A stretch of DNA of 64,000 nucleotides, from NCBI GenBank assembly GCA_964631125.1, contig CAZVYN010000005.1, positions 34,230 to 98,229 of the forward strand. Direction: 5' to 3'. A program made the translations under genes and the position numbers. This stretch comes from an uncultured bacterium (GTDB taxonomy: Bacteria; Eisenbacteria; RBG-16-71-46; CAIMUX01). This document shows positions 1 through 64,000 of the stretch, piece by piece; position 1 is the first letter of the stretch, and every line of letters begins with the position of its first letter. A model generated the notes under the pieces. That model saw nothing but the letters and a program-made list of their open reading frames with translations. It was not told where the DNA came from and ran no database searches.

Positions 1-99
1 CTCGGCGGGGACCTGAGGGGCATCCTTGCCCATCCCATAAAGTCAAGGGCACGGCCGTTTGGAGCGGCCGTGCCCTTTACCCAACCGTAGGTCGCTGGA

Positions 100-720
100 C
101 TACTTACGGCCCATCCGGTCCGCCATGGCCTGCTCGATGGACGTCTTCACGGTCATCGTCGTCGCCTTGGCCGCGTTGGCCTTCCGCTGAGCTTCGAGGA
201 ACTTGCCGTTGGTGAAAGCCGTGTTCGCCTCTACCAAAGCCTGCTCGGCGCCAGCGATGTCAGCCTTGTACGCCTCGATGTCCTGCATGCTGCCCTTGCC
301 CTTGGGGGCCTTGTCCAACATGTCCTTGGTCTCGGTGATGAGCGCCGAAACCTCGGCCATCATCGCGTTGACCTCGGTCTTGACCTGGTCCTTGCGAGCG
401 TTGGCGTCCGCCAGAGCCTTGTCGGCCTTGGCCTTCGCGTCGGCCGCGAGCACCGTCGACTGCTTGTAAGACCGGAACAACGCGAACTTCTTCTCCTGCG
501 CCGCCAACTCGGCGTCGAGCGCGGCCTTCGCCGTTTGGGCGTCGCGGAGCGAAGCCTGCGCGTAGTCCGACGCTTCCGCCTGCGTGGCGGCCGCAAGCGA
601 CGCCATCGCACCGTCGATATCGGTTTGTGGCGGCTTCGCGCAGCCAGCCATCAAAGAAAGGATGACGACACACGCGAAGGGTGCCAACCAGTTGCCGAAG
701 CCCCTCCTCACACGGTCCAT
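100..720 (-). CDS. Putative lipoprotein, Ala/Lys/Gln-rich coiled-coil (DUF4398-like)
   Basis: 206-aa ORF. N-terminal signal with lipobox-like LMAGC. Rest is low-complexity helical repeat (AKAALDAELAAQEKK...). No enzymatic motif. Confidence 0.6.
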   Translation of the reverse strand: MDRVRRGFGNWLAPFACVVILSLMAGCAKPPQTDIDGAMASLAAATQAEASDYAQASLRDAQTAKAALDAELAAQEKKFALFRSYKQSTVLAADAKAKADKALADANARKDQVKTEVNAMMAEVSALITETKDMLDKAPKGKGSMQDIEAYKADIAGAEQALVEANTAFTNGKFLEAQRKANAAKATTMTVKTSIEQAMADRMGRK

Positions 721-928
721 GATCAGAACCTCCTTGAGATTCCCTGCTCTGCGAATCCCTCTGCGGATGACACCCCCCCAGCTAAAAGTGTGGCGAGTGC
801 CCGGGGGTTACACTCGGCCCGCGGGATGATACACGAAGGCGCGCGCCTGTCCAGTGATCGAAGCGATGTGATTCAGGCGACTCTGGAACGACTCAACACC
901 GCTGCGGGTAACCAGTTGAGCCGCCAGT

Positions 929-1735
929 TCAATTGACCGGGCCGCCGGTCACGATCGGCTCGTGTGCGGGAAGTACAAGCAACCGCGTGTCGGGAGGGAG
1001 CGCGCGGTAGAGCGATTTCGCCTCGTCGGGGGCCAGGACGATCCGAAGGCGAACCCGATCTCCTCGCTGGGAATCGACGGCCGAGACGAGATCGGCCCAC
1101 CAAGATCCCAAAATCCGGCCGACCGATTGGTGCGGTTTGATGGAGTCGGTTCCCGCCGGGAACCGCACCTCGAGGGAGAGTCCGCCGTCATAGCGAACGT
1201 GATAGCGGTGCGGGACCGGGTACAACTGTTCGGGCGTGAGCGGCACCCCGAAGGATCGCTGCACCGAGTCCGCGTAGGCGGTATCGCCCAGCGTCGTGAT
1301 CGTCAATTCGGATCGCTGTTTCTGCCGCGGTGGATCCAGATTGCCGAGTTCCCAGACTCGGCCCTGCCACTCCGGCGGCAGCGCGCGCGGACGGAAGAGC
1401 ATCCGCGGGATCCCCACCTCCATGCCGAGTAGGTGGTACTGCTGCAAGAGAGCGCCCTTGAACCTCAGATCAAGCAGCGAACTCGCGGGATCCAACTCCA
1501 GGTAGAACGTGTCGCTCGTCGCGAGTTCGTAGCGACTCTGCAGAATCTGCGTCTCGCGCTGGAGCCGCGCCACTTGTTCGCGCGTCGGCGGCGTGCTCTT
1601 CCCGCGGTCGCCAGATTGCGCTCGCGTCGAAGACGGGGCCAGTAGGATCCAGGCGACGAGGAGGAGCGTCGCTCCTGCGCCGAGGAGCCCGGAAATTCTC
1701 GCTGACGATTTTCGATCATGGGTCGCTCGGGACAT
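929..1735 (-). CDS. Hypothetical membrane-anchored/secreted protein
   Basis: Track ORF 929..1789. Start moved to M19 (MSRATHDRK...) because a hydrophobic segment (LLGAGATLLLVAWILLAP) follows and a GAGG lies upstream. No recognisable family. Confidence 0.45.
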   Translation of the reverse strand: MSRATHDRKSSARISGLLGAGATLLLVAWILLAPSSTRAQSGDRGKSTPPTREQVARLQRETQILQSRYELATSDTFYLELDPASSLLDLRFKGALLQQYHLLGMEVGIPRMLFRPRALPPEWQGRVWELGNLDPPRQKQRSELTITTLGDTAYADSVQRSFGVPLTPEQLYPVPHRYHVRYDGGLSLEVRFPAGTDSIKPHQSVGRILGSWWADLVSAVDSQRGDRVRLRIVLAPDEAKSLYRALPPDTRLLVLPAHEPIVTGGPVN

Positions 1736-1824
1736 CTCGCTCGAACCTCGGGTGCATCCGCCGTGCTCGCGTTGAAGGGTCCGCAGCATAGCCTGTGCTC
1801 TTGCTGCCGCCGGAGGGCTTTCCT

Positions 1825-3144
1825 ATGCTGCCCAGGATGAGCGCTCCAAACCCCGCCGCGCTCGGCGAGCCGATTGGCGCCACGTTGCCCCTCTGGTCGG
1901 TCGCTCCGTTCGTGGCTCTCATTCTCGGAATCGCCTTACTGCCGCTGTTCGCTCACCACTGGTGGGAGCGGTCGCGCAATCAGTTTCTGATCGCCGTCGG
2001 GCTGGCGGCGCCGGTCGGGGTCGCGTTCTGGTTCCTCGATCGACACGCGCTCGAACACGCGCTCGTCGAATACCTCGCCTTCATCGCCTTGCTCGGGAGT
2101 CTGTTCACCGTTTCCGGCGGTATCGCCCTCTCCGGCAAGTTGCGCGCGACCCCGCTCAGCAATACGTTGCTGCTCCTCGTCGGCGCCGTCGTCGCAAACG
2201 TGATCGGCACCACCGGCGCGTCGATGCTGCTCATCCGCCCGTTCCTCGAAATGAACGCCGAGCGAGAGCGGCGTACGCACCTGCCGATCTTCTTCATTTT
2301 CTTGGTCAGCAACATCGGCGGATGTCTCACCCCGATCGGCGATCCGCCGCTCTTCCTCGGCTACCTGCGCGGAGTACCGTTCACCTGGACGCTCTCGCTG
2401 TTTCCAGAATGGCTCTTCTGCCTGGCATTCGTCCTGGTCGTGTTCTATGCATTGGACGTCCGGGCATTCCGGCTCGATGGCGGAATCCCGCTGGCCGCGA
2501 AGGGTCAACCCACGGAGCGCATTCGGCTCCTCGGGCGCCACAATCTCGTCTTCCTCGCACTCCTCGTGGGAGCGGTGTTCCTCCCTGAGTTCCTCCGCAT
2601 CGCAGCGATGGGCGCCATCGCGCTGGCGAGCCTCTCGCTGACCAACCGAGCGATCCGAGAGCGAAACATGTTCAGTTTCGGGCCGATCCGCGAGGTCGCG
2701 ATCCTCTTCTTCGGGATCTTCGTCACGCTCGTGCCCGCGCTCCTGATCCTCGAAGCGCGAGGTGACCAGATGGGGCTGACCCGACCGTGGCAGTTCTTCT
2801 GGCTGACCGGTGTCCTGTCGTCATTCCTCGACAACGCGCCCACCTATGTCGCGTTCACCTCGATCGCGCTCTCGACGGTAGGGGTCGCCGGAACCGCGGA
2901 CGCGTTGCGCCCCCTCGCCGCACTGGTCGACCACGACACGGGCGTTCGACTCCTCCAGGCGATCAGCCTGGGCGCCGTCTTCATGGGGGCGAACACCTAC
3001 ATCGGAAACGGTCCGAACTTCATGGTCCGAGCGATCACAGAGAGTCGAGGAACTCGCATGCCCAGTTTCTTCGGATACATGGCATGGTCAGGGGCGATCC
3101 TGATCCCGTGCTTCGTCCTCGTGACGCTGCTGTTCTTCCGTTAG
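1825..3144 (+). CDS. Ion-transporter superfamily permease (ArsB/NhaD-like)
   Basis: About 12 predicted TM segments. Motifs SNIGGCLTPIGDPPLFLGY and GANTYIGNGPNFMV are typical of the ArsB/NhaD/CitMHS fold. Start placed at the in-frame ATG (M11) preceded by GGAGGG; the track starts at GTG 1795. Confidence 0.6.
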   Translation: MLPRMSAPNPAALGEPIGATLPLWSVAPFVALILGIALLPLFAHHWWERSRNQFLIAVGLAAPVGVAFWFLDRHALEHALVEYLAFIALLGSLFTVSGGIALSGKLRATPLSNTLLLLVGAVVANVIGTTGASMLLIRPFLEMNAERERRTHLPIFFIFLVSNIGGCLTPIGDPPLFLGYLRGVPFTWTLSLFPEWLFCLAFVLVVFYALDVRAFRLDGGIPLAAKGQPTERIRLLGRHNLVFLALLVGAVFLPEFLRIAAMGAIALASLSLTNRAIRERNMFSFGPIREVAILFFGIFVTLVPALLILEARGDQMGLTRPWQFFWLTGVLSSFLDNAPTYVAFTSIALSTVGVAGTADALRPLAALVDHDTGVRLLQAISLGAVFMGANTYIGNGPNFMVRAITESRGTRMPSFFGYMAWSGAILIPCFVLVTLLFFR

Positions 3145-3170
3145 GCCACCGCACAACCCGAGGTGACTGC

Positions 3171-3881
3171 TTGAGCGATCTCGATCCAGCGACAACCCCT
3201 CCGCCACCGGAGGTCGAACAGGAGCCCGCCTGGTACTACTTGCGGGCCGATCAGACGCTCGGTCCGGTCAGCGGGCGCTCGCTCCAAGCGTGGCTGGAGT
3301 CCGGCTTCCTCTCGAATTCGTCGCTCGTCTGGCGCGACGGGATGTCGGGCTGGGCCCCGATTTCCGACATCGATCTGACGCCTGGAACCTGGGACGCGAG
3401 TCGTTCTCGTTTGGTCGCATCGAGCTCCGCCGAAGGCGAATCGCCGAACCCCGACGCGCTCACCGCGCGACGCTACGCAAGTTTCTGGCGAAGGCTCGCC
3501 GCCTACATCATCGACAACTTGATCTTGGCCTGCGCGCTACTCCTGGCGCTCTTTCCGCGGATGGTGGGCGAGGTGCGCGACCCTGAAGCGCTTTCTCGCG
3601 ATCCCGTCCTGCTCTTGTCGTCGCTCGTACTCTCGTTCGCGTACTTCGTCATCTGGGAGAGCTCGGCTTGGCAGGCGACCCCGGGGAAGCGGATCTTGCG
3701 CATCCGCGTGACCGACCTCGCGGGCCGTCGGCTCAGTTTCTTCCACGCGTCGGTTCGCCACTTGGGAAAGATCGCCTCGAGTCTCACCTTCTATCTGGGT
3801 TTCTTGATGGCGGCCTTCACTGCGCGTCGGCAGGCGCTCCACGATCTGCTCTCGGGCTGTGTCGTCCTCCAGGATCCGTAG
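3171..3881 (+). CDS. RDD family membrane protein with N-terminal DUF4339/GYF-like domain
   Basis: C-terminal RRYASFWRRLAAYIIDNLIL plus two TM segments is the RDD signature. N-terminal WYY...G..SG...Q.W...G.....LVWRDGMSGW matches DUF4339. Track ORF 2787..3881 begins inside the upstream transporter gene. TTG at 3171 after AGGTGA is the first plausible start after the transporter stop. Confidence 0.5.
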   Translation: MSDLDPATTPPPPEVEQEPAWYYLRADQTLGPVSGRSLQAWLESGFLSNSSLVWRDGMSGWAPISDIDLTPGTWDASRSRLVASSSAEGESPNPDALTARRYASFWRRLAAYIIDNLILACALLLALFPRMVGEVRDPEALSRDPVLLLSSLVLSFAYFVIWESSAWQATPGKRILRIRVTDLAGRRLSFFHASVRHLGKIASSLTFYLGFLMAAFTARRQALHDLLSGCVVLQDP

Positions 3882-3916
3882 TCGGCCGGTTTTGGCTGGG
3901 GCGGCGTCGGGGTGCG

Positions 3917-4921
3917 TTAGCGCGAGTGTCTGCCGCGCGTCAGCAAGAAGACGAGGAACGGCGCTCCGCAGATCGAGGTGATCGCGCCGACGGGCAGCTC
4001 CTGAGGGGCCAGGAGCGAGCGGGCCGCCGCATCGGCGCCGACGACCAGGGCGCCTCCCAGCATGGCGCTCGCTGGGATCACGAATCGATGGTCCGCGGTG
4101 CGTAAGGCTGATCGCGCGATGTGCGGAACCATCAGGCCGACGAACCCGATCACCCCCGCCACGGCGACGGAGCCGGCCGCGAGCAACGAAGAGTGGACCA
4201 GCGTCCAACGTTGCACCTGGCGAACGGGGGAACCGAGGCTCTGGGCCACTTCGTCTCCCCAGAGCAGGACATTCAGATCTCGCGCCAACCACAGCGCGTG
4301 CGCGGAACAGGCAAGGACGAGGACCCCGAGCAGACACACCGACGGCCATTTCGCGTGTCCGAAGCTACCCAACATCCAGAAGAGCGAAGCGGTCGCGCCA
4401 TCCGGCGCCTGCACGAGCAAGAGCGAGGTGACCGAGGAGAGCACCGATCCGACCGCGATCCCCACCAAGAGCAGGCCCTCGGAACGCACGGAACGGACCG
4501 CGCGCGCGAGGGCGTAGACGACCAGGACGGCGCCCAATCCTCCGACGAACGCCGCGGGAACTCGAAGAGCGAGCCCTCCCGCCAATCCACTCGCGAGTCC
4601 GGGGATGGCGCCGACCGCCACGACGGCGCAGCCCGCTCCGGCGCTCACGCCAACCGTGTACGGGCCGGCCATCGGATTCTGGAAGAACGCCTGCAGGAGC
4701 GCGCCACTGACCGACAGCGCGGCGCCGACGAGGACCGCGAGTGCGACGCGCGGCGCGCGGATCTCACGGATCAGTTGAGTCGTCGAGTCGTCGGGCGTGG
4801 CGCGTACGATCGCGCGCCAGACTGCATCTGGCGGAACGGACACGGCACCGACCAGCAGACCAAACAGCGACATCGCGATCATGACGAGAAGGGCGCAGAA
4901 CAATACTGCCGGGGGCTTCAC
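3917..4921 (-). CDS. FecCD-family ABC transporter permease (iron-siderophore/cobalamin type)
   Basis: Polytopic membrane protein with the family-typical Gly/Ala-rich helices (AGPYTVGVSAGAGCAVVAV, LLTRGRHSR C-terminus). Start set to GTG (V42 of the track ORF), which forms a GTGA overlap with the upstream SBP stop. Confidence 0.8.
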   Translation of the reverse strand: MKPPAVLFCALLVMIAMSLFGLLVGAVSVPPDAVWRAIVRATPDDSTTQLIREIRAPRVALAVLVGAALSVSGALLQAFFQNPMAGPYTVGVSAGAGCAVVAVGAIPGLASGLAGGLALRVPAAFVGGLGAVLVVYALARAVRSVRSEGLLLVGIAVGSVLSSVTSLLLVQAPDGATASLFWMLGSFGHAKWPSVCLLGVLVLACSAHALWLARDLNVLLWGDEVAQSLGSPVRQVQRWTLVHSSLLAAGSVAVAGVIGFVGLMVPHIARSALRTADHRFVIPASAMLGGALVVGADAAARSLLAPQELPVGAITSICGAPFLVFLLTRGRHSR

Positions 4922-5925
4922 GATCGCCGCGTCCGGCGGGGCACTTTCGGGCGCGGCAGGTCCGGCTGCGTACACGCGGCGAGCTTCTCCAGCGCATCGA
5001 GCGACCGCGGGCCCGGGCGCATGAGCGTTGCGGAGGGGAGGCAACAGATCCGTGACTCGCGCACGGCACGGAGGTTTCCCATCCCTGGCTCAGACGCGAA
5101 CCGTGCGAGGGCGTCGGCTTCGCTCATCCCGTCGGGCAACGCAAGGAGCAACAGGTCCGGATTCGCGGTCAGGACCGCCTCGGGCGAGTAGCGAGGCCAG
5201 GCTTCCGCGCCCGTGACCGCGTTCGTTCCTCCCGCGAGTCGGATGAGGTCGTCCACATGCGAACCGGGTCCGGCCGACCAGCCCAAGTTCTCCGGATCGA
5301 CGAACAGAACAGTAGGACGAGTCGACTCGGGTATCGAATCGGACCACGCGCGGAAGGCGCGGAGTTCGTTCCAGAACCTCTGGATCAGTTGGTTGGCCTT
5401 TTCGGGATCGTTCGGCCCGACGACGGCCGCGAGGGTCGAGACCATTCGCCGGACACCCTCGAGGTCAGTGCGGTCGTCGAGGGCGAAGACGCTCAGCCCT
5501 AGTGCGCGCAGTCGATCGATCGTCTCGAGCGGATTTCCGCGAGTGACGAGCACGAGGTCCGGTCGACTCCGTTGGATCGCTTCCAGCGATGGGTCGACGA
5601 TCCCTCCGATCTGCGGACAGTTTTTCGCTTGCTCGGGATAGTCACAGTACCGGGTGACCCCCACGATGCGACCACGGGCGACGCCCAGCGCGAACAGACT
5701 CTCGGTCAGGCTCGGAGAGAGTGAGATGATCCGATCGGGGTAGCGCTCGGCCGCCAGCGTGTCGCCGAGGGCATCGACCAGGGCGGCGTGCCCGCCGTTG
5801 GGAGCGAGCTCTGCCGCCGACTGCGCCGACGTCGGTCTACCCGACAGACTGAACGCCAGCGCCGCGAGACAGCAGAACCCCGACAACCAAAGACGCCACG
5901 TCTCGACGCTCCGTTCGTACCTCAC
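4918..5925 (-). CDS. ABC transporter periplasmic substrate-binding protein (BtuF/FhuD-like, class III)
   Basis: Contains RIISLSPSLTESLFALG...VGVTRYCDYP...RPDLVL, the class III SBP pattern. GTG start at 5925 is preceded by a perfect AGAGGAGG and forms a GTGA overlap with the ATPase stop. A hydrophobic signal segment (WLSGFCCLAALAFSL) follows the start. Confidence 0.8.
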   Translation of the reverse strand: MRYERSVETWRLWLSGFCCLAALAFSLSGRPTSAQSAAELAPNGGHAALVDALGDTLAAERYPDRIISLSPSLTESLFALGVARGRIVGVTRYCDYPEQAKNCPQIGGIVDPSLEAIQRSRPDLVLVTRGNPLETIDRLRALGLSVFALDDRTDLEGVRRMVSTLAAVVGPNDPEKANQLIQRFWNELRAFRAWSDSIPESTRPTVLFVDPENLGWSAGPGSHVDDLIRLAGGTNAVTGAEAWPRYSPEAVLTANPDLLLLALPDGMSEADALARFASEPGMGNLRAVRESRICCLPSATLMRPGPRSLDALEKLAACTQPDLPRPKVPRRTRRS

Positions 5926-6788
5926 GTGTGAGCCTCCTCTTTGTTGCTTCTCGTCGGGGCTCCGAGGCGCCAGACAATGCGGCGTTTTCCCGTTCTGAGA
6001 TCTCGCGTGACATCCACGGGCGTCCCGAAGACTTCGGAGAGAATTTCTTCGCGCAAGACTTCGTCGCCGTCGCCGGCCACCACGAGTCGACCTTGGTCGA
6101 GCAGGACCAAACGATCGCAATAGTGCGCCAACAGATCCAGGTGATGGTCCGCCACGACGACGGTGCAACGGGCGGCTCGCGTCAGCGCGTGCAGACGATC
6201 GTAGATCTCGCGTTGATACTTCAGGTCGAGGTTCGCCACCGGCTCGTCGAGCAAGAGGATCGAGGCCTCCTGGACCAGTGCGCGAGCGATCGCCGCGCGC
6301 TGCCACTCACCCCCGCTCAGGCTCTCGACCGCCCGGTCGCCCAGCGCCCCGAGGTCCAGCCGAGCGATCGCCGATTCGATCGCTCGCGTGTCCGCGGGCC
6401 GGTCCGGCCACCAGCCGCGGGTGTGTGGATGGCGCCCGGTCGCGACCATCTCACGGACCGTCCAAGGAAAACTGCCCTCCATGCGCTGGGGGAGCCACGC
6501 GATTCGCCTCGCTCGTTCGGACGCCGTGACCGTGCGGATCGATCGGACACCGTCCAAGATCACATCTCCACGTGCCGGCTTCAGTAGTCCCGCCAACAAT
6601 CGCAGAAGGGTGGACTTCCCGGCCCCGTTCGGTCCCAGGACCCCGATCAGCTCGGAGTCGTGGATCGTGAGGTGGGAGATCTGGAGACTGGGCTTGTCCC
6701 CGTACCGAAACTCGAGGTCTTTGGCGGCAAGAACTTGCGTTCCGGTCGTCCTCCGCAGAGAAGCGGGATTGTAACCATCCGACGACAT
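5922..6788 (-). CDS. ABC transporter ATP-binding protein (FecE/BtuD-like)
   Basis: Walker A GPNGAGKST, signature LSGGEWQR, Walker B ILLLDEP and H-loop are all present. Confidence 0.9.
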   Translation of the reverse strand: MSSDGYNPASLRRTTGTQVLAAKDLEFRYGDKPSLQISHLTIHDSELIGVLGPNGAGKSTLLRLLAGLLKPARGDVILDGVRSIRTVTASERARRIAWLPQRMEGSFPWTVREMVATGRHPHTRGWWPDRPADTRAIESAIARLDLGALGDRAVESLSGGEWQRAAIARALVQEASILLLDEPVANLDLKYQREIYDRLHALTRAARCTVVVADHHLDLLAHYCDRLVLLDQGRLVVAGDGDEVLREEILSEVFGTPVDVTRDLRTGKRRIVWRLGAPTRSNKEEAHT

Positions 6789-6807
6789 CGCTAAGCTTCG
6801 TCAATCA

Positions 6808-7242
6808 ATGAAGACACTCGCCTCACGAACGTTCGGCGACCGCAGGCGTCGCCCGACACCTATCTTCAGCCGCTTCATATGGTTCGGCGGACGCCGGAAA
6901 ACCGTTCGTCGGCTCTCCGACCCGCTCGCTGTCTACGTGGACCGTCCGTCGCCGGCCACAACCTGGGCGGTCATGGCGATCTTCGGCCTCCACTGCCTCG
7001 ACGCCATCTTCACGCTTCTCCACCTCGAACGTGGGGGGAGGGAGCTGAACCCGGTCATGGACTACTTCATACGGCAGGGCGCCGGTTCGTTTCTGACGGC
7101 CAAACTAGGAATGGCCGGACTCGGCCTGTTCTTCCTAGGTATCCACCAGAACTTCCCATTCGTGCGAACCTCTCTCGCCGGGCTCTTCGTGGTTTTTTCT
7201 GTGCTCGTCGGCTACCACTTCCTCCTGATCTACCTCTCTTGA
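6808..7242 (+). CDS. Small hypothetical membrane protein
   Basis: 144-aa ORF with 3 predicted TM helices in the C-terminal half. The N-terminus is Arg-rich, so the true start may be internal (MAIFGLH...). No family recognised. Confidence 0.35.
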   Translation: MKTLASRTFGDRRRRPTPIFSRFIWFGGRRKTVRRLSDPLAVYVDRPSPATTWAVMAIFGLHCLDAIFTLLHLERGGRELNPVMDYFIRQGAGSFLTAKLGMAGLGLFFLGIHQNFPFVRTSLAGLFVVFSVLVGYHFLLIYLS

Positions 7243-7269
7243 TCCCTCCCGGCAGTGGACCCCGCCTAC

Positions 7270-7872
7270 CTAGTTGCCACTCCCGGTCGCGGGCGTCGTG
7301 GCGGGCTGGCCGAAGCTGACACGCGGCGCCTGCGAGGCTTCCGGCGGGGCGTCGAACAGCCTGGCGGCCTCGAAGCCGAACATCCCCGCCACTAGGTTGT
7401 TCGGGAAGGACCGGCGCCGAACGTTGTAGGTCTGGACGACGTCGTTGTACCGCTTGCGCTCCGTGGAGATGCGATTCTCCGTGCCGGCGAGTTCGTCTTG
7501 CAGGGCGAGGAAGTTCTGGTTCGCCTTGAGGTCCGGATATCGCTCGACGACGACGAGAAGTCGCGAGAGAGCGCCGGAGAGTTGGTTGTTGGCTTCGATC
7601 GACTCTTCGGGCGTTCCTGCGCCGGCCACTCTCGACCGCGCGTTCACGACGGCTTCGAGCGTCTCCCGCTCGTGCGCCGCGTAGCCCTTCACTGTCTCGA
7701 CCAGATTCGGGATGAGATCGAGCCGGCGCTGGAGCACGTTCTCCACCTGGGCCCACGCCGTCTTCACCCCTTCGTCGCCCTGGACCAATCCGTTGTACGC
7801 GCCGCGGAGCCAGCCTCCGAGTACGACCACCAGCAGAACCAATCCGATCGCGATCAGGCCACCGAGTTTCAT
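7270..7872 (-). CDS. lemA: LemA family protein
   Basis: N-terminal TM followed by the conserved LemA core (QVENVLQRRLDLIPNLVETVKGYAAHERETLEAVVNAR...ERYPDLKANQNFLALQDEL). Overlaps the ileS stop by 4 nt. Confidence 0.85.
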   Translation of the reverse strand: MKLGGLIAIGLVLLVVVLGGWLRGAYNGLVQGDEGVKTAWAQVENVLQRRLDLIPNLVETVKGYAAHERETLEAVVNARSRVAGAGTPEESIEANNQLSGALSRLLVVVERYPDLKANQNFLALQDELAGTENRISTERKRYNDVVQTYNVRRRSFPNNLVAGMFGFEAARLFDAPPEASQAPRVSFGQPATTPATGSGN

Positions 7873-10800
7873 CTGTTCCTTTCTGCCGCCGGCCGCTCCT
7901 GCGACTCGACTCGACGCACTCCCACGATCACAACGAGCCCGTCGTCCACTTCGACCTCTTGTTGCTGGTCGAAGCTCAGCGCGCCCGCGGTCGACTCTCG
8001 CGCTGAAGCCAGGTCCAATCGATCCGCCAGCGTCTCACGACGGATGTATTCGCCATGAGCGAGCGTGACCTCGCCCACCCTCGGATCCTCGGTCAGCAAG
8101 AAGACCACGATCCGCTGATCGACGCGATAGTTCGCTTGCTTCCGCAGCTCCTGGATCGCGCGGACGATCTCCCTCGCGTAGCCTTCGCGACGCAGGTCAT
8201 CCGAGACGGTCGGATCCAGGATCACGACGAGGTCGCGCCCGCCGGCCGCGACGAGACCATCGCGCCCCTCGTACGTGAGTTCGTACTCCTCCGGGCTCAG
8301 CCTCTCGTGGCCGACGATGAGATTGCGCTCTCCGTCGATCCGCCACTCGCCGGCCTTCGCAAGTCGGGCCACTTCCTTCATCTCTTCGCCGAGGCGAGCG
8401 CCCAGGACCGGGAAGTTCAGTTTCACGTGGCGATCGGTCAGTCGCGAAAGGTCGCCCGTGGTGAGAACTTCCCGGACATTCAGCTCTTCGGCGAGATCGC
8501 CGAGCAGGTCGTCGGCCAAGACCCTTTCCGACGGATCCGCGCTCGCGGCGCGCGGATTCAACACCCAGATTCGCGGAAGCGGCTGACGGACCTTTATCTG
8601 CACCTTTTCCCGGGCGGACCGGCCGAGGCGGACCGCCGCGAGAAGTCGCTCGATGCGAGTATTCAACTCCGCGTCGATCAACTCGAAGCGGGGCTTCGGA
8701 TACGGCCGCAAGTGCACGCTCTCCGGCCAGAGCCGGGCTCGCGGCGCGTCGGCGCCGGCCGACTCCGACTCGATTCGCTCCTTCTCCCGCTGTCCCGCGC
8801 TCAAGTTACGATAGATCTCCTCGGAGAGAAACGGCGTGATCGGCGCCAGCAGCTCCACCAAGGTAAGGAGCACGTGATGGAGCGTTCGATAGGTGAACGC
8901 CTTGTCGAGATCGGCGCTCGACTTCCAGCAACGCCGCCGAGACCGTCGCACGTACCAGGTCGAGAGGCCGTCGATGAACTCTTCGGTGCGTCGCACCGCC
9001 GAGAGCGTATCGAATTCTTCCAACCCGCGACCGAGGTCCGCTGCGAGTTGATGCAGCTCCGAGAGAATCCAACGATCGAGCGGATTGACGCTCTGTCCCA
9101 AGGTCTCCTCGATCGGATCGGTCGTCGGATCGAATCCGTCGAGTTCGGCATAGGTGACGAAGAAGCCGTAGACGTTCCAGAGCGTGAGGATCTTCCGCCG
9201 GACGTCGTCGGCCGCCTTGTAGCCGAAGCGCAGATTCATCGAAGGGTTGTAGCCACAGTAGAGCCAGCGCATGACGTCGGCGCCCATCTTCTCCACCGCA
9301 ACATCGAACCAGATGGCGTTGCCCGATGACTTGTGCATCGGCTTGCCCTTCTCGTCGTACACCTTTTCGTGGGACAAGACGGTCCGATACGGCGCGCGCC
9401 CGTCGAGCGTCACCGCCGCGAACATCATGGCGTAGAACCAGAGTCGCACCTGTTCCCGCATCTCGCAGACGAACTCGGCGGGATACCACCGCTCCCACTG
9501 AGCTCGGTCCTCGAGATAGCCGAGGGTCGAGAAGCAGACGATGCCGGCGTCGAGCCAACAGTCGCCGACGTCCTTCACCCGCCGCGCAATCTTGCCGCTG
9601 ACCGGCGAGACGATCTCGATCTCATCGATCCAGGGTCGGTGCAGCTCCGGCAGCGCGTCGACCTTCGCCGGGTCGACCGCCAGTTCACGCAATCGCTCCC
9701 GGCTGCCGACCACGACCAACTCGCCGTCGTCGGTGAAATAGAACGGCAGCGGAAGGCCCCAGTAGCGCTTTCGGGAGATGCACCAATCTCCCATGTTCGT
9801 GTACCAGTCCTTCGTCCGCTTTCCGACCGACTCCGGGATCCAGCGCACCTGCTCGGCCTGCGCCATCATGAGCGGCCGGATCTCGTCACAGCGGATGAAC
9901 CATTCACGTTCGATCCGAAAGACGAGCTTCTCTTTGCATCGCCAACAGAATGGGTAGCGATGCTTGTAGCTCTCCTGCCGAAAGAACAGGCCCTTCTGCT
10001 TCAGGTCCTGCAGGACCGATTTCTCGACGTGGTGCACATCCTGTCCCGTGAGAAATCCGAAGCCGGGCTCATAGATGCCCGCCCCGTCGATCGGCGCGAT
10101 CAGCGGCAGACCCAGGTCCTTGCCGAGCTGGAAGTCCTCCGCCCCGCAGCCGGGCGCGATATGCACGATCCCGGTCCCGTCGGTTTCTCCGACTTCCGAC
10201 CAAGCGATGACCTGATGGGCCGCGGCGGCTTCGTTCGCGGCCGGCAGGTCGTCGTAGGGGCCGAGATAGCGCCGACCCACCAGGGCCGCCCCCTTCACGG
10301 TCTCGAGAACCTCGCCTTCCTTCTTGAACAGCTTCTCTCGCGTGCCCGCGCTGGCGTAGTAGACATGCTCGCCCTGGCGCACCTTGACGTAGTCCAGCTC
10401 GGGATTCACCGCGGCCGCGACGTTCGCCGGGAGCGTCCACGGAGTCGTCGTCCAGACGAGCAGCGATTCTCCGGATTCTCGAACCGAGCCCTGCTCACCC
10501 GACTCGTCGAGCAGCGGAAAACGGAGATAGACCGACTCATCGATCGTATCGTCATAGCCATCGGCCAGTTCATGCTGAGAGAGCGAGGTCCCGCACCGAG
10601 TACACCACGGCATGGAACGCGCCGCCCGATAGAGCCAGCCCTTCTCGTGCGTTTTCTCCAAGAAATGCCAGATGTACTCGATGTTCCGGTCGGTCATCGT
10701 GTAGTAGGAATCGTCCCACCGCATCCACTGACCGAGGCGGATCGATTGCTCGGTCTGGACTTTGGAGAACTTCTCGACTCGCGCTCGGCAGGCGCGGGAG

Positions 10801-11147
10801 AAATTGTCCAGTCCGAACTCCTCGATGTCCTTCTTCGAATTGAAACCAAGCTCTCGCTCTGTCTCCACCTCGAGCCAGAGGCCTTGGCAGTCGAAGCCGT
10901 TCTGCCATCGCTGATCGAAGCCGTTCATGGCCCGATGTCGTTGGAAGACGTCCTTGTACGTGCGTCCCCAGGCGTGATGCACGCCCATCGGATTGTTGGC
11001 GGTGATCGGCCCGTCGATGAACGACCACTTCGGACCGCCCGCGACCTGTTCTCGCAGTTGGTCGAAGATCGCCTCTCGGCGCCAGAACTCGAGGATTTCG
11101 TGCTCTAGCTGGATGAAATCGCGCTTGGGATCAACGGGGCGGAACAT
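7869..11147 (-). CDS. ileS: Isoleucine--tRNA ligase (type 2)
   Basis: 1092 aa. Class I HIGH-type motif (PMGVHHAWG), KMSKS-like KPMHKSSGN, and IleS-specific blocks. Confidence 0.95.
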   Translation of the reverse strand: MFRPVDPKRDFIQLEHEILEFWRREAIFDQLREQVAGGPKWSFIDGPITANNPMGVHHAWGRTYKDVFQRHRAMNGFDQRWQNGFDCQGLWLEVETERELGFNSKKDIEEFGLDNFSRACRARVEKFSKVQTEQSIRLGQWMRWDDSYYTMTDRNIEYIWHFLEKTHEKGWLYRAARSMPWCTRCGTSLSQHELADGYDDTIDESVYLRFPLLDESGEQGSVRESGESLLVWTTTPWTLPANVAAAVNPELDYVKVRQGEHVYYASAGTREKLFKKEGEVLETVKGAALVGRRYLGPYDDLPAANEAAAAHQVIAWSEVGETDGTGIVHIAPGCGAEDFQLGKDLGLPLIAPIDGAGIYEPGFGFLTGQDVHHVEKSVLQDLKQKGLFFRQESYKHRYPFCWRCKEKLVFRIEREWFIRCDEIRPLMMAQAEQVRWIPESVGKRTKDWYTNMGDWCISRKRYWGLPLPFYFTDDGELVVVGSRERLRELAVDPAKVDALPELHRPWIDEIEIVSPVSGKIARRVKDVGDCWLDAGIVCFSTLGYLEDRAQWERWYPAEFVCEMREQVRLWFYAMMFAAVTLDGRAPYRTVLSHEKVYDEKGKPMHKSSGNAIWFDVAVEKMGADVMRWLYCGYNPSMNLRFGYKAADDVRRKILTLWNVYGFFVTYAELDGFDPTTDPIEETLGQSVNPLDRWILSELHQLAADLGRGLEEFDTLSAVRRTEEFIDGLSTWYVRRSRRRCWKSSADLDKAFTYRTLHHVLLTLVELLAPITPFLSEEIYRNLSAGQREKERIESESAGADAPRARLWPESVHLRPYPKPRFELIDAELNTRIERLLAAVRLGRSAREKVQIKVRQPLPRIWVLNPRAASADPSERVLADDLLGDLAEELNVREVLTTGDLSRLTDRHVKLNFPVLGARLGEEMKEVARLAKAGEWRIDGERNLIVGHERLSPEEYELTYEGRDGLVAAGGRDLVVILDPTVSDDLRREGYAREIVRAIQELRKQANYRVDQRIVVFLLTEDPRVGEVTLAHGEYIRRETLADRLDLASARESTAGALSFDQQQEVEVDDGLVVIVGVRRVESQERPAAERNR

Positions 11148-11209
11148 GTGCGGCTTCCTGTCCGAGGGCTGAGGCGGTCGTCCGTTCGGCGGCGGGGCGT
11201 CCCCGTCGA

Positions 11210-11857
11210 TCAGAGCGAAGGACGGGTCAGTTCGTCGTGCTGGAGAGCATAGGCCAAGCCCTCCAGCTCGATCGTGATGTTGACGTTTCTCACCCGTACG
11301 GGCTCGGTCGTCTCCGGCTTGATGGGAGCGAAGTTCAAGAACCCGCGCACGCCGGCTCGGGTCAGTCGTTCGATCACCTCTTGCGCCGCGTGCGCCGGAG
11401 TCACGATAACCGCAACCTCCGCGCCGGTGCGGGCGACGACCTCTTCGGCCTCAGAGATCGCGTTGACCGCGATGCCGTCCCACGACCGACCGAGTTTCTC
11501 CGGATCGTTGTCGAGGATCCCGACGATATGGAACCCGCGCTTCGCGAAGTCCTTGTACGAGAAGAGCGCCGAGCCGAGGTGTCCGGCGCCGACAAGGAGC
11601 ACATTCCACTGTCGGTCCAAGCCGAGGATCGCCCGCAGCCGCTCCCGCAGATCGGAAACGGAGTAGCCTCTCCCGCGCTTGCCGAAGTTACCGAAGTAGG
11701 AGAGGTCCTTCCTCACTTGCGCGGAGTTCGTGCCGGTCATGCGCGCGAGCGACGCCGAAGAGACCACGTCGTCGCTCTCTCTCTCCAGCTCGTCCAGGAT
11801 GCGGTAGTACATCGACAGTCGACGCACGGTGTAGTCCGACACTCGTGCTCGATCCAA
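11210..11857 (-). CDS. rex: Redox-sensing transcriptional repressor Rex
   Basis: N-terminal winged helix (RLSMYYRILDEL) and Rossmann NADH-binding GAGHLG, the typical Rex architecture. Confidence 0.9.
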   Translation of the reverse strand: MDRARVSDYTVRRLSMYYRILDELERESDDVVSSASLARMTGTNSAQVRKDLSYFGNFGKRGRGYSVSDLRERLRAILGLDRQWNVLLVGAGHLGSALFSYKDFAKRGFHIVGILDNDPEKLGRSWDGIAVNAISEAEEVVARTGAEVAVIVTPAHAAQEVIERLTRAGVRGFLNFAPIKPETTEPVRVRNVNITIELEGLAYALQHDELTRPSL

Positions 11858-11944
11858 TACGTCTCCGCCGTCGTGGGACGCGTGCTCTCTTTCGATGTCG
11901 CCGGGTCGTGCGGACTTCGGGTCCAGAGTCGACTTCCTCTCTCG

Positions 11945-14509
11945 CTATTCTTCGTCGTCCACCGAGTCGGTTGGCTCGTCGTCCGTCCCGAGATCGTCCT
12001 GGATCTCGAGAGGACCCGAGAGCAGGGCGGAAGTCGCGTCGCCCGCCGGCTCCCCCGCGCTGACCTTGCTCTGGACGTCCAACTCCAGCAACGCCACGTC
12101 CGCCACGCGATCGCCTTCGTCGAGCTGGATCAGCTTCACGCCTTGCGTGGCCCGGCCGAGGAGCGACACTTGCGAAACGGGCACGCGGATGATGATACCG
12201 CCGGTCGCCATTATGATCAGTTCATCGGCGTCGCTGACGGGATGGATCGAGACAACCTGACCGACTCTCGTGGAGGTTCCCAGCGTGAGCACGCCGCGTC
12301 CTCCGCGGAAGGTCTTGCGGTAGTCCTCCAGCCGGCTGCGCTTCCCGAATCCCCTCTCGGTCACGACCAAGATCTCCGTCGTCGGGCTCTCTACGACCAC
12401 CATGCCGACGACGGCGTCGTCCTCGCCGTTGAGGGTGACGCCACGGACGCCCGCTGCGTTCCGACCCATCGGACGCACGTCGGACTCCTCGAACCGGATC
12501 GCCCGACCCTTCCTTGTCGCGAGGAGTAGCTCGCGCGCGCCGTTGGTGAGTCCGGCCCCGATCAACGCGTCCCCTTCACGAAGGTCGACCGCGACGATTC
12601 CTGCCCGGCGAGGATTCCCATACGCGTTCAGCGGCGTTTTCTTGATCGTGCCTTTGCGCGTCGCCAACACCAGATAGAGATCGGGACTGAAGGCGCGCAC
12701 CGGCACGAACGCCGTGATCCGCTCATCGTTGGCGGCGGAGACCAGATTCCTGAGGGAACGGCCCCGCGCCTGCCGCGTTCCGGACGGAATCTCGTGCACC
12801 TTCAACCAGTAGCACCGACCGCGATCCGAGAAGAGCAGGACATAGCTATGCGTGGAAGCGACGAAGACATGCTCGACGAAATCCTCTTCCTTGGTGGTCG
12901 CGGCTGTCAGACCACGACCTCCTCGGTTCTGACTCCGGTAGCTGTTCAACGCCACGCGTTTCGTGTACCCGGCGTGCGAGACCGTGATGACCATGTCCTC
13001 GTCCGGGATCAGGTCTTCGATGACGAAGCTGCCGCCGTCGCCGGTCGGAATGATCTCGGTGCGACGCGGGTCGGCGAACCTGTCCTTGATGTCGATGAGG
13101 TCCTTCTCGATCAGGAGCAGGACCTTCTCTCGGCTCGCCAAAGTCGCTTGCAGGTCTGCAATCCGCGCGCTGACCGCTTCGAATTCGTCGTCGAGCTTCT
13201 GACGCTCCAGGCCGGTCAAGCGCTGCAGACGCAACTCGAGGATCGCGTTGGCTTGCACCTCGGTCAGGTCGAAGCCCTCCATCAAGCCCCGACGCGCCGA
13301 TTCCACATCCGGGCTGTTGCGGATGGTCGTGATGATCGCGTCGAGGTGATCGAGGGCGGCCCGCAAGCCCTGCAGGATGTGCGCGCGGCGCTCCGCTTCT
13401 CGCAGTTCGAATCCGCTCCGGCGGACGATCACCTCCAGACGATGATCGATGAACGCCTGGAGAATCTCCTTCAGGTTCATCACCTTCGGACGGTTCTTGT
13501 CCAACGCGAGCATGTTCGCGCCGAAGGTCGTCTGCATCTGGGTGTGCTTGTAGAGCTGATTGAGGACGACTTGTCCCTGGGCGTCGCGCCGCAGCTCGAT
13601 GACGACCCGCATGCCCTCGCGGTCGGATTCGTCGCGAACATCGGAAATGCCTGAGATGGTGCCCGTCTTCACCAGGTCCGCGATCCGCTCGATCATCGTG
13701 GCCTTGTTCACCTGATACGGGATCTGCGTGACGATGATCGCGTCGCGACCGTTCTTGAGCTGATCGATCTCGGCTCTGGCTCGGACCGTGATCAGCCCGC
13801 GGCCTGTGTGGTAGCAGTCGCGAATTCCTTGGGTGCCGACGATCATCGCCGCGGTCGGAAAGTCGGGTCCCTTCACGTGCCGCATGAGATCGGCCACCGA
13901 GCAGTCGGGGTTGGCGATCAGATGGATCAAGGCGTCGACCACTTCGCCGACGTTGTGGGTCGGAATGTTCGTCGCCATCCCGACCGCGATCCCGGAAGCT
14001 CCGTTCACGATGAGGTTGGGGAAGGTGCTCGGGAGGACAACCGGCTCTTCGCGGCTGTCGTCGTAGTTCGGCCGGAAGTCGACCGTCTCCTTCTCCAGAT
14101 CGGCCAGCATCATCTCGGCGATCTCGGTCAGGCGCGCTTCCGTGTACCGCTCGGCCGCCGCGGTGTCCCCGTCGACCGAGCCGAAGTTCCCCTGCCCGTC
14201 GATGAGCGGATGGCGGAGCGAGAAGTCCTGCACCAAGCGGACGAGCGTGTCGTAGACCGCCGTCGTGCCGTGCGGATGGTAGTTACCGGTGACGTCTCCG
14301 GTGATCTTGGCCGACTTGCGGTACGGCCTGTCGTGGGCGAGCGACAGGTCGTTCATGGCCACCAAGATCCGACGATGAACGGGCTTGAGGCCGTCGCGGA
14401 CATCGGGCAGCGCGCGCGAGACGATGACGCTCATCGAATAATCGATGTAGCTCTTCTTCATCTCCTCTTCGATGCGCGTCGGTACGATTCTCTGTTCGTC
14501 GATCTCCAT
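11945..14509 (-). CDS. gyrA: DNA gyrase subunit A
   Basis: Active-site region KSARITGDVTGNYHPHGD-like (AKITGDVTGNYHPHGT), GyrA-box-containing C-terminal beta-pinwheel repeats, acidic tail. Confidence 0.95.
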   Translation of the reverse strand: MEIDEQRIVPTRIEEEMKKSYIDYSMSVIVSRALPDVRDGLKPVHRRILVAMNDLSLAHDRPYRKSAKITGDVTGNYHPHGTTAVYDTLVRLVQDFSLRHPLIDGQGNFGSVDGDTAAAERYTEARLTEIAEMMLADLEKETVDFRPNYDDSREEPVVLPSTFPNLIVNGASGIAVGMATNIPTHNVGEVVDALIHLIANPDCSVADLMRHVKGPDFPTAAMIVGTQGIRDCYHTGRGLITVRARAEIDQLKNGRDAIIVTQIPYQVNKATMIERIADLVKTGTISGISDVRDESDREGMRVVIELRRDAQGQVVLNQLYKHTQMQTTFGANMLALDKNRPKVMNLKEILQAFIDHRLEVIVRRSGFELREAERRAHILQGLRAALDHLDAIITTIRNSPDVESARRGLMEGFDLTEVQANAILELRLQRLTGLERQKLDDEFEAVSARIADLQATLASREKVLLLIEKDLIDIKDRFADPRRTEIIPTGDGGSFVIEDLIPDEDMVITVSHAGYTKRVALNSYRSQNRGGRGLTAATTKEEDFVEHVFVASTHSYVLLFSDRGRCYWLKVHEIPSGTRQARGRSLRNLVSAANDERITAFVPVRAFSPDLYLVLATRKGTIKKTPLNAYGNPRRAGIVAVDLREGDALIGAGLTNGARELLLATRKGRAIRFEESDVRPMGRNAAGVRGVTLNGEDDAVVGMVVVESPTTEILVVTERGFGKRSRLEDYRKTFRGGRGVLTLGTSTRVGQVVSIHPVSDADELIIMATGGIIIRVPVSQVSLLGRATQGVKLIQLDEGDRVADVALLELDVQSKVSAGEPAGDATSALLSGPLEIQDDLGTDDEPTDSVDDEE

Positions 14510-14588
14510 GCTCCCTCACTCTACCTGTGCTCGCGCGTGACCTGTTCTCGCCTGATGGCCGCGCGGCCGTCCGCGCTCCGCTCGGGGG

Positions 14589-16815
<2,227 letters not shown>

Positions 16816-16818
16816 CGC

Positions 16819-17973
16819 CTAGCGGTGGGCGGGCGCCTCTCCCGCGGCGGAGACTATTTCCTCGCCGGGCAGGCGCAGCGGCATCACCAGGCACAGCAGG
16901 TCTGGTTGTCCGTCGGCGACAACCGGCGTGATGAGTCCGGCGCTCGTCGGCTCCTGGAATGCGAGTTCGAGTTCCTCTGCATCGGTCGTGCGCAGGAGTT
17001 CGAGGAGGAAGTTGGCGTTGTATCCGATGTGGAACGGCGGTCCGTCGTACCTGAGCGGGACGACATCCTCCGCCTCGCCGACGCTCTGTGTCGCCACGCT
17101 GACGCGGAGACTCCCTTCACTCAGGGAGAGTTTCACTTGGCGCGTCATGCTCTCGCTGAAAACCACGACACGTCGGAGCACGCCGAGGAAGTCATCGCGG
17201 CGCACGAACGCACGCTTGTCGGGCTGACACCTGGCGATCACATCGGGATAGTTCGGGAAGCGCCCGTCGAGCAGTCGTGTATAGAGACGCGATGTGCCGA
17301 GGTTGAACAAGCAGTAGCGGCGGTTCGTGCTCAAGGAGACCGACTCCTGCGCTTCTCCGAGCAGCCGTTGTACGATCGCCAAAGCCTTCGGCGGAATGAT
17401 GATATCGCCCCACGTGCTGTAGTCGCCGCGCGCCTCGGCGCGCGCCAGTCGGTGTCCGTCGGTCGCGACGAAACGCAGGGCGCCTTCCACCACATGGACA
17501 TAGACGCCGGTCATCTCTGGCCGCGTGTTGTCGGTCGATACCGCGTAAGCCGTCTGCCGGATCAGACGCTCCAGCACCTCCACCGGCGCGGCAAAGATCT
17601 TCTCTTCGCTCAGAGAGGGGACTTCCGGGAATTCGTCCGGATCGGGTCCGACCAGGCGGTACCTCCCCTGACCACACGTCAGCGTCAGCCCGCCGCCCGT
17701 TCCCTTCACTTGGACGGCATCGCTGGGAAGTTCTTTCACGACCTCCAAGAAGCGCCTCGCGGGAATCGCCGCCACCCCCGGCTCGTCAACGACACCGCGC
17801 GCACTGGCGAGGAGAAACGTGTCGAGATCGGTTGCCTGGAAGGTGATGGTTCCGTCTTTGGCGGCTTCCACGAGGACGGATCCGAGGCTGGGATTCGCGG
17901 CTCGGGTCGGAACGACACTAGCGACGAGCTGAAGACACCGATGCAGTTCCGACTGCACGAGAGAAAAGCGCAT
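16819..17973 (-). CDS. dnaN: DNA polymerase III beta sliding clamp
   Basis: 384 aa. Three-domain clamp, with the N-terminal TDLD...LASARG-like region and C-terminal pocket residues. Confidence 0.9.
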   Translation of the reverse strand: MRFSLVQSELHRCLQLVASVVPTRAANPSLGSVLVEAAKDGTITFQATDLDTFLLASARGVVDEPGVAAIPARRFLEVVKELPSDAVQVKGTGGGLTLTCGQGRYRLVGPDPDEFPEVPSLSEEKIFAAPVEVLERLIRQTAYAVSTDNTRPEMTGVYVHVVEGALRFVATDGHRLARAEARGDYSTWGDIIIPPKALAIVQRLLGEAQESVSLSTNRRYCLFNLGTSRLYTRLLDGRFPNYPDVIARCQPDKRAFVRRDDFLGVLRRVVVFSESMTRQVKLSLSEGSLRVSVATQSVGEAEDVVPLRYDGPPFHIGYNANFLLELLRTTDAEELELAFQEPTSAGLITPVVADGQPDLLCLVMPLRLPGEEIVSAAGEAPAHR

Positions 17974-17999
17974 GTTCCCTCCTCGAACTTGAGTCCCGA

Positions 18000-18431
18000 C
18001 ACTTCCCGCGGGCGATGGCGCGGATCCTTGCTCCCTGCCCGCCGGTCAGGTCGCCAGCCGACTTTCCGGTAGATCGTGCGCTACGGCGCGAAGCCCGGAC
18101 AGGATAGGGAATGCCCCTCGACCCGTAAACCAGGCTTTTCCTGCCCCACAACCTCTTCCCGGATCGGCGCTTAGCAGTGGTCCAGCCGGCCCCCGGCGCC
18201 CCCTCCGGAACTACTGTTTGATTCTCTAGATCTATCGTAGTCGTAGTAGTCGTGTGGACAGCGTGTCGGGGGTTCCCAATTCGGCCCAGGTTCGTCTCGG
18301 TGGCCCGTTTAACGTCTCTAGGCAATGTTGAGAGTTCGTGGATTCCGGCGACCGTTCTCCACCCCGACCCGTCGTTGCGGCTCATCCACACTGAAAGGGC
18401 CGTAATCTGTTGGTAGACATCGAGATCCAAG
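18000..18431. other. dnaA-dnaN intergenic region with DnaA-box-like motifs (candidate oriC segment II)
   Basis: A 430-bp non-coding gap holds TCATCCACA (one mismatch to TTATCCACA) near 18385, CTGTCCACA (revcomp of tgtggacag) near 18255, and a relatively AT-rich stretch (ctactgtttgattctctagatctatcgtag) near 18215-18250. Confidence 0.4.
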
Positions 18432-19838
18432 CTACACAATCTCTCTGTTGCCGTTCGCGCGCCTTTGGTGCGTCGGGTCCAATAGATCTAGCTTCATCCC
18501 CTCGACCCGCTGCTTGAATTCGGCGTCGGCCTCGATCCGGGTAGCGACCTTTCCACAGCCGTGCAGGACTGTGCTGTGGTCGCGGTTTCCGAATCGACGC
18601 CCGATGTCGACGAGCGTCAGCGTAGTCAATTGCTTCGCCAGATACATTCCAACCTGACGCGCCAGCGCGACCGAGCTGGTCCGCCGTCGACCGCGCAGCG
18701 ATTCCACGGGAAGGTCGAAATGCGAGGCGACCACCTTCTGGATGAAGAGGACGTCCGGCTGGCTCGGCGCCTGATGGCGGATGTAGTCCGCGAGGACTTC
18801 GCGGGCGAGATCGATGTGGATGGGGCTACCCGTGAGCGAAGCCAGCGCGCTCAATCGGACCAGCGACCCCTCCAGTTCGCGAATGTTCGAACGGACGTTC
18901 TCCGCTACGAAGAAAATGACTTCGTCGCTGAGTTCGACGCCCTCTCGTTCCGCCTTGTGTCGGAGAATCGCCGCACGCGTCTCCAGGTCGGGGGGCTGCA
19001 CGTCGGTGACCAGGCCCCAGTTGAACCTGGAGACCAACCGTTCTTCCAGGTCCTGGAGATCCTTCGGGGGGCGATCGCACGTGACCACCACCTGCTTGTT
19101 CGCGTCGTACAAGCTGTTGAAGGTGTGGAAGAACTCCTCTTGGGTCGACTCCTTCCCTGACATGAACTGGATGTCATCGACCAAGAGGACATCCACGCGC
19201 CGATAGAGCTCGCGGAATTCGATGGTCTTGCCTCGCTGGATCGACTCGATCATCTCGTTCATGAAGCGCTCGGCCGAGACGTACACCAGACGGGCCGTGG
19301 GGGTGCGCTGCAGCACCTCAAAGCCAACGGCCTGCATCAGATGCGTCTTGCCGAGGCCGACCCCCCCATGGATGAAGAGTGGGTTGTAGACCCGTCCCGG
19401 GTCACCCGCGACGGCCCGAGACGCCGCGAACGTGAACGCGCTCCCGCCACCGACGACAAAGTCCGCGAACGTAAAGCGGGGGTTTAGGTTGTGCGATTTG
19501 AGTGGAACTCCGTTGCGCGCGGATCGAGGCGTGGCCGAGGGGGCCGCCGGACGAGGCGCGGGGATCGGAAAACGGTCTTGATAGTCCGGTGCGACGTGGA
19601 ACCGGATCTCCGGCCCAACCCCGAACTCCGCCTCTACCGCAGCGCGCAGGAGCGGCAGATTGTGTTCCTCGAACCAATCCACGAAGAACGGATTCGGAAC
19701 CTCCAGCAGGACAACGCGATCACCAAGTTCTAGCGGTCGGATAGGGCGGTACCATGTCTCGAACTTCTGGTCCGTGACCCTCGAACGAATCTGTTCGAGG
19801 ACCCGACTCCAGCGGAGATCGGAATGTGGGATCGACAA
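18432..19838 (-). CDS. dnaA: Chromosomal replication initiator DnaA
   Basis: AAA+ motifs (NPLFIHGGVGLGKTHL, VLLVDDIQF), box VII, C-terminal DNA-binding helix (RDHSTVLHGCGKV). Track ORF extends to 20351. Start set to in-frame TTG (L172; ...DLSIPHSDLRWSRVLEQ) preceded by GGGGG. The start is uncertain. Confidence 0.8.
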   Translation of the reverse strand: MSIPHSDLRWSRVLEQIRSRVTDQKFETWYRPIRPLELGDRVVLLEVPNPFFVDWFEEHNLPLLRAAVEAEFGVGPEIRFHVAPDYQDRFPIPAPRPAAPSATPRSARNGVPLKSHNLNPRFTFADFVVGGGSAFTFAASRAVAGDPGRVYNPLFIHGGVGLGKTHLMQAVGFEVLQRTPTARLVYVSAERFMNEMIESIQRGKTIEFRELYRRVDVLLVDDIQFMSGKESTQEEFFHTFNSLYDANKQVVVTCDRPPKDLQDLEERLVSRFNWGLVTDVQPPDLETRAAILRHKAEREGVELSDEVIFFVAENVRSNIRELEGSLVRLSALASLTGSPIHIDLAREVLADYIRHQAPSQPDVLFIQKVVASHFDLPVESLRGRRRTSSVALARQVGMYLAKQLTTLTLVDIGRRFGNRDHSTVLHGCGKVATRIEADAEFKQRVEGMKLDLLDPTHQRRANGNREIV

Positions 19839-20581
19839 GTCAAAGGCCCCCAGGGAGAACGAATTGCCCACAGAGTTGTCCACACAGGGATGTGGGCGAC
19901 GTTGAGAAGTCCGGCCGAGAGCGGGCCGGCGTGGGGTAAGGCGTAGCCACAGAGGGCAGCGGTTGTGAACAACCGGCGGCACCTCTAAATCTTTATAAAA
20001 CTGAATGTTACGGTGTTGCCGACGAGTTCCACACTCACCCTGTGCATAACTGGGTCGCCGGGACGCTGAGACTTCGGAGGTTAGCCATGCTCGTGCGACG
20101 GTGGAAGTACGCGCGAACACTCCAGTTATAAACATGAGTGGTGTTCGAAAGCGGCGGTACTCTATCACGCACTCGATGGACCGGCAAACCCATTTTGGGA
20201 GGGGGATGGATTCCACCAATTCTAAGTCACGCCGGGGGTTACCCGGTCTTGGAACTCCGCCGCCGTGCCTCCGGGTCGGTCCGTCGCGACCACGAGCGGG
20301 TCCGCGGGGGCGCCGGACGCGAACCATCGTGCGGTGACGGGCGGTTTTCACGCCCGACCCGGTGGTAGATCAGCTGCGCGGCCAGGGCGCTAAACGCCAT
20401 TGACGCCAGGGACTTTGTGGGATAGCGTCCGCCCGCGCCTGCCCCCTTCTCGATGGGGCGCAGTCCGATGGCGCCCCGTTCGATGGGTTACAGTGCACGG
20501 CCGACCGGCGGAACATCGACCCGAGTCGGAGATCAGATAGCAGTCGGCTTGCCGGCTTCCGCTCGGGAAGGATACAGGGGA
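19839..20581. other. dnaA-rpmH divergent intergenic region: candidate oriC with AT-rich DUE
   Basis: A 740-bp non-coding region between divergent dnaA and rpmH. It holds a strikingly AT-rich 26-mer (ctaaatctttataaaactgaatgtta, ~19985-20012) in a ~68% GC genome. DnaA-box-like 9-mers are nearby: TTGTCCACA (~19875), TTGCCCACA (~19865), AGTTCCACA (~20025), TTATAAACA (~20125). Confidence 0.5.
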
Positions 20582-20722
20582 ATGAAGCGAACATATCAAC
20601 CGCACAACCGGAAGCGCCGCAAGGCCCATGGGTTTCGTGCACGCATGAAGTCCGCAGGGGGACGCAAGGTACTCAGCCGTCGCCGCGCCAAGGGTCGTCG
20701 GCGACTCACCGTCTCCATCTGA
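20582..20722 (+). CDS. rpmH: 50S ribosomal protein L34
   Basis: [22 protein letters not shown]... is near-invariant L34. ATG at M44 of the track ORF, preceded by AGGGGAA. Confidence 0.9.
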
Positions 20723-20760
20723 GACTGGAACGGCTCCGAACGCGCGATCACTACCGTCGG

Positions 20761-21132
20761 GTGTACTCCGACGGAGTCGCGAAGCGATCCGAGCACGTCG
20801 TGCTCATCTCCGCTGCGAACGGAGTGGGCTGCCGGCGCGTCGGCGTCGTGGCGAGCCGCAAGGTCGGCAACGCAGTCCGGCGGAATCGGGCCAAGCGGCT
20901 GCTTCGTGTCGCGGCCCGCGCGGTGCTGGGACCAAAGACGAACCCCGAGAACCCGTGCCGGGATCGCACGGGGTGCGATGTTGCGTTGATCGCACGCGTT
21001 GGTCTTCCAGACCAATCGTCCGTTCAGATCACCGCAGAGGTGCTTCGGCTCGCCGTCACGGCGGGCATTGTGTGCACGCTCGACATACAGTCGGCGACCG
21101 CGAGGCCAGAGTGTTCACCGACCAGGGATTGA
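20761..21132 (+). CDS. rnpA: Ribonuclease P protein component
   Basis: Immediately downstream of rpmH. Basic RnpA-like sequence (RNRAKRLLRVAAR). In-frame upstream codons (LERLRTRDHYRRVY) look like a native RnpA N-terminus, so the true start may be a non-canonical codon upstream of GTG 20761. Confidence 0.75.
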   Translation: MYSDGVAKRSEHVVLISAANGVGCRRVGVVASRKVGNAVRRNRAKRLLRVAARAVLGPKTNPENPCRDRTGCDVALIARVGLPDQSSVQITAEVLRLAVTAGIVCTLDIQSATARPECSPTRD

Positions 21133-21173
21133 GTTCGGCGTCGACAGACGCCCGTCATTCGATCGCGCATCGA

Positions 21174-21542
21174 ATGGGCAGAGGATTGTCGACCACCGTC
21201 GCCTTCGGAGCGGTCTGGACGATCCGGCTCTACCAGATCTGTGTATCCCCCTGGTTACCGTCGGCGTGCCGGTTTCAACCAACATGTTCAAGTTACGCGA
21301 TCGAGGCCGTGCATGAGCACGGCCCATGGCGCGCGCTCCCACTGGTTGCATCTCGAGTCTGGAGATGTCGCCCCGGAGTGAAGGCAGGAGTCCTGGATCC
21401 TGTGCCGTGCCGGAGTCATCGCACCGAGGAAAATCTCCATGGATCGGAGAACACTGCTCGCCTTCCTCTTGGCGACCGTCGTTCTCGTCGTGTACCAGCT
21501 GATCGCGCCCCCTCCGGGCGACCGGAACCCGCCGCGATCTGA
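21174..21542 (+). CDS. yidD: Membrane protein insertion efficiency factor YidD (C-terminally extended)
   Basis: IRLYQICVSPWLPSACRFQPTCSSYAIEAV is the YidD signature. The ORF runs about 40 aa beyond the usual YidD end and overlaps yidC by ~100 nt. Confidence 0.7.
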   Translation: MGRGLSTTVAFGAVWTIRLYQICVSPWLPSACRFQPTCSSYAIEAVHEHGPWRALPLVASRVWRCRPGVKAGVLDPVPCRSHRTEENLHGSENTARLPLGDRRSRRVPADRAPSGRPEPAAI

Positions 21543-23133
21543 GCCGGCCGACGCCGCAGTAACCAGAGAGAGCACGCAGAGCGCTCCCTTCGCCGACACC
21601 GCAGCGCGGAACGGGACCGCTCTGCCCGCGCCCGAAGCTGCTCCGGTCACGGCCGGCGGATGGCCGACGCCCCCCCGCTCGCTCCAGCGGACCGACGTCG
21701 TGAAGACCGAAGTCGTGCTCCAATCGGTCGAGGCGGTCACGATTGCGAACGCGGATATGGCGATCCAGATTTCCCCGTTGGGGGCGACTCCGACGCAATG
21801 GTCCCTCAGCCGGTGGACGGACGCGAGGGAACAGGAAGTCCGTCTCGTTTCTCGCCAGAACGCTCGCCTGTTCGAGATGGCGATCGTCGACGATGGAAGT
21901 CGGATCGAGTTCCCCGACATCCAGTTCGAACAGCAGCCGTCGGTGGACGGGCAGGCGAGATTCGCGGCCACCGGCCCGGACGGCCAGCGGATCGCGCTCG
22001 ATTACCGGCTGGATGATACGTATCAAGTGGCGCTCGAGGTCACGCTGACTGGATTCGAGAACCCGGACGGGGAGCGTTCTCTCGAGATCGTCTTTCCGAG
22101 GGGCATTCCGAGCCAGGAGAAGATCTCGAAGCAGGACGAACAATCGGCCGCCGCGATGGCGATGGTCGGCAATCGTCTGGTCAAGCACCTCCATCACGGC
22201 AAGAAAGCCGGGTGGGCGGAAGAGGAAGAGGGCGTCGTCCGCTGGATCGGAATGCGCTCGAAGTACTTCCTCGTATCGATCGTTCCCGCGCAGAGCCCGG
22301 ACGCGCAAGTGTCCTTCCGGCGTGAGCGGGGAGAGCCGGACCTGAGTGCGACTCTGCTGCTGCCCCTCGGGCTTTCGGGAGAGTCGCGGTTCTCGTTCGG
22401 ATTGTACGGCGGACCGATGGAGTACCGCCGTCTGGAGGGACTCGGAGTCAACCTGGAGAAGGCGGTAGACCTCGGTTGGTCGATCTTCCTCCCCCTGACA
22501 CGACTCCTGCTCCGGTTCTTCCAGTGGATGCACGGCGCCGTCCCCAACTACGGCGTCGTCATCGTGATCCTATCCGTGATGGTCAAGCTGATCTTCTATC
22601 CGTTGACGAAGGCGAGCTTGAACAGCATGAAGCAGATGCAGGCGCTGAAGCCGGAAATGGATCGGCTGGCGGAGAAGTACAAGGACGAGCCGGAAAAGCG
22701 GAACAAGTCGACGCTGGAACTCTACCAGAAGCACAAGGTCAATCCGGTCAGCGGATGTCTTCCGATCTTGATCCAGATTCCTGTGTTCGGGGCGCTCTAC
22801 AACGTGTTCAACACGGCGATCGAACTGCGAAAGGCGCCCTTCGGGCTGTGGATCCAGGATCTGTCCGCCCCAGACAAGGTCGGGGCGATTCTCGGATTCC
22901 CTCTCCACGTTCTACCGCTCTTGCTCGCCGCGACCGCGATCATCCAACAGAAGCTGACTCCGACCGATCCGCGTCAGGCCGCGCTCATGTATCTGCTGCC
23001 CGTCATCACGACGGTGTTCTTCTATACGCTCCCCTCAGGACTCGTCCTCTATTGGACAGTCACCAACGTCCTACAGATCGGGCAGCAAATTCTCGTCAAC
23101 CGAAGCTCGGCGCCGCTCGCCAAGGCCGCGTGA
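21439..23133 (+). CDS. yidC: Membrane protein insertase YidC
   Basis: 564 aa. N-terminal TM, large periplasmic domain, then the conserved 5-TM core (PLTKASLNSMKQMQALKPEMDRLAEKYKD...CLPILIQIPVF). Confidence 0.9.
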   Translation: MDRRTLLAFLLATVVLVVYQLIAPPPGDRNPPRSEPADAAVTRESTQSAPFADTAARNGTALPAPEAAPVTAGGWPTPPRSLQRTDVVKTEVVLQSVEAVTIANADMAIQISPLGATPTQWSLSRWTDAREQEVRLVSRQNARLFEMAIVDDGSRIEFPDIQFEQQPSVDGQARFAATGPDGQRIALDYRLDDTYQVALEVTLTGFENPDGERSLEIVFPRGIPSQEKISKQDEQSAAAMAMVGNRLVKHLHHGKKAGWAEEEEGVVRWIGMRSKYFLVSIVPAQSPDAQVSFRRERGEPDLSATLLLPLGLSGESRFSFGLYGGPMEYRRLEGLGVNLEKAVDLGWSIFLPLTRLLLRFFQWMHGAVPNYGVVIVILSVMVKLIFYPLTKASLNSMKQMQALKPEMDRLAEKYKDEPEKRNKSTLELYQKHKVNPVSGCLPILIQIPVFGALYNVFNTAIELRKAPFGLWIQDLSAPDKVGAILGFPLHVLPLLLAATAIIQQKLTPTDPRQAALMYLLPVITTVFFYTLPSGLVLYWTVTNVLQIGQQILVNRSSAPLAKAA

Positions 23134-23165
23134 CGCGAAGGCCGCGAAGCAATCAGGAGAACGTG

Positions 23166-24506
23166 ATGAACCCCAGGAACGACCGGAATCTGAGAGCGGT
23201 CCGCAGCATCGAGCGGACCGGGAAGACAGTCGAAGACGCGGTGCGCGAGGCCATGCAGATGTTGCGTGTTTCGCGGGAAGAGATCGATATCGAGGTGCTC
23301 GAGGAAGGCCGAGGCGGGTTTCTCGGACTGGGCGCCAAGGAAGCGAGGATTCGGGCGCGCGTGCGCCAAGCCGGCGGACGCCCGGAGCGCAGCGAACGAC
23401 CGGGCCGGCCACCGGTTCGCGAGGAGTCGAGTCGCCGCCCGGATCGTGGACCCGAGGCTCGCGCCGCCGCCGCGGGACCCGCGCGTTCGGACAGCCCGCG
23501 CCAGGAAGCTCCAACCGCTCGGCCGTCGAGCCCGCGCGAGGACCGCGCGCCGCGGGATGATCGCGCGCCGCGCGACGATCGCGGCCCCCGTCGACGCGGC
23601 GGACGCGATCAAGCCGAGAGACCGGCGCCCGCGCCCCGCGCGGTGGCGCCCGCTCCGAGGGCCGACGGACCTCGACGCGAGCCTCGGGCGGCCGCGTCGA
23701 ACGGCGACCTCTCCGATCTGCTCCGCGACTTCGCCGGCGGGCTACTCGAACGGATCGGAATTCCTTCACAAGTCACTGTAGAACAACAAGATGGCGTTTA
23801 TGCCGTGGCCGTCGCTCCGAGCGGCGACGAGAGCCTGCTGATCGGTCGGGGGGGCGAGACACTCGACGCGATCCAGCACATCCTCTTGAAGACGGCGGCC
23901 CGCCGCCAGGAGGGAGTGCAAGTGCGACTCGACGTTGGCGGGTACCGTGACCGACGCGACGACGAGTTGGGAGAGAAGGCCAAGGAACTAGCGCAGGAAG
24001 TGCTCCGCACCGGCGACGGGATCACGACGGCCATGCTGCGCGCCTCGGAACGTCGCATCGTCCACCGGGCGGTCTCCGAGGTTCCTGGCGTCGCAACCAG
24101 GGCGCTCGGCGACGGCGCGTTGAAGAAGATCCTCATCGAGCCAGAGGGCGGGAGCACCGAGATCTCCCGCGAGGTGGACCTGCTCGGTGACGGAGGCGCC
24201 CGCGAGGAAGAAGGTTCGCGACCGCCCCGGAGCCGGCCGTTCGACGAAGAGCTGGGCGGAAGGGGTTCGAGCCGCGGCGGTCGGGGCCCGGCGGGCGGAC
24301 GCGGTCCGCGTGCGCGCCGATCCGAAGGTGACGACTTTGCACCGGCGCCGAGCGGCGATGTTTCGGAGACACCGATTCGAGCGCCGAGGACCGCACCGGC
24401 GCCTCCACCGGCGCCCAGGGAGCCGCGACCGGTTCCGCCGGAAACCCCGGCAGCGGGCGACGAGTGGGGCCGCAAGGCGAAGCCGGCCAAGGGTCGACGC
24501 CGCTAG
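23166..24506 (+). CDS. khpB: Jag/KhpB (EloR) RNA-binding protein, unusually long
   Basis: Jag_N (MNPRNDRNLRAVRSIERTGKTVEDAVREAM), KH (LLIGRGGETLDAIQHI) and R3H (RIVHRAV) domains. A long Arg/Pro/Asp/Glu-rich linker carries DRAPRD repeats; the Arg/Gly-rich C-terminal tail is a separate segment. Track ORF 22476..24506 begins out of context inside yidC. ATG 23166 is preceded by AGGAGA. Confidence 0.8.
   Translation: MNPRNDRNLRAVRSIERTGKTVEDAVREAMQMLRVSREEIDIEVLEEGRGGFLGLGAKEARIRARVRQAGGRPERSERPGRPPVREESSRRPDRGPEARAAAAGPARSDSPRQEAPTARPSSPREDRAPRDDRAPRDDRGPRRRGGRDQAERPAPAPRAVAPAPRADGPRREPRAAASNGDLSDLLRDFAGGLLERIGIPSQVTVEQQDGVYAVAVAPSGDESLLIGRGGETLDAIQHILLKTAARRQEGVQVRLDVGGYRDRRDDELGEKAKELAQEVLRTGDGITTAMLRASERRIVHRAVSEVPGVATRALGDGALKKILIEPEGGSTEISREVDLLGDGGAREEEGSRPPRSRPFDEELGGRGSSRGGRGPAGGRGPRARRSEGDDFAPAPSGDVSETPIRAPRTAPAPPPAPREPRPVPPETPAAGDEWGRKAKPAKGRRR
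23538..23579 (+). repeat. Short tandem repeat encoding (E)DRAPRD x2-3 within jag linker
   Basis: gaccgcgcgccgcgggat / gatcgcgcgccgcgcgac / gatcgcggcccccgtcga are near-identical 18-nt units. Confidence 0.5.
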
Positions 24507-25277
24507 GTGCCGAGAGCGCCTCGCTCGCGCGCGAGCGGAAACCGGTTCGACGCGCAACCGGCCCCACCGCGCCGACCCCGACCGCACGGGAGAACTCCGG
24601 CCGAGTTCGAGCAATTGAACTCGGACCGAGAGGTGCTCCTCCGCCAGTTGGAAGAGGCGGGCGTGGCCGTCGACTCGACCGCCGCGGAAAACCTCGGTCG
24701 GTTTGCCCGTGCGGTACTCGAATGGAACGATCGGCTGAATCTCGTTTCCCGGCGGGACGCCGCGAATGTGTTCCGAAAACACATCGCGGCGTCCGCGGGA
24801 GTACTGACGGTCGCCGAGCCGCAAATCGGAGAGCGCTGGGTAGATGTCGGTACCGGGGCTGGATTCCCCGGAGTGGTCATCAAGATCCTCCGGCCGCAGC
24901 TCGTCATTACCCTGGTCGAGTCGTCACACAAGCGCTGCGTCTTCTTGGAAGCCATCGTGCGCGAGCTCGGCTTGACTTCGGTCGACGTTCGCGCGATGCG
25001 CGCGGAAACCCTCCTTGGGCGCGATGGCGCGGAACACAATTTCGACCTGCTCACGAGCCGCGCGGTCAGCTCCCTGGAGGAGTCGGTCCGAGAGTTCGCG
25101 GGGTTGCTCCGCCCGGGCGGCCGATTCTTGACGTTCAAAGGACCCAGTTGGGAGGCCGAACTCGCGGCCGCACAAACGGCGCTGACTGCCGCAGGCCTCA
25201 GGTTCGTCGAAACGCGTGAGATGCCTTGGGTGACGGGGCGGATCGTGGTCCTCGAGAAGAACGCCAGCACCACATAG
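24507..25277 (+). CDS. rsmG: 16S rRNA (guanine527-N7)-methyltransferase RsmG (GidB)
   Basis: SAM-binding VDVGTGAGFPG plus RsmG-specific blocks. The first ~30 aa (Arg/Pro-rich) are probably not part of the protein, so the true start is likely 24.56-24.60 kb. Confidence 0.8.
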   Translation: MPRAPRSRASGNRFDAQPAPPRRPRPHGRTPAEFEQLNSDREVLLRQLEEAGVAVDSTAAENLGRFARAVLEWNDRLNLVSRRDAANVFRKHIAASAGVLTVAEPQIGERWVDVGTGAGFPGVVIKILRPQLVITLVESSHKRCVFLEAIVRELGLTSVDVRAMRAETLLGRDGAEHNFDLLTSRAVSSLEESVREFAGLLRPGGRFLTFKGPSWEAELAAAQTALTAAGLRFVETREMPWVTGRIVVLEKNASTT

Positions 25278-25352
25278 CCGCCCAATTTCCTCTATACTGG
25301 ACGGACGGCGCGGTGGATCGCGCTGCCCCGAGGTTTCTTGCCGACCAGCCGG

Positions 25353-25368
25353 TGTTCCACGTGAAACT
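25353..25368. promoter_or_regulatory. parS-like centromere site (TGTTCCACGTGAAACT)
   Basis: 15/16 match to the TGTTTCACGTGAAACA palindrome, ~100 bp upstream of parA. Confidence 0.6.
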
Positions 25369-25468
25369 TCGCGTTGACCCCTACCTGATGGGTTGTTAGC
25401 TTCCCGCCGCGTCTTCCCCGATCCCTCCTCGCCAACCCGAGCAATTCCACGTCACCGCCGGCCCGCAA

Positions 25469-26356
25469 ATGAACGGATTCGAGATGGACTTCGGCGATAG
25501 CCCAGAGGATCCGAGCGGCGTGACGGACACGGCGACCGACGATTCCCTAGAGGAGGCGCAGTCCGGTCCTGCTTCGCCCGATCTCCGACCGACCAAGCTC
25601 GCCCGCGTGATCGCTGTCGTGAACCAGAAGGGTGGCGTGGGGAAAACCACGACCACGATCAACCTGGGCGCCGCGCTAGCCCTGCTCGATCGGAGAGTGT
25701 TGATCGTCGACTTGGATCCGCAGGCGAACGCGACGTCCGGGATCGGATTGCCTCGCGGGCGGGCGGCGTCCTACGAGTTGTTGGTCGGGGATGCTGATGT
25801 TGGGAGCCTGCTCGAGAAAACCGAGATCGCACACCTCGACATCGTGCCGTCAGCAGCGGAACTCGCCGGCGCCGAAGTGGAGCTGGTGGGCGAAGTCCAG
25901 CGCGAATCCGTGCTACGGCGGCGAATCGCAAGTTTCGCGAGCGACTACGACTACATCTTCATCGACTGCCCGCCATCGCTCGGGCTGATCACACTGAACG
26001 CTCTGGTCGCGGCCTCCTCTGTGCTCATTCCGCTTCAGTGCGAGTACTACGCCCTGGAAGGGATCGGCCACCTACTCAACACCCTCAAGTTGGTGCAGGA
26101 ACGCTTGAATCCGGATCTCCGGATCGAGGGAATCCTGCTGACCATGTTCGATGGGCGCCTCAATCTTTCGGTGCAGGTCGCAGAGGATGCGCGGCGGCAC
26201 TTCGGGAGCAAAGTCTACGCGACCATGATCCCGAGGAATGTCCGACTGAGCGAAGCGCCTAGCTTCGGCAAGCCAATCGTCCTGTATGACCCCGCCTGCA
26301 CGGGAGCCGTGAGTTACATCAACCTCGCGAAGGAAGTAGACAGCCATGAACGGTAG
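25469..26356 (+). CDS. parA: Chromosome partitioning ATPase ParA (Soj)
   Basis: Deviant Walker A KGGVGKTTT plus ParA blocks. The first ~40 aa form an acidic extension. Confidence 0.9.
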   Translation: MNGFEMDFGDSPEDPSGVTDTATDDSLEEAQSGPASPDLRPTKLARVIAVVNQKGGVGKTTTTINLGAALALLDRRVLIVDLDPQANATSGIGLPRGRAASYELLVGDADVGSLLEKTEIAHLDIVPSAAELAGAEVELVGEVQRESVLRRRIASFASDYDYIFIDCPPSLGLITLNALVAASSVLIPLQCEYYALEGIGHLLNTLKLVQERLNPDLRIEGILLTMFDGRLNLSVQVAEDARRHFGSKVYATMIPRNVRLSEAPSFGKPIVLYDPACTGAVSYINLAKEVDSHER

Positions 26357-27245
26357 GCGTGTGCTCGGGAGGGGTCTCGACTCGCTCATCCCGCAACCGC
26401 AGGAGGCCGGCCCGACGGTAGCCGCCCCGGCGCTCATGCCGGGCACCGAGGTGGCTCAGGTGCACTGGATTCCGGTAGAACAGATCGTTCCGAATCCGCG
26501 GCAGCCGCGCACCCTCTTCAACGACGAGAAATTGCATGACCTGGCGCGGTCGATTCAGGAGAAGGGCATCCTGGAGCCACTTATTGTCCGGCCCGTGGAA
26601 GGCGGCGGGTTTGAACTGGTGGCGGGCGAGCGACGCCTCCGAGCCGCACAGTTGATCGGTCACGCGGAGGTCCCCGTGCTCTTTCGGGCGCTCGACGACC
26701 GCGCATCCCTGGAGATCGCGCTCATCGAGAACCTACAGCGAGAGGACCTCAATCCGGTGGACGAGGCGCGCGCCTACCAGAAACTGGCCGAGGAGTTTGG
26801 CCGGACGCATGCTGACATCTCGAAGGAAGTTGGGAAGGATCGAAGCACGATCACCAATCTACTCCGAATTCTCCGACTTCCCGAGTCGCTGCTCGAAGAG
26901 GTTTCACGTGGAACACTCTCCGTGGGTCACGCGCGCGTCTTGCTCGCGTTCGAGGACCGCGACGAGCAGCTCAAGGTGGGTCGGCGAATGCTCGAGGAGG
27001 CGTGGAGCGTCCGACAGGCCGAGCGCCATCTGGCCGAACGGAGCACGACGCGGCCGAAGAAGGCCGCAGCCGTCGCCCCTCAAAGAGATCGACAAGTCGT
27101 CAGGGTCGAAGAAGCGCTGCAATATGCCCTCGGTACGCAGGTAGTCCTGACGCATAGCGCCAAAGGCGGCAAGATCGAGATCCGCTACTTCAGCGACGAA
27201 GAGTTGGAGCGCATCCTCGAAATCCTGGGCATCGAGATCCGCTGA
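26346..27245 (+). CDS. parB: Chromosome partitioning protein ParB (Spo0J)
   Basis: ParB box GERRLRAA and HTH (ISKEVGKDRSTITNLLRIL). Overlaps parA by 11 nt. Confidence 0.9.
   Translation: MNGRRVLGRGLDSLIPQPQEAGPTVAAPALMPGTEVAQVHWIPVEQIVPNPRQPRTLFNDEKLHDLARSIQEKGILEPLIVRPVEGGGFELVAGERRLRAAQLIGHAEVPVLFRALDDRASLEIALIENLQREDLNPVDEARAYQKLAEEFGRTHADISKEVGKDRSTITNLLRILRLPESLLEEVSRGTLSVGHARVLLAFEDRDEQLKVGRRMLEEAWSVRQAERHLAERSTTRPKKAAAVAPQRDRQVVRVEEALQYALGTQVVLTHSAKGGKIEIRYFSDEELERILEILGIEIR
26900..26915. promoter_or_regulatory. Second parS-like site (GGTTTCACGTGGAACA) inside parB
   Basis: One mismatch to the parS core palindrome. Intragenic parS within parB is common. Confidence 0.5.
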
Positions 27246-27249
27246 GAAG

Positions 27250-28041
27250 ATGCACTCACGAACGCCGGATTCCAGGGCCTCACGGCAAGAGACGATCTCG
27301 ATCGTGGTTGCGCCATCCAGAACCGGCGTCGTGCGCCAATGGGAGGTTCCGGAGCGCGCGGGCCGGATTCTCCTCGTCCTCTGCCTGGTTCTGGCGATCG
27401 GTGCCATCGCCGGGGCCGTAGTCTTCGCCCGGGCCGTTCAAACCGCCAGCCGGGTTCGCTCGCTCGAAACCGAGAACGCGTCGTTGCGAACACAATTCGC
27501 GCGCGTGGATGAGTTGGAACGCAAGCTGTACGACCTGTCCCGGCAAAACGCGAAAATGCGCCTGCTCGCTGGAATCGAGGAGGCGAGTTCCGGGCGACCC
27601 CAGCCGACACGCACGCCTCCGCAGGCTGGAGCGTCCGCCGAGTATATCGCGCCGTATCGAGGTCCGATCTCCCGGGGATTCCACGCAAGTGGGGATCGCG
27701 AGTCGCATCCCGGAACCGACATCTCAGGGCCCCGAGGGGCGGACGTCGTGGCTGCGGCCGATGGCGTGGTCACTCGCGCAGAGTTCGACGCGATCTACGG
27801 GAACTGCATCGTCCTCGAACATGCTGACGGATACGAATCGCTGTACGGTCACGCGGATAGTCTCTTTGTCGCGAAGGGCCAGCGCGTGCGCGCCGGCGAC
27901 AGCATCGCGGCTCTGGGGAACACTGGGCAGAGCACCGCCCCGCACCTTCATTTCGAAGTCAGGAAGGACGGGGAGCCGGTGGACCCGGCGGCGTTCGTGA
28001 CAGGCTATTGGACAGGCCGGTCTGATCATGCGGACAAGTGA
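27250..28041 (+). CDS. M23 family metallopeptidase (LytM-like) with N-terminal TM and coiled-coil
   Basis: HxxxD and HxH motifs (HPGTDI...; GNTGQSTAPHLHFEV). N-terminal TM anchor plus coiled-coil is typical of divisome and shape-associated M23 proteins. Confidence 0.85.
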   Translation: MHSRTPDSRASRQETISIVVAPSRTGVVRQWEVPERAGRILLVLCLVLAIGAIAGAVVFARAVQTASRVRSLETENASLRTQFARVDELERKLYDLSRQNAKMRLLAGIEEASSGRPQPTRTPPQAGASAEYIAPYRGPISRGFHASGDRESHPGTDISGPRGADVVAAADGVVTRAEFDAIYGNCIVLEHADGYESLYGHADSLFVAKGQRVRAGDSIAALGNTGQSTAPHLHFEVRKDGEPVDPAAFVTGYWTGRSDHADK

Positions 28042-28095
28042 GGGAACGGGGATCGATCCCGGGAGATTGGATCACGGATGAAGAGGGAGGGGTCA

Positions 28096-28548
28096 ATGTT
28101 CGGCAAGAACGCGGAAGCAGCGCCGGCAGGAGGAAAGCACACGCAGTCGATCCTGCAGGAGGGAGTCTTCCTGAGGGGCGAATTCGACGCGAAGGGTGAC
28201 GTTCGGCTCGACGGGCGGCTCGACGGGAAGATCCGGGTATCGGAGCGACTCACCATCGGTGCGGCGGGAAGGCTCGAGGCCGACGTCGAAGCAGCTGAAG
28301 TGATCGTGATGGGAGAGGTGAAGGGAACGATCCGCGCGCAGCGCCGGCTGGAGATGCGAAAAGGCGCGAGAGTCACGGGCGATGTGTCCTGCCCGAATCT
28401 GATCGTCGAAGAGGGCGTCTTCTTCCAGGGTCATTCGAGCATGGGAGCGGTCGCTGCGGAGGGGCTGGAGGTCGTCGCCGGCGGGAAGCCCAGAGAGTCT
28501 CAAGCAAAGCCAGGCGACGGGGACGAGTTCAGGCACATGGTCCAGTAG
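28096..28548 (+). CDS. Bactofilin (polymer-forming cytoskeletal protein)
   Basis: DUF583 beta-helical repeats (LRGEFDAKGDVRLDGRLDGKIRVSERLTIGAAGRLEADVEAAEVIVMGEVKG). ATG at M7 of the track ORF is preceded by AGAGGGAGGGG. Confidence 0.8.
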   Translation: MFGKNAEAAPAGGKHTQSILQEGVFLRGEFDAKGDVRLDGRLDGKIRVSERLTIGAAGRLEADVEAAEVIVMGEVKGTIRAQRRLEMRKGARVTGDVSCPNLIVEEGVFFQGHSSMGAVAAEGLEVVAGGKPRESQAKPGDGDEFRHMVQ

Positions 28549-28850
28549 TAAGTCCCGCGACCGCCCCGTCCAACGTTCCGTCGGAATGAGGAAAGCCTTC
28601 GCAATCGCCCTCGATACGTGTGGACAATCCAGTAACAACATGTCACGCAATGTTTTAGAGTGTCGATGACTTGTTGATATCGACAACCCGCGGGCTTGGG
28701 TGGAACCGCACCGCCACGGCCGCCCGAATCGGCTTTCTGTTTGACACGTCAAAAGTTGCAAGCCTAAGATCCGCCGCGGATTCCGGGGAGGACGCGACGT
28801 CCGAATCAGGAGTCTCTTCGCCGCTTGGGGTTGGAAAGGGAAGTCTCGGA

Positions 28851-30680
28851 ATGCTTGTTTCGCGTCGAAGGGGTGTCGACAGAGTGGCCAAGAGTCCCGA
28901 GGGAAGGTGCAGAGTTCCAGTAGCACTGCTGTGGCATCCCTTGTCCTGGTTTGCGATGGTCCTGCCCGTGCTCCTGATCTCCCTGGGCGCTTGCTCAGAG
29001 GATGATCCACCGACTCCTCCCGACACTCAGCCTCCCGAAGTGCTCCTGGTCTATCCGACGCGCGACGTCGACGACCCATTCACGGTCAGCGACTCTGTCG
29101 ACGTTGTTGTCGTTGCGCGAGATCAATCCGGCATCTCTTCGGTTGAGATGTATTTCTCGCGCCCCGGCGATCCGGCGAGAACATTGATCGGCCAGACAGC
29201 GAACTCGGTGGAACTGAGCGACCTGCCGGACAGCGTGGCCAAGGCGATCACGGTTCCTGACGGCTTCTCGCTCTACTCGGTGCGCTGGAGAACCGCAACG
29301 ATCCGAAGCGGCTCGACTCCGCAGGTGCTCTCGGTCGCTCTCGATGCGAACGGCAATCGGGGTGTCTCGAGCGACCTCACGGTCTATGTCCTGAATCGCG
29401 GACAACGACTCGAGCCGCCGAGGGTGGATTTCATCATCTCGCCCCCGAATGGCTCATTCCATGACGAGTTTGCTTTCGACCCGACCGGGTTGACGTTCGA
29501 CGAGAGCGAGATCAATACGCCGGAACAGATCCGCCTGCGATGGGACTTCAACGGCGACGCTCGACCCTCTGACCCTGACGAGAGTCGCTGGGAAGTAAAG
29601 TGGTCCGATCGCGCGAACGCCTCCCAAGTGCAGCGCTATACGTACCAAGGCGCGGGGAGCTATATCGTCAAGGCCGAAGCCAGAAATACGTACTTGGAGA
29701 ACGAGACATCGATTCGGCAGCGCTCGCTCATCGTCAGCGCGTCGGTCACGGATCCGGCGCCGCCGAACCCGGAGGACTATCTGCTGCTGCCGGCCGGCAC
29801 GTACCGCGTCGGGAATGCAGACTCCACGATGCTCAGAAGCGGCCTGGCCGACGCCGACGAGTACCCGAATCACGCCGTGCGTCTGAACTTCAACGCGAGA
29901 GTCTCGAAGTTCGAAGTCACCACCGCTCTCTACCTCGGGTACATCAACGAGGCATCGCAAGCGGACCCGCCGCTGGTCCGTCTCGTCGCTGGACAGATCG
30001 TCTTCAATGATCTTGCAGCGCCGGTGGACTCGGCGGATCACGTCTACGTGTCGCTGGACGACACGAGAATCTTCTTCGATCCGGACGACAGCCAGTTCCG
30101 GATCCGGGCGGGATACGAGCAACACCCGATGACCGGCGTCACCTTCCGTGGCGCCCTGGCCTACTGCTCCCACTACGGACTCCGGCTCTTGACGGAATCG
30201 GAGTGGGAGGTCCTGGCTCGAGGCGATTCGTTGGCTTGGAGTTACCCCTACGGTCGGTCGCTCTTCGACGGCGATCCGACGGGCCAGAGGCGGATCAATT
30301 ACGAGGACTCGGGAGATCCCTTCGAAGACGATAGTTCGGACATTCTGTCCGGGACGACTCCGGTTGGGTTCTATGACGGACGCGTTGCCTCGGGATTCGA
30401 GACCATCGACACACCCAGCCCGCTGCTCCCGGTAGGCGCGTACGACGTCAGCGGAAATGTCGCTGAGTGGGTAGGCGACTGGTACGCACGGTATGGGCGC
30501 GACCAGCTCGAGGATCCGACCGGCCCGTTGGAGGGTGTCTTCAAGGTCATCCGGGGGGGCAGCCACGTCAACGGACCACGCGGCGTGCGCGTGACGGCCC
30601 GCGCCATCGGTTCGGTCAACGAGTCGTATCCCACGGTCGGCTTCCGCCCTGCCTACACGGATTTCGAGGGGCTTCGGTAG
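28851..30680 (+). CDS. Lipoprotein with PKD-like domain and C-terminal FGE/SUMF1 (formylglycine-generating-enzyme-like) domain
   Basis: Signal plus lipobox (LLISLGAC) and a PKD-like segment (IRLRWDFNGD). The C-terminal FGE-sulfatase fold has GYRLLTESEWE, NVAEWVGDWY and VIRGGS motifs. Start moved to ATG at M61 of the track ORF (Arg-rich n-region, GGAAGG upstream). Confidence 0.7.
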   Translation: MLVSRRRGVDRVAKSPEGRCRVPVALLWHPLSWFAMVLPVLLISLGACSEDDPPTPPDTQPPEVLLVYPTRDVDDPFTVSDSVDVVVVARDQSGISSVEMYFSRPGDPARTLIGQTANSVELSDLPDSVAKAITVPDGFSLYSVRWRTATIRSGSTPQVLSVALDANGNRGVSSDLTVYVLNRGQRLEPPRVDFIISPPNGSFHDEFAFDPTGLTFDESEINTPEQIRLRWDFNGDARPSDPDESRWEVKWSDRANASQVQRYTYQGAGSYIVKAEARNTYLENETSIRQRSLIVSASVTDPAPPNPEDYLLLPAGTYRVGNADSTMLRSGLADADEYPNHAVRLNFNARVSKFEVTTALYLGYINEASQADPPLVRLVAGQIVFNDLAAPVDSADHVYVSLDDTRIFFDPDDSQFRIRAGYEQHPMTGVTFRGALAYCSHYGLRLLTESEWEVLARGDSLAWSYPYGRSLFDGDPTGQRRINYEDSGDPFEDDSSDILSGTTPVGFYDGRVASGFETIDTPSPLLPVGAYDVSGNVAEWVGDWYARYGRDQLEDPTGPLEGVFKVIRGGSHVNGPRGVRVTARAIGSVNESYPTVGFRPAYTDFEGLR

Positions 30681-30734
30681 AAGCGAGTCGAGACTCGGCG
30701 CGCCGCTCTCGGGCCCGTTTCCCTGCAGGCAGGA

Positions 30735-32624
30735 ATGGAGAGAGTATCCTTGTCCCGGAAGTCCGACTGGCTCTGCACTCTCGGTCTCGTCCTCCTCGCG
30801 GTGATCGTCTACTGGGGAACGACGACCCACGCCCGCCTCCGAGAGGACCAGCAGGTCGTCTGGTCGAACTCTTCGATCTCGGGTTCCGATCTGAAGGGCG
30901 CGCTGCTCGGTAACTTCTACGCCAACTCCGCGGAGACGCGCAGCGTCGTGCGACCCGTAAGCGCGCTGTTCCTCCGGACCGCGCACGCGGTCTTCACCTT
31001 CGACCGGGCCTTGTACCAGTCGCTGCTCATCGCTTTGCACGGAACCGCCACGGCGCTCTTGTTCTGGCTGGCGCGGCGTCGAGGGATCGAGAGAATCCCC
31101 GCGGGCGTCATGGCGGGGCTCTTCGCGGTCCACCCCCTGACAACAGTCGCCACTCTCACGCTCGCGGGAACCAGCCACGTTCTGGCGCTGACGTTCGCGC
31201 TCGGCGCCCTCTTGCTCTCTCCTGCGCGCGCGAACCGGAAGACGGGGTCGTTGTCGGCCTGGATTCCGTCGCTGCTCTTACTTCTCGCCGCCATCCTCTC
31301 GCACGAGGCGGCATTCGCGTTCGCGCCCGTTCTGTTCGTGTGGGCGCTACCGGTCGGTGAACGCGAGGCATCCCGAACGGTTCGCGCTTCCGGACCGCCG
31401 AGATCGTTGCTCTTCGGTCTGGTCGGAGTCATCGCGGTTGCGATCGCCTGGCGGTTGATCGCGGACGCGGCCTTGAGCCCAACGCAGCAGGCGGCGCGAG
31501 CCGTGACGATCACGAGCGGCCTTTCGTGGTTCGAGACGGCGCGGTCCGGATGCGCCGGAGTGCTCGTCGCGCTCGGGCTGTTCGTGGCGCCCTGGCGTCT
31601 GAGTTATGTGCACGACGGACTCTTGTCGCTGAACGGCGTCCTCGGCGCGACCGCGGTGGCGGGCGGCCTGCTCGCACTCATCGGACTGGCGGCCTGGTTA
31701 GGGATGGACCTGCGCCGCGGAGCAAGCGAACGGTCGCGGTGGATCGCGCTGGCGTTCTTCCCGCTGCTCGCCGCCTCAGGCGTCTTGATCCCTACCGGCG
31801 ATCTGCTGAACGCACGCATGCTCTACTTGGCGCTGCCCGGCCTGCTCGCACTTGTGGTGATCGTACTGCCCGCGCTGGTCGCGACGAGGACGGGTCGCGC
31901 CCCAGGAACGAAGCGCGCTAACGGCGGTCGGTTGGCGCTGGGGCTCGGGGTTGCCGTCGCGCTCCTGTTTGCGGCGCGGACCGTCGTGCGAGCCAGGGAC
32001 TTCCAAGATCGAGAGACGCTGATCAAGGCGCAGATAGCGACCGATCCGTATTCCGCCCAGGCCCACTTCGAACTCGGGAATCTCTATCTGGACCGGAGCG
32101 CCTGGGAAGCCGCGCGAGCGGAGTACGAGAGGGCGGTGGAGTTGCGTCCGGAGCTCTGGGAGGCATGGATCAATCTCGGCGCCGCCTACTTCAACAGTAA
32201 CGAACTCGGTCTGTCGATGCGTTGCTACGAGCAAGCCTGGCCGCACGTGAAGGACTCGGCCGAGTTCACGACCGTCCGAGGGCGGCTGCTCTTCAACCGC
32301 GCGCTCATCCTGACGAAGCAAAACCGAAACACCGAGGCGTCGGTGAATCTGGAAGAAGCGCTGGAGATCTTTCCAAACCATTTACGCGCGCACGCGATCT
32401 TGGCGCACATCTACGCCAATAGTAACGAGTACCTCGAGCAGTCGAGGTTCCACCTCGAACGCGCGATCGACTTGCAGCCCGACCCCGACGCGCGCCGGAA
32501 GCTGCAGACCAAGCTGGCCGAGATCGAGAAGCGAACGGTCCGCAAGGAAGCGTTCGAGGAGCACGGCGACATGAACAAGGCGCTCGACGAGTACACACCC
32601 GAAGAGCCGGCGGAGACTGAGTAG
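30735..32624 (+). CDS. Polytopic membrane protein with C-terminal TPR repeats (PMT/GT39-like or DUF2723-like glycosyltransferase candidate)
   Basis: About 11 TM helices over the first 400 aa, then 4-5 TPR motifs (AHFELGNLYLDRSAWEAARAEYERAVELRPELWEAWINLGAAYF...). This architecture matches TPR-containing glycosyl- or mannosyltransferases. Confidence 0.65.
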   Translation: MERVSLSRKSDWLCTLGLVLLAVIVYWGTTTHARLREDQQVVWSNSSISGSDLKGALLGNFYANSAETRSVVRPVSALFLRTAHAVFTFDRALYQSLLIALHGTATALLFWLARRRGIERIPAGVMAGLFAVHPLTTVATLTLAGTSHVLALTFALGALLLSPARANRKTGSLSAWIPSLLLLLAAILSHEAAFAFAPVLFVWALPVGEREASRTVRASGPPRSLLFGLVGVIAVAIAWRLIADAALSPTQQAARAVTITSGLSWFETARSGCAGVLVALGLFVAPWRLSYVHDGLLSLNGVLGATAVAGGLLALIGLAAWLGMDLRRGASERSRWIALAFFPLLAASGVLIPTGDLLNARMLYLALPGLLALVVIVLPALVATRTGRAPGTKRANGGRLALGLGVAVALLFAARTVVRARDFQDRETLIKAQIATDPYSAQAHFELGNLYLDRSAWEAARAEYERAVELRPELWEAWINLGAAYFNSNELGLSMRCYEQAWPHVKDSAEFTTVRGRLLFNRALILTKQNRNTEASVNLEEALEIFPNHLRAHAILAHIYANSNEYLEQSRFHLERAIDLQPDPDARRKLQTKLAEIEKRTVRKEAFEEHGDMNKALDEYTPEEPAETE

Positions 32625-32682
32625 CCATCGGACACTCCGCTGCCGGCGAGCACCGAGCAGCCGGCGAAGGAGCATCAGCCGT

Positions 32683-34971
32683 CTATTCCGCCGCTCGTCG
32701 ACCTCGCTCGGCGGCCAGAGGGAGAGGGCGAACGCTGGACCGCCGCTCGGCCACTTCGGCGCCCATGAGCGCGCGCGCCTCGCGGATGATGTCCCCCTCG
32801 GACGGCAACACCGAGTAGGCGGCGGGTCCGAGTGGAATGTAGGTGTCTTCACCGCAGACGCGTCCGACCGGTAGGCCGGGTCCGCAGCTCTCTGCGATCG
32901 CCGTGATGATCCCTTCGCCCAATCCCCCCGTGCGACGTCCCTCGTCCACGATCAAGACGCGGCCGCACTGGGTCGCCTGCTCTGCGATGAAGAGACGGTT
33001 GAGCGGGTTGAGCCAGCGGAGATCGGCGATCCGCGCGCGCACACCGTGCTGCCGCTCGAGTACGCGCGCGGCGCGCAACGAGAGATAAGCGCCGTTTCCG
33101 TAGGTGAAGATCACGAGGTCTCGGTGCTCCGGCCGGTAGACGCGACCCTCGCCGAGCGGGATCGCAACCTCGGCCGCGGGCGGATCGAACTGCCAGCCCC
33201 CGTCCTTCGGTTCATGCAGGTCCTTCGTCATGTAGAGCGCGATCGGCTCGAGGAAGGCGACGATTCTGCCGTCGACCCGCGCGAGCGCGGCGCACGTGCG
33301 TAGCATCGCGATGGCGTCGTCGCCGCGAGACGGACAGGCCAGCACCAACCCGGGGATGTCGCGGAGCGCCGTGATCGAATTGTCGTTGTGGAAGTGTCCG
33401 CCGAAACCGCGTTGATACGCGAGGCTGGCCATCCTGAGCAGCATCGGGTTCCGATACTGGTCGTTGGAGAAGTATTGGAGCGAACTCGCCTCTCCGCGGA
33501 TCTGGTCGCACGCGTTGTGGAAGTAGGCGAGGTACTGGATCTCGGGGATGGGCAGAAAGCCCATATTGGCCGCGCCCTGCGCCAACCCGAGGATCGACTG
33601 TTCATCCAACAACGTGTCGAAGACACGCTCGGGGCCGAAGCGCCCCTGCAGGCCGGTCGTGACGTTGTAGACGCCGCCCTTCTTCGCCACGTCCTCGCCG
33701 AAGACGATCGCCTCCGGATACTTCGTCATCAACTCGTGCAGACCGACGTTGAGCAGCGCCGCTAGATGTCGTCCGGGTTTCGCTTCGAGCGAAACGTGGA
33801 CTCCGCTCTTCCGCGAAGCCTCCTTCGTCACCGCCGCTGGCGTATAGGGCGCAAGTGGCCCCATCACCTGCTCCTTCGTCTCCAGCCGCGGCCGCTCCAC
33901 TGCCCGATCCGCCGCCTCCTGCACCCGCATTCGCGTCGCCTCATAACGACCGCGGATCTGATCCGCGGTCAGAAGGCCCGCATCGAGCACGAGCCGCGCT
34001 GTGTGCAGCAGCGGATCCTCTGCTTCCACCAACTCGATCTCCACCTCACTGTGGTATTCGAACTCCACATCCGATCCGGCATGCCCGAGCATGCGCACGA
34101 CCGAGAGATGGAGGAACGCCGGCCGCCGCGTCGTTCGCGCGTGGTCCACCGCGCGGGCGGCGATTTCATAGGCATCCACGAGGTCGAGTCCATCGGCTCC
34201 GAAGTAGGTGAGACCCGGGCGAGCCGAGAAACTCTCGCGGATGAACCCTGCCGGCGTGTCGGTCGAGATCCCGATGCCGTTGTCTTCGCAGACGAAGAGG
34301 ATGGGGACTTCCCATCCGCGCCGCTGCGCCCAATTCGCGAGGTTGAAGGCGCCCTGCGCCGTGCTGTGGTTGGTGCTGGCGTCGCCGAAGGAACAGATCG
34401 CGATGCTGTCGGACGGGATGGGGAGCTCTCTCTGGAGCTTTCCAGCGCGCCAGATGGCGATCGCCGTTCCCACCGACTTGGGTAGATGGCTCGCGATGGT
34501 CGAGGTCTGCGGCAAGATCCAGAGCGGTTTCGAACCCCAGACCTTGTGACGTCCGCCCGAGATCGGATCCTCGGCGCTCGCCACTTGCGACAACGTCGTG
34601 TCGTAGATCGGGTCGATCGCGGGCAGATGGCGCGCCCGCTCGATCATGAGGGCTCCACTGCGATAGTGGAGGAACGCCGGATCCGTGTGCCGCGAGACGC
34701 GGCCCACGACTACATTCCCTTCATGCCCCGACGAGCCGATGGTGTAGAACGCGCGGTCGAGTTGCCGCAGCTTGCGCGCCACCAGATCCAGGTGCCGCGA
34801 CGCCATCTGCGACTCGAAGAGCTCGAGCAGGACGCGGCCGGTGAGACGGCTGGACGGGGCGAGCCGATCGTCCGGCGTCAGAGCGCCTGGTTGCGCAGCC
34901 GGATCGTCCTCCCACGTCTCCAAGATTCGCAGGAAGTTCTGATCGACGACCTCGGACCGGTTGTAGTTCAT
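32683..34971 (-). CDS. Fused 2-oxoacid dehydrogenase E1 component (alpha and beta subunits in one polypeptide)
   Basis: N-terminal TPP-binding alpha-like half (GSSGHEGN...GDASTNHSTAQGAFNLA) and C-terminal beta/transketolase-like half (GEDVAKKGGVYNVTTGLQGRFG...). Start at ATG M86 of track ORF 32683..35226. Confidence 0.8.
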   Translation of the reverse strand: MNYNRSEVVDQNFLRILETWEDDPAAQPGALTPDDRLAPSSRLTGRVLLELFESQMASRHLDLVARKLRQLDRAFYTIGSSGHEGNVVVGRVSRHTDPAFLHYRSGALMIERARHLPAIDPIYDTTLSQVASAEDPISGGRHKVWGSKPLWILPQTSTIASHLPKSVGTAIAIWRAGKLQRELPIPSDSIAICSFGDASTNHSTAQGAFNLANWAQRRGWEVPILFVCEDNGIGISTDTPAGFIRESFSARPGLTYFGADGLDLVDAYEIAARAVDHARTTRRPAFLHLSVVRMLGHAGSDVEFEYHSEVEIELVEAEDPLLHTARLVLDAGLLTADQIRGRYEATRMRVQEAADRAVERPRLETKEQVMGPLAPYTPAAVTKEASRKSGVHVSLEAKPGRHLAALLNVGLHELMTKYPEAIVFGEDVAKKGGVYNVTTGLQGRFGPERVFDTLLDEQSILGLAQGAANMGFLPIPEIQYLAYFHNACDQIRGEASSLQYFSNDQYRNPMLLRMASLAYQRGFGGHFHNDNSITALRDIPGLVLACPSRGDDAIAMLRTCAALARVDGRIVAFLEPIALYMTKDLHEPKDGGWQFDPPAAEVAIPLGEGRVYRPEHRDLVIFTYGNGAYLSLRAARVLERQHGVRARIADLRWLNPLNRLFIAEQATQCGRVLIVDEGRRTGGLGEGIITAIAESCGPGLPVGRVCGEDTYIPLGPAAYSVLPSEGDIIREARALMGAEVAERRSSVRPLPLAAERGRRAAE

Positions 34972-35257
34972 GGGGCGGGATGTTAGCAGGCCGAAGAGCG
35001 CGATCGCTCGTCGAGTCCGCGCTAGCTCCCCTGAATCAGCAACACTCGGTACCTCCGCAGCAGCGCGGGCAACTCTGGAGCCTCTGCCAGCGGCATCCCG
35101 GAGACCAGTTCGAGTTTGAAGAGCGCCCTGTCGTAGATGGCGACGCTCGTGTCCTGACTCCGGAGGCGGGAGGACCAGGCGATCCCGTCGGGACCGTCCG
35201 GGTGGGAGTGAATGGCGGCCGACCACTCACGCGCCAGGGTCTGATTCGAACCGAACG

Positions 35258-35638
35258 CTAGTTCGTGGGGATACCCATGCGGACAACGCCTGGTCCGCGC
35301 AGGTCCACGAGCCTCAGCTCCGCTCTGGATCGGATCAGCGAATGGGTTCTGGAGCGGATCTCGCCGAGATCGACAGGCACGTCTCCGACGACTCCGTTGC
35401 GCGCGTCCCGCAGAACGACCTCGAGAAAGCCGACCTCCAGTGAAGTCCCGAGATAGAGCACCTGGTACCTCGCTGAGTCACCGGACGACAGCGGATCGCT
35501 GAATCGGGTGGGGTGCACACCCGGATCGAGCGGACCGAACTTCGTGCGGTGGATGCGGTGGAACTCCCGTCCCGCCTCGACGCGCCACCAGTCGAGCTCG
35601 ACCGAGGGGAAGGACTCCGACGAGCCACGGGATTTCAC
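35258..35638 (-). CDS. RES-domain toxin (NAD+-targeting toxin family)
   Basis: R-E-S signature elements: FHRIHRTKFGPLDP, RFSDP, YQVLYLGTSLEVGFLE. Overlaps the upstream Xre-type antitoxin gene by 4 nt. Confidence 0.6.
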   Translation of the reverse strand: MKSRGSSESFPSVELDWWRVEAGREFHRIHRTKFGPLDPGVHPTRFSDPLSSGDSARYQVLYLGTSLEVGFLEVVLRDARNGVVGDVPVDLGEIRSRTHSLIRSRAELRLVDLRGPGVVRMGIPTN

Positions 35639-36354
35639 CCCGGCACGCCGCGCGCGACCGATTCCGCGACGTTCAACACGTCGTCGGTGCGTCCGGCATG
35701 CAGCGCCTGCCGCGCGGTGAGCTCGCCGAGCTCGGGATGGTGCTGCACCAGGAAGCGATAAACGGCCCAGGGATGGTCACCGAGGACCTCGAACAAGAGA
35801 GGGATGACGTCGAAGGGTGCGCCGTTCGGGTCGAGCTGCCAGCGGGGATACTTGTAGCCTCGGAGCGGACCCTTCAACCCGAGCAAGCGATGCGTCCGGC
35901 GCCAATTGTTGATCGTCGCCCGATTCGTCCCGACGAGGTCGGCCAATGCGTCGGCGGTCAGCATTTCCGCGTCGGCGAGGATCCGCCTTGCCGACGAGGC
36001 GCCTCGCTCCAGCGCCTCCGCGAACGCGGGTGTTCGCTCAGCAGACGCGGAAGTCGAGGACGGCACCGGGGTAGCGAGCGACTCTGCCGAGATCGTGGGA
36101 GTCCCCGACGGAGAGACCGTCACGACATAGCGAACCGAGCGTTTCGCCTTCACGCTCGCGTCGACAGCCTTTGCATACGCAACGAGCACGCGTTTCGCGC
36201 CGGCCGGCTTCCTCCGCACGGTCTCCCCGTACTCGGCGGCCAGCTCGACAGCCACGTTCATCGCTGAGCGCCTCACCACGGGCTTGTTCGTAGTCTTTTT
36301 GGCCTGCTTTGTCGTGACTCGTGAGGACACCGTCGCCTCCCCGACATCGAGCAC
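35635..36354 (-). CDS. Xre/ParS/MbcA-family antitoxin (HTH + DUF2384 toxin-binding domain), N-terminally extended
   Basis: C-terminal 110 aa (LADLVGTNRATINNWRRTHRLLG...VIPLLFEVLGDHPWAVYRFLVQHHPELGELTARQALHAGRTDDVLNVAESVAR) match the RES-partner antitoxin family. The N-terminal ~120 aa are Ala/Ser/Thr/Pro-rich and basic, so the start is uncertain. Confidence 0.6.
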   Translation of the reverse strand: MLDVGEATVSSRVTTKQAKKTTNKPVVRRSAMNVAVELAAEYGETVRRKPAGAKRVLVAYAKAVDASVKAKRSVRYVVTVSPSGTPTISAESLATPVPSSTSASAERTPAFAEALERGASSARRILADAEMLTADALADLVGTNRATINNWRRTHRLLGLKGPLRGYKYPRWQLDPNGAPFDVIPLLFEVLGDHPWAVYRFLVQHHPELGELTARQALHAGRTDDVLNVAESVARGVPG

Positions 36355-36820
36355 CAGAACGTAAGACCCGTGCCGCCGATGGCGCTCGTCATCGGTCGCA
36401 GGGACTCCCCACGGGTGAAGCGTACGGGGTGGTCGTAAAACTCGTCAACTTCGTAATGTTTGTGTGCCTTGGGGAGGCTGGGGGGAGGATCGAGAACGGC
36501 TCCCGTTTTCGGTCGATCGGTCAGCTCCGACAGCGAGAACTGTCCTTCACCCGCCGTAGGCCGCGCAGTTGTCGAGAGGTCGCACGATGGATTCCCGTTG
36601 TAGCGTCCCCAGGTTCGCATGTTGTCATCTCCCGCGATGCCTGCGAGGCCCGCGAAACCCGGCGGCTGGAGGGCGCATTCCCACGACGGGGTCGGCTCGC
36701 CCCGACGTCGACCGTATCAGAGGGTGACCCACGCGTGCCGTGCTCTCGCTTCACGCGGCACTCGGCACTCGGCATGTCGACAGTAGCGACAGAGACCGCC
36801 AACCCCGCGAGGTAGAAACG

Positions 36821-38002
36821 ATGCGACCACCGACCGGCCGGCACCTCAGGCGCGCCATCGCAGCGACCCTACTCCTGATGACCGCGACGTTCGTCTCCGC
36901 AACCACGCTAGTTCATGCGCAACTCGACGCGGTGCGAGACCCGCAGCCCGCCGAGCCGCTGACGGGTTCCTCCTATCCGAGCAACGATCGAGTAGTCATC
37001 GTCCTCAAGGAAGGAGTGGACCTGCTGCCGGAGGACTACTCCCGCGACGGGATGGCGCTTCGACACCTCCCCGGCTTCGAATCGCTCGCCGATCGGTTCG
37101 ACGTATCCCAGTTGCGCGCCCTGTTCCCACACAAGGATCGCGGACCCGAGTGGGAGCCGCTCAACCGTACGTTCCTCGTGAAGCTCCGTCCAGGAACAGC
37201 CGAACAGGCCGCCGCGCTCTACTCGGTCCTTCCCGCCGTCGAGTCCGCCTTCCCCGACCTCGTCGGGTCCTTGGCCTTCGTGCCCAACGGCGCCGGCTTG
37301 GACAATGGACGTGCCTGGGTGTACTCGGGAGCGAACGGCAGCGTACTGCTCAGCGTGGTCGGAGACCCGGGCCACGAAAACTTCCGGTCGGGCCGACCTG
37401 CTGGAGACTTCGATGCCGACGGCCACGTGGACTTCATCGTGGGCGCGGATCTCGCTGACAGTGTTTCGCAGTCCGCGGGGAAGTCATACGTCTTCTCGGG
37501 GGCCGACGGCTCCCGCATTGCGGTGTTCACGGGGAGTTCCCCTGGAGACCGCTTCGGTCAGGGTGTCGGCGTGGGCGACGTGAACGGAGACGGTGGACAG
37601 GATCTCGCCATCGCTGCGCTCTATGACGACAACACCGGAACTGACGCTGGAAGCGTTCGCATCGTGCTCGGCGCGGTACCGCCTTCCTCTTCGGCGCCTG
37701 GCATCGACGTAGTCGATCTGTCAACGCAGGTGTGGATCGGCGAACCCAGACCGAATCCGACAACCGGCGCCGTGAATTTTCAGATGTCGCTGCCTCGAAC
37801 GGAAGCTGTGGCGGTTGTGGTCTACGACGTTGCGGGACGCGCGGTGCGCGAGATCATCCGCTCCTCGCGGCCCGCAGGCGTGCTCGACCTTTCGTGGGAC
37901 GGCCGCGATGAACATGGCCGCCCGGTCGCCTCCGGACTCTATCTCTACTCGATCGAGGTCGGCGACGAACGCACCGTCCGACGGGGAGTCCACCTGCGCT
38001 GA
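36821..38002 (+). CDS. Secreted FG-GAP repeat protein with C-terminal FlgD-Ig-like sorting/cell-surface domain
   Basis: Signal peptide (AIAATLLLMTATFVSATTLVHA). FG-GAP-like Ca-binding loops (DFDADGHVDFIVGA, GDVNGDGGQDLAIAA). The C-terminal ~75 aa (VVVYDVAGRAVREI...LSWDGRDEHGRPVASGLYLYSIEVGDE...RGVHLR) are FlgD-Ig/T9SS-CTD-like. Start at ATG M28 of the track ORF, with GAGGT upstream. Confidence 0.7.
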   Translation: MRPPTGRHLRRAIAATLLLMTATFVSATTLVHAQLDAVRDPQPAEPLTGSSYPSNDRVVIVLKEGVDLLPEDYSRDGMALRHLPGFESLADRFDVSQLRALFPHKDRGPEWEPLNRTFLVKLRPGTAEQAAALYSVLPAVESAFPDLVGSLAFVPNGAGLDNGRAWVYSGANGSVLLSVVGDPGHENFRSGRPAGDFDADGHVDFIVGADLADSVSQSAGKSYVFSGADGSRIAVFTGSSPGDRFGQGVGVGDVNGDGGQDLAIAALYDDNTGTDAGSVRIVLGAVPPSSSAPGIDVVDLSTQVWIGEPRPNPTTGAVNFQMSLPRTEAVAVVVYDVAGRAVREIIRSSRPAGVLDLSWDGRDEHGRPVASGLYLYSIEVGDERTVRRGVHLR

Positions 38003-38028
38003 TCGACTCGTGAGCTGGCCTCGAGCGA

Positions 38029-39186
38029 TCAGAACGCCGCCACGCCGGTCAGTTCGCGAGCGACCGCGAGTTCGTGGATGGTCTCGGTGCCCTCATAGGT
38101 GATCACGCTCTCGAGGTTCATGGCGTGGCGCATAGGGGAGTACTCGATCGTGATGCCGCCGGCGCCGAGGATGTCGCGCGCGTCACGCGCGATGTCCAAA
38201 CCCATGCGGACGTTGTTCCACTTGGCCAACGAGACCTGGGTGGGGTGCATCTTACCGAGATCCTTGAGACGGCCGAGTTGGAGAGAGAGCAATTGCGCCG
38301 TCGTGATACGGCGCGACATGTCCGCGAGGCGCCGCTGGATCGTCTGCGTGTGTGAGAGCGGACGTCCGAAGAGGACGCGCGTCTGCGAGAAGTCGAGCGC
38401 TTGCTTCAGGCAGTCGATGGCGGCGCCGATCGCGCCCCAGGTGATGCCGTAGCGGGCCTGCGTGAGACAGGAGAGCGGACCCTTGAGTCCGGCCGCGCCG
38501 GGCAAGCGGTTCGCATCCGGCACGCGCACATGGTCGAAGAAGAGTTCGGACGTGATCGATGCGCGCAGCGAGTACTTCTTCAGGATGTCGCGCGTCGTGT
38601 AGCCCTTCATCCCTTTCTCGACCATGAATCCGCGCACGCCGTCGTCGGTCATCGCCCAGACGATGGCCATGTCGGCGATCGACCCGTTGGTGATCCACAT
38701 CTTGGCGCCGTTGATGACCCAGTCGGCCCCGTCCTTCTTGGCGTGCGTCTTCATCGTGCCGGGATCGGAACCGCCGTCGGGCTCGGTCAGCCCGAAGCAG
38801 CCGAGGATCTTTCCTGCGGCCATGCCCGGTAGCCAGCGCTGCTTCTGTTCTTCGCTGCCGAAGGCGTGGATCGGATACATACAGAGGCTGCCCTGCACCG
38901 AGACGAAGCTGCGCAGCCCGCTGTCACCACGCTCCAACTCCTGACAGACGAGCCCGTAGGCGACGTTGCTCAGGCCGGCGCATCCATAGTCTTGGAGGTT
39001 GCAGCCGAGCAGCCCGAGGTCGGCGATCTCGGGAACGAGTTCGCTCGGGAACCGGTGCTCGTCGAAGGCCTGGCCGATGATCGGCATGACGCGGTCGTCG
39101 ACCCAGCGCCCAACCGTGGTCTGAACCTGGGCCTCCTCCTCGGTCAGGAGGGAGCGAACGTCATAGAAATCGAAAGGGGATGGCAT
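38029..39186 (-). CDS. Glutaryl-CoA dehydrogenase (acyl-CoA dehydrogenase family)
   Basis: ACAD fold motifs (GCFGLTEPDGGSDP, catalytic-Glu region YEGTETIHELAVAREL). High overall similarity to GcdH. Confidence 0.9.
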   Translation of the reverse strand: MPSPFDFYDVRSLLTEEEAQVQTTVGRWVDDRVMPIIGQAFDEHRFPSELVPEIADLGLLGCNLQDYGCAGLSNVAYGLVCQELERGDSGLRSFVSVQGSLCMYPIHAFGSEEQKQRWLPGMAAGKILGCFGLTEPDGGSDPGTMKTHAKKDGADWVINGAKMWITNGSIADMAIVWAMTDDGVRGFMVEKGMKGYTTRDILKKYSLRASITSELFFDHVRVPDANRLPGAAGLKGPLSCLTQARYGITWGAIGAAIDCLKQALDFSQTRVLFGRPLSHTQTIQRRLADMSRRITTAQLLSLQLGRLKDLGKMHPTQVSLAKWNNVRMGLDIARDARDILGAGGITIEYSPMRHAMNLESVITYEGTETIHELAVARELTGVAAF

Positions 39187-39428
39187 GATCGAGGTCTCCG
39201 GTTCGGTGCTGGGATCCGACGCGAGCGCGCAGGATAGCTGAACCGCGGGCTGCCGAGTGCGGCCAGTGAATCAGGCGCGCCCGAGAATGTTTCAACCCTG
39301 ACGGTTGACCTCCTCCCCCGTGGCGTGGTCCAATTTCTCAACAGTTTTACGGCTTGATGGATTCACCTCCGCCCCTGGCTTGAATCGATCTGCCCGGTCG
39401 GTCTTCCCATCCAAGACGGGGGCGTTCC

Positions 39429-42131
39429 ATGTCCACGATCGCGCGGAGGTCCCTCGCGAGGATCCTCCCCGTCTCTGCGGGGCTACTGCTGGCCTCCGCG
39501 CTTCCGGCTCTGGCGAAGCCGACCTATCGCGTCTCGTTCTTCAATGCGTATCCCACCGTTGTCGGATCGCGGCTGGACGACGTCCCGTCGATCTCGAACC
39601 ATTGCGGCGTCTGCCACTTCGAGTTCACCGGAGGGGGACCACGCAATCCGTACGGGCAGGCGGTCGGGGCCGCTCTGCCGGGCTACCCGAACAACGACGC
39701 CGGTCGCCAGCTCGCCATTCACAGCATCGAAGGAGCCGATTCGGACGGGGACGGCTTCAGCAATCTGGTCGAGATCACCGACCTGGCCAACTACACCAAC
39801 ACTCCGACCTTTCCCGGCCTGACGGTGGGAAATGTCGGCTCGACCGCCAGCGTCGATCCGGGCGACATCGCGGGATACCTCACGCCGACGAGTAGCAGCG
39901 ACCCGGAGCCACCGGTCGTTTCGGTCGTCTCGCCGAACGGGCTCGAAGCCTGGACTGCGCAGTCGCTGGAGTCGATTCAATGGGTGGCCAGCGACAACGT
40001 CGGAGTTGCCGCCATCGACCTCTACTACCGTGACAGCGAGGCCGGTCCCTGGGTCCAGATCGCGAGGGACCTCTTCAACAGCGGCTCTTTCCCTTGGCAT
40101 GTTCACAACACTCCGACCGGCACCGCCCGAGTGCGGGTAGTCGCCCGCGACGCCGCCCAAAACGCGGCTGAAGCCCAGGGCGCGGGGACCTTCACGATCG
40201 GGAACAAGCCCGGTGGAGTAATCGGCTCCACTCTGCGGGACTTCGAGTTGGCGGGTTCGCAACCGTTCGGATCCGGCTACTTCCAAGACCGATCGACCTG
40301 CGCGGGCTGCCATGGCGGCTACGACCCTGCGGTCGAGCCGGACCATCTCTTTTCTGGCAGCATGATGGCTCACGCCGCGCGCGACCCGCTCTTTGAAGCC
40401 TGCCTGGCGATCACCGAGCAGAATGCGCCGGGATCAGGGGACTTCTGTATCCGCTGCCACTCGCCGGGAGGCTGGTTGTCCGGCCATAGCAACCCGAACG
40501 ACGGATCGGCGCTCGATGCGCTCGACCGCAAGGGGGTCTCCTGCGACGCCTGTCACCGCTTGGTGGATCCAGAGTATGACCCGGGGACGGACCCGGCCGT
40601 CGACGAGCCGATCTTGCAGGCGCTGGCGGTCGTCCCCACGGACTTCGGAAATGGAGAGTATGTGGTCGATCCGGTCGCCCGCAGACGCGGCCCCTTCTCC
40701 GATGCCGACGCCCCCCACGCCATCCTGACCTCGCCGTTCCATCGTTCGAGCGCCCTTTGCGGGACCTGCCATGAGGTCTCGAATCCGATGTTCGTTCGGA
40801 CGGGTGATCGCGACTACGCGCTCCAGGCGCTCGATCAGCCGGTGGTCGACGATTCCCCCGAGGTGCTGCTCCCGCTCGAACGCACCTACAGCGAGTGGAA
40901 GGCGAGCAGCTTCAACTCGACTCCCGGGGTCTACGCGCCGGAGTTCGCGGGCAACAAGCCGGACGGTTTCGTCTCGACCTGTCAGGACTGCCATATGCGC
41001 GACGCTTCGGGCGCGGGATGCAACGACATCGACGCCATTACCCGTGAGGACCTGCCGCTCCACGATCTCACCGGAGGAAACACCTGGGTGCCGGGGCTGA
41101 TCGCACAGCTCTATCCGGGCGAAGTGGACGCTGACGCCTTGGCCGCTGGCGCCGAACGCGCGCGCCAGATGCTACAGAAGTCAGCGCTCCTCGATGTCGT
41201 GACCGCGGCGCAAGGCGACAGTTTCGTCGCCACGGTCACCGTGACGAATCGAACCGGCCACAAGCTGCCGACCGGGTATCCAGAGGGACGCCGGATGTGG
41301 CTCCATGTCGTGGCGCGGGGCCTGAACAACGGGGTCGTCTACGAATCGGGGGCCTACGAGAGCGCGACGGGCGTGCTGCTGCTCGACGACGACTGCGTCA
41401 TCTACGAGGCGAAAATGGGAGTTTCCGAAGGGGTGTCGCAACTCACAGGTCTGTCCGTTGGCGAGACGTTTCACTTCGCGCTGAACGACACCCTGCTCAA
41501 GGACAACCGGATTCCGCCGCTTGGGTTCAGCAACGCGACGTTCGCGGCGTTCGGGGGGCAACCGATCGAGTCCGGGGGGCCCGTCCCGCGCTACTCCGAC
41601 GGCCAGAACTGGGATGCGTCGACCTTCCGCCTCCCCTCGAGCGCTCGAGAAGTGGTCGCCACGCTGTACTACCAGACGACGACAAAGGAGTACGTGGAGT
41701 TCCTACGTGACGAGAACACCACCAACTCGGCGGGTCAGACGCTGTTCGATCTGTGGGAAGCGAACGGGCGAGCGGCGCCCGTGCCGATGGCGGCCGACTC
41801 CACCTACACGACGACGGTGGAGGTGGCCGAGGATCCTCTCTCGGAGACGATTCGGATGGTTGCGATGCTCCAGGCGGGGCCCAACCCATTCCGTGACGCG
41901 GTGCGGATCGTCCTCTCGCTGCCCCGCCCGGCCCCCGCGAAGCTCGAACTCTTCGATCTCCAGGGACGCCGCTTGCTGTCGCGCGACCTTGGTGTGGTTG
42001 CGCCTGGGGGACGGGTCATCGAGTGGGACGGCCGGGATGACGCTGGGCGTGACGCGGGCGCTGGCGTCTTCTTCGCCCGAGTCGTCGCGGACGGCGATGA
42101 ACTCACGAGGCGGATCGTGCGCCTGAGGTAG
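39429..42131 (+). CDS. Secreted multiheme c-type cytochrome (six CxxCH) with C-terminal FlgD-Ig-like domain
   Basis: Signal peptide. Six heme-binding motifs: CGVCH, CAGCH, CIRCH, CDACH, CGTCH, CQDCH. The C-terminal ~80 aa (VRIVLSLPRPAPAKLELFDLQGRRLLSRDL...WDGRDDAGRDAGAGVFFARVVADGDELTRRIVRLR) are FlgD-Ig/T9SS-CTD-like. Confidence 0.8.
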   Translation: MSTIARRSLARILPVSAGLLLASALPALAKPTYRVSFFNAYPTVVGSRLDDVPSISNHCGVCHFEFTGGGPRNPYGQAVGAALPGYPNNDAGRQLAIHSIEGADSDGDGFSNLVEITDLANYTNTPTFPGLTVGNVGSTASVDPGDIAGYLTPTSSSDPEPPVVSVVSPNGLEAWTAQSLESIQWVASDNVGVAAIDLYYRDSEAGPWVQIARDLFNSGSFPWHVHNTPTGTARVRVVARDAAQNAAEAQGAGTFTIGNKPGGVIGSTLRDFELAGSQPFGSGYFQDRSTCAGCHGGYDPAVEPDHLFSGSMMAHAARDPLFEACLAITEQNAPGSGDFCIRCHSPGGWLSGHSNPNDGSALDALDRKGVSCDACHRLVDPEYDPGTDPAVDEPILQALAVVPTDFGNGEYVVDPVARRRGPFSDADAPHAILTSPFHRSSALCGTCHEVSNPMFVRTGDRDYALQALDQPVVDDSPEVLLPLERTYSEWKASSFNSTPGVYAPEFAGNKPDGFVSTCQDCHMRDASGAGCNDIDAITREDLPLHDLTGGNTWVPGLIAQLYPGEVDADALAAGAERARQMLQKSALLDVVTAAQGDSFVATVTVTNRTGHKLPTGYPEGRRMWLHVVARGLNNGVVYESGAYESATGVLLLDDDCVIYEAKMGVSEGVSQLTGLSVGETFHFALNDTLLKDNRIPPLGFSNATFAAFGGQPIESGGPVPRYSDGQNWDASTFRLPSSAREVVATLYYQTTTKEYVEFLRDENTTNSAGQTLFDLWEANGRAAPVPMAADSTYTTTVEVAEDPLSETIRMVAMLQAGPNPFRDAVRIVLSLPRPAPAKLELFDLQGRRLLSRDLGVVAPGGRVIEWDGRDDAGRDAGAGVFFARVVADGDELTRRIVRLR

Positions 42132-42514
42132 TCATCGAACGCGCGCGACGCCCGCGTTGACACATCCGGGGAACACTCCTAACCTCTCCTTACTCTCTGG
42201 TCCTGGCTGGATGGTATCGCAGGCAGCGGCCGCGACCTCGGTGGGCGACAGGTTTCCAGAGAGCAAGATCGCACCACACGAGACGGCCACTCCGCACGGT
42301 CAACTCCTTGCGTCCTGGACTCGCCTCGAGGAGTTCGAAACCTTCCCCCCCCACGCGGCTCTCGCACCCACGGGCGCGTGTTGCCGCTCGTCGAAACGCC
42401 CATTACCTGTTCGCTGTTCTCGCGCAAGCGAGAGCGACCTGCCTCGTCACACGACACGTCATGTGTCGTTCGGGAACCAGACCCTCGTAACCAATTTATC
42501 GAAGGGACGCGGCC

Positions 42515-42928
42515 ATGAATCCTTCGACCTCTGACCTCACCACCTGCCCCCGCGCGGGAAATTCTTCCCTCGAATCCAACGCGAGCGTTCAGCGGAGTTC
42601 GACACGAACCTGTGCGCTGCTCGCGATCATAGCGACGCTCTTTCTCGCGCTGAGCGCGGGTTCGAGTTGGGCCCGTCCCCAAGTTGCGGTTCCTACGCAG
42701 GGCCTCGGAGATGGGACGCCCTATGAAGAGCCTGAATACGCCCCGACCGACCCCACGAACGAAGGGGACCAGGGCGACGATCCGGATGGCGGCAAACACG
42801 AAGAGCCGGACGGCCCGCCAATCGACCAGGAAGACAGCATCCAGCAGCCGGGGAGCGGCCTCGGTTCGATGGTCTGGCGTCGATTCGAGGCGGAACTCTT
42901 CCGCGTGTTGTACTGGGTCAGGCACTGA
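42515..42928 (+). CDS. Small acidic, Pro-rich secreted protein (hypothetical)
   Basis: Hydrophobic signal segment (CALLAIIATLFLALSAGSSWA) followed by D/E/P-rich low complexity. It lies 15 nt upstream of the TPR/AAA regulator, so probably co-transcribed. Start uncertain. Confidence 0.4.
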   Translation: MNPSTSDLTTCPRAGNSSLESNASVQRSSTRTCALLAIIATLFLALSAGSSWARPQVAVPTQGLGDGTPYEEPEYAPTDPTNEGDQGDDPDGGKHEEPDGPPIDQEDSIQQPGSGLGSMVWRRFEAELFRVLYWVRH

Positions 42929-42943
42929 GCGGGGGTTTCAATC

Positions 42944-45352
42944 ATGTCTGCTCCGGCTCCACACCTCGGGCCGTCGCCGTTCGACCCATCGTCGGGCAGC
43001 GGCGCCAACGGTCGTCATTCGATTCTGGAACTAGCGCGCATCTATGTCTCCGCATCGGCTTGTGCGTCGGCGCTCGAAGTCCTCGAGCGTCTGCCGCTGA
43101 GCGAGTGGGATGAAGAGTCGCGTCTGCTCCGCGCCGAAGCGCTGATCGGACTCGGGCGGACGCCCGAAGCTGATGTGCTCCTCGGCCCGCCGATCCTTCC
43201 GAGTGCGTCATCCCCGACTCGGACGCGTCCGAGTCCCAATCCAGCAAAGCCGAGCGGAGGGGCTGACGCGACGCCGAGTCCCAAGGCGGGGCGAGCGTCC
43301 CGTCGACGGATGCCCTCGAAGCGAGAGCGCCTCGCGCAGTGGCGGTTCGTCCTGCAGCTCAAGGTGCTGCATCGGATGGGGCGTTACCGCGAAGTGCTTC
43401 AGCTCGGACGGGCCTACTTCGATGGGCGAGTGATCGAGCCGAGCCCGCTCGTCGCGCGGATGGTCGTGGTGATGGCCCAGTCGACCGAGCGGCTGCGCAG
43501 GCCGGCCGAAGCGCGCGAGTTGTACGGTGAAGTCCTGGAAGTCTACAAGGCGTTGCGATCGAAGGAAGGCGTCGCCGATGCGCTCCTGGGACTCGCGAAC
43601 ACGCAGCTTCTCGACTGCCAGTGGGACGAGGCGGACGCGCTCTACCAAGAAAGCCGCTTCCGTTACGAGGAGATCGGGCAGTCGGACAAGGCGCTGTCGT
43701 GTCTGTTGAATCTGGGTGTGCTCCGCGCGAAGCGCGGCGACCTCGCCGGCGGCCGCGCGCTGCTCGTGCAGGCGTCGATTCGTGCGTCGCAGATGGGTGA
43801 GTCGCGACGGATGGGCACCATCCGTCTCGGTCTGGCTCTGGTCGACATGCGGGAAGGACGCGTGAGGGATGCGATGGCCCATCTCCTCGCCGTGCTGCAG
43901 GACGCCCGCACTCGCCGCGCGCCGCGCAATCGCGCGCTCGCGTTCGAGTTCTTGGGCGAGCTGCATCTCTCGCAGGGACGCACCGGTCGCGCCCGTGTCT
44001 GCTTGGCGTCGGGACTCAAGCTGGCCCGCCAGATGTCGCCCACCGGCGACCTGGTGTTCGAGATCAGGCGTCGGCAGGCCGAGACCGCGCTGGCCGAAGG
44101 ATCACTCGACGAAGCTCGCGTCCTCGCGCTGGAGTCGGTGCGACTCGCGCGCGAGTACGGTGATGTCTACGAGGCGGCGGTGGCGGAACGCGTCCTTGCC
44201 ATTTGCGACGAGCAAGCGGGTCGAAGCTCCGAAGCTCTCCGTCGGGTGCGCGCGGCCTGCGACAACTTGGATCGCCTCGGCGAGACCTACGAGCGGGCGC
44301 GGTTCGAGCTGCTCAAGTTGCGACTCGAGCTGCTCCTCGGACAGACGACCGCCGATCGCGTGACGCAGCGCGCGGCCGAGGTCGAGCGCCCGTACGAGAT
44401 GTCGCCGAACGCGGTGGTTCGTGATGAGGCGGCGAGGCTCTGCGAGGCGGTCGAGAGAGTGGCCGCCAAACTCGCGCAGGAGCGAGGGGCGCCGTTCGAA
44501 GAGCGGGCTCGCTCGGTCTCGGGTCGACCATCGCCGGCCGCGGCGAATGTTCGGCCGCGAACGAGCGTGGATCTGCCTTCACTCCAGGATGGGGACCGCG
44601 CGCTGGCGATCTCGCTGGGACTGGTGGGAGAGTCTCGGATCTTCACCGACCTGCTGCGCGCGGCGGTCGAGGCGGCCGAGACAGACCTGCCGATCGTGAT
44701 CATTGGTGAGGCCGGGGCCGGCAAGTCGCGGCTCGCGCGGTTCCTCCATATGCGGTCACGTCGGCCGGGCAACTTCCTGAGTCTGCGAGTGGCGGACCTG
44801 AACGAACATGTGGTGCGCGCCGAACTATTCGGAGGTGCGATCGGTTCTCCATTCTCGTTGCCGCCCCGGGACCGCTCCCATGGCGTGCGTTCGGGAATGG
44901 CGGGACTGACGCTGGCCGATGGCGTGCGACCGGCCGGCCTCTTCGCCGCCGCCGCGCGAGGAACCCTCTGCTTCGAGGCGATGGGAGAGGTAGCGCCGAT
45001 CTTCCAGGTTCGGATGGTCGAGTGGCTGGAGCGAGCGGGAGAGTGGGCATCGCCGCAGGAGCGGCCTCGCTACCTATTCGCCGCGCGACAGCCGGTTCGT
45101 GAGGAATGGGCGCACATCCTCGGAGCGCGCATCCTCCGGATCCCCTCGCTTCGTTCGCGGGCGATCGATATCCCGGTGCTTGCCCAACAGTTCGCGACCG
45201 ATCTCTGCGAGCGTTACGGCCTCGACCGTATCGGGCTCCCGACCGCGATGCTGCAGGAGTGGTCGCAGCTAGAGTGGCCGGCGAATCTGACCGGGTTGCG
45301 GCAAGCCGTCGAGGCGTTCGTGCTCAAGCGAGGTGACGGACCCGAAGCGTAG
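42944..45352 (+). CDS. TPR-repeat protein fused to a degenerate sigma54-activator-type AAA+ domain (no recognisable HTH)
   Basis: The N-terminal ~500 aa carry multiple TPR-like repeats. The C-terminus has Walker A IIGEAGAGKSRLARFLH. GAFTGA is replaced by GAIGSPFS, while RGTLCFEAMGE and the arginine-finger region are retained. No C-terminal Fis-type HTH is visible. Confidence 0.7.
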   Translation: MSAPAPHLGPSPFDPSSGSGANGRHSILELARIYVSASACASALEVLERLPLSEWDEESRLLRAEALIGLGRTPEADVLLGPPILPSASSPTRTRPSPNPAKPSGGADATPSPKAGRASRRRMPSKRERLAQWRFVLQLKVLHRMGRYREVLQLGRAYFDGRVIEPSPLVARMVVVMAQSTERLRRPAEARELYGEVLEVYKALRSKEGVADALLGLANTQLLDCQWDEADALYQESRFRYEEIGQSDKALSCLLNLGVLRAKRGDLAGGRALLVQASIRASQMGESRRMGTIRLGLALVDMREGRVRDAMAHLLAVLQDARTRRAPRNRALAFEFLGELHLSQGRTGRARVCLASGLKLARQMSPTGDLVFEIRRRQAETALAEGSLDEARVLALESVRLAREYGDVYEAAVAERVLAICDEQAGRSSEALRRVRAACDNLDRLGETYERARFELLKLRLELLLGQTTADRVTQRAAEVERPYEMSPNAVVRDEAARLCEAVERVAAKLAQERGAPFEERARSVSGRPSPAAANVRPRTSVDLPSLQDGDRALAISLGLVGESRIFTDLLRAAVEAAETDLPIVIIGEAGAGKSRLARFLHMRSRRPGNFLSLRVADLNEHVVRAELFGGAIGSPFSLPPRDRSHGVRSGMAGLTLADGVRPAGLFAAAARGTLCFEAMGEVAPIFQVRMVEWLERAGEWASPQERPRYLFAARQPVREEWAHILGARILRIPSLRSRAIDIPVLAQQFATDLCERYGLDRIGLPTAMLQEWSQLEWPANLTGLRQAVEAFVLKRGDGPEA

Positions 45353-45481
45353 CGATCAGCGAATGCGAAGGAGGCGGGCAGCTTCAGCGCGTTCGCCGAT
45401 CGAGAGCCGGAAGAAATAGACGCCGGTCGGCGCGAGCCGGCCGGCGTCGTCGTGACCGTCCCACCCTGAATCTCGACTCGA

Positions 45482-46123
45482 TCAGTCGCCTTTCGGCTGC
45501 GGCACGAACCGCAGGTACGGAACGGGCGCCTTCCACCCGGCCGGGAACTTCTTCTTGGCGTCCTCGTCGTTGAGGGAGGCCGCGATGATCACGTCCTCGC
45601 CCTGCTTCCAGTTCACCGGTGTGGCCACGCTGTGCTTGGCGGTGAGCTGGAGCGAGTCGACGACTCTCAGGATCTCGCTGAAATTGCGCCCCGTACTGGC
45701 GGGGTAGGTTAGCGTGAGTTTCACTTTCTTGTCGGCGCCGATGACGAAGACGGACCGAACCGTGAACGTGTCGTTGGCGCTCGGATGAATCATGTCGTAG
45801 AGGTCCGAGACCTTCCGATCCGGGTCCGCGATGAGCGGATAGTTCACTGCGCAACCCTGGGTCGTCTCGATGTCCTTGACCCAATCCTTGTGGGAATCGA
45901 GCGGATCGACGGAGAGGCCGATCACCTTCACGTTGCGCTTGGCGAACTCGGGCTTCAGCTTCGCGACTTCGCCGAGTTCCGTCGTGCAGACGGGCGTGAA
46001 ATCCTTCGGATGCGAGAAGAGGATTCCCCAGCCGTCCCCCAGCCATTCGTGGAAGCGAATCGGTCCGTCGGTCGTGTCGGCGGTGAAATCGGGGGCTATG
46101 TCTCCGAGTCGTACGGTCGCCAT
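45482..46123 (-). CDS. Peroxiredoxin (1-Cys Prx/Prx6-like)
   Basis: Peroxidatic Cys motif FTPVCTTE. Thioredoxin fold with a long C-terminal extension typical of the Prx6 subfamily. Confidence 0.9.
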   Translation of the reverse strand: MATVRLGDIAPDFTADTTDGPIRFHEWLGDGWGILFSHPKDFTPVCTTELGEVAKLKPEFAKRNVKVIGLSVDPLDSHKDWVKDIETTQGCAVNYPLIADPDRKVSDLYDMIHPSANDTFTVRSVFVIGADKKVKLTLTYPASTGRNFSEILRVVDSLQLTAKHSVATPVNWKQGEDVIIAASLNDEDAKKKFPAGWKAPVPYLRFVPQPKGD

Positions 46124-46341
46124 GGTCTTGCTCCTTCTTGTGGTGGCCGGGCCGTCAGGCTACCCAGCAGAGGTCGTTCCGTCGACGAGGATCTGGCCGA
46201 TCTTCGCAGATCTCGCAGGGCACGGACTTATCCCCGCCCGGACTCGATGAGTTGCGAGTGGTTTCCAACGGCTCACAGCAGTGTTTGCCCGGCCTCCCCG
46301 TGCCGATCTAAGGTCGGAGGTCCAAGACATGGAGGTCCGAC

Positions 46342-48387
46342 ATGCCCAGCCGCACTGATACGCCGATCGCGACGGACGCCGCCCTCGACAAGCTCGCGAT
46401 CGACACGATCCGCACTCTGTCGATGGATGCGGTCCAGGCCGCGAACTCCGGGCACCCCGGGACACCGATGGCGCTCGCGCCGGTTGCCTACACGATCTAC
46501 CAGCGACATCTGCGCTTCGATCCGGCCGATCCCTCGTGGTCGGACCGCGACCGGTTCGTCCTCTCCAACGGCCATGCTTGCATGCTGCTCTATTCGATGC
46601 TCCACCTGGCGGGATACGAGGTCTCGCTGGAGGACCTGAAGCAGTTCCGCCAGAAGGGAAGCAAGACGCCGGGTCACCCGGAACGGGGCCACACCCCGGG
46701 AGTCGAGGTTACGACCGGTCCACTCGGGCAGGGAATCGCCAACGCGGTGGGACTCGCCATCGCGGAACAGATGCTGGCGGCGCGATTCAATCGACCGGGA
46801 CACGAGATCGTCGATCACCACACGATCGGCATCGCGGGAGACGGCTGTCTCATGGAGGGCGTCTCGTTCGAAGCGTGCGCGCTCGCCGGTCGTCAGAAGC
46901 TCGGCAAGCTGATCTTCTTCTACGACGACAACAAGATCACGATCGCCGGCAGCACGGCGCTCGCCTTCACCGAGGATGTCGCGCGGCGCTTCGAGGCGAT
47001 GGAGTGGCAGACGTTGCGCGTCGACGACGCCAACGACACCGCCGCGATCGACCGGGCGCTGATCGAGGCGAAGGGCGACACGGCTCGGCCGACGCTCATC
47101 CTCCTTCGCTCGCACATCGGCTACGGCAGCCCGAAGAAGCAGGACACGAAGGAAGCGCACGGAGAGCCGCTCGGAGACGACGAGGTGAAAGCGGCGAAGC
47201 GATTCTACGGCTGGCCAGAGGACGCGAAGTTCCTCGTCCCCGACGATGTCCGAGGACAACAGGATGCGTGGCGGGACCGCGGGAAGAAGTGGTCGAGCGA
47301 ATGGCGGGAACGTTTCGCGGCGTACCGCCAGGCGTATCCACTGGAGGCGGCGGAGTTCGAACGCGTCATGGCAGGCCGCGCGCCCGACGGGTTGGACGCG
47401 GCGCTGGCCCCCCTGCGGGAATCTCCCAAGGCGGAGGCCTCGCGGGAGAGCGGCGCCAAGGCGATCCAAGCGCTCGCCGCGGCCGCGCCGGAGTTGGTGG
47501 GCGGATCGGCCGACCTGGATCCCTCGACGAAAACCTTCATCAACGCCTCCGTCAACTTCGACTTCGACCGTCGCGACGGACGCAACATCCAGTTCGGTGT
47601 CCGTGAGCATGGGATGGGCTCGATCGTGAACGGGATGGCCGCGCACGGCGGGCTGCGGCCGTTCGGCGCGACGTTCTTCGTCTTCTCGGACTACATGCGA
47701 CCGACGATCCGGCTGGCGGCGCTCTCGAAGCTACCGTCGATCTTCGTCTTCACGCACGACTCGGTCGGATTGGGGGAAGACGGCCCGACGCACCAGCCGA
47801 TCGAGCATCTCGCGTCACTGCGTGCGATTCCGGGGGTGCACGTCTTTCGGCCGGCGGATGCGCGCGAAACGGCGGAGGCCTGGGCCGCGGCGATCCAGCG
47901 GATGGACGGACCGACCTTGCTGGTGCTCTCGCGGCAGAAGCTCCCGGTGATCGATCGGGAGCGAGCGGGCGCGGGGGCGAGCGAGGGCGCGCTGCGCGGC
48001 GGATATGTGGCGTTGGAGGCGGCCGGAGCGCGGCAGGTGACGCTGATTGCGACGGGCTCCGAAGTGGGGCCGTGTATCGAAGCGGCTGGGCTGTTGCAGC
48101 AGGAGGGCGTGACGATTCGCGTCGTGAGCCTCGCATCGTGGGAGGTTTTCGCGCTGCAGCAGGCCTCGTATCGCGAGGCGGTGCTCGGTCCGGCCGACGG
48201 AGTGCGTATCTCGGTCGAGGCCGGCGCCACCATGGGATGGGATCGCTACACCAACCCGCGCGGCGCTTCGATCGGCATCGACCGATTCGGCGCGTCGGCG
48301 CCGGGACCGACCAACATGGAGTCCTTCGGCTTCACTCCGGTCGCGATCGCGGAGCGGGTTCGAAACGTCGTACGCGAGTCGCATTGA
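46342..48387 (+). CDS. tkt: Transketolase
   Basis: TPP motif [13 protein letters not shown] and the transketolase signatures ([14 protein letters not shown]). Confidence 0.95.
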
Positions 48388-48413
48388 CTCGAGACTGGAT
48401 GCAGGGAGAACCG

Positions 48414-49955
48414 ATGCCCGATCTGCTGACACCGAGGTCCGAGCACCCGGACACGCCGACCACCGTCGTGATCCTCGGAGCCTCCGGCGATCTCACGCGA
48501 CGCAAGCTGGTCCCGGCGCTCTATATGTTGCGGAGAGAAAAACAGCTTCCGACCCGCTTCACGCTGGTCGGCGTGGCGCGCCGTGAGAAGAGCGACGATC
48601 AGTTCCGCGAAGAGATGATCGAAGCGGTGAAGACCTTCGCCCGCGGTGGGGACTATGACGAGGAAGAGCTTCGTCAGTTCGCTTCGCGGATGCACTACGT
48701 GCATGGGGAATTGGGCGACCCCGACACCTACAGCCGGCTGAGGTGGCGTCTGGGCGAAGTCGAAGAAGCTGACAACGTGCCCGAGGCGCAGCGCATCCGA
48801 CTCTTCTATCTGGCCATCCCGCCCTCGGAGTTCCCGCACGCGCTGGCTCAGCTCTCGACTTCGGGACTCTCATCTCCGGAGCACGCCGATCGGACGCGCA
48901 TCGTCATCGAGAAGCCGTTCGGTCACGACACCGAGTCGGCCCGCGTCTTGAACAAGCAGGTGCACGCCGCCTTCGCCGAGCAGCAGGTCTATCGCATCGA
49001 CCACTACCTCGGGAAGGAGACGGTCCAGAACATCCTCGTCTTCCGACTGGCGAACGGGATCTTCGAGCCGCTCTGGAATCGCCGCTACATCGACCACGTC
49101 CAGATCACGGTGGCCGAGACGCTCGGGGTCGAGAATCGCGCGTCGTACTTCGATCAGGCCGGCATCATGCGCGACATCGTGCAGAACCACATGCTCCAGC
49201 TCCTGTCGCTCGTGGGCATGGAGCCGCCCGTGCGTTTCAACGCCGAGCAGGTGCGCAACGAGAAGGTGAAGGTCTTGATGGCGCTCCACCCGTTCTCGGC
49301 CAAGGAGCTCGAGACCAACGTGGTGCGCGCGCAGTACGTGAGCGGCGAGGTCGGTGGGCAGCGCGCTCCCGCCTATCGAGACGAGGACGGGGTCGACGTC
49401 AAGTCGGTGACGGAGACCTACGTCGGCTTCAAGGTCTACCTCGACAACTGGCGTTGGGCCGGCGTGCCGTTCTACTTGCGAGCGGGCAAACGGTTCGCGA
49501 CCAGGACGACATCGATTTCGATCCAGTTCCGGCAGCCTCCCTTGGCGCTCTTCCGTTCGCAGCACAGCAGCGATCCGACGCCGAATCGACTGCATATCCA
49601 GGTGCAGCCGGAGGAGGGGATCTGGCTGCGGATCGGGTCGAAGCGGCCGGGTGGAAAAATGGAGGTCGACTCGGTCGAGCTGCAGTTCAAGTACGCGACC
49701 GCCTTCCAGAAGGGACCGCCCGATGCGTACGAGCGGCTGCTGCTCGACGCGATCCACGGCGACTCGACTCTCTTCGCGCGCGAGGACGAGGTCGACTACG
49801 CCTGGCGGTTCTGCACGCCGATCCTGGAGCACTGGAAGCGACACAAGGACACGCCGCTGACGTTCTATAGCGCAGGAACGTGGGGACCGCTGGAAGCCGA
49901 TCGAACCATGGAAGCCGACGGCCGGCAGTGGTTCAACGACACGCCGGGTCGGTAG
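48414..49955 (+). CDS. zwf: Glucose-6-phosphate 1-dehydrogenase
   Basis: NADP motif ILGASGDLTRRKL, active site RIDHYLGKE, C-terminal G6PD domain. An ATG at 48399 (5 codons upstream) is an alternative start; 48414 has the better GGGAGA RBS. Confidence 0.9.
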   Translation: MPDLLTPRSEHPDTPTTVVILGASGDLTRRKLVPALYMLRREKQLPTRFTLVGVARREKSDDQFREEMIEAVKTFARGGDYDEEELRQFASRMHYVHGELGDPDTYSRLRWRLGEVEEADNVPEAQRIRLFYLAIPPSEFPHALAQLSTSGLSSPEHADRTRIVIEKPFGHDTESARVLNKQVHAAFAEQQVYRIDHYLGKETVQNILVFRLANGIFEPLWNRRYIDHVQITVAETLGVENRASYFDQAGIMRDIVQNHMLQLLSLVGMEPPVRFNAEQVRNEKVKVLMALHPFSAKELETNVVRAQYVSGEVGGQRAPAYRDEDGVDVKSVTETYVGFKVYLDNWRWAGVPFYLRAGKRFATRTTSISIQFRQPPLALFRSQHSSDPTPNRLHIQVQPEEGIWLRIGSKRPGGKMEVDSVELQFKYATAFQKGPPDAYERLLLDAIHGDSTLFAREDEVDYAWRFCTPILEHWKRHKDTPLTFYSAGTWGPLEADRTMEADGRQWFNDTPGR

Positions 49956-50917
49956 CGCTGTCGATTCCATATCTCGGCGAGTTGGCGGCGCTGGCGGCGG
50001 CGCTGGCGTGGTCGGCGGCGGTCATCCTGTTTCGCCAGGTCGGCGAGCGCGTGCCGCCGGTCGCGCTCAACTTGTTCAAGAACCTGTTCGCGTTGGTGCT
50101 CTTCGCGCTGACCTCGCTCGCTTTGGGCGATGGATTGCTCCAGGCGGCGCCGCTGCGCGACTATTGGCTGCTTCTCGCGAGCGGCGTGATCGGCATCGGC
50201 GTCTGCGATCAGCTCTTCTTCATGAGCCTCAACCGCGTGGGCGCCGGGCTCAACGCCATCGTCACGACGTCGTATAGCCCGTCCGTGATCCTGGTCAGCT
50301 TCATTTTCCTGGGCGAGAGATTGGGTCCGCTGCAACTCCTCGGCGTCGCGCTGATCGTGGGCGCGGTGCTCCTCGTAGCGTGGAGGGAAGAGACGGACCG
50401 GTCCGACGCGAGCCGACGGTCGTCGTTGTTGTCGTTGTCGTCGTCGTCGCCGCCGCCGTTCCGGCCGGCGATGGCGCGTCGGACGCTGCTCGTCGGGGTG
50501 TTTTGCGGTGTCCTGGCCATGGTGACGCAGGCCGTGTCGATCGTGATGGTGAAGCGACTCCTCGAGACATCGCCGCTTTTCTGGGCCAATTTCTGGCGCC
50601 TCGTGGGGGGGATTGCGACCTCGGTCGCGATCATCGTGCTCGTGCGTTCCCAGCGCGTCCACGCCCGCGCCGCGCTCGTCCCGGCCAACTGGCGACTCAT
50701 GGTCCCGGGCGCGCTCATGGGGACCTACGTCTCTCTGATTCTCTGGCTGGCCGGAATGAAGTACACACAAGCGTCGATTGCGTCAGCCATCAACCAGACG
50801 TCTACACTCTGGACGTTCCTGTTCGCCGCCCTCTGGCTGAAGGAGCCGGTGACGCCGATCCGGCTGGTGGGACTCGCGCTCGGAGGGGCCGGCGTGACGA
50901 TGGTGACGTTCGGGTAG
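49880..50917 (+). CDS. EamA/DMT-family transporter with hydrophilic Ser/Pro-rich central loop
   Basis: Two EamA halves of 5 TM each. GTG start at 49880 overlaps the zwf 3' end by 76 nt; TTG at 49982 is the first start after the zwf stop, so the N-terminus is uncertain. Confidence 0.65.
   Translation: MGTAGSRSNHGSRRPAVVQRHAGSVALSIPYLGELAALAAALAWSAAVILFRQVGERVPPVALNLFKNLFALVLFALTSLALGDGLLQAAPLRDYWLLLASGVIGIGVCDQLFFMSLNRVGAGLNAIVTTSYSPSVILVSFIFLGERLGPLQLLGVALIVGAVLLVAWREETDRSDASRRSSLLSLSSSSPPPFRPAMARRTLLVGVFCGVLAMVTQAVSIVMVKRLLETSPLFWANFWRLVGGIATSVAIIVLVRSQRVHARAALVPANWRLMVPGALMGTYVSLILWLAGMKYTQASIASAINQTSTLWTFLFAALWLKEPVTPIRLVGLALGGAGVTMVTFG
50420..50458 (+). repeat. Imperfect trinucleotide tract (TCG/TTG/GTC/GCC)n encoding SSLLSLSSSSPPP
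   Basis: tcgtcgttgttgtcgttgtcgtcgtcgtcgccgccgccg in the central loop of the EamA gene. Confidence 0.5.
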
Positions 50918-50927
50918 AAAGGGAGCC

Positions 50928-51695
50928 ATGCGGGTCGCTACTTGGAATGTGAACTCCGTCCGCGCCAGATGCGAGCGGCTCTTGGCCTGGCTCGAGGCGC
51001 ACCGTCCCGACGTCGTCTGCTTGCAGGAGATCAAGTGTCTCGACGAGCAGTTCCCCCGCGAGCCGGTGGAGGATCTCGGCTACAACATCGAGACCTTCGG
51101 GCAGAAGACCTACAACGGCGTGGCGATCCTCGCGCGCACGCGAATCGAGGATGTCGTCCGCGGCATGCCGGGGGACGACGAGAGCTCGCAACGACGCGTG
51201 ATCGCCGCCACCGTCGGCGACGTGCGGTACATCAATGCGTACGTGGTGAACGGGGAGAAGGTCGGCTCGGAGAAGTACGCCTACAAGCTGGAGTGGATGG
51301 CGCGCCTCGCCGACTACGCGCACGGCGTCGCTCGTGAGTACGAAGCGACAGTCCTGACCGGTGATTTCAATGTGACCTTCGACGACCGGGACGTCCACGA
51401 CCCCGAAGCGTGGCGAGAGAAGATACTCTGCTCGACGCCCGAACGAGACGCACTGCGACGCATCCAGGGGGAGTACTACCGTGACGCCATGAGGAAGTTC
51501 ACCGAAGAGAAAGGCGCGTACACTTGGTGGGACTTCCGCACCGGAGCGTTCCGCGGCGATCGCGGACTTCGCATCGACCACTTCCTCGTCACGCCGGCCG
51601 CACATGAGCGCGCGCGCGAATTCTTCGTCGATCGCGAGGAGCGAGCGGGCGAGAAGCCGAGCGACCATGCGCCGGTCTTCTTGGCGCTCGACTGA
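50928..51695 (+). CDS. xthA: Exodeoxyribonuclease III (AP endonuclease)
   Basis: EEP-fold motifs: WNVNS, CLQEIK, GDFNV, SDHAPV. Confidence 0.9.
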   Translation: MRVATWNVNSVRARCERLLAWLEAHRPDVVCLQEIKCLDEQFPREPVEDLGYNIETFGQKTYNGVAILARTRIEDVVRGMPGDDESSQRRVIAATVGDVRYINAYVVNGEKVGSEKYAYKLEWMARLADYAHGVAREYEATVLTGDFNVTFDDRDVHDPEAWREKILCSTPERDALRRIQGEYYRDAMRKFTEEKGAYTWWDFRTGAFRGDRGLRIDHFLVTPAAHERAREFFVDREERAGEKPSDHAPVFLALD

Positions 51696-51713
51696 GAGCC
51701 AGAGAGCCCGCTC

Positions 51714-54700
51714 GTGAAGAAAAGCGACGATCCCGCTTCCGATCCGACCGTCGAGTCGGCGGTCGGCCCTTCCGACCTGACCCAGGAGTCCGAGAGTCTC
51801 CCGCTCTCGATCGGCGCCTATCGGATCCTGGGAGAGTTGGGACGAGGAGGGATGGGGGTCGTCTATCGGGCGGAGGACGCGCGGCTCCGTCGTCATGTCG
51901 CACTCAAGGTTCTGCCTGAGGCGATGGGCAACGACCCGCGTCGACTCGAACGCTTCCGCAGTGAGGCGCGCCTGCTTGCCGCGCTCAATCATCCGAACGT
52001 AGCCACCATCTACTCGCTCGAAGAGGCGGACGACCGCTCGTTCCTCACGATGGAGTGCATCGAAGGGGAGACGCTGAGCGCGCGCATCCTCCGAGAGCGA
52101 CCGTCGATCGATGCTGCGCTCGGGATCGCGAGACAGATCGCCGCGGCGCTGGAGGCGGCGCATCGCCGCGGAGTCATCCACCGGGACCTGAAGCCCGGCA
52201 ACGTGCTGGCGACATCGGACGGCCTGGTCAAGGTGGTCGACTTCGGACTCGCGGTCGCGCTCGCGGACGAGCGTGCGCCCGCCACGGCCGAGTCGCGTCG
52301 GATCATGGGCACGCCGGGGTACATGAGCCCCGAGCAGACGAGAGGCGACGCGGTCGACGAGCGGACGGATCTCTGGGCGTTCGGCTGCATCGTCTACGAA
52401 TGCCTGTCCGGCTCGCGGGCGTTCGACGGATCGACCGCGACGATCCGCATCAAGCAGAGCCTGGAGCAGAACGTCGAGCTGAGCCGCCTCGATGCGAACG
52501 TCTCCCCTCGGCTGCGCGCCCTACTCGCTCGGTGTCTTTCACGCGAGCTCGAAGGGCGTTTCGCCTCCGCCGCTGACGCGCGCCGCATCCTCGAAGAAGA
52601 GATCGCCAGCCGGGAATTGGCGCGGCTTCAACCGAGTGGAGACTCCGTCCCGGCTTCCAACGACGGTGCGCCTCGGCCGATCAGTCGTTTCCCTCGACCG
52701 CTCACCCCGTTCATCGGTCGTGAGGCGCCGAGGCGAAGCCTGGCGACCCGCCTCGCCGAGCATCGACTCGTCACGGTGACGGGGTTCGGCGGCTGCGGGA
52801 AGTCCCGGCTCGCCCTCCAGGTGGCGCAGGATCTCGCGCCGGAGTTTCCGGATGGCGTCTACTGGGTCGAACTCGGGTCTTTGACCGATTCGGAACTCAT
52901 CGCCGACGCAATCGGTCGGACTCTGGGAGGAATCGACGCCGCGCTCCCGATGCGGGAGGCCTTGGTGGCGCGACTGGCGGCTCGCCGCGCGCTCGTCTGT
53001 CTGGACAATTGCGAGCACGTGCGTGCGCCGCTCGCCGAGTTGACGCAGATGTTGCTGCAGGCGTGCGGCGATCTGCGGATCATGACGACCAGTCGGGAGT
53101 CGCTCGGCCTGGCAGGCGAGGCGCTCTTTCCTCTCTCGCCGTTCGAGTTGCCCCAGAACGACGCGACGGTCGCGGGCCTGGAAGCGAACGAGGCGGCGCG
53201 TCTTTTCGTGGCGCGCGCGCAGGCCGCCGATCAGTCGTTCCGTCTCACGCCGCAGAATGCGGGATCCGTGTCTGAGATCTGCCGCGAGCTCGACGGCATT
53301 CCGCTCGCGCTAGAGCTGGCGGCCGCGCGCGCCTCCGCGATTTCCGTCGGCGAAATCGCCAAGCGCTTGGAGCACCGTTTCCGCCTGCTCACCACGACGG
53401 GCGCGGGGGTCTTGCCGCATCACCGCACCCTGAGGGCTCTCGTCGATTGGAGCTACGAGCAGCTCGGTGAAGACGAGCGGGTGCTCTTTCGCCGGCTCGC
53501 GGTTTGTCCCGGCGGATGGAGCCTCGAGCTCGCAGAGGCGATCGCGTGCGACGAGAAGCTGGAAGCATGGCAGGTGCTCGACCTGCTTACGCATCTCGTG
53601 CAGAAATCGATGGTCGAAATCGATGCCGAGGGGTCCCGCTCGACCGGTCGCGCGCGGTACCGCTTCCTCACGACGGTTCGGCAGTATGCAGGGGAACAGT
53701 TGGATCAGTCGGGCGAGCGCGACGTGCTGTTGGATCGATTCCGCGTGGCTCTCGCGGAATTGGCGGAGCGCGCGGAACCGCACCTCGTCGGTCCGGCCGA
53801 GCGCGAGTGGAACCAGCGACTCGATCAAGAGCAGGCGAACTACAGCCTCGCGATCGATACGGGACTGAGAGAAGACCCGGCGCCTGCGATTCGCATCGCA
53901 GCCACCCTCGGACGCTATTGGGACATCCGTGGACGATGGCACGAGGGGCGAGCGCTCCTGTCCCGATGTCTGGAGCATCCGGCGGCGCGAGAGCCCAACC
54001 ATCTCCGCGCGAGGCTCCTCGGCTTGGCCGGAAATCTCGCCTACAACCAGTGCGACTACGCCGCAGCGCAACGTCTGCAGGAGGAGTGCCTCGAGATCGG
54101 GCGCGCGTTGGCGGATCCGGTCCACATCGCAGCCTGCCTGAGCAATCTCGCCAACATCCAATCGGATCTCGGCGATCTCCCGGCGGCGCGCTCGCTCTTC
54201 GAGGAGGGGCTCGCGTTGTACCGGCAAGTGGGGCAGAAGTGGGGAATTGCCGCGACGCTCGCGAATCTCGGCATCATCCTCTGGAAGCAGCAAGAACTCA
54301 CGGAAGCGCGCACCCTGATGCAAGAAGGACTCGCGCTCTTCCGCGAGTTGAAGAATTACTGGGCGGTCGCCTACTCGCTGAACCACCTCGGTCTCGTCGA
54401 GTTCGACGAGGGGAATCTGGAACGGGCGCGAGGCTATCAGGACGAGGGGCTCGCGCTCGAACAAGAGCTTGGAGATCCGCGCGGAATCGCGATGTCGCGA
54501 CAGAACCTAGCCGAGGTCTCGTGGCGGGAGGGGAAGACCGCGGAGGCGCTGCGTCTCTATGGCGAATCGGCCGCCGGGTTCAGCGAACTGGGCGCTCGGC
54601 TCTCGGTGCTCGGGGTGATCGAGTCGATGTTGCCGGCCATCTGTGCGGTGCACGGCGCCGAGCGCGCCGCCCATCTGGCGGGCGCCACCGCGAATCTGCG

Positions 54701-54911
54701 CGAAACTGAAGGGCTTCCGCCGGCGATCGACCCGCGCCGCAAGCACCTGGCGACCGTGACCGCGCTCCAGTCGGAGTTGGGCGAAGAGAAGTTCCGCTCC
54801 CTCGCGGAGGCCGGTGCGCGCATGACCTTCGAGCAATTGGTCGCCGGCATCGCCTCTGACATCGCCCCTGAGATCGCCCCTGAGATCGCCCCTGAGATCG
54901 CGGAGGCGTGA
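51714..54911 (+). CDS. Ser/Thr protein kinase fused to AAA/NB-ARC-like ATPase and TPR repeats
   Basis: Hanks kinase motifs (GRGGMGVVY, HRDLKPGNVL, DFGLA, GTPGYMSPE). P-loop VTGFGGCGKSRLALQVA. The C-terminal ~400 aa are TPR repeats, followed by an IAPE tandem repeat tail. Confidence 0.85.
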   Translation: MKKSDDPASDPTVESAVGPSDLTQESESLPLSIGAYRILGELGRGGMGVVYRAEDARLRRHVALKVLPEAMGNDPRRLERFRSEARLLAALNHPNVATIYSLEEADDRSFLTMECIEGETLSARILRERPSIDAALGIARQIAAALEAAHRRGVIHRDLKPGNVLATSDGLVKVVDFGLAVALADERAPATAESRRIMGTPGYMSPEQTRGDAVDERTDLWAFGCIVYECLSGSRAFDGSTATIRIKQSLEQNVELSRLDANVSPRLRALLARCLSRELEGRFASAADARRILEEEIASRELARLQPSGDSVPASNDGAPRPISRFPRPLTPFIGREAPRRSLATRLAEHRLVTVTGFGGCGKSRLALQVAQDLAPEFPDGVYWVELGSLTDSELIADAIGRTLGGIDAALPMREALVARLAARRALVCLDNCEHVRAPLAELTQMLLQACGDLRIMTTSRESLGLAGEALFPLSPFELPQNDATVAGLEANEAARLFVARAQAADQSFRLTPQNAGSVSEICRELDGIPLALELAAARASAISVGEIAKRLEHRFRLLTTTGAGVLPHHRTLRALVDWSYEQLGEDERVLFRRLAVCPGGWSLELAEAIACDEKLEAWQVLDLLTHLVQKSMVEIDAEGSRSTGRARYRFLTTVRQYAGEQLDQSGERDVLLDRFRVALAELAERAEPHLVGPAEREWNQRLDQEQANYSLAIDTGLREDPAPAIRIAATLGRYWDIRGRWHEGRALLSRCLEHPAAREPNHLRARLLGLAGNLAYNQCDYAAAQRLQEECLEIGRALADPVHIAACLSNLANIQSDLGDLPAARSLFEEGLALYRQVGQKWGIAATLANLGIILWKQQELTEARTLMQEGLALFRELKNYWAVAYSLNHLGLVEFDEGNLERARGYQDEGLALEQELGDPRGIAMSRQNLAEVSWREGKTAEALRLYGESAAGFSELGARLSVLGVIESMLPAICAVHGAERAAHLAGATANLRETEGLPPAIDPRRKHLATVTALQSELGEEKFRSLAEAGARMTFEQLVAGIASDIAPEIAPEIAPEIAEA
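54849..54908 (+). repeat. 12-bp tandem repeat (atcgcccctgag x3, flanked by degenerate copies) encoding IASD-IAPE-IAPE-IAPE-IAEA
   Basis: Three perfect direct repeats at the 3' end of the kinase gene. Confidence 0.7.
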
Positions 54912-54913
54912 CC

Positions 54914-55933
54914 TCAGTTCTTCGCCGTTCCTCCTGGAGAGTCCGGCCAGAGCTTGCCCCACTCCTCCACCCATCCGCGCATCGTGCGTCCGACGATCTT
55001 GAGGTCGTCCGGTGTCGGAAAGACGATCTCGTCTTTCGGGAAGCTGAAGAGTCCCGAGCGTCCCTGCTTCTTCTTGTTGTAGCCGGTCGCGACGCCATAC
55101 CAGACGCCCTCGTGGCGGAAGAGCGCGAGCCCGAGGACGTCGGTGTCGTCGATGGCGCCGCCGAGCAAGCGGTCCACTAGGCCGTCGATGTCGATCGCCA
55201 CGGACCCGGCGGCCAGGCCGAAGAGATGCACATTCTCCAGCACGACCTGGTTGTCAGGCGCCGGCGACCCCGCCGCAGCCGCCGCGGCGCGAACCCGCTT
55301 TCGCTCCTTCGTCTCGGGCAAGCTGAGTGAGACCGTACCCAGATTCCACTCGCGAAAGATGCAGGTCTCCGAGGCGTTGAAGCTCCCCGGGTTGTATCCG
55401 AGGACGCTGTAGGGGACCGGTAGGTCGACATCGCCGCGGAAACGCACCAGTACTTCCGCGGTGCGTCCGAGTTCGACCGGGGTCCGCGTGAGGTAGTCGA
55501 GCTTCTGCCAGGGCAGCTTGCTCTTCCGACCGAGACGACCCATCTCGCTGGCGACCCTTTCGCCCGAGAGTTCGCCGTAGACGTCGTCTTCCACGAGCCC
55601 GACGAGTAACGAAAAGATCGGGTCGGCGACCCCGGGATGCAGCGTCAACCGATCCGGGATCGGGCGCGGTATGGCGCCAGCGGCGATCTGAGGGAGCGGG
55701 GAGGCGGTGGGGGGCAGAGCCCGAAGTTCGGGCGGTCGAACGACGGTCGATTCGGGCGAAGCGGAGGCGCGAGCGGCGGGAGTAGCGCAGAGCGAGATCG
55801 GCGCAGAGAGCAGCGCCGCGACGAGGAGCCACTTGAATCGGAACGGAGGACGCACCTCGCAATCTTGGCATGTGTGCTTCGAGATCGGCAACGTGACGAG
55901 GGCAACGGTCGACGCCGATGGCTCCTTGACCAC
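54914..55933 (-). CDS. Hypothetical secreted protein
   Basis: Long ORF with a signal-like hydrophobic segment (FKWLLVAALLSAPISLCA) after ~35 N-terminal residues, so the start may be internal. No family recognised. Confidence 0.45.
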   Translation of the reverse strand: MVKEPSASTVALVTLPISKHTCQDCEVRPPFRFKWLLVAALLSAPISLCATPAARASASPESTVVRPPELRALPPTASPLPQIAAGAIPRPIPDRLTLHPGVADPIFSLLVGLVEDDVYGELSGERVASEMGRLGRKSKLPWQKLDYLTRTPVELGRTAEVLVRFRGDVDLPVPYSVLGYNPGSFNASETCIFREWNLGTVSLSLPETKERKRVRAAAAAAGSPAPDNQVVLENVHLFGLAAGSVAIDIDGLVDRLLGGAIDDTDVLGLALFRHEGVWYGVATGYNKKKQGRSGLFSFPKDEIVFPTPDDLKIVGRTMRGWVEEWGKLWPDSPGGTAKN

Positions 55934-55996
55934 GTCGAATTCTGCTCCTTACCTTCCGGGGCGCACCGTGACTACCGATGCACCGAGGAGGACGTG

Positions 55997-56398
55997 ATGG
56001 ACTCGACGACGCCCGGCGCCTATAACGCGAACCAGGGGATCTCGCCCGAGGAGCTGCGGCGCGCGATCCGACAAGAGCTGACCGAGGCGGGCTTCTTCCC
56101 AAGCAAGAAGGTTGAGCTGGCCGCCCGGTGGAAAGGGGGCGAACTGATCATGAAGCCCGGGAAGGTAGATCTGCAGGAGAAGGCGATCCCGATCGACGCG
56201 TTCTTCCGCAAGGTGGTCTTGGTGCGAGAGACGCTGCGGAACCTCGAGCGCGAGATCAACAACCACCCGAAGTTGGAAGACGGCGAGCGAGTCGAGCTGC
56301 AGCAGTACATCACCCGCATCTACGGCTCGTTCACGACCTTCAACGTGCTCTTCGACGACAAGGTGGACCAGTTCGTCGGGCAGAGCAGCGGGCGCTAA
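55997..56398 (+). CDS. Hypothetical 133-aa protein
   Basis: Track ORF 55637..56398. ATG at M121 is preceded by the strong RBS GAGGAGGACGTG. The upstream part is Arg/Gly-rich low complexity. No family recognised. Confidence 0.5.
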   Translation: MDSTTPGAYNANQGISPEELRRAIRQELTEAGFFPSKKVELAARWKGGELIMKPGKVDLQEKAIPIDAFFRKVVLVRETLRNLEREINNHPKLEDGERVELQQYITRIYGSFTTFNVLFDDKVDQFVGQSSGR

Positions 56399-56407
56399 CG
56401 CCGGATG

Positions 56408-56450
56408 CGAAGACGCCCGCAGATCCGGGTGGATCTGCGGGCGTCTTTCA
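56408..56450. terminator. Bidirectional intrinsic-terminator-like hairpin between convergent genes
   Basis: A perfect 16-bp inverted repeat (agacgcccgcagatcc / ggatctgcgggcgtct) with a 4-nt loop, followed by TTTC, lies between the 55997..56398 (+) and 56483..57580 (-) genes. Confidence 0.6.
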
Positions 56451-56482
56451 CGAACAGAACTCGAAGCAAGGTGATGGGACGG

Positions 56483-57580
56483 CTAGCGGTAGCGGTTCTT
56501 GATGGAACCCCACGTGGCTTCGTCCGTCGGCACCGGCGGCGGGCACTCGATCGAATCGCAGTCCGTGCCGTTGCCTTGGTACTGGCCGCCCTGGTCATCG
56601 CAGTCAGCCAGCGTCGTGACGATGCACTCGCCGGTCACGAGGCAGCACGCACCCTGCGGGAGCGGGCAAACCACCGTGTCGCAGTCGGTGCCCTGACCCT
56701 GGAACTGCCCGCCCTGGTTTTCGCAGTCGGCGGGGGTTCCGTAGGTGCAGTCGCCCGTCGGCAAGCAGCAGGCGCCGCACGGGGGAGGAGAGCAGGGCGA
56801 CGGGTCGCAGCCTGTGCCGTCTCCGTAGTACTGCCCGTCCTGATTCGCGCAATCGAACGCCGTCGTGATGATGCAGGGGCTCGCTCCGCACGGGTCGACC
56901 GGCGGCAAGCAGCAGGCGCCGTTCGGGGCGTTCCCGAAGAGCGTCTTCTCGATGTTGCTGACGATGGTGAACTCGTCGCACGCCGGCGTAGTCGGCTGAT
57001 ACCCGCCTTGCTGCGTTTCGCACGCCTGGTACTCGCCGGCCGGAATGAAGAACCAGCAGGCCGCGCCGCTGTCGTCGGTGAACTTGCAGTCGTTCAGCGG
57101 GCCGGTGATGCAGATCTCCCAGCCCTCGGCCAACGACTCGGTGTCCTCGTCGAAGGTTCCGTCGCCGTCGAGATCGATGTACTTGAATGCGCAGTATCCG
57201 CGCGTCAGGCCAGCGACCAGGAATCCATCACGGATCGTGGCGCTCGGTCCCTCTACCGACGTGTAGTCGACCTGATAGTGGTAGATGCCGTCGTCCAAAC
57301 CGGCCGGCACGTTCCAGTAGAGGTAGTAGTAGGTGCTGCCCGGGTACTCGATATCGAACACGGTCTGGTCTGAACCGTCGAAGATTCTGATGCGCAGGTT
57401 CTCGGGCGTGGTTCCGTCCGGCTGAACATCGCACCACGCCAGAAAGAGACCGCCTGGATTGGCGACGTGCCCCGGTAGCTGGGGATCCATTCCATAGTCG
57501 ACGGTCGGCGCCGCTTGGGCCGAAGCGGCCGCGCCGACGAGAGCGCAACAGACGAGAGCGGTCTTTAGCAGAGTCTTCAT
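56483..57580 (-). CDS. Secreted Cys-rich tandem-repeat protein ending in TWGSIKNRYR
   Basis: Signal peptide MKTLLKTALVCCALVGAAASAQA. The C-terminal half holds 3-4 ~40-aa repeats with conserved Cys spacing (ACCLP..DC...DC.NQGGQ(F/Y)QG.GTDCD). The extreme C-terminal motif is EATWGSIKNRYR. Start at ATG M32 of the track ORF, with GAGGAAG upstream. Confidence 0.7.
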   Translation of the reverse strand: MKTLLKTALVCCALVGAAASAQAAPTVDYGMDPQLPGHVANPGGLFLAWCDVQPDGTTPENLRIRIFDGSDQTVFDIEYPGSTYYYLYWNVPAGLDDGIYHYQVDYTSVEGPSATIRDGFLVAGLTRGYCAFKYIDLDGDGTFDEDTESLAEGWEICITGPLNDCKFTDDSGAACWFFIPAGEYQACETQQGGYQPTTPACDEFTIVSNIEKTLFGNAPNGACCLPPVDPCGASPCIITTAFDCANQDGQYYGDGTGCDPSPCSPPPCGACCLPTGDCTYGTPADCENQGGQFQGQGTDCDTVVCPLPQGACCLVTGECIVTTLADCDDQGGQYQGNGTDCDSIECPPPVPTDEATWGSIKNRYR

Positions 57581-57966
57581 AGGCTTCCTCGAGTTCAGTC
57601 GCGACAACATCACGTTCGCAGGTAGTTGGAGCCCGATGTGCGCGCTCTGGGGGGACCGTGAACGCAGCACCACGACGAAAACCGCGATCGGTCCGAAACC
57701 TCATGTCTCGGAACTCGCACCAAATAGTCTAAGGACGCCCGGTGACGCGCGACAAGCCCAAAACCGGCTCTTCTGCAGTTCCCAAAAAAAGAGTCGCATA
57801 GACGACTGCGCCGGTCGGCTAAGACTCCGCGGAGAGGGTTGAAGTGCCATCCCGTTGGCGTCCAGAGAGTTCCGAGAATAGGCGCCGCGTCCTCCCCGTC
57901 GAAGGAGAACCCGGCTACCATCGCCCGATGCGGCGGCGCGTCTGCGTCGATGAGAAGGAGGCAACG

Positions 57967-58503
57967 ATGATCGAGCGACCACGCGAGGGAGAGTTCGCCG
58001 AGTTCTACCGTGGCTACGTCATGGAAGTCGCTGACGCGGACGTGATCTCGGTGCTGGAGCGCCAGCAAGACGAGCTGCTTCGACTGGCGGCGGAGGTCTC
58101 GCCGGAGCGCGAGACTCACCGCTACGCGCCCGGCAAGTGGAGTATCCGCGAAGTTGTCGGGCATCTGACCGACGGCGAACGGGTCTTCGGATATCGCGCG
58201 TACTGCATCGCGCGGGGCGAGCAGGGGCCGCTCCCCGGATTCGACGAGGACCGCTATGTCGCGGACGGCGACTCCGATCGTCAGCCGCTGCTTCGACTGG
58301 CCGAGGAGTTCGTCGCGGCGCGCGCAGCGAATCTGACGACGTTCCGCAGGCTGGACGAGACGGCGTTGGCCCGCCTCGGAAACGCCAACGGCCGCCCGAT
58401 CTCCGTGCGGGCGCTCGCCTTCATCATGGCGGGGCATGTCCGCCACCACTTGGAGGTCGTCCGCGAACGGTACCGGCCGCTGCACAAAGGCGAGTCTTCG
58501 TGA
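57967..58503 (+). CDS. DinB/YfiT-like (DinB_2) metal-dependent protein
   Basis: 4-helix DinB_2 pattern with conserved His (HRYAPGKWSIREVVGHLTDGERVF...AGHVRHHLEVV). ATG at M42 of the track ORF, preceded by AAGGAGG. Confidence 0.7.
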   Translation: MIERPREGEFAEFYRGYVMEVADADVISVLERQQDELLRLAAEVSPERETHRYAPGKWSIREVVGHLTDGERVFGYRAYCIARGEQGPLPGFDEDRYVADGDSDRQPLLRLAEEFVAARAANLTTFRRLDETALARLGNANGRPISVRALAFIMAGHVRHHLEVVRERYRPLHKGESS

Positions 58504-58619
58504 ACTCGCCAAGGTCATGGCGCGCAGTTCCGATCGCTTGACCGAGCTCCGGCGCGAGGCGAGCGGGATCCCCGGCGTGCATCGCGTGGTGGATCGGTTC
58601 GGGATCGAGACGCGGCCGC

Positions 58620-58970
58620 CTAGTCGTCGTCGCCGGGCCGTCTCCGCTCCTGCTTCACTCGTCCCCTGCGCACCTTCTCTTGGACTCGCTCGGCCTTGAC
58701 CGCACGCGACGGCTTCGTCGCCACTCGCGGCGTCGGCTTGTGGGCGCGGGCGACCAAGGCGAGGCGGACCTGTTCGAGGGCATGCAGCTTGTTCGCCGAC
58801 TGACTGCGCGACGCGGTGCCTTGGCGCGTCACCCCCGTCGGTCGATGCACGACTCGCACCGACGACTCGGTCTTGTTCTTCTTCTGTCCACCAGGCCCGG
58901 ACGACTTGAACGGGGTCACATCGCACTCGGCCAGCAGATCGAGCAGCTCTCGGGTCCATCGCAGTGACAT
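58620..58970 (-). CDS. arfB: Peptidyl-tRNA hydrolase ArfB (alternative ribosome-rescue factor B)
   Basis: GGQ motif in the RF-1-like domain (SSGPGGQKKNKTESSVRV) and a basic C-terminal tail. Start at M35 of the track ORF with AGGAGG 9 nt upstream. Confidence 0.75.
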   Translation of the reverse strand: MSLRWTRELLDLLAECDVTPFKSSGPGGQKKNKTESSVRVVHRPTGVTRQGTASRSQSANKLHALEQVRLALVARAHKPTPRVATKPSRAVKAERVQEKVRRGRVKQERRRPGDDD

Positions 58971-59013
58971 GGGCGGGGCCTCCTCTGTGAGCGGCCTATG
59001 GTAGTTTCCCGCC

Positions 59014-64000: not shown

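Follow-up and report, generated by a model that had tools for sequence, protein, structure and literature searches.

Gene content and genomic context

The window, i.e. the whole 64,000-nucleotide stretch of DNA analysed, contains a parS-parA-parB locus followed on the same strand by genes for an M23 metallopeptidase and a bactofilin. The following features were annotated:

24507–25277, plus strand: rsmG/gidB (Pfam GidB, E 1e-41), the upstream neighbour and last gene of the origin-proximal series rpmH-rnpA-yidD-yidC-jag-rsmG
25353–25368, no strand assigned: parS1, TGTTCCACGTGAAACT, in the rsmG-parA intergenic region 100 nt 5' of parA, one mismatch to TGTTNCACGTGAAACA
25469–26356, plus strand: parA, 295 aa, Walker-type partition ATPase (Pfam AAA_31, E 1e-61; CbiA, E 7e-28)
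26346–27245, plus strand: parB, 299 aa (Pfam ParB_N, HTH_ParB and ParB_C; TIGR00180)
26900–26915, no strand assigned: parS2, within the parB coding sequence, minus-strand reading TGTTCCACGTGAAACC
27250–28041, plus strand: LmdC-like, bitopic M23 metallopeptidase, 263 aa (Pfam Peptidase_M23, E 4e-34)
27292–27351, plus strand: predicted beta-hairpin segment of the M23 protein (residues 15–34; AlphaFold2 strands E15–20 and E29–34, pLDDT 72–86)
28096–28548, plus strand: bactofilin, 150 aa (PF04519, E 4e-27, profile positions 1–97 of 98); the open reading frame reaches ATG 28078
28549–28850, plus strand: intergenic region with a weak terminator-like hairpin (28718–28734) and a promoter-like TTGACA-18-TAAGAT (28741–28770), both consensus matches only
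28851–30680, plus strand: probable lipoprotein with an FGE-sulfatase domain (PF03781, E 5e-29; N-terminal signal ending LGAC)

The identities that an earlier note on this DNA had assigned to parA, parB, the M23 peptidase and the bactofilin agree with the Pfam profiles (AAA_31, ParB domains, Peptidase_M23, PF04519), and the DUF583 and Peptidase_M23 assignments, for which it had proposed an HMM search, are borne out by E-values of 4e-27 and 4e-34, respectively. The two near-consensus parS palindromes likewise lie where it had placed them, upstream of parA and inside parB. They share the core GTTCCACGTGAAAC and are the sole matches at ≤2 mismatches in the 64-kb window, while the same search of shuffled sequence returned 0 matches. 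The parA and parB genes overlap by 11 nt, and ParB shares 72 % identity with a ParB that carries the label Candidatus Eisenbacteria. All three ParB domains, the ParA ATPase and near-consensus parS sites close to the origin together identify a chromosomal ParABS system. The JGI gene call on an identical contig sets the start of parA five codons later.

The position of the cluster next to the replication origin, also proposed in the earlier note, is supported by three lines of evidence: gene order (gyrA-gyrB-dnaN-dnaA on the minus strand, then rpmH-rnpA-yidD-yidC-jag-rsmG-parA-parB), a cumulative GC-skew minimum at ~16–20 kb of the window, and three DnaA-box-like sites flanking dnaA. The distance from dnaA/oriC to the cluster is ~5 kb, with dnaA, dnaN and gyrBA located 5–13 kb upstream.

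Spacing within the cluster is tight, as it is in the loci of relatives. Only 4 nt (rather than the 5 nt given previously) separate parB from the M23 gene, and 54 nt lie between the M23 stop (28041) and the ATG of the bactofilin gene (28096). Scanning with consensus models of sigma-70 promoters and intrinsic terminators, which may not hold for Eisenbacteria, detected no promoter-like or terminator-like site between parB, the M23 gene and the bactofilin gene that would separate them, such sites being present only after the latter. The four genes parA-parB-M23-bactofilin thus apparently form one operon, as had been suggested. The transcription unit probably ends within 28549–28850, as judged from consensus matches that do not imply function in this phylum. 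The gene for the FGE-sulfatase-domain lipoprotein, the downstream neighbour in six of seven Eisenbacteria loci, is probably a separate transcription unit. The genes flanking the cluster also include one for a TPR membrane protein.

Architecture of the M23 peptidase and the bactofilin

The M23 protein comprises an N-terminal tail (residues 1–37), a transmembrane segment (~38–60), a long helix extending to residue 107, a disordered linker (108–130) and the M23 domain (131–250). The AlphaFold2 model (pLDDT 84) displays a hairpin (15–20/29–34), a helix (35–107) and the M23 domain (131–250). The transmembrane part claimed earlier is clear from hydropathy (Kyte-Doolittle(19) 3.06 at residue 40), and the modelled helix begins at residue 35 with pLDDT >90. 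The accompanying coiled coil is upheld only as a confidently predicted long helix (35–107), the heptad a/d hydrophobicity of its periplasmic part (0.54 versus 0.41 in shuffles, P = 0.07) not being significant. Six Arg/Lys residues in the tail are consistent with its reading as cytoplasmic, and the predicted bitopic topology with a single transmembrane segment and a short N-terminal region is that of LmdC-type proteins. The start at ATG 27250 retains a conserved first strand, ISIVVAP; the later GTG start in the JGI call would remove this strand.

In LmdC of Rhodospirillum rubrum, a cytoplasmic beta-hairpin binds bactofilin, involving the clusters R25-H26-L27 and R30-S31 (Pöhl 2024, PMC10945521). 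By analogy, the hairpin in the tail of the window protein is presumed to be the bactofilin-binding element. Its motif hydrophobic-S/T-hydrophobic(4)-P is kept across phyla in the alignment, with P22 invariant. An LmdC clade has been delineated within the M23 phylogeny (Figueroa-Cuilan 2021, as cited in Pöhl 2024); an N-terminus composed of hairpin, transmembrane segment and helix is also common to many M23 proteins whose genes do not adjoin one for a bactofilin.

The active-site set HxxxD, H, HxH is complete (H153-PGT-D157, H201, H232-L-H234). In 11 parB-linked orthologues from six phyla as well as in 41 homologues, none of the five residues H153, D157, H201, H232 and H234 varies, and they align with those of the active Neisseria M23 enzymes 3slu and 6muk. 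Structural matches indicate a LytM fold for the domain and include Csd1 and Csd2. Judged by its residues, the peptidase is thus predicted to be catalytically intact. This bears on whether the protein, instead of being an endopeptidase, might be a non-catalytic amidase activator of the EnvC/NlpD/DipM type with a function in cell separation. In the structural comparison, the LytM domains of EnvC and DipM rank highest, and they score in NCBIfam as well; EnvC moreover has a coiled coil in addition to its LytM domain. In EnvC, NlpD and DipM, however, the zinc-binding and catalytic residues are degenerate, whereas all of them are intact and invariant in the window protein, which was accordingly not placed in this degenerate class. 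Moreover, all NCBIfam scores fall far below the family (equivalog) cut-offs, and the N-terminal transmembrane anchor with its cytoplasmic hairpin is unlike EnvC, rendering an activator role very improbable.

The bactofilin consists of the N-terminus MFGKNAEA, the domain (~18–114) and a disordered C-terminal tail. The essentially full-length coverage of the PF04519 profile is that of a bactofilin beta-helical domain. Of the two possible starts, ATG 28096 is the likely one rather than 28078, based on a strong GGGAGGGG Shine-Dalgarno sequence and an MFGKN N-terminus resembling a membrane-targeting motif; the JGI gene call likewise has 150 aa. The membrane-targeting consensus of Caulobacter crescentus BacA is MFSKKKK, with F2, K4 and K7 being critical. 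F2 and K4 are present in the window bactofilin, and position 7 is Glu. Bactofilins of relatives begin with MFGK, MLGKK or MFKK.

Conservation of the parB-bactofilin gene order

Within Eisenbacteria, parB is followed by a bactofilin gene in all seven loci (window included), at ParB identities to the window down to 47 %. The M23 gene is intact in two of these, interrupted in one, truncated in one and absent from three. Hence the conserved link is that between parB and bactofilin, not between parB and M23, and the bactofilin must have a role in these five loci without need of this enzyme. Co-conservation with parAB, which the earlier note had expected of both genes, therefore holds for the bactofilin, in Eisenbacteria and in several other phyla, and fails for the M23 gene: it is the bactofilin that stays with parAB, and the M23 peptidase would be a frequent client that can be dispensed with.

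Across bacteria, an arbitrary sample of 80 ParB loci (~0.9 Mb in all) contained a bactofilin gene within 4 kb downstream in 11 cases, and in eight of these M23 was present as well. No further bactofilin came up in the rest of the 80 loci, either upstream or on the other strand. This enrichment corresponds to P ≤ 1e-12 under a rough null. The order parB-M23-bactofilin was observed in Gemmatimonadota, KSB1, Zhuqueibacterota, Chitinivibrionales and Bacillota, and in a Latescibacteria locus the M23 N-terminus directly follows parB before the contig ends. Bactofilin alone after parB was encountered in Binatia, Terriglobia and Aminicenantes, and in five loci (L169, L171, L173, L007 and L084) the bactofilin gene is located directly 3' of parB on the same strand without M23; in the window, it occupies the same side and strand with the M23 gene intercalated. 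Overall, bactofilin directly behind parB recurs in about ten bacterial phyla. Viewed from the peptidase, those of 80 M23 loci in which parB immediately precedes the M23 gene in the same orientation are without exception loci with a following bactofilin, and among nine evaluable M23-bactofilin pairs from metagenomes, four are located directly behind parAB and five are unlinked to it.

Such adjacency might carry no functional meaning, if the 3' end of a constitutive origin-proximal operon were merely a permissive landing site. The decay or loss of M23 in several Eisenbacteria would agree with such neutral hitch-hiking, as would several Gemmatimonadota loci that lack the pair and some Bacillota in which two unrelated genes are inserted between parB and the pair. 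Against it stand the retention of bactofilin behind parB in every Eisenbacteria locus despite the divergence of ParB, the recurrence of the same order in many phyla and the one-sided distribution of bactofilin matches. In a neighbour-joining tree lacking support values, bactofilin domains furthermore group by phylum, consistent with long-standing vertical retention. Hitch-hiking is on these grounds considered quite unlikely.

Relation to known bactofilin systems and possible function

Pairing of an M23 peptidase with a bactofilin, of the LmdC-BacA/Csd1-CcmA type, has already been reported in 226 species (Pöhl 2024, eLife, PMC10945521), and by sequence the two genes studied here are such a pair: they adjoin each other on the same strand, also in orthologous loci. 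In Hyphomonas neptunium and R. rubrum, lmdC and bacA share the order M23-then-bactofilin, the common strand and the close spacing. LmdC and, by prediction, the window protein are bitopic: a short cytoplasmic tail, with a beta-hairpin that is only modelled in the window protein, precedes one transmembrane segment, helical sequence in the periplasm and, at the C-terminus, an M23 domain in which every zinc ligand is kept. In either system, the disordered tails of the bactofilin are short, and its N-terminal peptide reads MF-x-K. In contrast to LmdC with its three coiled-coil regions, the window M23 protein, at 263 aa, is considerably shorter and has a single helix of ~45 residues. Also unlike LmdC-BacA, the pair is located at the end of a parAB operon ~5 kb from oriC, whereas most listed M23-bactofilin pairs, that of R. 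rubrum included, are remote from position 1 of the respective records (coordinates that do not give the distance to the origin or parAB). The phylum Eisenbacteria is absent from the published list (Pöhl 2024). Further differences are that sister lineages can do without the partner enzyme, and that binding, activity and phenotype would here be predictions from sequence.

In Helicobacter pylori, the M23 (LytM) gene of Csd1(-Csd2)-CcmA likewise adjoins the bactofilin gene, and Csd1-CcmA has been regarded as an instance of this conserved pairing (Pöhl 2024, PMC10945521), so that the analogy to this cell-shape module drawn in the earlier note is apt. The effect of CcmA on Csd1 has been described as possibly indirect. 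H. pylori differs in possessing a non-catalytic paralogue, Csd2, no paralogue and no other Csd genes being seen at the window locus, and its csd1/ccmA genes are not reported as part of parAB.

Bactofilin genes linked to parAB have been described before. Myxococcus xanthus parA-parB-bacM-MXAN_7474 are co-transcribed (Iniesta 2014, PMC3899335; Lin 2017, PMC5703909), and BacM is reported as a cell-shape protein that segregation does not require (PMC5703909; PMC3899335). In Bdellovibrio bacteriovorus, the bactofilin gene bd3904 directly follows parA-parB (Kaljević 2023, PMC10547168). Both orders equal that of the window and of the M23-less loci of Eisenbacteria, Binatia and Acidobacteriota, except that, unlike in the window, no M23 gene intervenes between parB and bactofilin. 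Adjacency of parB and bactofilin was not treated as a cross-phylum feature in these papers (PMC3899335, PMC5703909, PMC10547168). The Myxococcus precedent invoked earlier, BacNOP-PadC, stands insofar as bactofilin polymers there do work with ParABS, constituting the only demonstrated mechanism of the proposed kind. It does not extend to gene context, since the parAB-adjacent bactofilin is BacM and bacNOP-padC form an operon separate from parAB (Lin 2017, PMC5703909). BacNOP-PadC moreover comprises three paralogous bactofilins and a ParB-like CTPase adaptor, PadC, that recruits ParA. At the window cluster, no PadC-like adaptor with a ParB-type CTPase domain was found among the Pfam-annotated genes and only one bactofilin is present, and the locus was not assigned to this scaffold type.

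Taken together, the locus is best read, with a probability of roughly 0.6, as the chromosomal ParABS of Candidatus Eisenbacteria in an operon extended at its 3' end by an LmdC-BacA-type morphogenetic pair acting on the local cell wall. The bactofilin would polymerise independently of nucleotides on the cytosolic side of the cytoplasmic membrane, held there by its N-terminal MFGK peptide. It would bind the bitopic M23 protein at the short beta-hairpin tail that this protein exposes to the cytoplasm, while the long helix and intact M23 domain of the latter would sit in the periplasm. Cleavage of peptidoglycan cross-links would thereby be confined to the site of bactofilin assembly, modulating local wall growth or cell shape. 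A shared origin-proximal transcript with ParA/ParB would place the pair under the same expression and gene-dosage regime. The module is a known one, in an operon context that is conserved but has drawn little notice: the pair itself is already known, and its link to parAB goes beyond the literature searched.

A closer tie is conceivable, with the bactofilin as a membrane landmark that positions ParB-parS/ParA and the M23 client connecting origin segregation with localised wall hydrolysis, for instance at a pole, a bud site or the future septum. It would accord with the retention of the parB-bactofilin order in about ten phyla and all Eisenbacteria loci, its occurrence also in M. xanthus and B. 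bacteriovorus, the enrichment far above chance, the restriction of M23 genes behind parB to loci with a following bactofilin, and the ability of bactofilins to organise ParABS, as BacNOP-PadC do. On the other hand, the cluster has neither a PadC-like adaptor nor a second bactofilin paralogue, BacM, the one parAB-linked bactofilin that has been examined by experiment, is reported to be unnecessary for segregation, most published pairs (judged by genome coordinates) and five of the nine evaluable ones are remote from or unlinked to parAB, and synteny speaks for co-regulation, not contact. Direct coupling is hence a possibility that we hold to be rather unlikely, and for the physical scaffold between ParABS and peptidoglycan hydrolysis suggested in the earlier note the argument is one of synteny. 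The parB-bactofilin synteny is stronger and broader than simple co-expression obviously requires, leaving room for a direct tie to ParABS.

More speculative and unlikely still is a generalisation in which bactofilin behind parB would be ancient and vertically retained (in Eisenbacteria, Latescibacterota, Gemmatimonadota, KSB1, Zhuqueibacterota, Fibrobacterota, parts of Bacillota, Acidobacteriota, Binatota, Myxococcota and Bdellovibrionota), acting as a general, unrecognised ParABS accessory, a membrane landmark holding the origin/ParA, with the LmdC-like M23 protein as an optional client. If this applied, the M23 enzyme would mark in the cell wall the site where the origin/ParA is held. One locus (L168) encodes a truncated, M23-less protein of hairpin, transmembrane segment and helix, which would under the same premise be an adaptor in its own right.

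The par cluster and its chromosomal setting

The cluster comprises parA, parB, a gene for an M23 peptidase and a bactofilin gene, together with two parS sites:

25353-25368, parS1, upstream of parA
25469-26356, + strand, parA (Pfam)
26346-27245, + strand, parB (Pfam, all three domains)
26900-26915, parS2, inside parB
27250-28041, + strand, M23 peptidase gene (Peptidase_M23, E 4e-34)
28078-28548, + strand, bactofilin gene (Pfam, E 4e-27; coordinates of the open frame, likeliest start 28096)

All four protein identities assigned in the earlier note were recovered by Pfam; in NCBIfam, the M23 protein has no specific family (all matches far below cut-off and to the domain only) and the bactofilin no match. 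The placement of one parS site upstream of parA and another within parB was likewise borne out: a scan of the 64 kb with TGTTNCACGTGAAACA, allowing ≤2 mismatches, retrieved exactly these two sites, which have GTTCCACGTGAAAC in common, with none expected in shuffled sequence. The first 11 nt of parB lie within parA, and the M23 gene follows as closely as had been proposed, its ATG lying 4 nt past the parB stop rather than 5 nt. For the bactofilin, the likeliest start codon is ATG 28096, because it is preceded by the Shine-Dalgarno sequence GGGAGGGG, results in the N-terminus MFGKNAEA and agrees with the JGI start; the gap from the M23 stop is then 54 nt. Consensus scans, which are merely indicative for Eisenbacteria, detected no promoter- or terminator-like sites from parA to the end of the bactofilin gene, and returned, with the same reservation, a weak hairpin with T-tract and a 10/12 sigma-70-like site in the 302-nt gap 3' of it. 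The DnaA-box-like nonamer TTGTCCACA at 28619-28627 (-), intergenic and directly 3' of the bactofilin gene, is probably a chance match.

Upstream of the cluster, the following genes were identified:

11945-14509, - strand, gyrA
14589-16493, - strand, gyrB
16819-17973, - strand, dnaN
18432 to about 19850 (open frame on to 20351), - strand, dnaA
ahead of yidC, + strand, rpmH, rnpA and yidD
21439-23133, + strand, yidC
23157-24506, + strand, jag/khpB
24507-25277, + strand, rsmG/gidB

This gene order agrees with the minimum of the cumulative GC skew (~16-20 kb) and with the DnaA-box-like sites (6 in the window vs 2.3 expected), 3 of the 6 flanking dnaA. The proposed location next to the origin therefore holds, the distance between parS1 and the dnaA-rpmH gap being ~5 kb. 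Some 170 codons of the dnaA open reading frame precede the DnaA_N domain (first residue 181); the true start is probably much later than that of the open frame, and the putative oriC gap would then span roughly 19850-20590. The Jag/KhpB homologue (449 aa) is unusually long for its family; Jag_N and the KH domain are separated by a long inserted stretch, rich in Arg/Pro/Asp and apparently disordered, and the C-terminus ends in a tail of similar kind. An Rfam scan of the whole 64 kb yielded nothing above the gathering threshold and no tRNA, rRNA or riboswitch, so that the intergenic regions are not accounted for by, e.g., a riboswitch. Proteins labelled Candidatus Eisenbacteria share 72-79 % identity with GyrB, the closest named ParB (72 % identity) has the same label, and the window sequence itself was matched only in JGI metagenome contigs.

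Architecture of the M23 peptidase and the adjoining bactofilin

The AlphaFold2 model of the M23 protein (263 aa; 41-sequence alignment, mean pLDDT 84) predicts a β-hairpin (residues 15-20 and 29-34), a single uninterrupted helix (35-107), a disordered linker (108-130) and an all-beta domain (131-250). The stretch 40-58 is highly hydrophobic (Kyte-Doolittle 3.06), and six Arg/Lys lie in the tail ahead of it; the tail should therefore be cytoplasmic and the remainder periplasmic. As for the coiled coil noted earlier, a long helix is indeed predicted, but heptad periodicity in its periplasmic portion is weak (P = 0.07), which leaves a coiled coil plausible only. The hairpin motif (basic residues, hydrophobic-S/T-hydrophobic(4)-P, turn, second strand, TM helix) is kept from Eisenbacteria to Bacillota and supports ATG 27250 over the later JGI GTG, since a GTG start would lose the first strand. 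The same hairpin-TM-helix N-terminus occurs in many M23 proteins without adjoining bactofilin, so the design is typical of a broad clade.

The catalytic residues H153-x3-D157, H201 and H232-x-H234 are all retained, can be aligned with those of active Neisseria M23 enzymes and do not vary among 11 parB-linked orthologues (six phyla) or among 41 homologues, and Foldseek matches are LytM-fold structures, Csd1/Csd2 among them. On account of these intact residues, the protein was ruled out as an EnvC/NlpD-like activator, a role that is barely credible given its contradiction by the active site.

The domain architecture matches that of LmdC, in which the cytoplasmic hairpin tail attaches to BacA polymers and the M23 domain acts as a DD-endopeptidase (Pöhl 2024, PMC10945521). 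The same study reports M23-bactofilin pairing in 226 species, demonstrates the mechanism in two alphaproteobacteria and does not discuss parAB; of the pairs examined from its table, most lie far from position 1 of the genome records (Pöhl 2024, PMC10945521). The pairing has also been noted in H. pylori, Borrelia and others and is already established. Of the membrane-targeting consensus MFSKKKK, for which C. crescentus BacA critically requires F2, K4 and K7, the bactofilin N-terminus MFGKNAEA contains F2 and K4, with Glu at position 7.

The best-supported reading, at a confidence of roughly 0.6, is that of an ordinary chromosomal ParABS locus with an LmdC-BacA-type pair in its operon. Membrane-bound bactofilin polymers would recruit the bitopic M23 endopeptidase via its cytoplasmic hairpin, recruitment would confine cross-link cleavage to one place, and coupling to ParABS would consist at least in shared, origin-proximal expression.

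Conservation within Eisenbacteria and the Myxococcus precedent

Gene contexts in Eisenbacteria were collected via ParB homologues of falling identity to the window, and gaps were rechecked by six-frame HMM search.

Gene content of Eisenbacteria comparison loci (ParB identity to the window)
L167, 72 %: parB, M23 gene, bactofilin gene and FGE-sulfatase gene, like the window
L168, 64 %: parB, gene for a 145-aa protein (hairpin, TM, helix, no M23 domain), bactofilin gene
L169, 59 %: parB and bactofilin gene only
L170, 52 %: parB, M23 gene carrying one in-frame TGA, bactofilin gene
L171, 47 %: parB and bactofilin gene only
L173, 47 %: parB and bactofilin gene only

With the window included, the parB-bactofilin arrangement is kept in 7/7 loci and an intact M23 gene in just two of the seven. 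Co-conservation of both genes with parAB, which the earlier note had set as a test, thus stood for the bactofilin and only in part for the peptidase: it is the bactofilin that is kept with parAB, the M23 enzyme being optional. Decay of the M23 gene would fit pure hitch-hiking of the pair behind parB, but persistence of the bactofilin does not, which makes this explanation quite improbable. In a neighbour-joining tree (120 columns, without support values and hence weak evidence), bactofilin domains cluster by phylum.

The 145-aa protein between parB and the bactofilin gene of L168 (5937-6374; GCA_964371055.1) retains a hairpin, TM and periplasmic helices as in the M23 protein and could be an adaptor without catalytic domain or the product of a decaying gene. 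In L170 (5880-6746; ENA contig_1763), the TGA at 6090-6092 falls precisely at the junction of TM and periplasmic helices, and gene calling covers just the C-terminal 217 aa; the locus could hold a pseudogene or a split gene, or the TGA could stem from a sequencing error.

The proposed precedent of BacNOP/PadC in M. xanthus conflated these proteins with BacM: the parAB-adjoining gene is bacM, directly 3' of parAB (Lin 2017, PMC5703909) and co-transcribed with parAB and MXAN_7474 (Iniesta 2014, PMC3899335), and bacNOP-padC, which organise ParABS, form a separate operon (Lin 2017, PMC5703909). A direct mechanistic tie of the cluster to segregation is possible though doubtful, as the unusually strong synteny favours it, whereas there is no adaptor gene and BacM, the sole parAB-linked bactofilin studied, speaks against it. 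In B. bacteriovorus, the bactofilin gene bd3904 is placed beside parB by a figure legend (Kaljević 2023, PMC10547168). A full-text search, most subscription journals lying outside, retrieved no paper in which bactofilin behind parAB, with or without M23, is treated as a conserved gene order and, within the same scope, just single-species remarks on a parAB-bactofilin cluster, for M. xanthus and B. bacteriovorus.

Distribution across bacteria

Searching a ParB alignment against GTDB representative genomes yielded an arbitrary, phylogenetically broad set of at least 80 loci, the six-frame ORFs of which were searched by iterated HMMs from the window proteins, a subset being confirmed with Pfam. 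Among the 80 loci listed, the order parB-M23-bactofilin was found in Ca. Zhuqueibacter, KSB1, Chitinivibrionales, two Gemmatimonadota and one Syntrophomonadaceae genome, the pair behind two intervening genes in one Bacillaceae and one Veillonellaceae genome, and parB-bactofilin without M23 in Binatia, Terriglobia and Aminicenantes. The bactofilin-positive loci (11 of the 80 listed) correspond to P ≤ 1e-12 under a rough null of 0.1-0.5 % per locus, which is an estimate and not a measurement. No parB-bactofilin case was found in the 30 Patescibacteria, 14 Bacteroidota, 7 Actinomycetota and few other loci listed, nor a bactofilin elsewhere in the ParB-anchored loci listed, relaxed thresholds included; since E values up to 10 with filters off added no further M23 or bactofilin genes in these loci, their absence there is real at that sensitivity. 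Additional look-ups revealed the parAB-linked arrangement in a Gemmatimonadales-like contig and a KSB1 genome; in a Latescibacteria contig, a hairpin-TM-helix gene begins 1 nt past parB, shortly before the contig end.

In the M23-anchored sample (best 80 of 587 arbitrary metagenomic M23 matches), a bactofilin gene lies directly downstream in 12. Nine of these pairs have enough upstream DNA, parAB being directly upstream in 4 and not in 5; among the 68 M23 genes without bactofilin in these best 80, none has parB upstream on the same strand.

Bactofilins are widespread, and partial accounts of their positioning and of their targets come from two sides, M23 peptidase clients (LmdC, Csd1) and a ParABS scaffold (BacNOP-PadC). 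From the present loci, the bactofilin gene emerges in many phyla as a conserved member of the parAB operon, in third or fourth place and frequently separated from parB by the gene for an LmdC-like peptidase. The fixed place in the parAB operon and the breadth of this order are new as regards organisation and not as regards demonstrated mechanism; the module itself is of a known kind, and Eisenbacteria are a phylum previously without listing of the M23-bactofilin module; to a specialist, the survey result is useful and mildly surprising, not startling. If functional, the linkage would offer a direct and testable connection between segregation of the origin and wall remodelling on a local scale, with tractable organisms carrying the same operon in, e.g., Negativicutes, Halanaerobiales and Gemmatimonadota. 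If co-expression only, it would still define a distinct, compact LmdC subtype and offer a series of M23 loss (intact, interrupted, truncated, absent) useful for the role of bactofilin without the enzyme.

Linkage of the pair to parB is looser in Bacillota. In the table of Pöhl 2024, the Halothermothrix pair seemingly sits close to the end of its record, a position that would point to an origin-proximal site, and the same may apply to the pair of Pelosinus JBW45. The two unrelated genes that separate spo0J/parB from the pair resemble, by N-terminal sequence only, an aminotransferase and a DUF554-type membrane protein in the Bacillaceae locus (L012:6840-8869) and encode 445 and 175 aa in that of Veillonellaceae (L066:6933-8904). 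On the distal side, a probable FGE-sulfatase (PF03781) lipoprotein is encoded 3' of the bactofilin gene in 6/7 Eisenbacteria loci (window 28851-30680), followed in the window (30735-32624) and likewise in several of these loci by a TPR-containing membrane protein. The M. xanthus parAB-bacM operon also closes with a gene for an uncharacterised lipoprotein, MXAN_7474, in a comparable position.

Follow-up and report, generated by a model that had tools for sequence, protein, structure and literature searches.

Sequence evidence supports the identification of the 900-residue product of the gene at 39429..42131 (ATG at 39429, stop at 42131; + strand, as for all features below unless stated otherwise) as a secreted hexaheme c-type cytochrome. 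The gene is complete and lies in a 64-kb stretch of DNA, the whole of which was analysed and is referred to here as the window. We propose, with roughly even confidence, that the six-heme protein is an exported electron-transfer module, located most likely beyond the outer membrane and either attached to the cell surface or released. The cytochrome represents a very large, unstudied and apparently extracellular family from uncultured soil and sediment bacteria.

Results

Genomic context, heme motifs and export signal

The cytochrome gene is monocistronic: the upstream acyl-CoA dehydrogenase gene is divergent, and the downstream ORF (42179..42925, - strand) is convergent. A scan for sigma-70 promoters and terminators around the gene was uninformative. 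The GC content of the gene (0.66) equals that of the window (0.65), and a horizontally acquired island was therefore rejected. Of all window ORFs with 150 aa or more, this one alone contains CxxCH, and neither a porin-cytochrome conduit nor a second cytochrome gene was found in the 64 kb. No neighbour is conserved around the gene and its orthologues, and no partner is indicated. The role in extracellular electron transfer or mineral respiration that had been put forward in the original prediction thus finds no support in the locus, with its monocistronic gene, its lack of conserved neighbours and the absence of a conduit or other cytochrome from the window. A second cargo-type protein of the window, with FG-GAP repeats, is encoded 1.4 kb upstream (36740..38002); the interval previously given for it, 36821..38002, begins at an in-frame start codon further downstream.

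The six CxxCH motifs begin at residues 59, 291, 340, 372, 444 and 518 and span 464 aa, in agreement with the description of six such motifs spread over about 500 aa of a secreted protein. They hold 12 of the 15 cysteines, and 20,000 shuffles of the residues gave a mean of 0.005 motifs and a maximum of one. All six are invariant across 41 orthologues, and the five core motifs remain invariant across 67 diverse family members. By inspection of the translation, residues 1-29 (39429..39515) form a Sec-type signal peptide cleaved after ALA, MSTIARRSLARILPVSAGLLLASALPALA, with KP following the cleavage site; the AF2 model has a helix at residues 2-23 in this region. The signal peptide has no lipobox Cys, and the assignment of the cytochrome as a lipoprotein was rejected.

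Domain organization of the cytochrome

The N-terminal monoheme domain (residues 30-135; 39516..39833) was delimited by a sub-cut-off profile match and by invariant residues, which in the 41 orthologues are H58, C59, C62, H63, D104, D108 and E115. It contains the first CxxCH (residues 59-63; 39603..39617, from the translation) and an EF-hand-like loop, D104..E115 (39738..39773), recognized as a pattern in the translation. The segment GADSDGDGFSNLVE includes the canonical 12-residue EF-hand loop D104-x-D-x-D-G-x-x-N-x-x-E115; Pfam EF-hand profiles gave no match. The NCBIfam model NF041762 ('GEGP diheme') matches the domain at 33 bits over model positions 46-112 of 359 and is matched by 35/41 orthologues; a GEGP-motif diheme protein was rejected, given the cut-off of 300 bits and the single CxxCH in the domain. 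The domain alone, used as a query, found nothing beyond fragments and split versions of this gene (e.g. L083). In paralogues its place is taken by a PQQ dehydrogenase. An Ig-like spacer (residues 162-258; 39912..40202) follows, which is Big_7-like (Pfam Big_7, 19.7 bits, with matches in 29/41 orthologues) and is modelled by AF2 as a beta-sandwich with pLDDT 81-92.

The monoheme domain and the spacer precede the core (residues ~270-800), which comprises a pentaheme domain and a beta-sandwich. The alpha-helical pentaheme domain (residues 270-560; 40236..41108), placed by profile alignments and the Foldseek match to 5ZE8, carries the five core CxxCH motifs (40299..40313, 40446..40460, 40542..40556, 40758..40772 and 40980..40994, from the translation). 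The beta-sandwich 'stem' of this module (residues 561-800; 41109..41828), placed by HMM alignments to 5ZE8 and 9WT8, has pLDDT >90 in the AF2 models, which lack hemes and fall to a poor pLDDT of 30-50 over parts of the heme domain. In Foldseek searches, the full model matched 5ZE8, Thermochromatium tepidum cytochrome c552, at E 2e-8, and the core model matched it at E 4e-11 (TMt 0.61) as its sole match with E <= 1e-3. Profile searches retrieved the same structure at 2.7e-6 and that of MccSep (9WT8) at 9e-4. On these model-based and profile matches, the core is assigned to the pentaheme cytochrome (c552/ExtKL type) fold, in which a predicted helical five-heme domain is followed by an Ig-like beta-sandwich.

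Comparison of the predicted structure with OmcA/MtrC and c554, which had been recommended, recovered neither, 5ZE8 being the sole significant match. Pfam PF22113 (MtrC/MtrF domain II/IV) scored 20.9 bits on the cytochrome at a cut-off of 30, with weak similarity in 26/41 orthologues; an MtrC/OmcA-like identity was rejected on this score and on the lack of a lipobox, of a Foldseek match and of mtrAB-like neighbours. A cytochrome c554-like identity was likewise rejected, with no match to PF13435 (weakly matched by 2/41 orthologues) and none in Foldseek.

Twelve stem residues are the same in 67/67 family members: N607, H611, G616, E619, R621, Y643, D692, R694, P696, Y722, Q749 and W776. Several of them lie in the stem loop N607-R-T-G-H611-K-L-P-T-G-Y617-P-E619-G-R621-R622 (41247..41294), which aligns with the selenocysteine-bearing loop of MccSep, a periplasmic tetrameric multiheme selenoprotein polysulfide reductase without a tail (bioRxiv 10.1101/2025.11.18.688581). 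The catalytic Sec U325 of MccSep corresponds to Tyr617, where Y occurs in 60/67 family members, H in 5 and F in 2, never C or U. No Cys is present between H448 and C518, leaving C239, the distal ligand of MccSep heme 2, unmatched; the alignment is weak in this segment and the equivalence approximate. The ExtKL model of NCBIfam (NF040886, ExtKL/MccSep family) is matched weakly by 41/41 orthologues and by the cytochrome itself at 28.6 bits against a cut-off of 250. Membership in the MccSep family, and with it an MccSep-type polysulfide reductase, was rejected on this score, the replacement of Sec by Tyr617 and the lack of a C239 counterpart. An invariant Tyr in place of the selenocysteine, in an otherwise conserved pocket, points to different chemistry on a known scaffold; the strictly conserved pocket Y617, E619, R621 and R622 is possibly the site for an extracellular acceptor. 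M313 is also invariant and occupies the position of a distal His in c552 and MccSep, and one core heme is probably His/Met-ligated through it.

The C-terminal domain as a sorting tag

The C-terminal domain (residues 812-900; 41862..42128) was assigned as a FlgD-Ig/T9SS type-A-like sorting domain from profiles, AF2 and motif comparison. It is, as had been noticed, the same FlgD-Ig-like domain as the tail of the FG-GAP protein (residues ~338-420; 37751..38002, located by FlgD_ig, TIGR04183 and BLASTP): BLASTP aligned the last ~90 residues of the cytochrome with that C-terminus at 33% identity over 88 aa (E = 3e-9). The profile check suggested for this domain divided. The copy studied here falls just under both cut-offs, with 25.9 bits (E 9.8e-6) against 27 for Pfam FlgD_ig (PF13860) and 20.8 bits against 23 for TIGR04183, but at E <= 1e-3 the two models match 41/41 (best 4.3e-13) and 19/41 orthologue tails, respectively. 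The Por_Secre_tail model (PF18962) gave no match to the cytochrome and matched one of the 41 orthologues. The FG-GAP protein tail exceeds the cut-offs of both FlgD_ig (42.4 bits) and TIGR04183 (26.1 bits).

The AF2 model of the cytochrome tail has seven strands between residues 813 and 898 (pLDDT ~85-90). The motif F842-D-L-Q-G846-R847-R848, with G846 and R847 invariant, falls between predicted strands 835-842 and 848-857, which places it at the beta3-beta4 junction, and the final stretch RRIVRLR is basic. In RgpB, the motif F-D-M-N-G-R-R is experimentally required for T9SS export (PMC11285876). Sequence and Foldseek comparisons both place the tail nearer to the FlgD Ig domain than to the solved CTDs of P. 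gingivalis. Across 58 FCB-type loci, the type to which this lineage belongs (978 kb), 97 ORFs carry the FlgD-Ig tag, which invariably forms the very end of the protein; across 25 Planctomycetota loci (360 kb), no ORF carries it. Among the unrelated neighbouring proteins that also bear it are a subtilisin-like protease, an ELWxxDGT-repeat protein and FG-GAP proteins; several of these neighbours score above the TIGR04183 cut-off. Its extreme C-terminal position on unrelated proteins, its absence from the Planctomycetota loci and its RgpB-like motif support the view that the domain behaves as a lineage-wide sorting tag, and the proposal that such a domain marks cargo is thereby strengthened.

Neither the 64-kb window nor ~1 Mb of related loci yielded a T9SS component. 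An FGE-sulfatase ORF of the window (28671..30680) was rejected as GldK (38 bits, cut-off 350), and tblastn of its FGE-sulfatase domain against plasmids returned generic FGE enzymes only and no GldKLMN locus. The related loci contain no ORF of SprA size and no FGE-sulfatase ORF. Seven large tail-bearing neighbours were rejected as PorU because the PorU model matches their tails only. T9SS is considered possible in FCB phyla beyond Bacteroidota and is reported to be absent outside the FCB superphylum (PMC11285876). Searches of the open-access literature found no work linking Eisenbacteria with T9SS or type IX secretion, no multiheme cytochrome described as T9SS cargo and, among the matches listed, no T9SS report for Latescibacteria, Krumholzibacteria, Eiseniibacteriota or Zixibacteria. 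T9SS combined with extracellular electron transfer yielded one unrelated review only, and neither 'FlgD Ig-like' nor PF13860 occurred in the 12 best-ranked of 442 matching papers.

Distribution and module exchange in the family

Orthologues of the cytochrome occur in at least 580 species genomes, and the pentaheme core family comprises at least 7,883 clusters at 90% identity, with abundant uncultured soil, sediment and aquifer bacteria among its host phyla. The FlgD-Ig/T9SS-type tail is retained in orthologues from Eisenbacteria, Krumholzibacteria and Latescibacteria. In Planctomycetota, orthologues ~50% identical to the cytochrome carry a dockerin instead: all 25 sampled lack the tag, most show dockerin-like C-terminal motifs, and Pfam Dockerin_1, run on seven tails of the Planctomycetota type, gave 39.7, 31.9, 24.9 and 23.5 bits (cut-off 22.9). 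Homologues lacking the C-terminal domain in relatives had been named as evidence against surface display; they do exist in Planctomycetota, but the dockerin that replaces the domain there favours an extracellular location.

Further family members add Por_Secre_tail, Dockerin, PKD, fn3, cadherin-like or CBM96 modules, all typical of extracellular proteins. A PQQ-type dehydrogenase domain (GSDH) is fused in the order GSDH (PQQ), PKD, Big_7, core and FlgD_ig in P0122 and in the Eisenbacteria loci L041, L044 and L063, and in the order GSDH, DUF11 and core in P0254. Taken together, the FlgD-Ig/T9SS tails, the dockerins, the PKD, fn3, cadherin and CBM96 modules and the PQQ sugar dehydrogenase fusions point to an extracellular or surface location of the family, as judged from sequence.

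Discussion

In the proposed mechanism, the precursor would be exported by Sec and lose its signal peptide, as read from the sequence, and the invariant CxxCH motifs would receive six hemes in the periplasm, as in c-type cytochromes generally. The comparisons above suggest that the folded holoprotein may then be recognized via its seven-stranded C-terminal sandwich and passed over the outer membrane in a T9SS-like manner. Outside the cell, electrons would enter at the N-terminal side via the monoheme EF-hand domain, a role suggested by its replacement in paralogues by a built-in PQQ sugar dehydrogenase, an electron donor. They would pass through the pentaheme core of the c552/MccSep fold, with its one probable His/Met heme (M313), and be delivered to an extracellular acceptor, possibly at the pocket of Y617, E619, R621 and R622, which would be built by the same beta-sandwich loop that in MccSep bears the catalytic selenocysteine. 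Fusions and conservation are the only grounds on which we infer which way the electrons flow and that a heme is open or reactive.

A multiheme protein with a probable surface location, weakly similar below threshold to MtrC/MtrF domain II/IV together with 26/41 orthologues, could also be the surface-displayed terminal reductase of respiratory extracellular electron transfer, linked to quinones via a conduit encoded elsewhere and acting on Fe(III)/Mn(IV) minerals or humics. We regard this as unlikely, since the window holds no conduit, porin-cytochrome or other cytochrome gene, the neighbours are not conserved and there is no similarity to the MtrC/OmcA fold. The invariant Met would suggest a higher-potential His/Met heme, as opposed to the bis-His wires of mineral reductases. 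Such high sequence conservation (~50% identity between phyla, 12 stem residues in 67/67) argues for an enzyme or a specific partner interface rather than a generic wire, and the PQQ dehydrogenase fusions would supply an extracellular donor that needs no link to the cell.

A rather improbable but more far-reaching proposal is that the core marks out a very large and as yet unnamed group of cytochromes that act outside the cell, displayed by T9SS tails in Eisenbacteria, Zixibacteria and Latescibacteria or by dockerins in Planctomycetota, and that they are a bacterial counterpart to the cytochromes of fungal cellobiose and pyranose dehydrogenases. If so, electrons would be taken outside the cell from PQQ sugar dehydrogenases, fused or separate, and passed to extracellular oxidants or to oxidative enzymes on polysaccharide surfaces, forming an extracellular redox chain independent of the respiratory membrane.

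That the closest solved or characterized relatives, c552 and MccSep, are soluble and periplasmic counts against a surface location. They favour a soluble periplasmic redox enzyme, e.g., a sulfur- or nitrogen-anion reductase, in which the C-terminal Ig domain would be structural or binding and have no part in export. The strongly conserved polar pocket in the loop equivalent to the active-site loop of MccSep, the sub-threshold tail of this copy and the failure to find T9SS components in the window and ~1 Mb of related loci fit the same picture. We consider it distinctly improbable, because the tag is common to many unrelated proteins of the lineage and absent from the Planctomycetota loci, where a dockerin takes its place, because CBM96, PKD, fn3 and cadherin modules and a bona fide Por_Secre_tail occur in family members, and because neither the Sec/Cys nor the heme-ligating Cys of MccSep is kept. 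Finally, a subunit of an extracellular cytochrome filament (nanowire) is extremely improbable: the cytochrome is probably extracellular and has the fold of c552, which with small pentaheme cytochromes shares its heme arrangement and secondary-structure elements with the archaeal filament AvECN (PMC11976967), but Foldseek matched no cytochrome filament structure, the protein is large and multidomain (Ig spacer, stem, sorting tag) where filament subunits are compact, and there is no sign of polymerization.

Should the tail drive export, as in the exported-module reading that we prefer, the cytochrome would be the first multiheme cytochrome cargo of type IX-like secretion, with a path to the surface unlike the T2SS/lipoprotein one used in Shewanella and Geobacter. 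The family probably goes unnoticed in surveys of extracellular electron transfer, because its members appear in databases under no other label than 'T9SS sorting domain' or 'PKD domain' proteins. The presence of a dockerin in place of the T9SS tail, like the fusions that add a PQQ dehydrogenase or a carbohydrate-binding module, offers testable hypotheses about extracellular redox processes in polymer-degrading bacteria.

Comparison with known systems

With T9SS type-A cargo such as RgpB of P. gingivalis, the cytochrome shares a C-terminal Ig-like sandwich of ~80-90 aa and seven strands, whose beta3-beta4 junction bears F-D-x-x-G-R-R and whose last strand has a basic residue; several orthologues go by the name 'T9SS type A sorting domain-containing protein' at NCBI. 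It differs from known cargo of this type in being a multiheme cytochrome from a phylum without a documented T9SS, and in a family tail that scores better as FlgD_ig (41/41) than as Por_Secre_tail (1/41) in Pfam. The decaheme MtrC and OmcA of Shewanella are possible functional analogues as multiheme proteins displayed beyond the outer membrane; homology to them is limited to sub-threshold matches in CxxCH-rich segments, and the folds do not match. T2SS exports MtrC and OmcA, which are lipoproteins with genes next to those for a porin and a periplasmic partner, whereas the cytochrome has neither a lipobox nor mtrAB-like neighbours.

In T. tepidum c552, as in the cytochrome, a helical domain with five CxxCH hemes precedes an Ig-like beta-sandwich, and both sandwiches contain the motif N-x-x-x-H-x-x-P-T-G. 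The identity is only 16%, and c552 is a soluble periplasmic protein of 385-435 residues that lacks the N-terminal monoheme domain, Ig spacer and sorting tail, all three present here, and has His at the position of invariant M313 and Ala at that of Y617. The function of c552 is itself not known (PMC11976967). The pentaheme cap and Ig-like stem are also shared with MccSep/ExtKL of Geobacter sulfurreducens (PDB 9WT8), whose loop TNHAGHSIPDGUPTPNRL is aligned with TNRTGHKLPTGYPEGRRM of the cytochrome in the profile alignment.

A further parallel is offered by the quinohemoprotein dehydrogenases, which include the fungal AA8-AA12-CBM1 pyranose dehydrogenase, cellobiose dehydrogenase and the bacterial PQQ-ADH with a cytochrome c domain. 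Unlike these enzymes, with their single heme b or c, the family has a pentaheme c-type module, and the window protein has no dehydrogenase domain. The resemblance lies in the paralogues that fuse a PQQ-type GSDH, or in other cases CBM96, to the pentaheme core, and such paralogues present an architecture of extracellular dehydrogenase, cytochrome and carbohydrate-binding module.

Gene, heme motifs and genomic context

The gene of the cytochrome extends from the ATG at 39429 to the stop codon at 42131 on the forward strand and encodes a protein of 900 aa, exactly where it was originally placed. The protein contains six CxxCH motifs (residues 59, 291, 340, 372, 444, and 518), which hold 12 of its 15 cysteines; the mean number of such motifs in 20,000 shuffles of its own residues was 0.005, and no other window ORF of at least 150 aa has one. 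At the N-terminus, a Sec signal peptide can be read that ends in ALA (followed by KP) and lacks a lipobox, and the GC content of the gene is 0.66 (0.65 for the window). Together with the C-terminal alignment described below, the ORF and motif count confirmed the original observation of a hexaheme protein with a FlgD-Ig-type C-terminus.

The gene is monocistronic: an acyl-CoA dehydrogenase gene on one side is transcribed divergently, and an unannotated ORF on the other side converges on it. The window represents a chromosomal origin region containing gyrA (11945..14509), gyrB (14589..16493), and dnaA (18432..20351) on the reverse strand; yidC (21439..23133), jag (within 22476..24506), and parA and parB (25469..27245) on the forward strand; and ileS and pentose-phosphate genes. 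Neither T9SS genes, cytochrome maturation genes nor other cytochromes were found in these 64 kb, and no conserved neighbours accompany the orthologues and core-family members, whose surroundings vary by genome. Just downstream, 42944..45352 (+) encodes an 802-aa protein in which a sigma-54-interaction AAA+ domain (only positions 1-118 of the 168 in the Pfam model) comes after N-terminal TPR repeats and a receiver domain is lacking; this pairing is not kept in other genomes. Around the cytochrome gene, three candidate ORFs (220-248 aa), 42179..42925, 35635..36354, and 45384..46046 (all reverse), have no Pfam or NCBIfam match. The window also contains a single 847-aa ORF (32683..35226, reverse; E1_dh, Transket_pyr, and Transketolase_C domains) for the fused alpha and beta subunits of a 2-oxoacid dehydrogenase E1 component, and two Ser/Thr protein kinases, 51714..54911 (+) and 60041..62083 (+). 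The former, of the STAND type, has 1065 aa with kinase, NB-ARC, and TPR domains; comparable kinase-TPR giants also lie beside related genes in two sampled loci (L084 and L085).

Domain organization and fold of the heme core

After the signal peptide comes a monoheme domain of ~105 residues with the H58-C-G-V-C-H63 motif and a canonical EF-hand-type loop (D104-S-D-G-D-G-F-S-N-L-V-E115). For this domain the sole profile match is a weak one to the NCBIfam 'GEGP diheme' model (33 bits vs 300). Next in the chain are a confidently predicted Big_7-like Ig domain (residues 162-258), a helical region with the five remaining CxxCH motifs (~270-560), a beta-sandwich (~561-800, pLDDT above 90), and a seven-stranded C-terminal sandwich (812-900, hereafter the tail). 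The helical region and the beta-sandwich stem constitute the core, whose heme part has no above-threshold match to a curated Pfam or NCBIfam family.

Using AF2 models, which contain no hemes and are of poor quality in parts of the heme domain, Foldseek revealed one significant PDB cytochrome, the pentaheme c552 of Thermochromatium tepidum (5ZE8; E 2e-8 and TMt 0.56 for the full model, E 4e-11 and TMt 0.61 for the core-only model). In the comparison with OmcA/MtrC and c554 folds that had been suggested, neither model matched MtrC/OmcA or c554, nor did NrfA or filament cytochromes give a hit. Among PDB sequences, profile searches recovered 5ZE8 at 2.7e-6 and 9WT8 at 9e-4.

The tail as a probable sorting domain

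Over its last ~90 residues, the cytochrome aligns with the C-terminal end of the FG-GAP protein encoded at 36740..38002 (33% identity, E 3e-9); that protein exceeds the cut-offs of both FlgD_ig and TIGR04183. The tail of the cytochrome is itself marginally sub-threshold, since it scores 25.9 bits against a FlgD_ig cut-off of 27 and 20.8 against 23 for TIGR04183. An HMM of the tail identified 97 ORFs carrying this domain at the C-terminus in 58 Eisenbacteria-type loci (978 kb) and none in 25 Planctomycetota loci (360 kb). Among the other bearers are a subtilisin-like protease, FG-GAP proteins, and an ELWxxDGT-repeat protein; several bearers pass TIGR04183.

The segment F842-D-L-Q-G-R-R848, with invariant G846 and R847, is located between the third and fourth predicted strands of the tail, whose final residues are RRIVRLR. 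In RgpB, the F-D-M-N-G-R-R segment at the strand 3/4 junction, including its glycine, and a basic residue in the last strand are needed for T9SS export (PMC11285876); the two proteins thus share F-D-x-x-G-R-R at the same junction and a basic last strand. The reading of the tail as a secretion tag is reasonably supported by comparative evidence; this copy falls marginally below the profile cut-offs. No recognisable T9SS machinery was found in the window or the sampled related loci. T9SS is considered possible in several non-Bacteroidota FCB phyla and reported absent outside the FCB superphylum, in an account that does not mention Eisenbacteria (PMC11285876). Eisenbacteria are listed among candidate phyla in the NCBI taxonomy and were rooted with Latescibacteria in one paper.

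The window ORF 28671..30680 (+) was considered as GldK/PorK and rejected, its similarity being weak (38 bits vs 350); it encodes up to 669 aa, of which ~360 at the N-terminus are unassigned, and has an FGE-sulfatase domain at the C-terminus. A T9SS-type tail also occurs on a second kind of c-type heme protein, a CCP_MauG-family di-heme peroxidase with a Por_Secre_tail domain encoded on the Zixibacteria chromosome CP070674.1 (locus L088, 16981..18525); its gene sits in a run of tail-bearing genes including C25 and S8 peptidases.

Distribution and domain architectures

The best 120 database matches are all ~900-aa orthologues (52-62% identity, one 89%), and most of them come from Candidatus Eisenbacteria MAGs. 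When one genome per species was scanned, at least 580 genomes contained a relative, and 80 loci were kept for comparison. Among these, the orthologues from Eisenbacteria-, Krumholzibacteriia-, and Latescibacterota-labelled MAGs, and from some with the label Fibrobacteraceae or Gemmatimonadetes, all align as far as residue ~898 and have the tail at their end. For the 25 Planctomycetota orthologues (48-53% identical, six CxxCH), the match stops at residue ~790-804, and most end in a dockerin-like sequence instead; in seven Planctomycetota-type termini Dockerin_1 scored 39.7, 31.9, 24.9, and 23.5 bits (Pfam cut-off 22.9), with the other three weaker. The labels Hyphomicrobiales, Thermoleophilia, Bifidobacteriaceae, and Omnitrophota in the species scan probably reflect binning or labelling errors. 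In locus L083, on a 2-Mb Eisenbacteria contig (8001..10657), the cytochrome gene is called as two genes with a 4-bp overlap (a 157-aa N-domain and a 728-aa remainder), which is either a frameshift in the long-read assembly or a real split.

An exhaustive profile search retrieved 3,238 representatives at E <= 1e-30, a count inflated by giant Ig-repeat proteins, and with a core-only member as query the yield at E <= 1e-10 was at least 7,883 clusters. Most of these come from MAGs of Zixibacteria, Latescibacteria, and Eisenbacteria, and the only names they bear are 'T9SS type A sorting domain-containing protein' and 'PKD domain-containing protein'. The core is combined with Dockerin, directly or through Big_9/He_PIG/cadherin domains; with PKD or fn3 and Por_Secre_tail; and with an N-domain and Big_7 before it and He_PIG, CBM96, and fn3 after it. 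It is also fused to GSDH (PQQ glucose/sorbosone dehydrogenase), as GSDH-PKD-Big_7-core-FlgD_ig or GSDH-DUF11-core. In three Eisenbacteria paralogues of ~1500 aa (L041 7694..12208, L044 7610..12208, and L063 726..5249), GSDH and PKD replace the N-terminal monoheme domain, leaving five CxxCH motifs, and the protein then continues as in the cytochrome, with Ig spacer, pentaheme core, and tail. Proteins P0122 (GSDH-PKD-Big_7-core-FlgD_ig) and P0254 (GSDH-DUF11-core) are grouped with these ~1500-aa Eisenbacteria paralogues. Judged by their domain composition, these fusions are putative extracellular quinohemoproteins. Another core-family member, P0261 (1152 aa), has 14 CxxCH motifs, its pentaheme module being extended by a further multiheme region.

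Conserved residues and comparison with MccSep and c552

An alignment of 67 diverse members covered Eisenbacteria-type, Planctomycetota-type, and core-only proteins. In it, each of the five core CxxCH motifs is kept in 66-67 sequences. M313, T486, E489, H545, N607, H611, G616, E619, R621, Y643, D692, R694, P696, Y722, Q749, and W776 are each invariant; H430, H438, and H682 are kept in 91-96%, and residue 617 is Tyr in 60 members, His in five, and Phe in two. Much of this invariance falls in the beta-sandwich, near the loop from which the active site of MccSep is formed, and exceeds the needs of heme ligation alone, which suggests a specific pocket or interface.

The structure 9WT8 represents MccSep/ExtKL of Geobacter sulfurreducens. 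This polysulfide reductase is a periplasmic tetramer built of a five-heme cap and an Ig-like stem, with His/Cys ligation of heme 2 via C239 and a catalytic selenocysteine, U325, in the D-G-U-P loop of the stem (10.1101/2025.11.18.688581, 2025 preprint). ExtKL, GSU2801, and c552 were united as a 'pentaheme cytochrome family' in a study of cable bacteria (PMC11976967). Because the HMM alignment pairs TNHAGHSIPDGUPTPNRL of MccSep with TNRTGHKLPTGYPEGRRM, the selenocysteine position corresponds to Tyr617, where c552 has Ala. C239 has no counterpart Cys in the stretch between heme motifs 4 and 5, and the distal His of the 'W/F-x-G-S-M-H-A' motif of c552 and MccSep is Met313. The cytochrome was thus rejected as an MccSep family member: the scaffold is common, but the defining features of MccSep are absent.

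Proposed function

We propose an extracellular redox module, a picture to which we give an even chance. The precursor would be exported by Sec and receive its hemes in the periplasm, and the folded cytochrome would leave through a T9SS-like route by means of its tail, to be anchored or released. Electrons may enter on the N-terminal side, because paralogues have an electron-donating PQQ dehydrogenase in place of the N-terminal domain. They would traverse the pentaheme core, in which one heme is probably His/Met ligated, and exit to an extracellular acceptor, perhaps at the Y617/E619/R621/R622 pocket.

Respiratory mineral reduction, the specific role first suggested for the surface-displayed cytochrome, is unsupported and appears unlikely: no conduit or respiratory link was seen in the window, and neither the conservation pattern nor the Met ligand is typical of mineral-reducing wires. 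That the protein is a purely periplasmic enzyme is decidedly improbable; every accessory module in the core family is of a kind typical for extracellular proteins. The pentaheme fold has been tied to the archaeal filament AvECN (PMC11976967); a filament subunit is hardly credible here.

The family to which the cytochrome belongs is very large, with neither a curated name nor a studied member. The cytochrome itself combines two known kinds of protein, a pentaheme scaffold of the c552/MccSep type and a cargo tail of the T9SS type.
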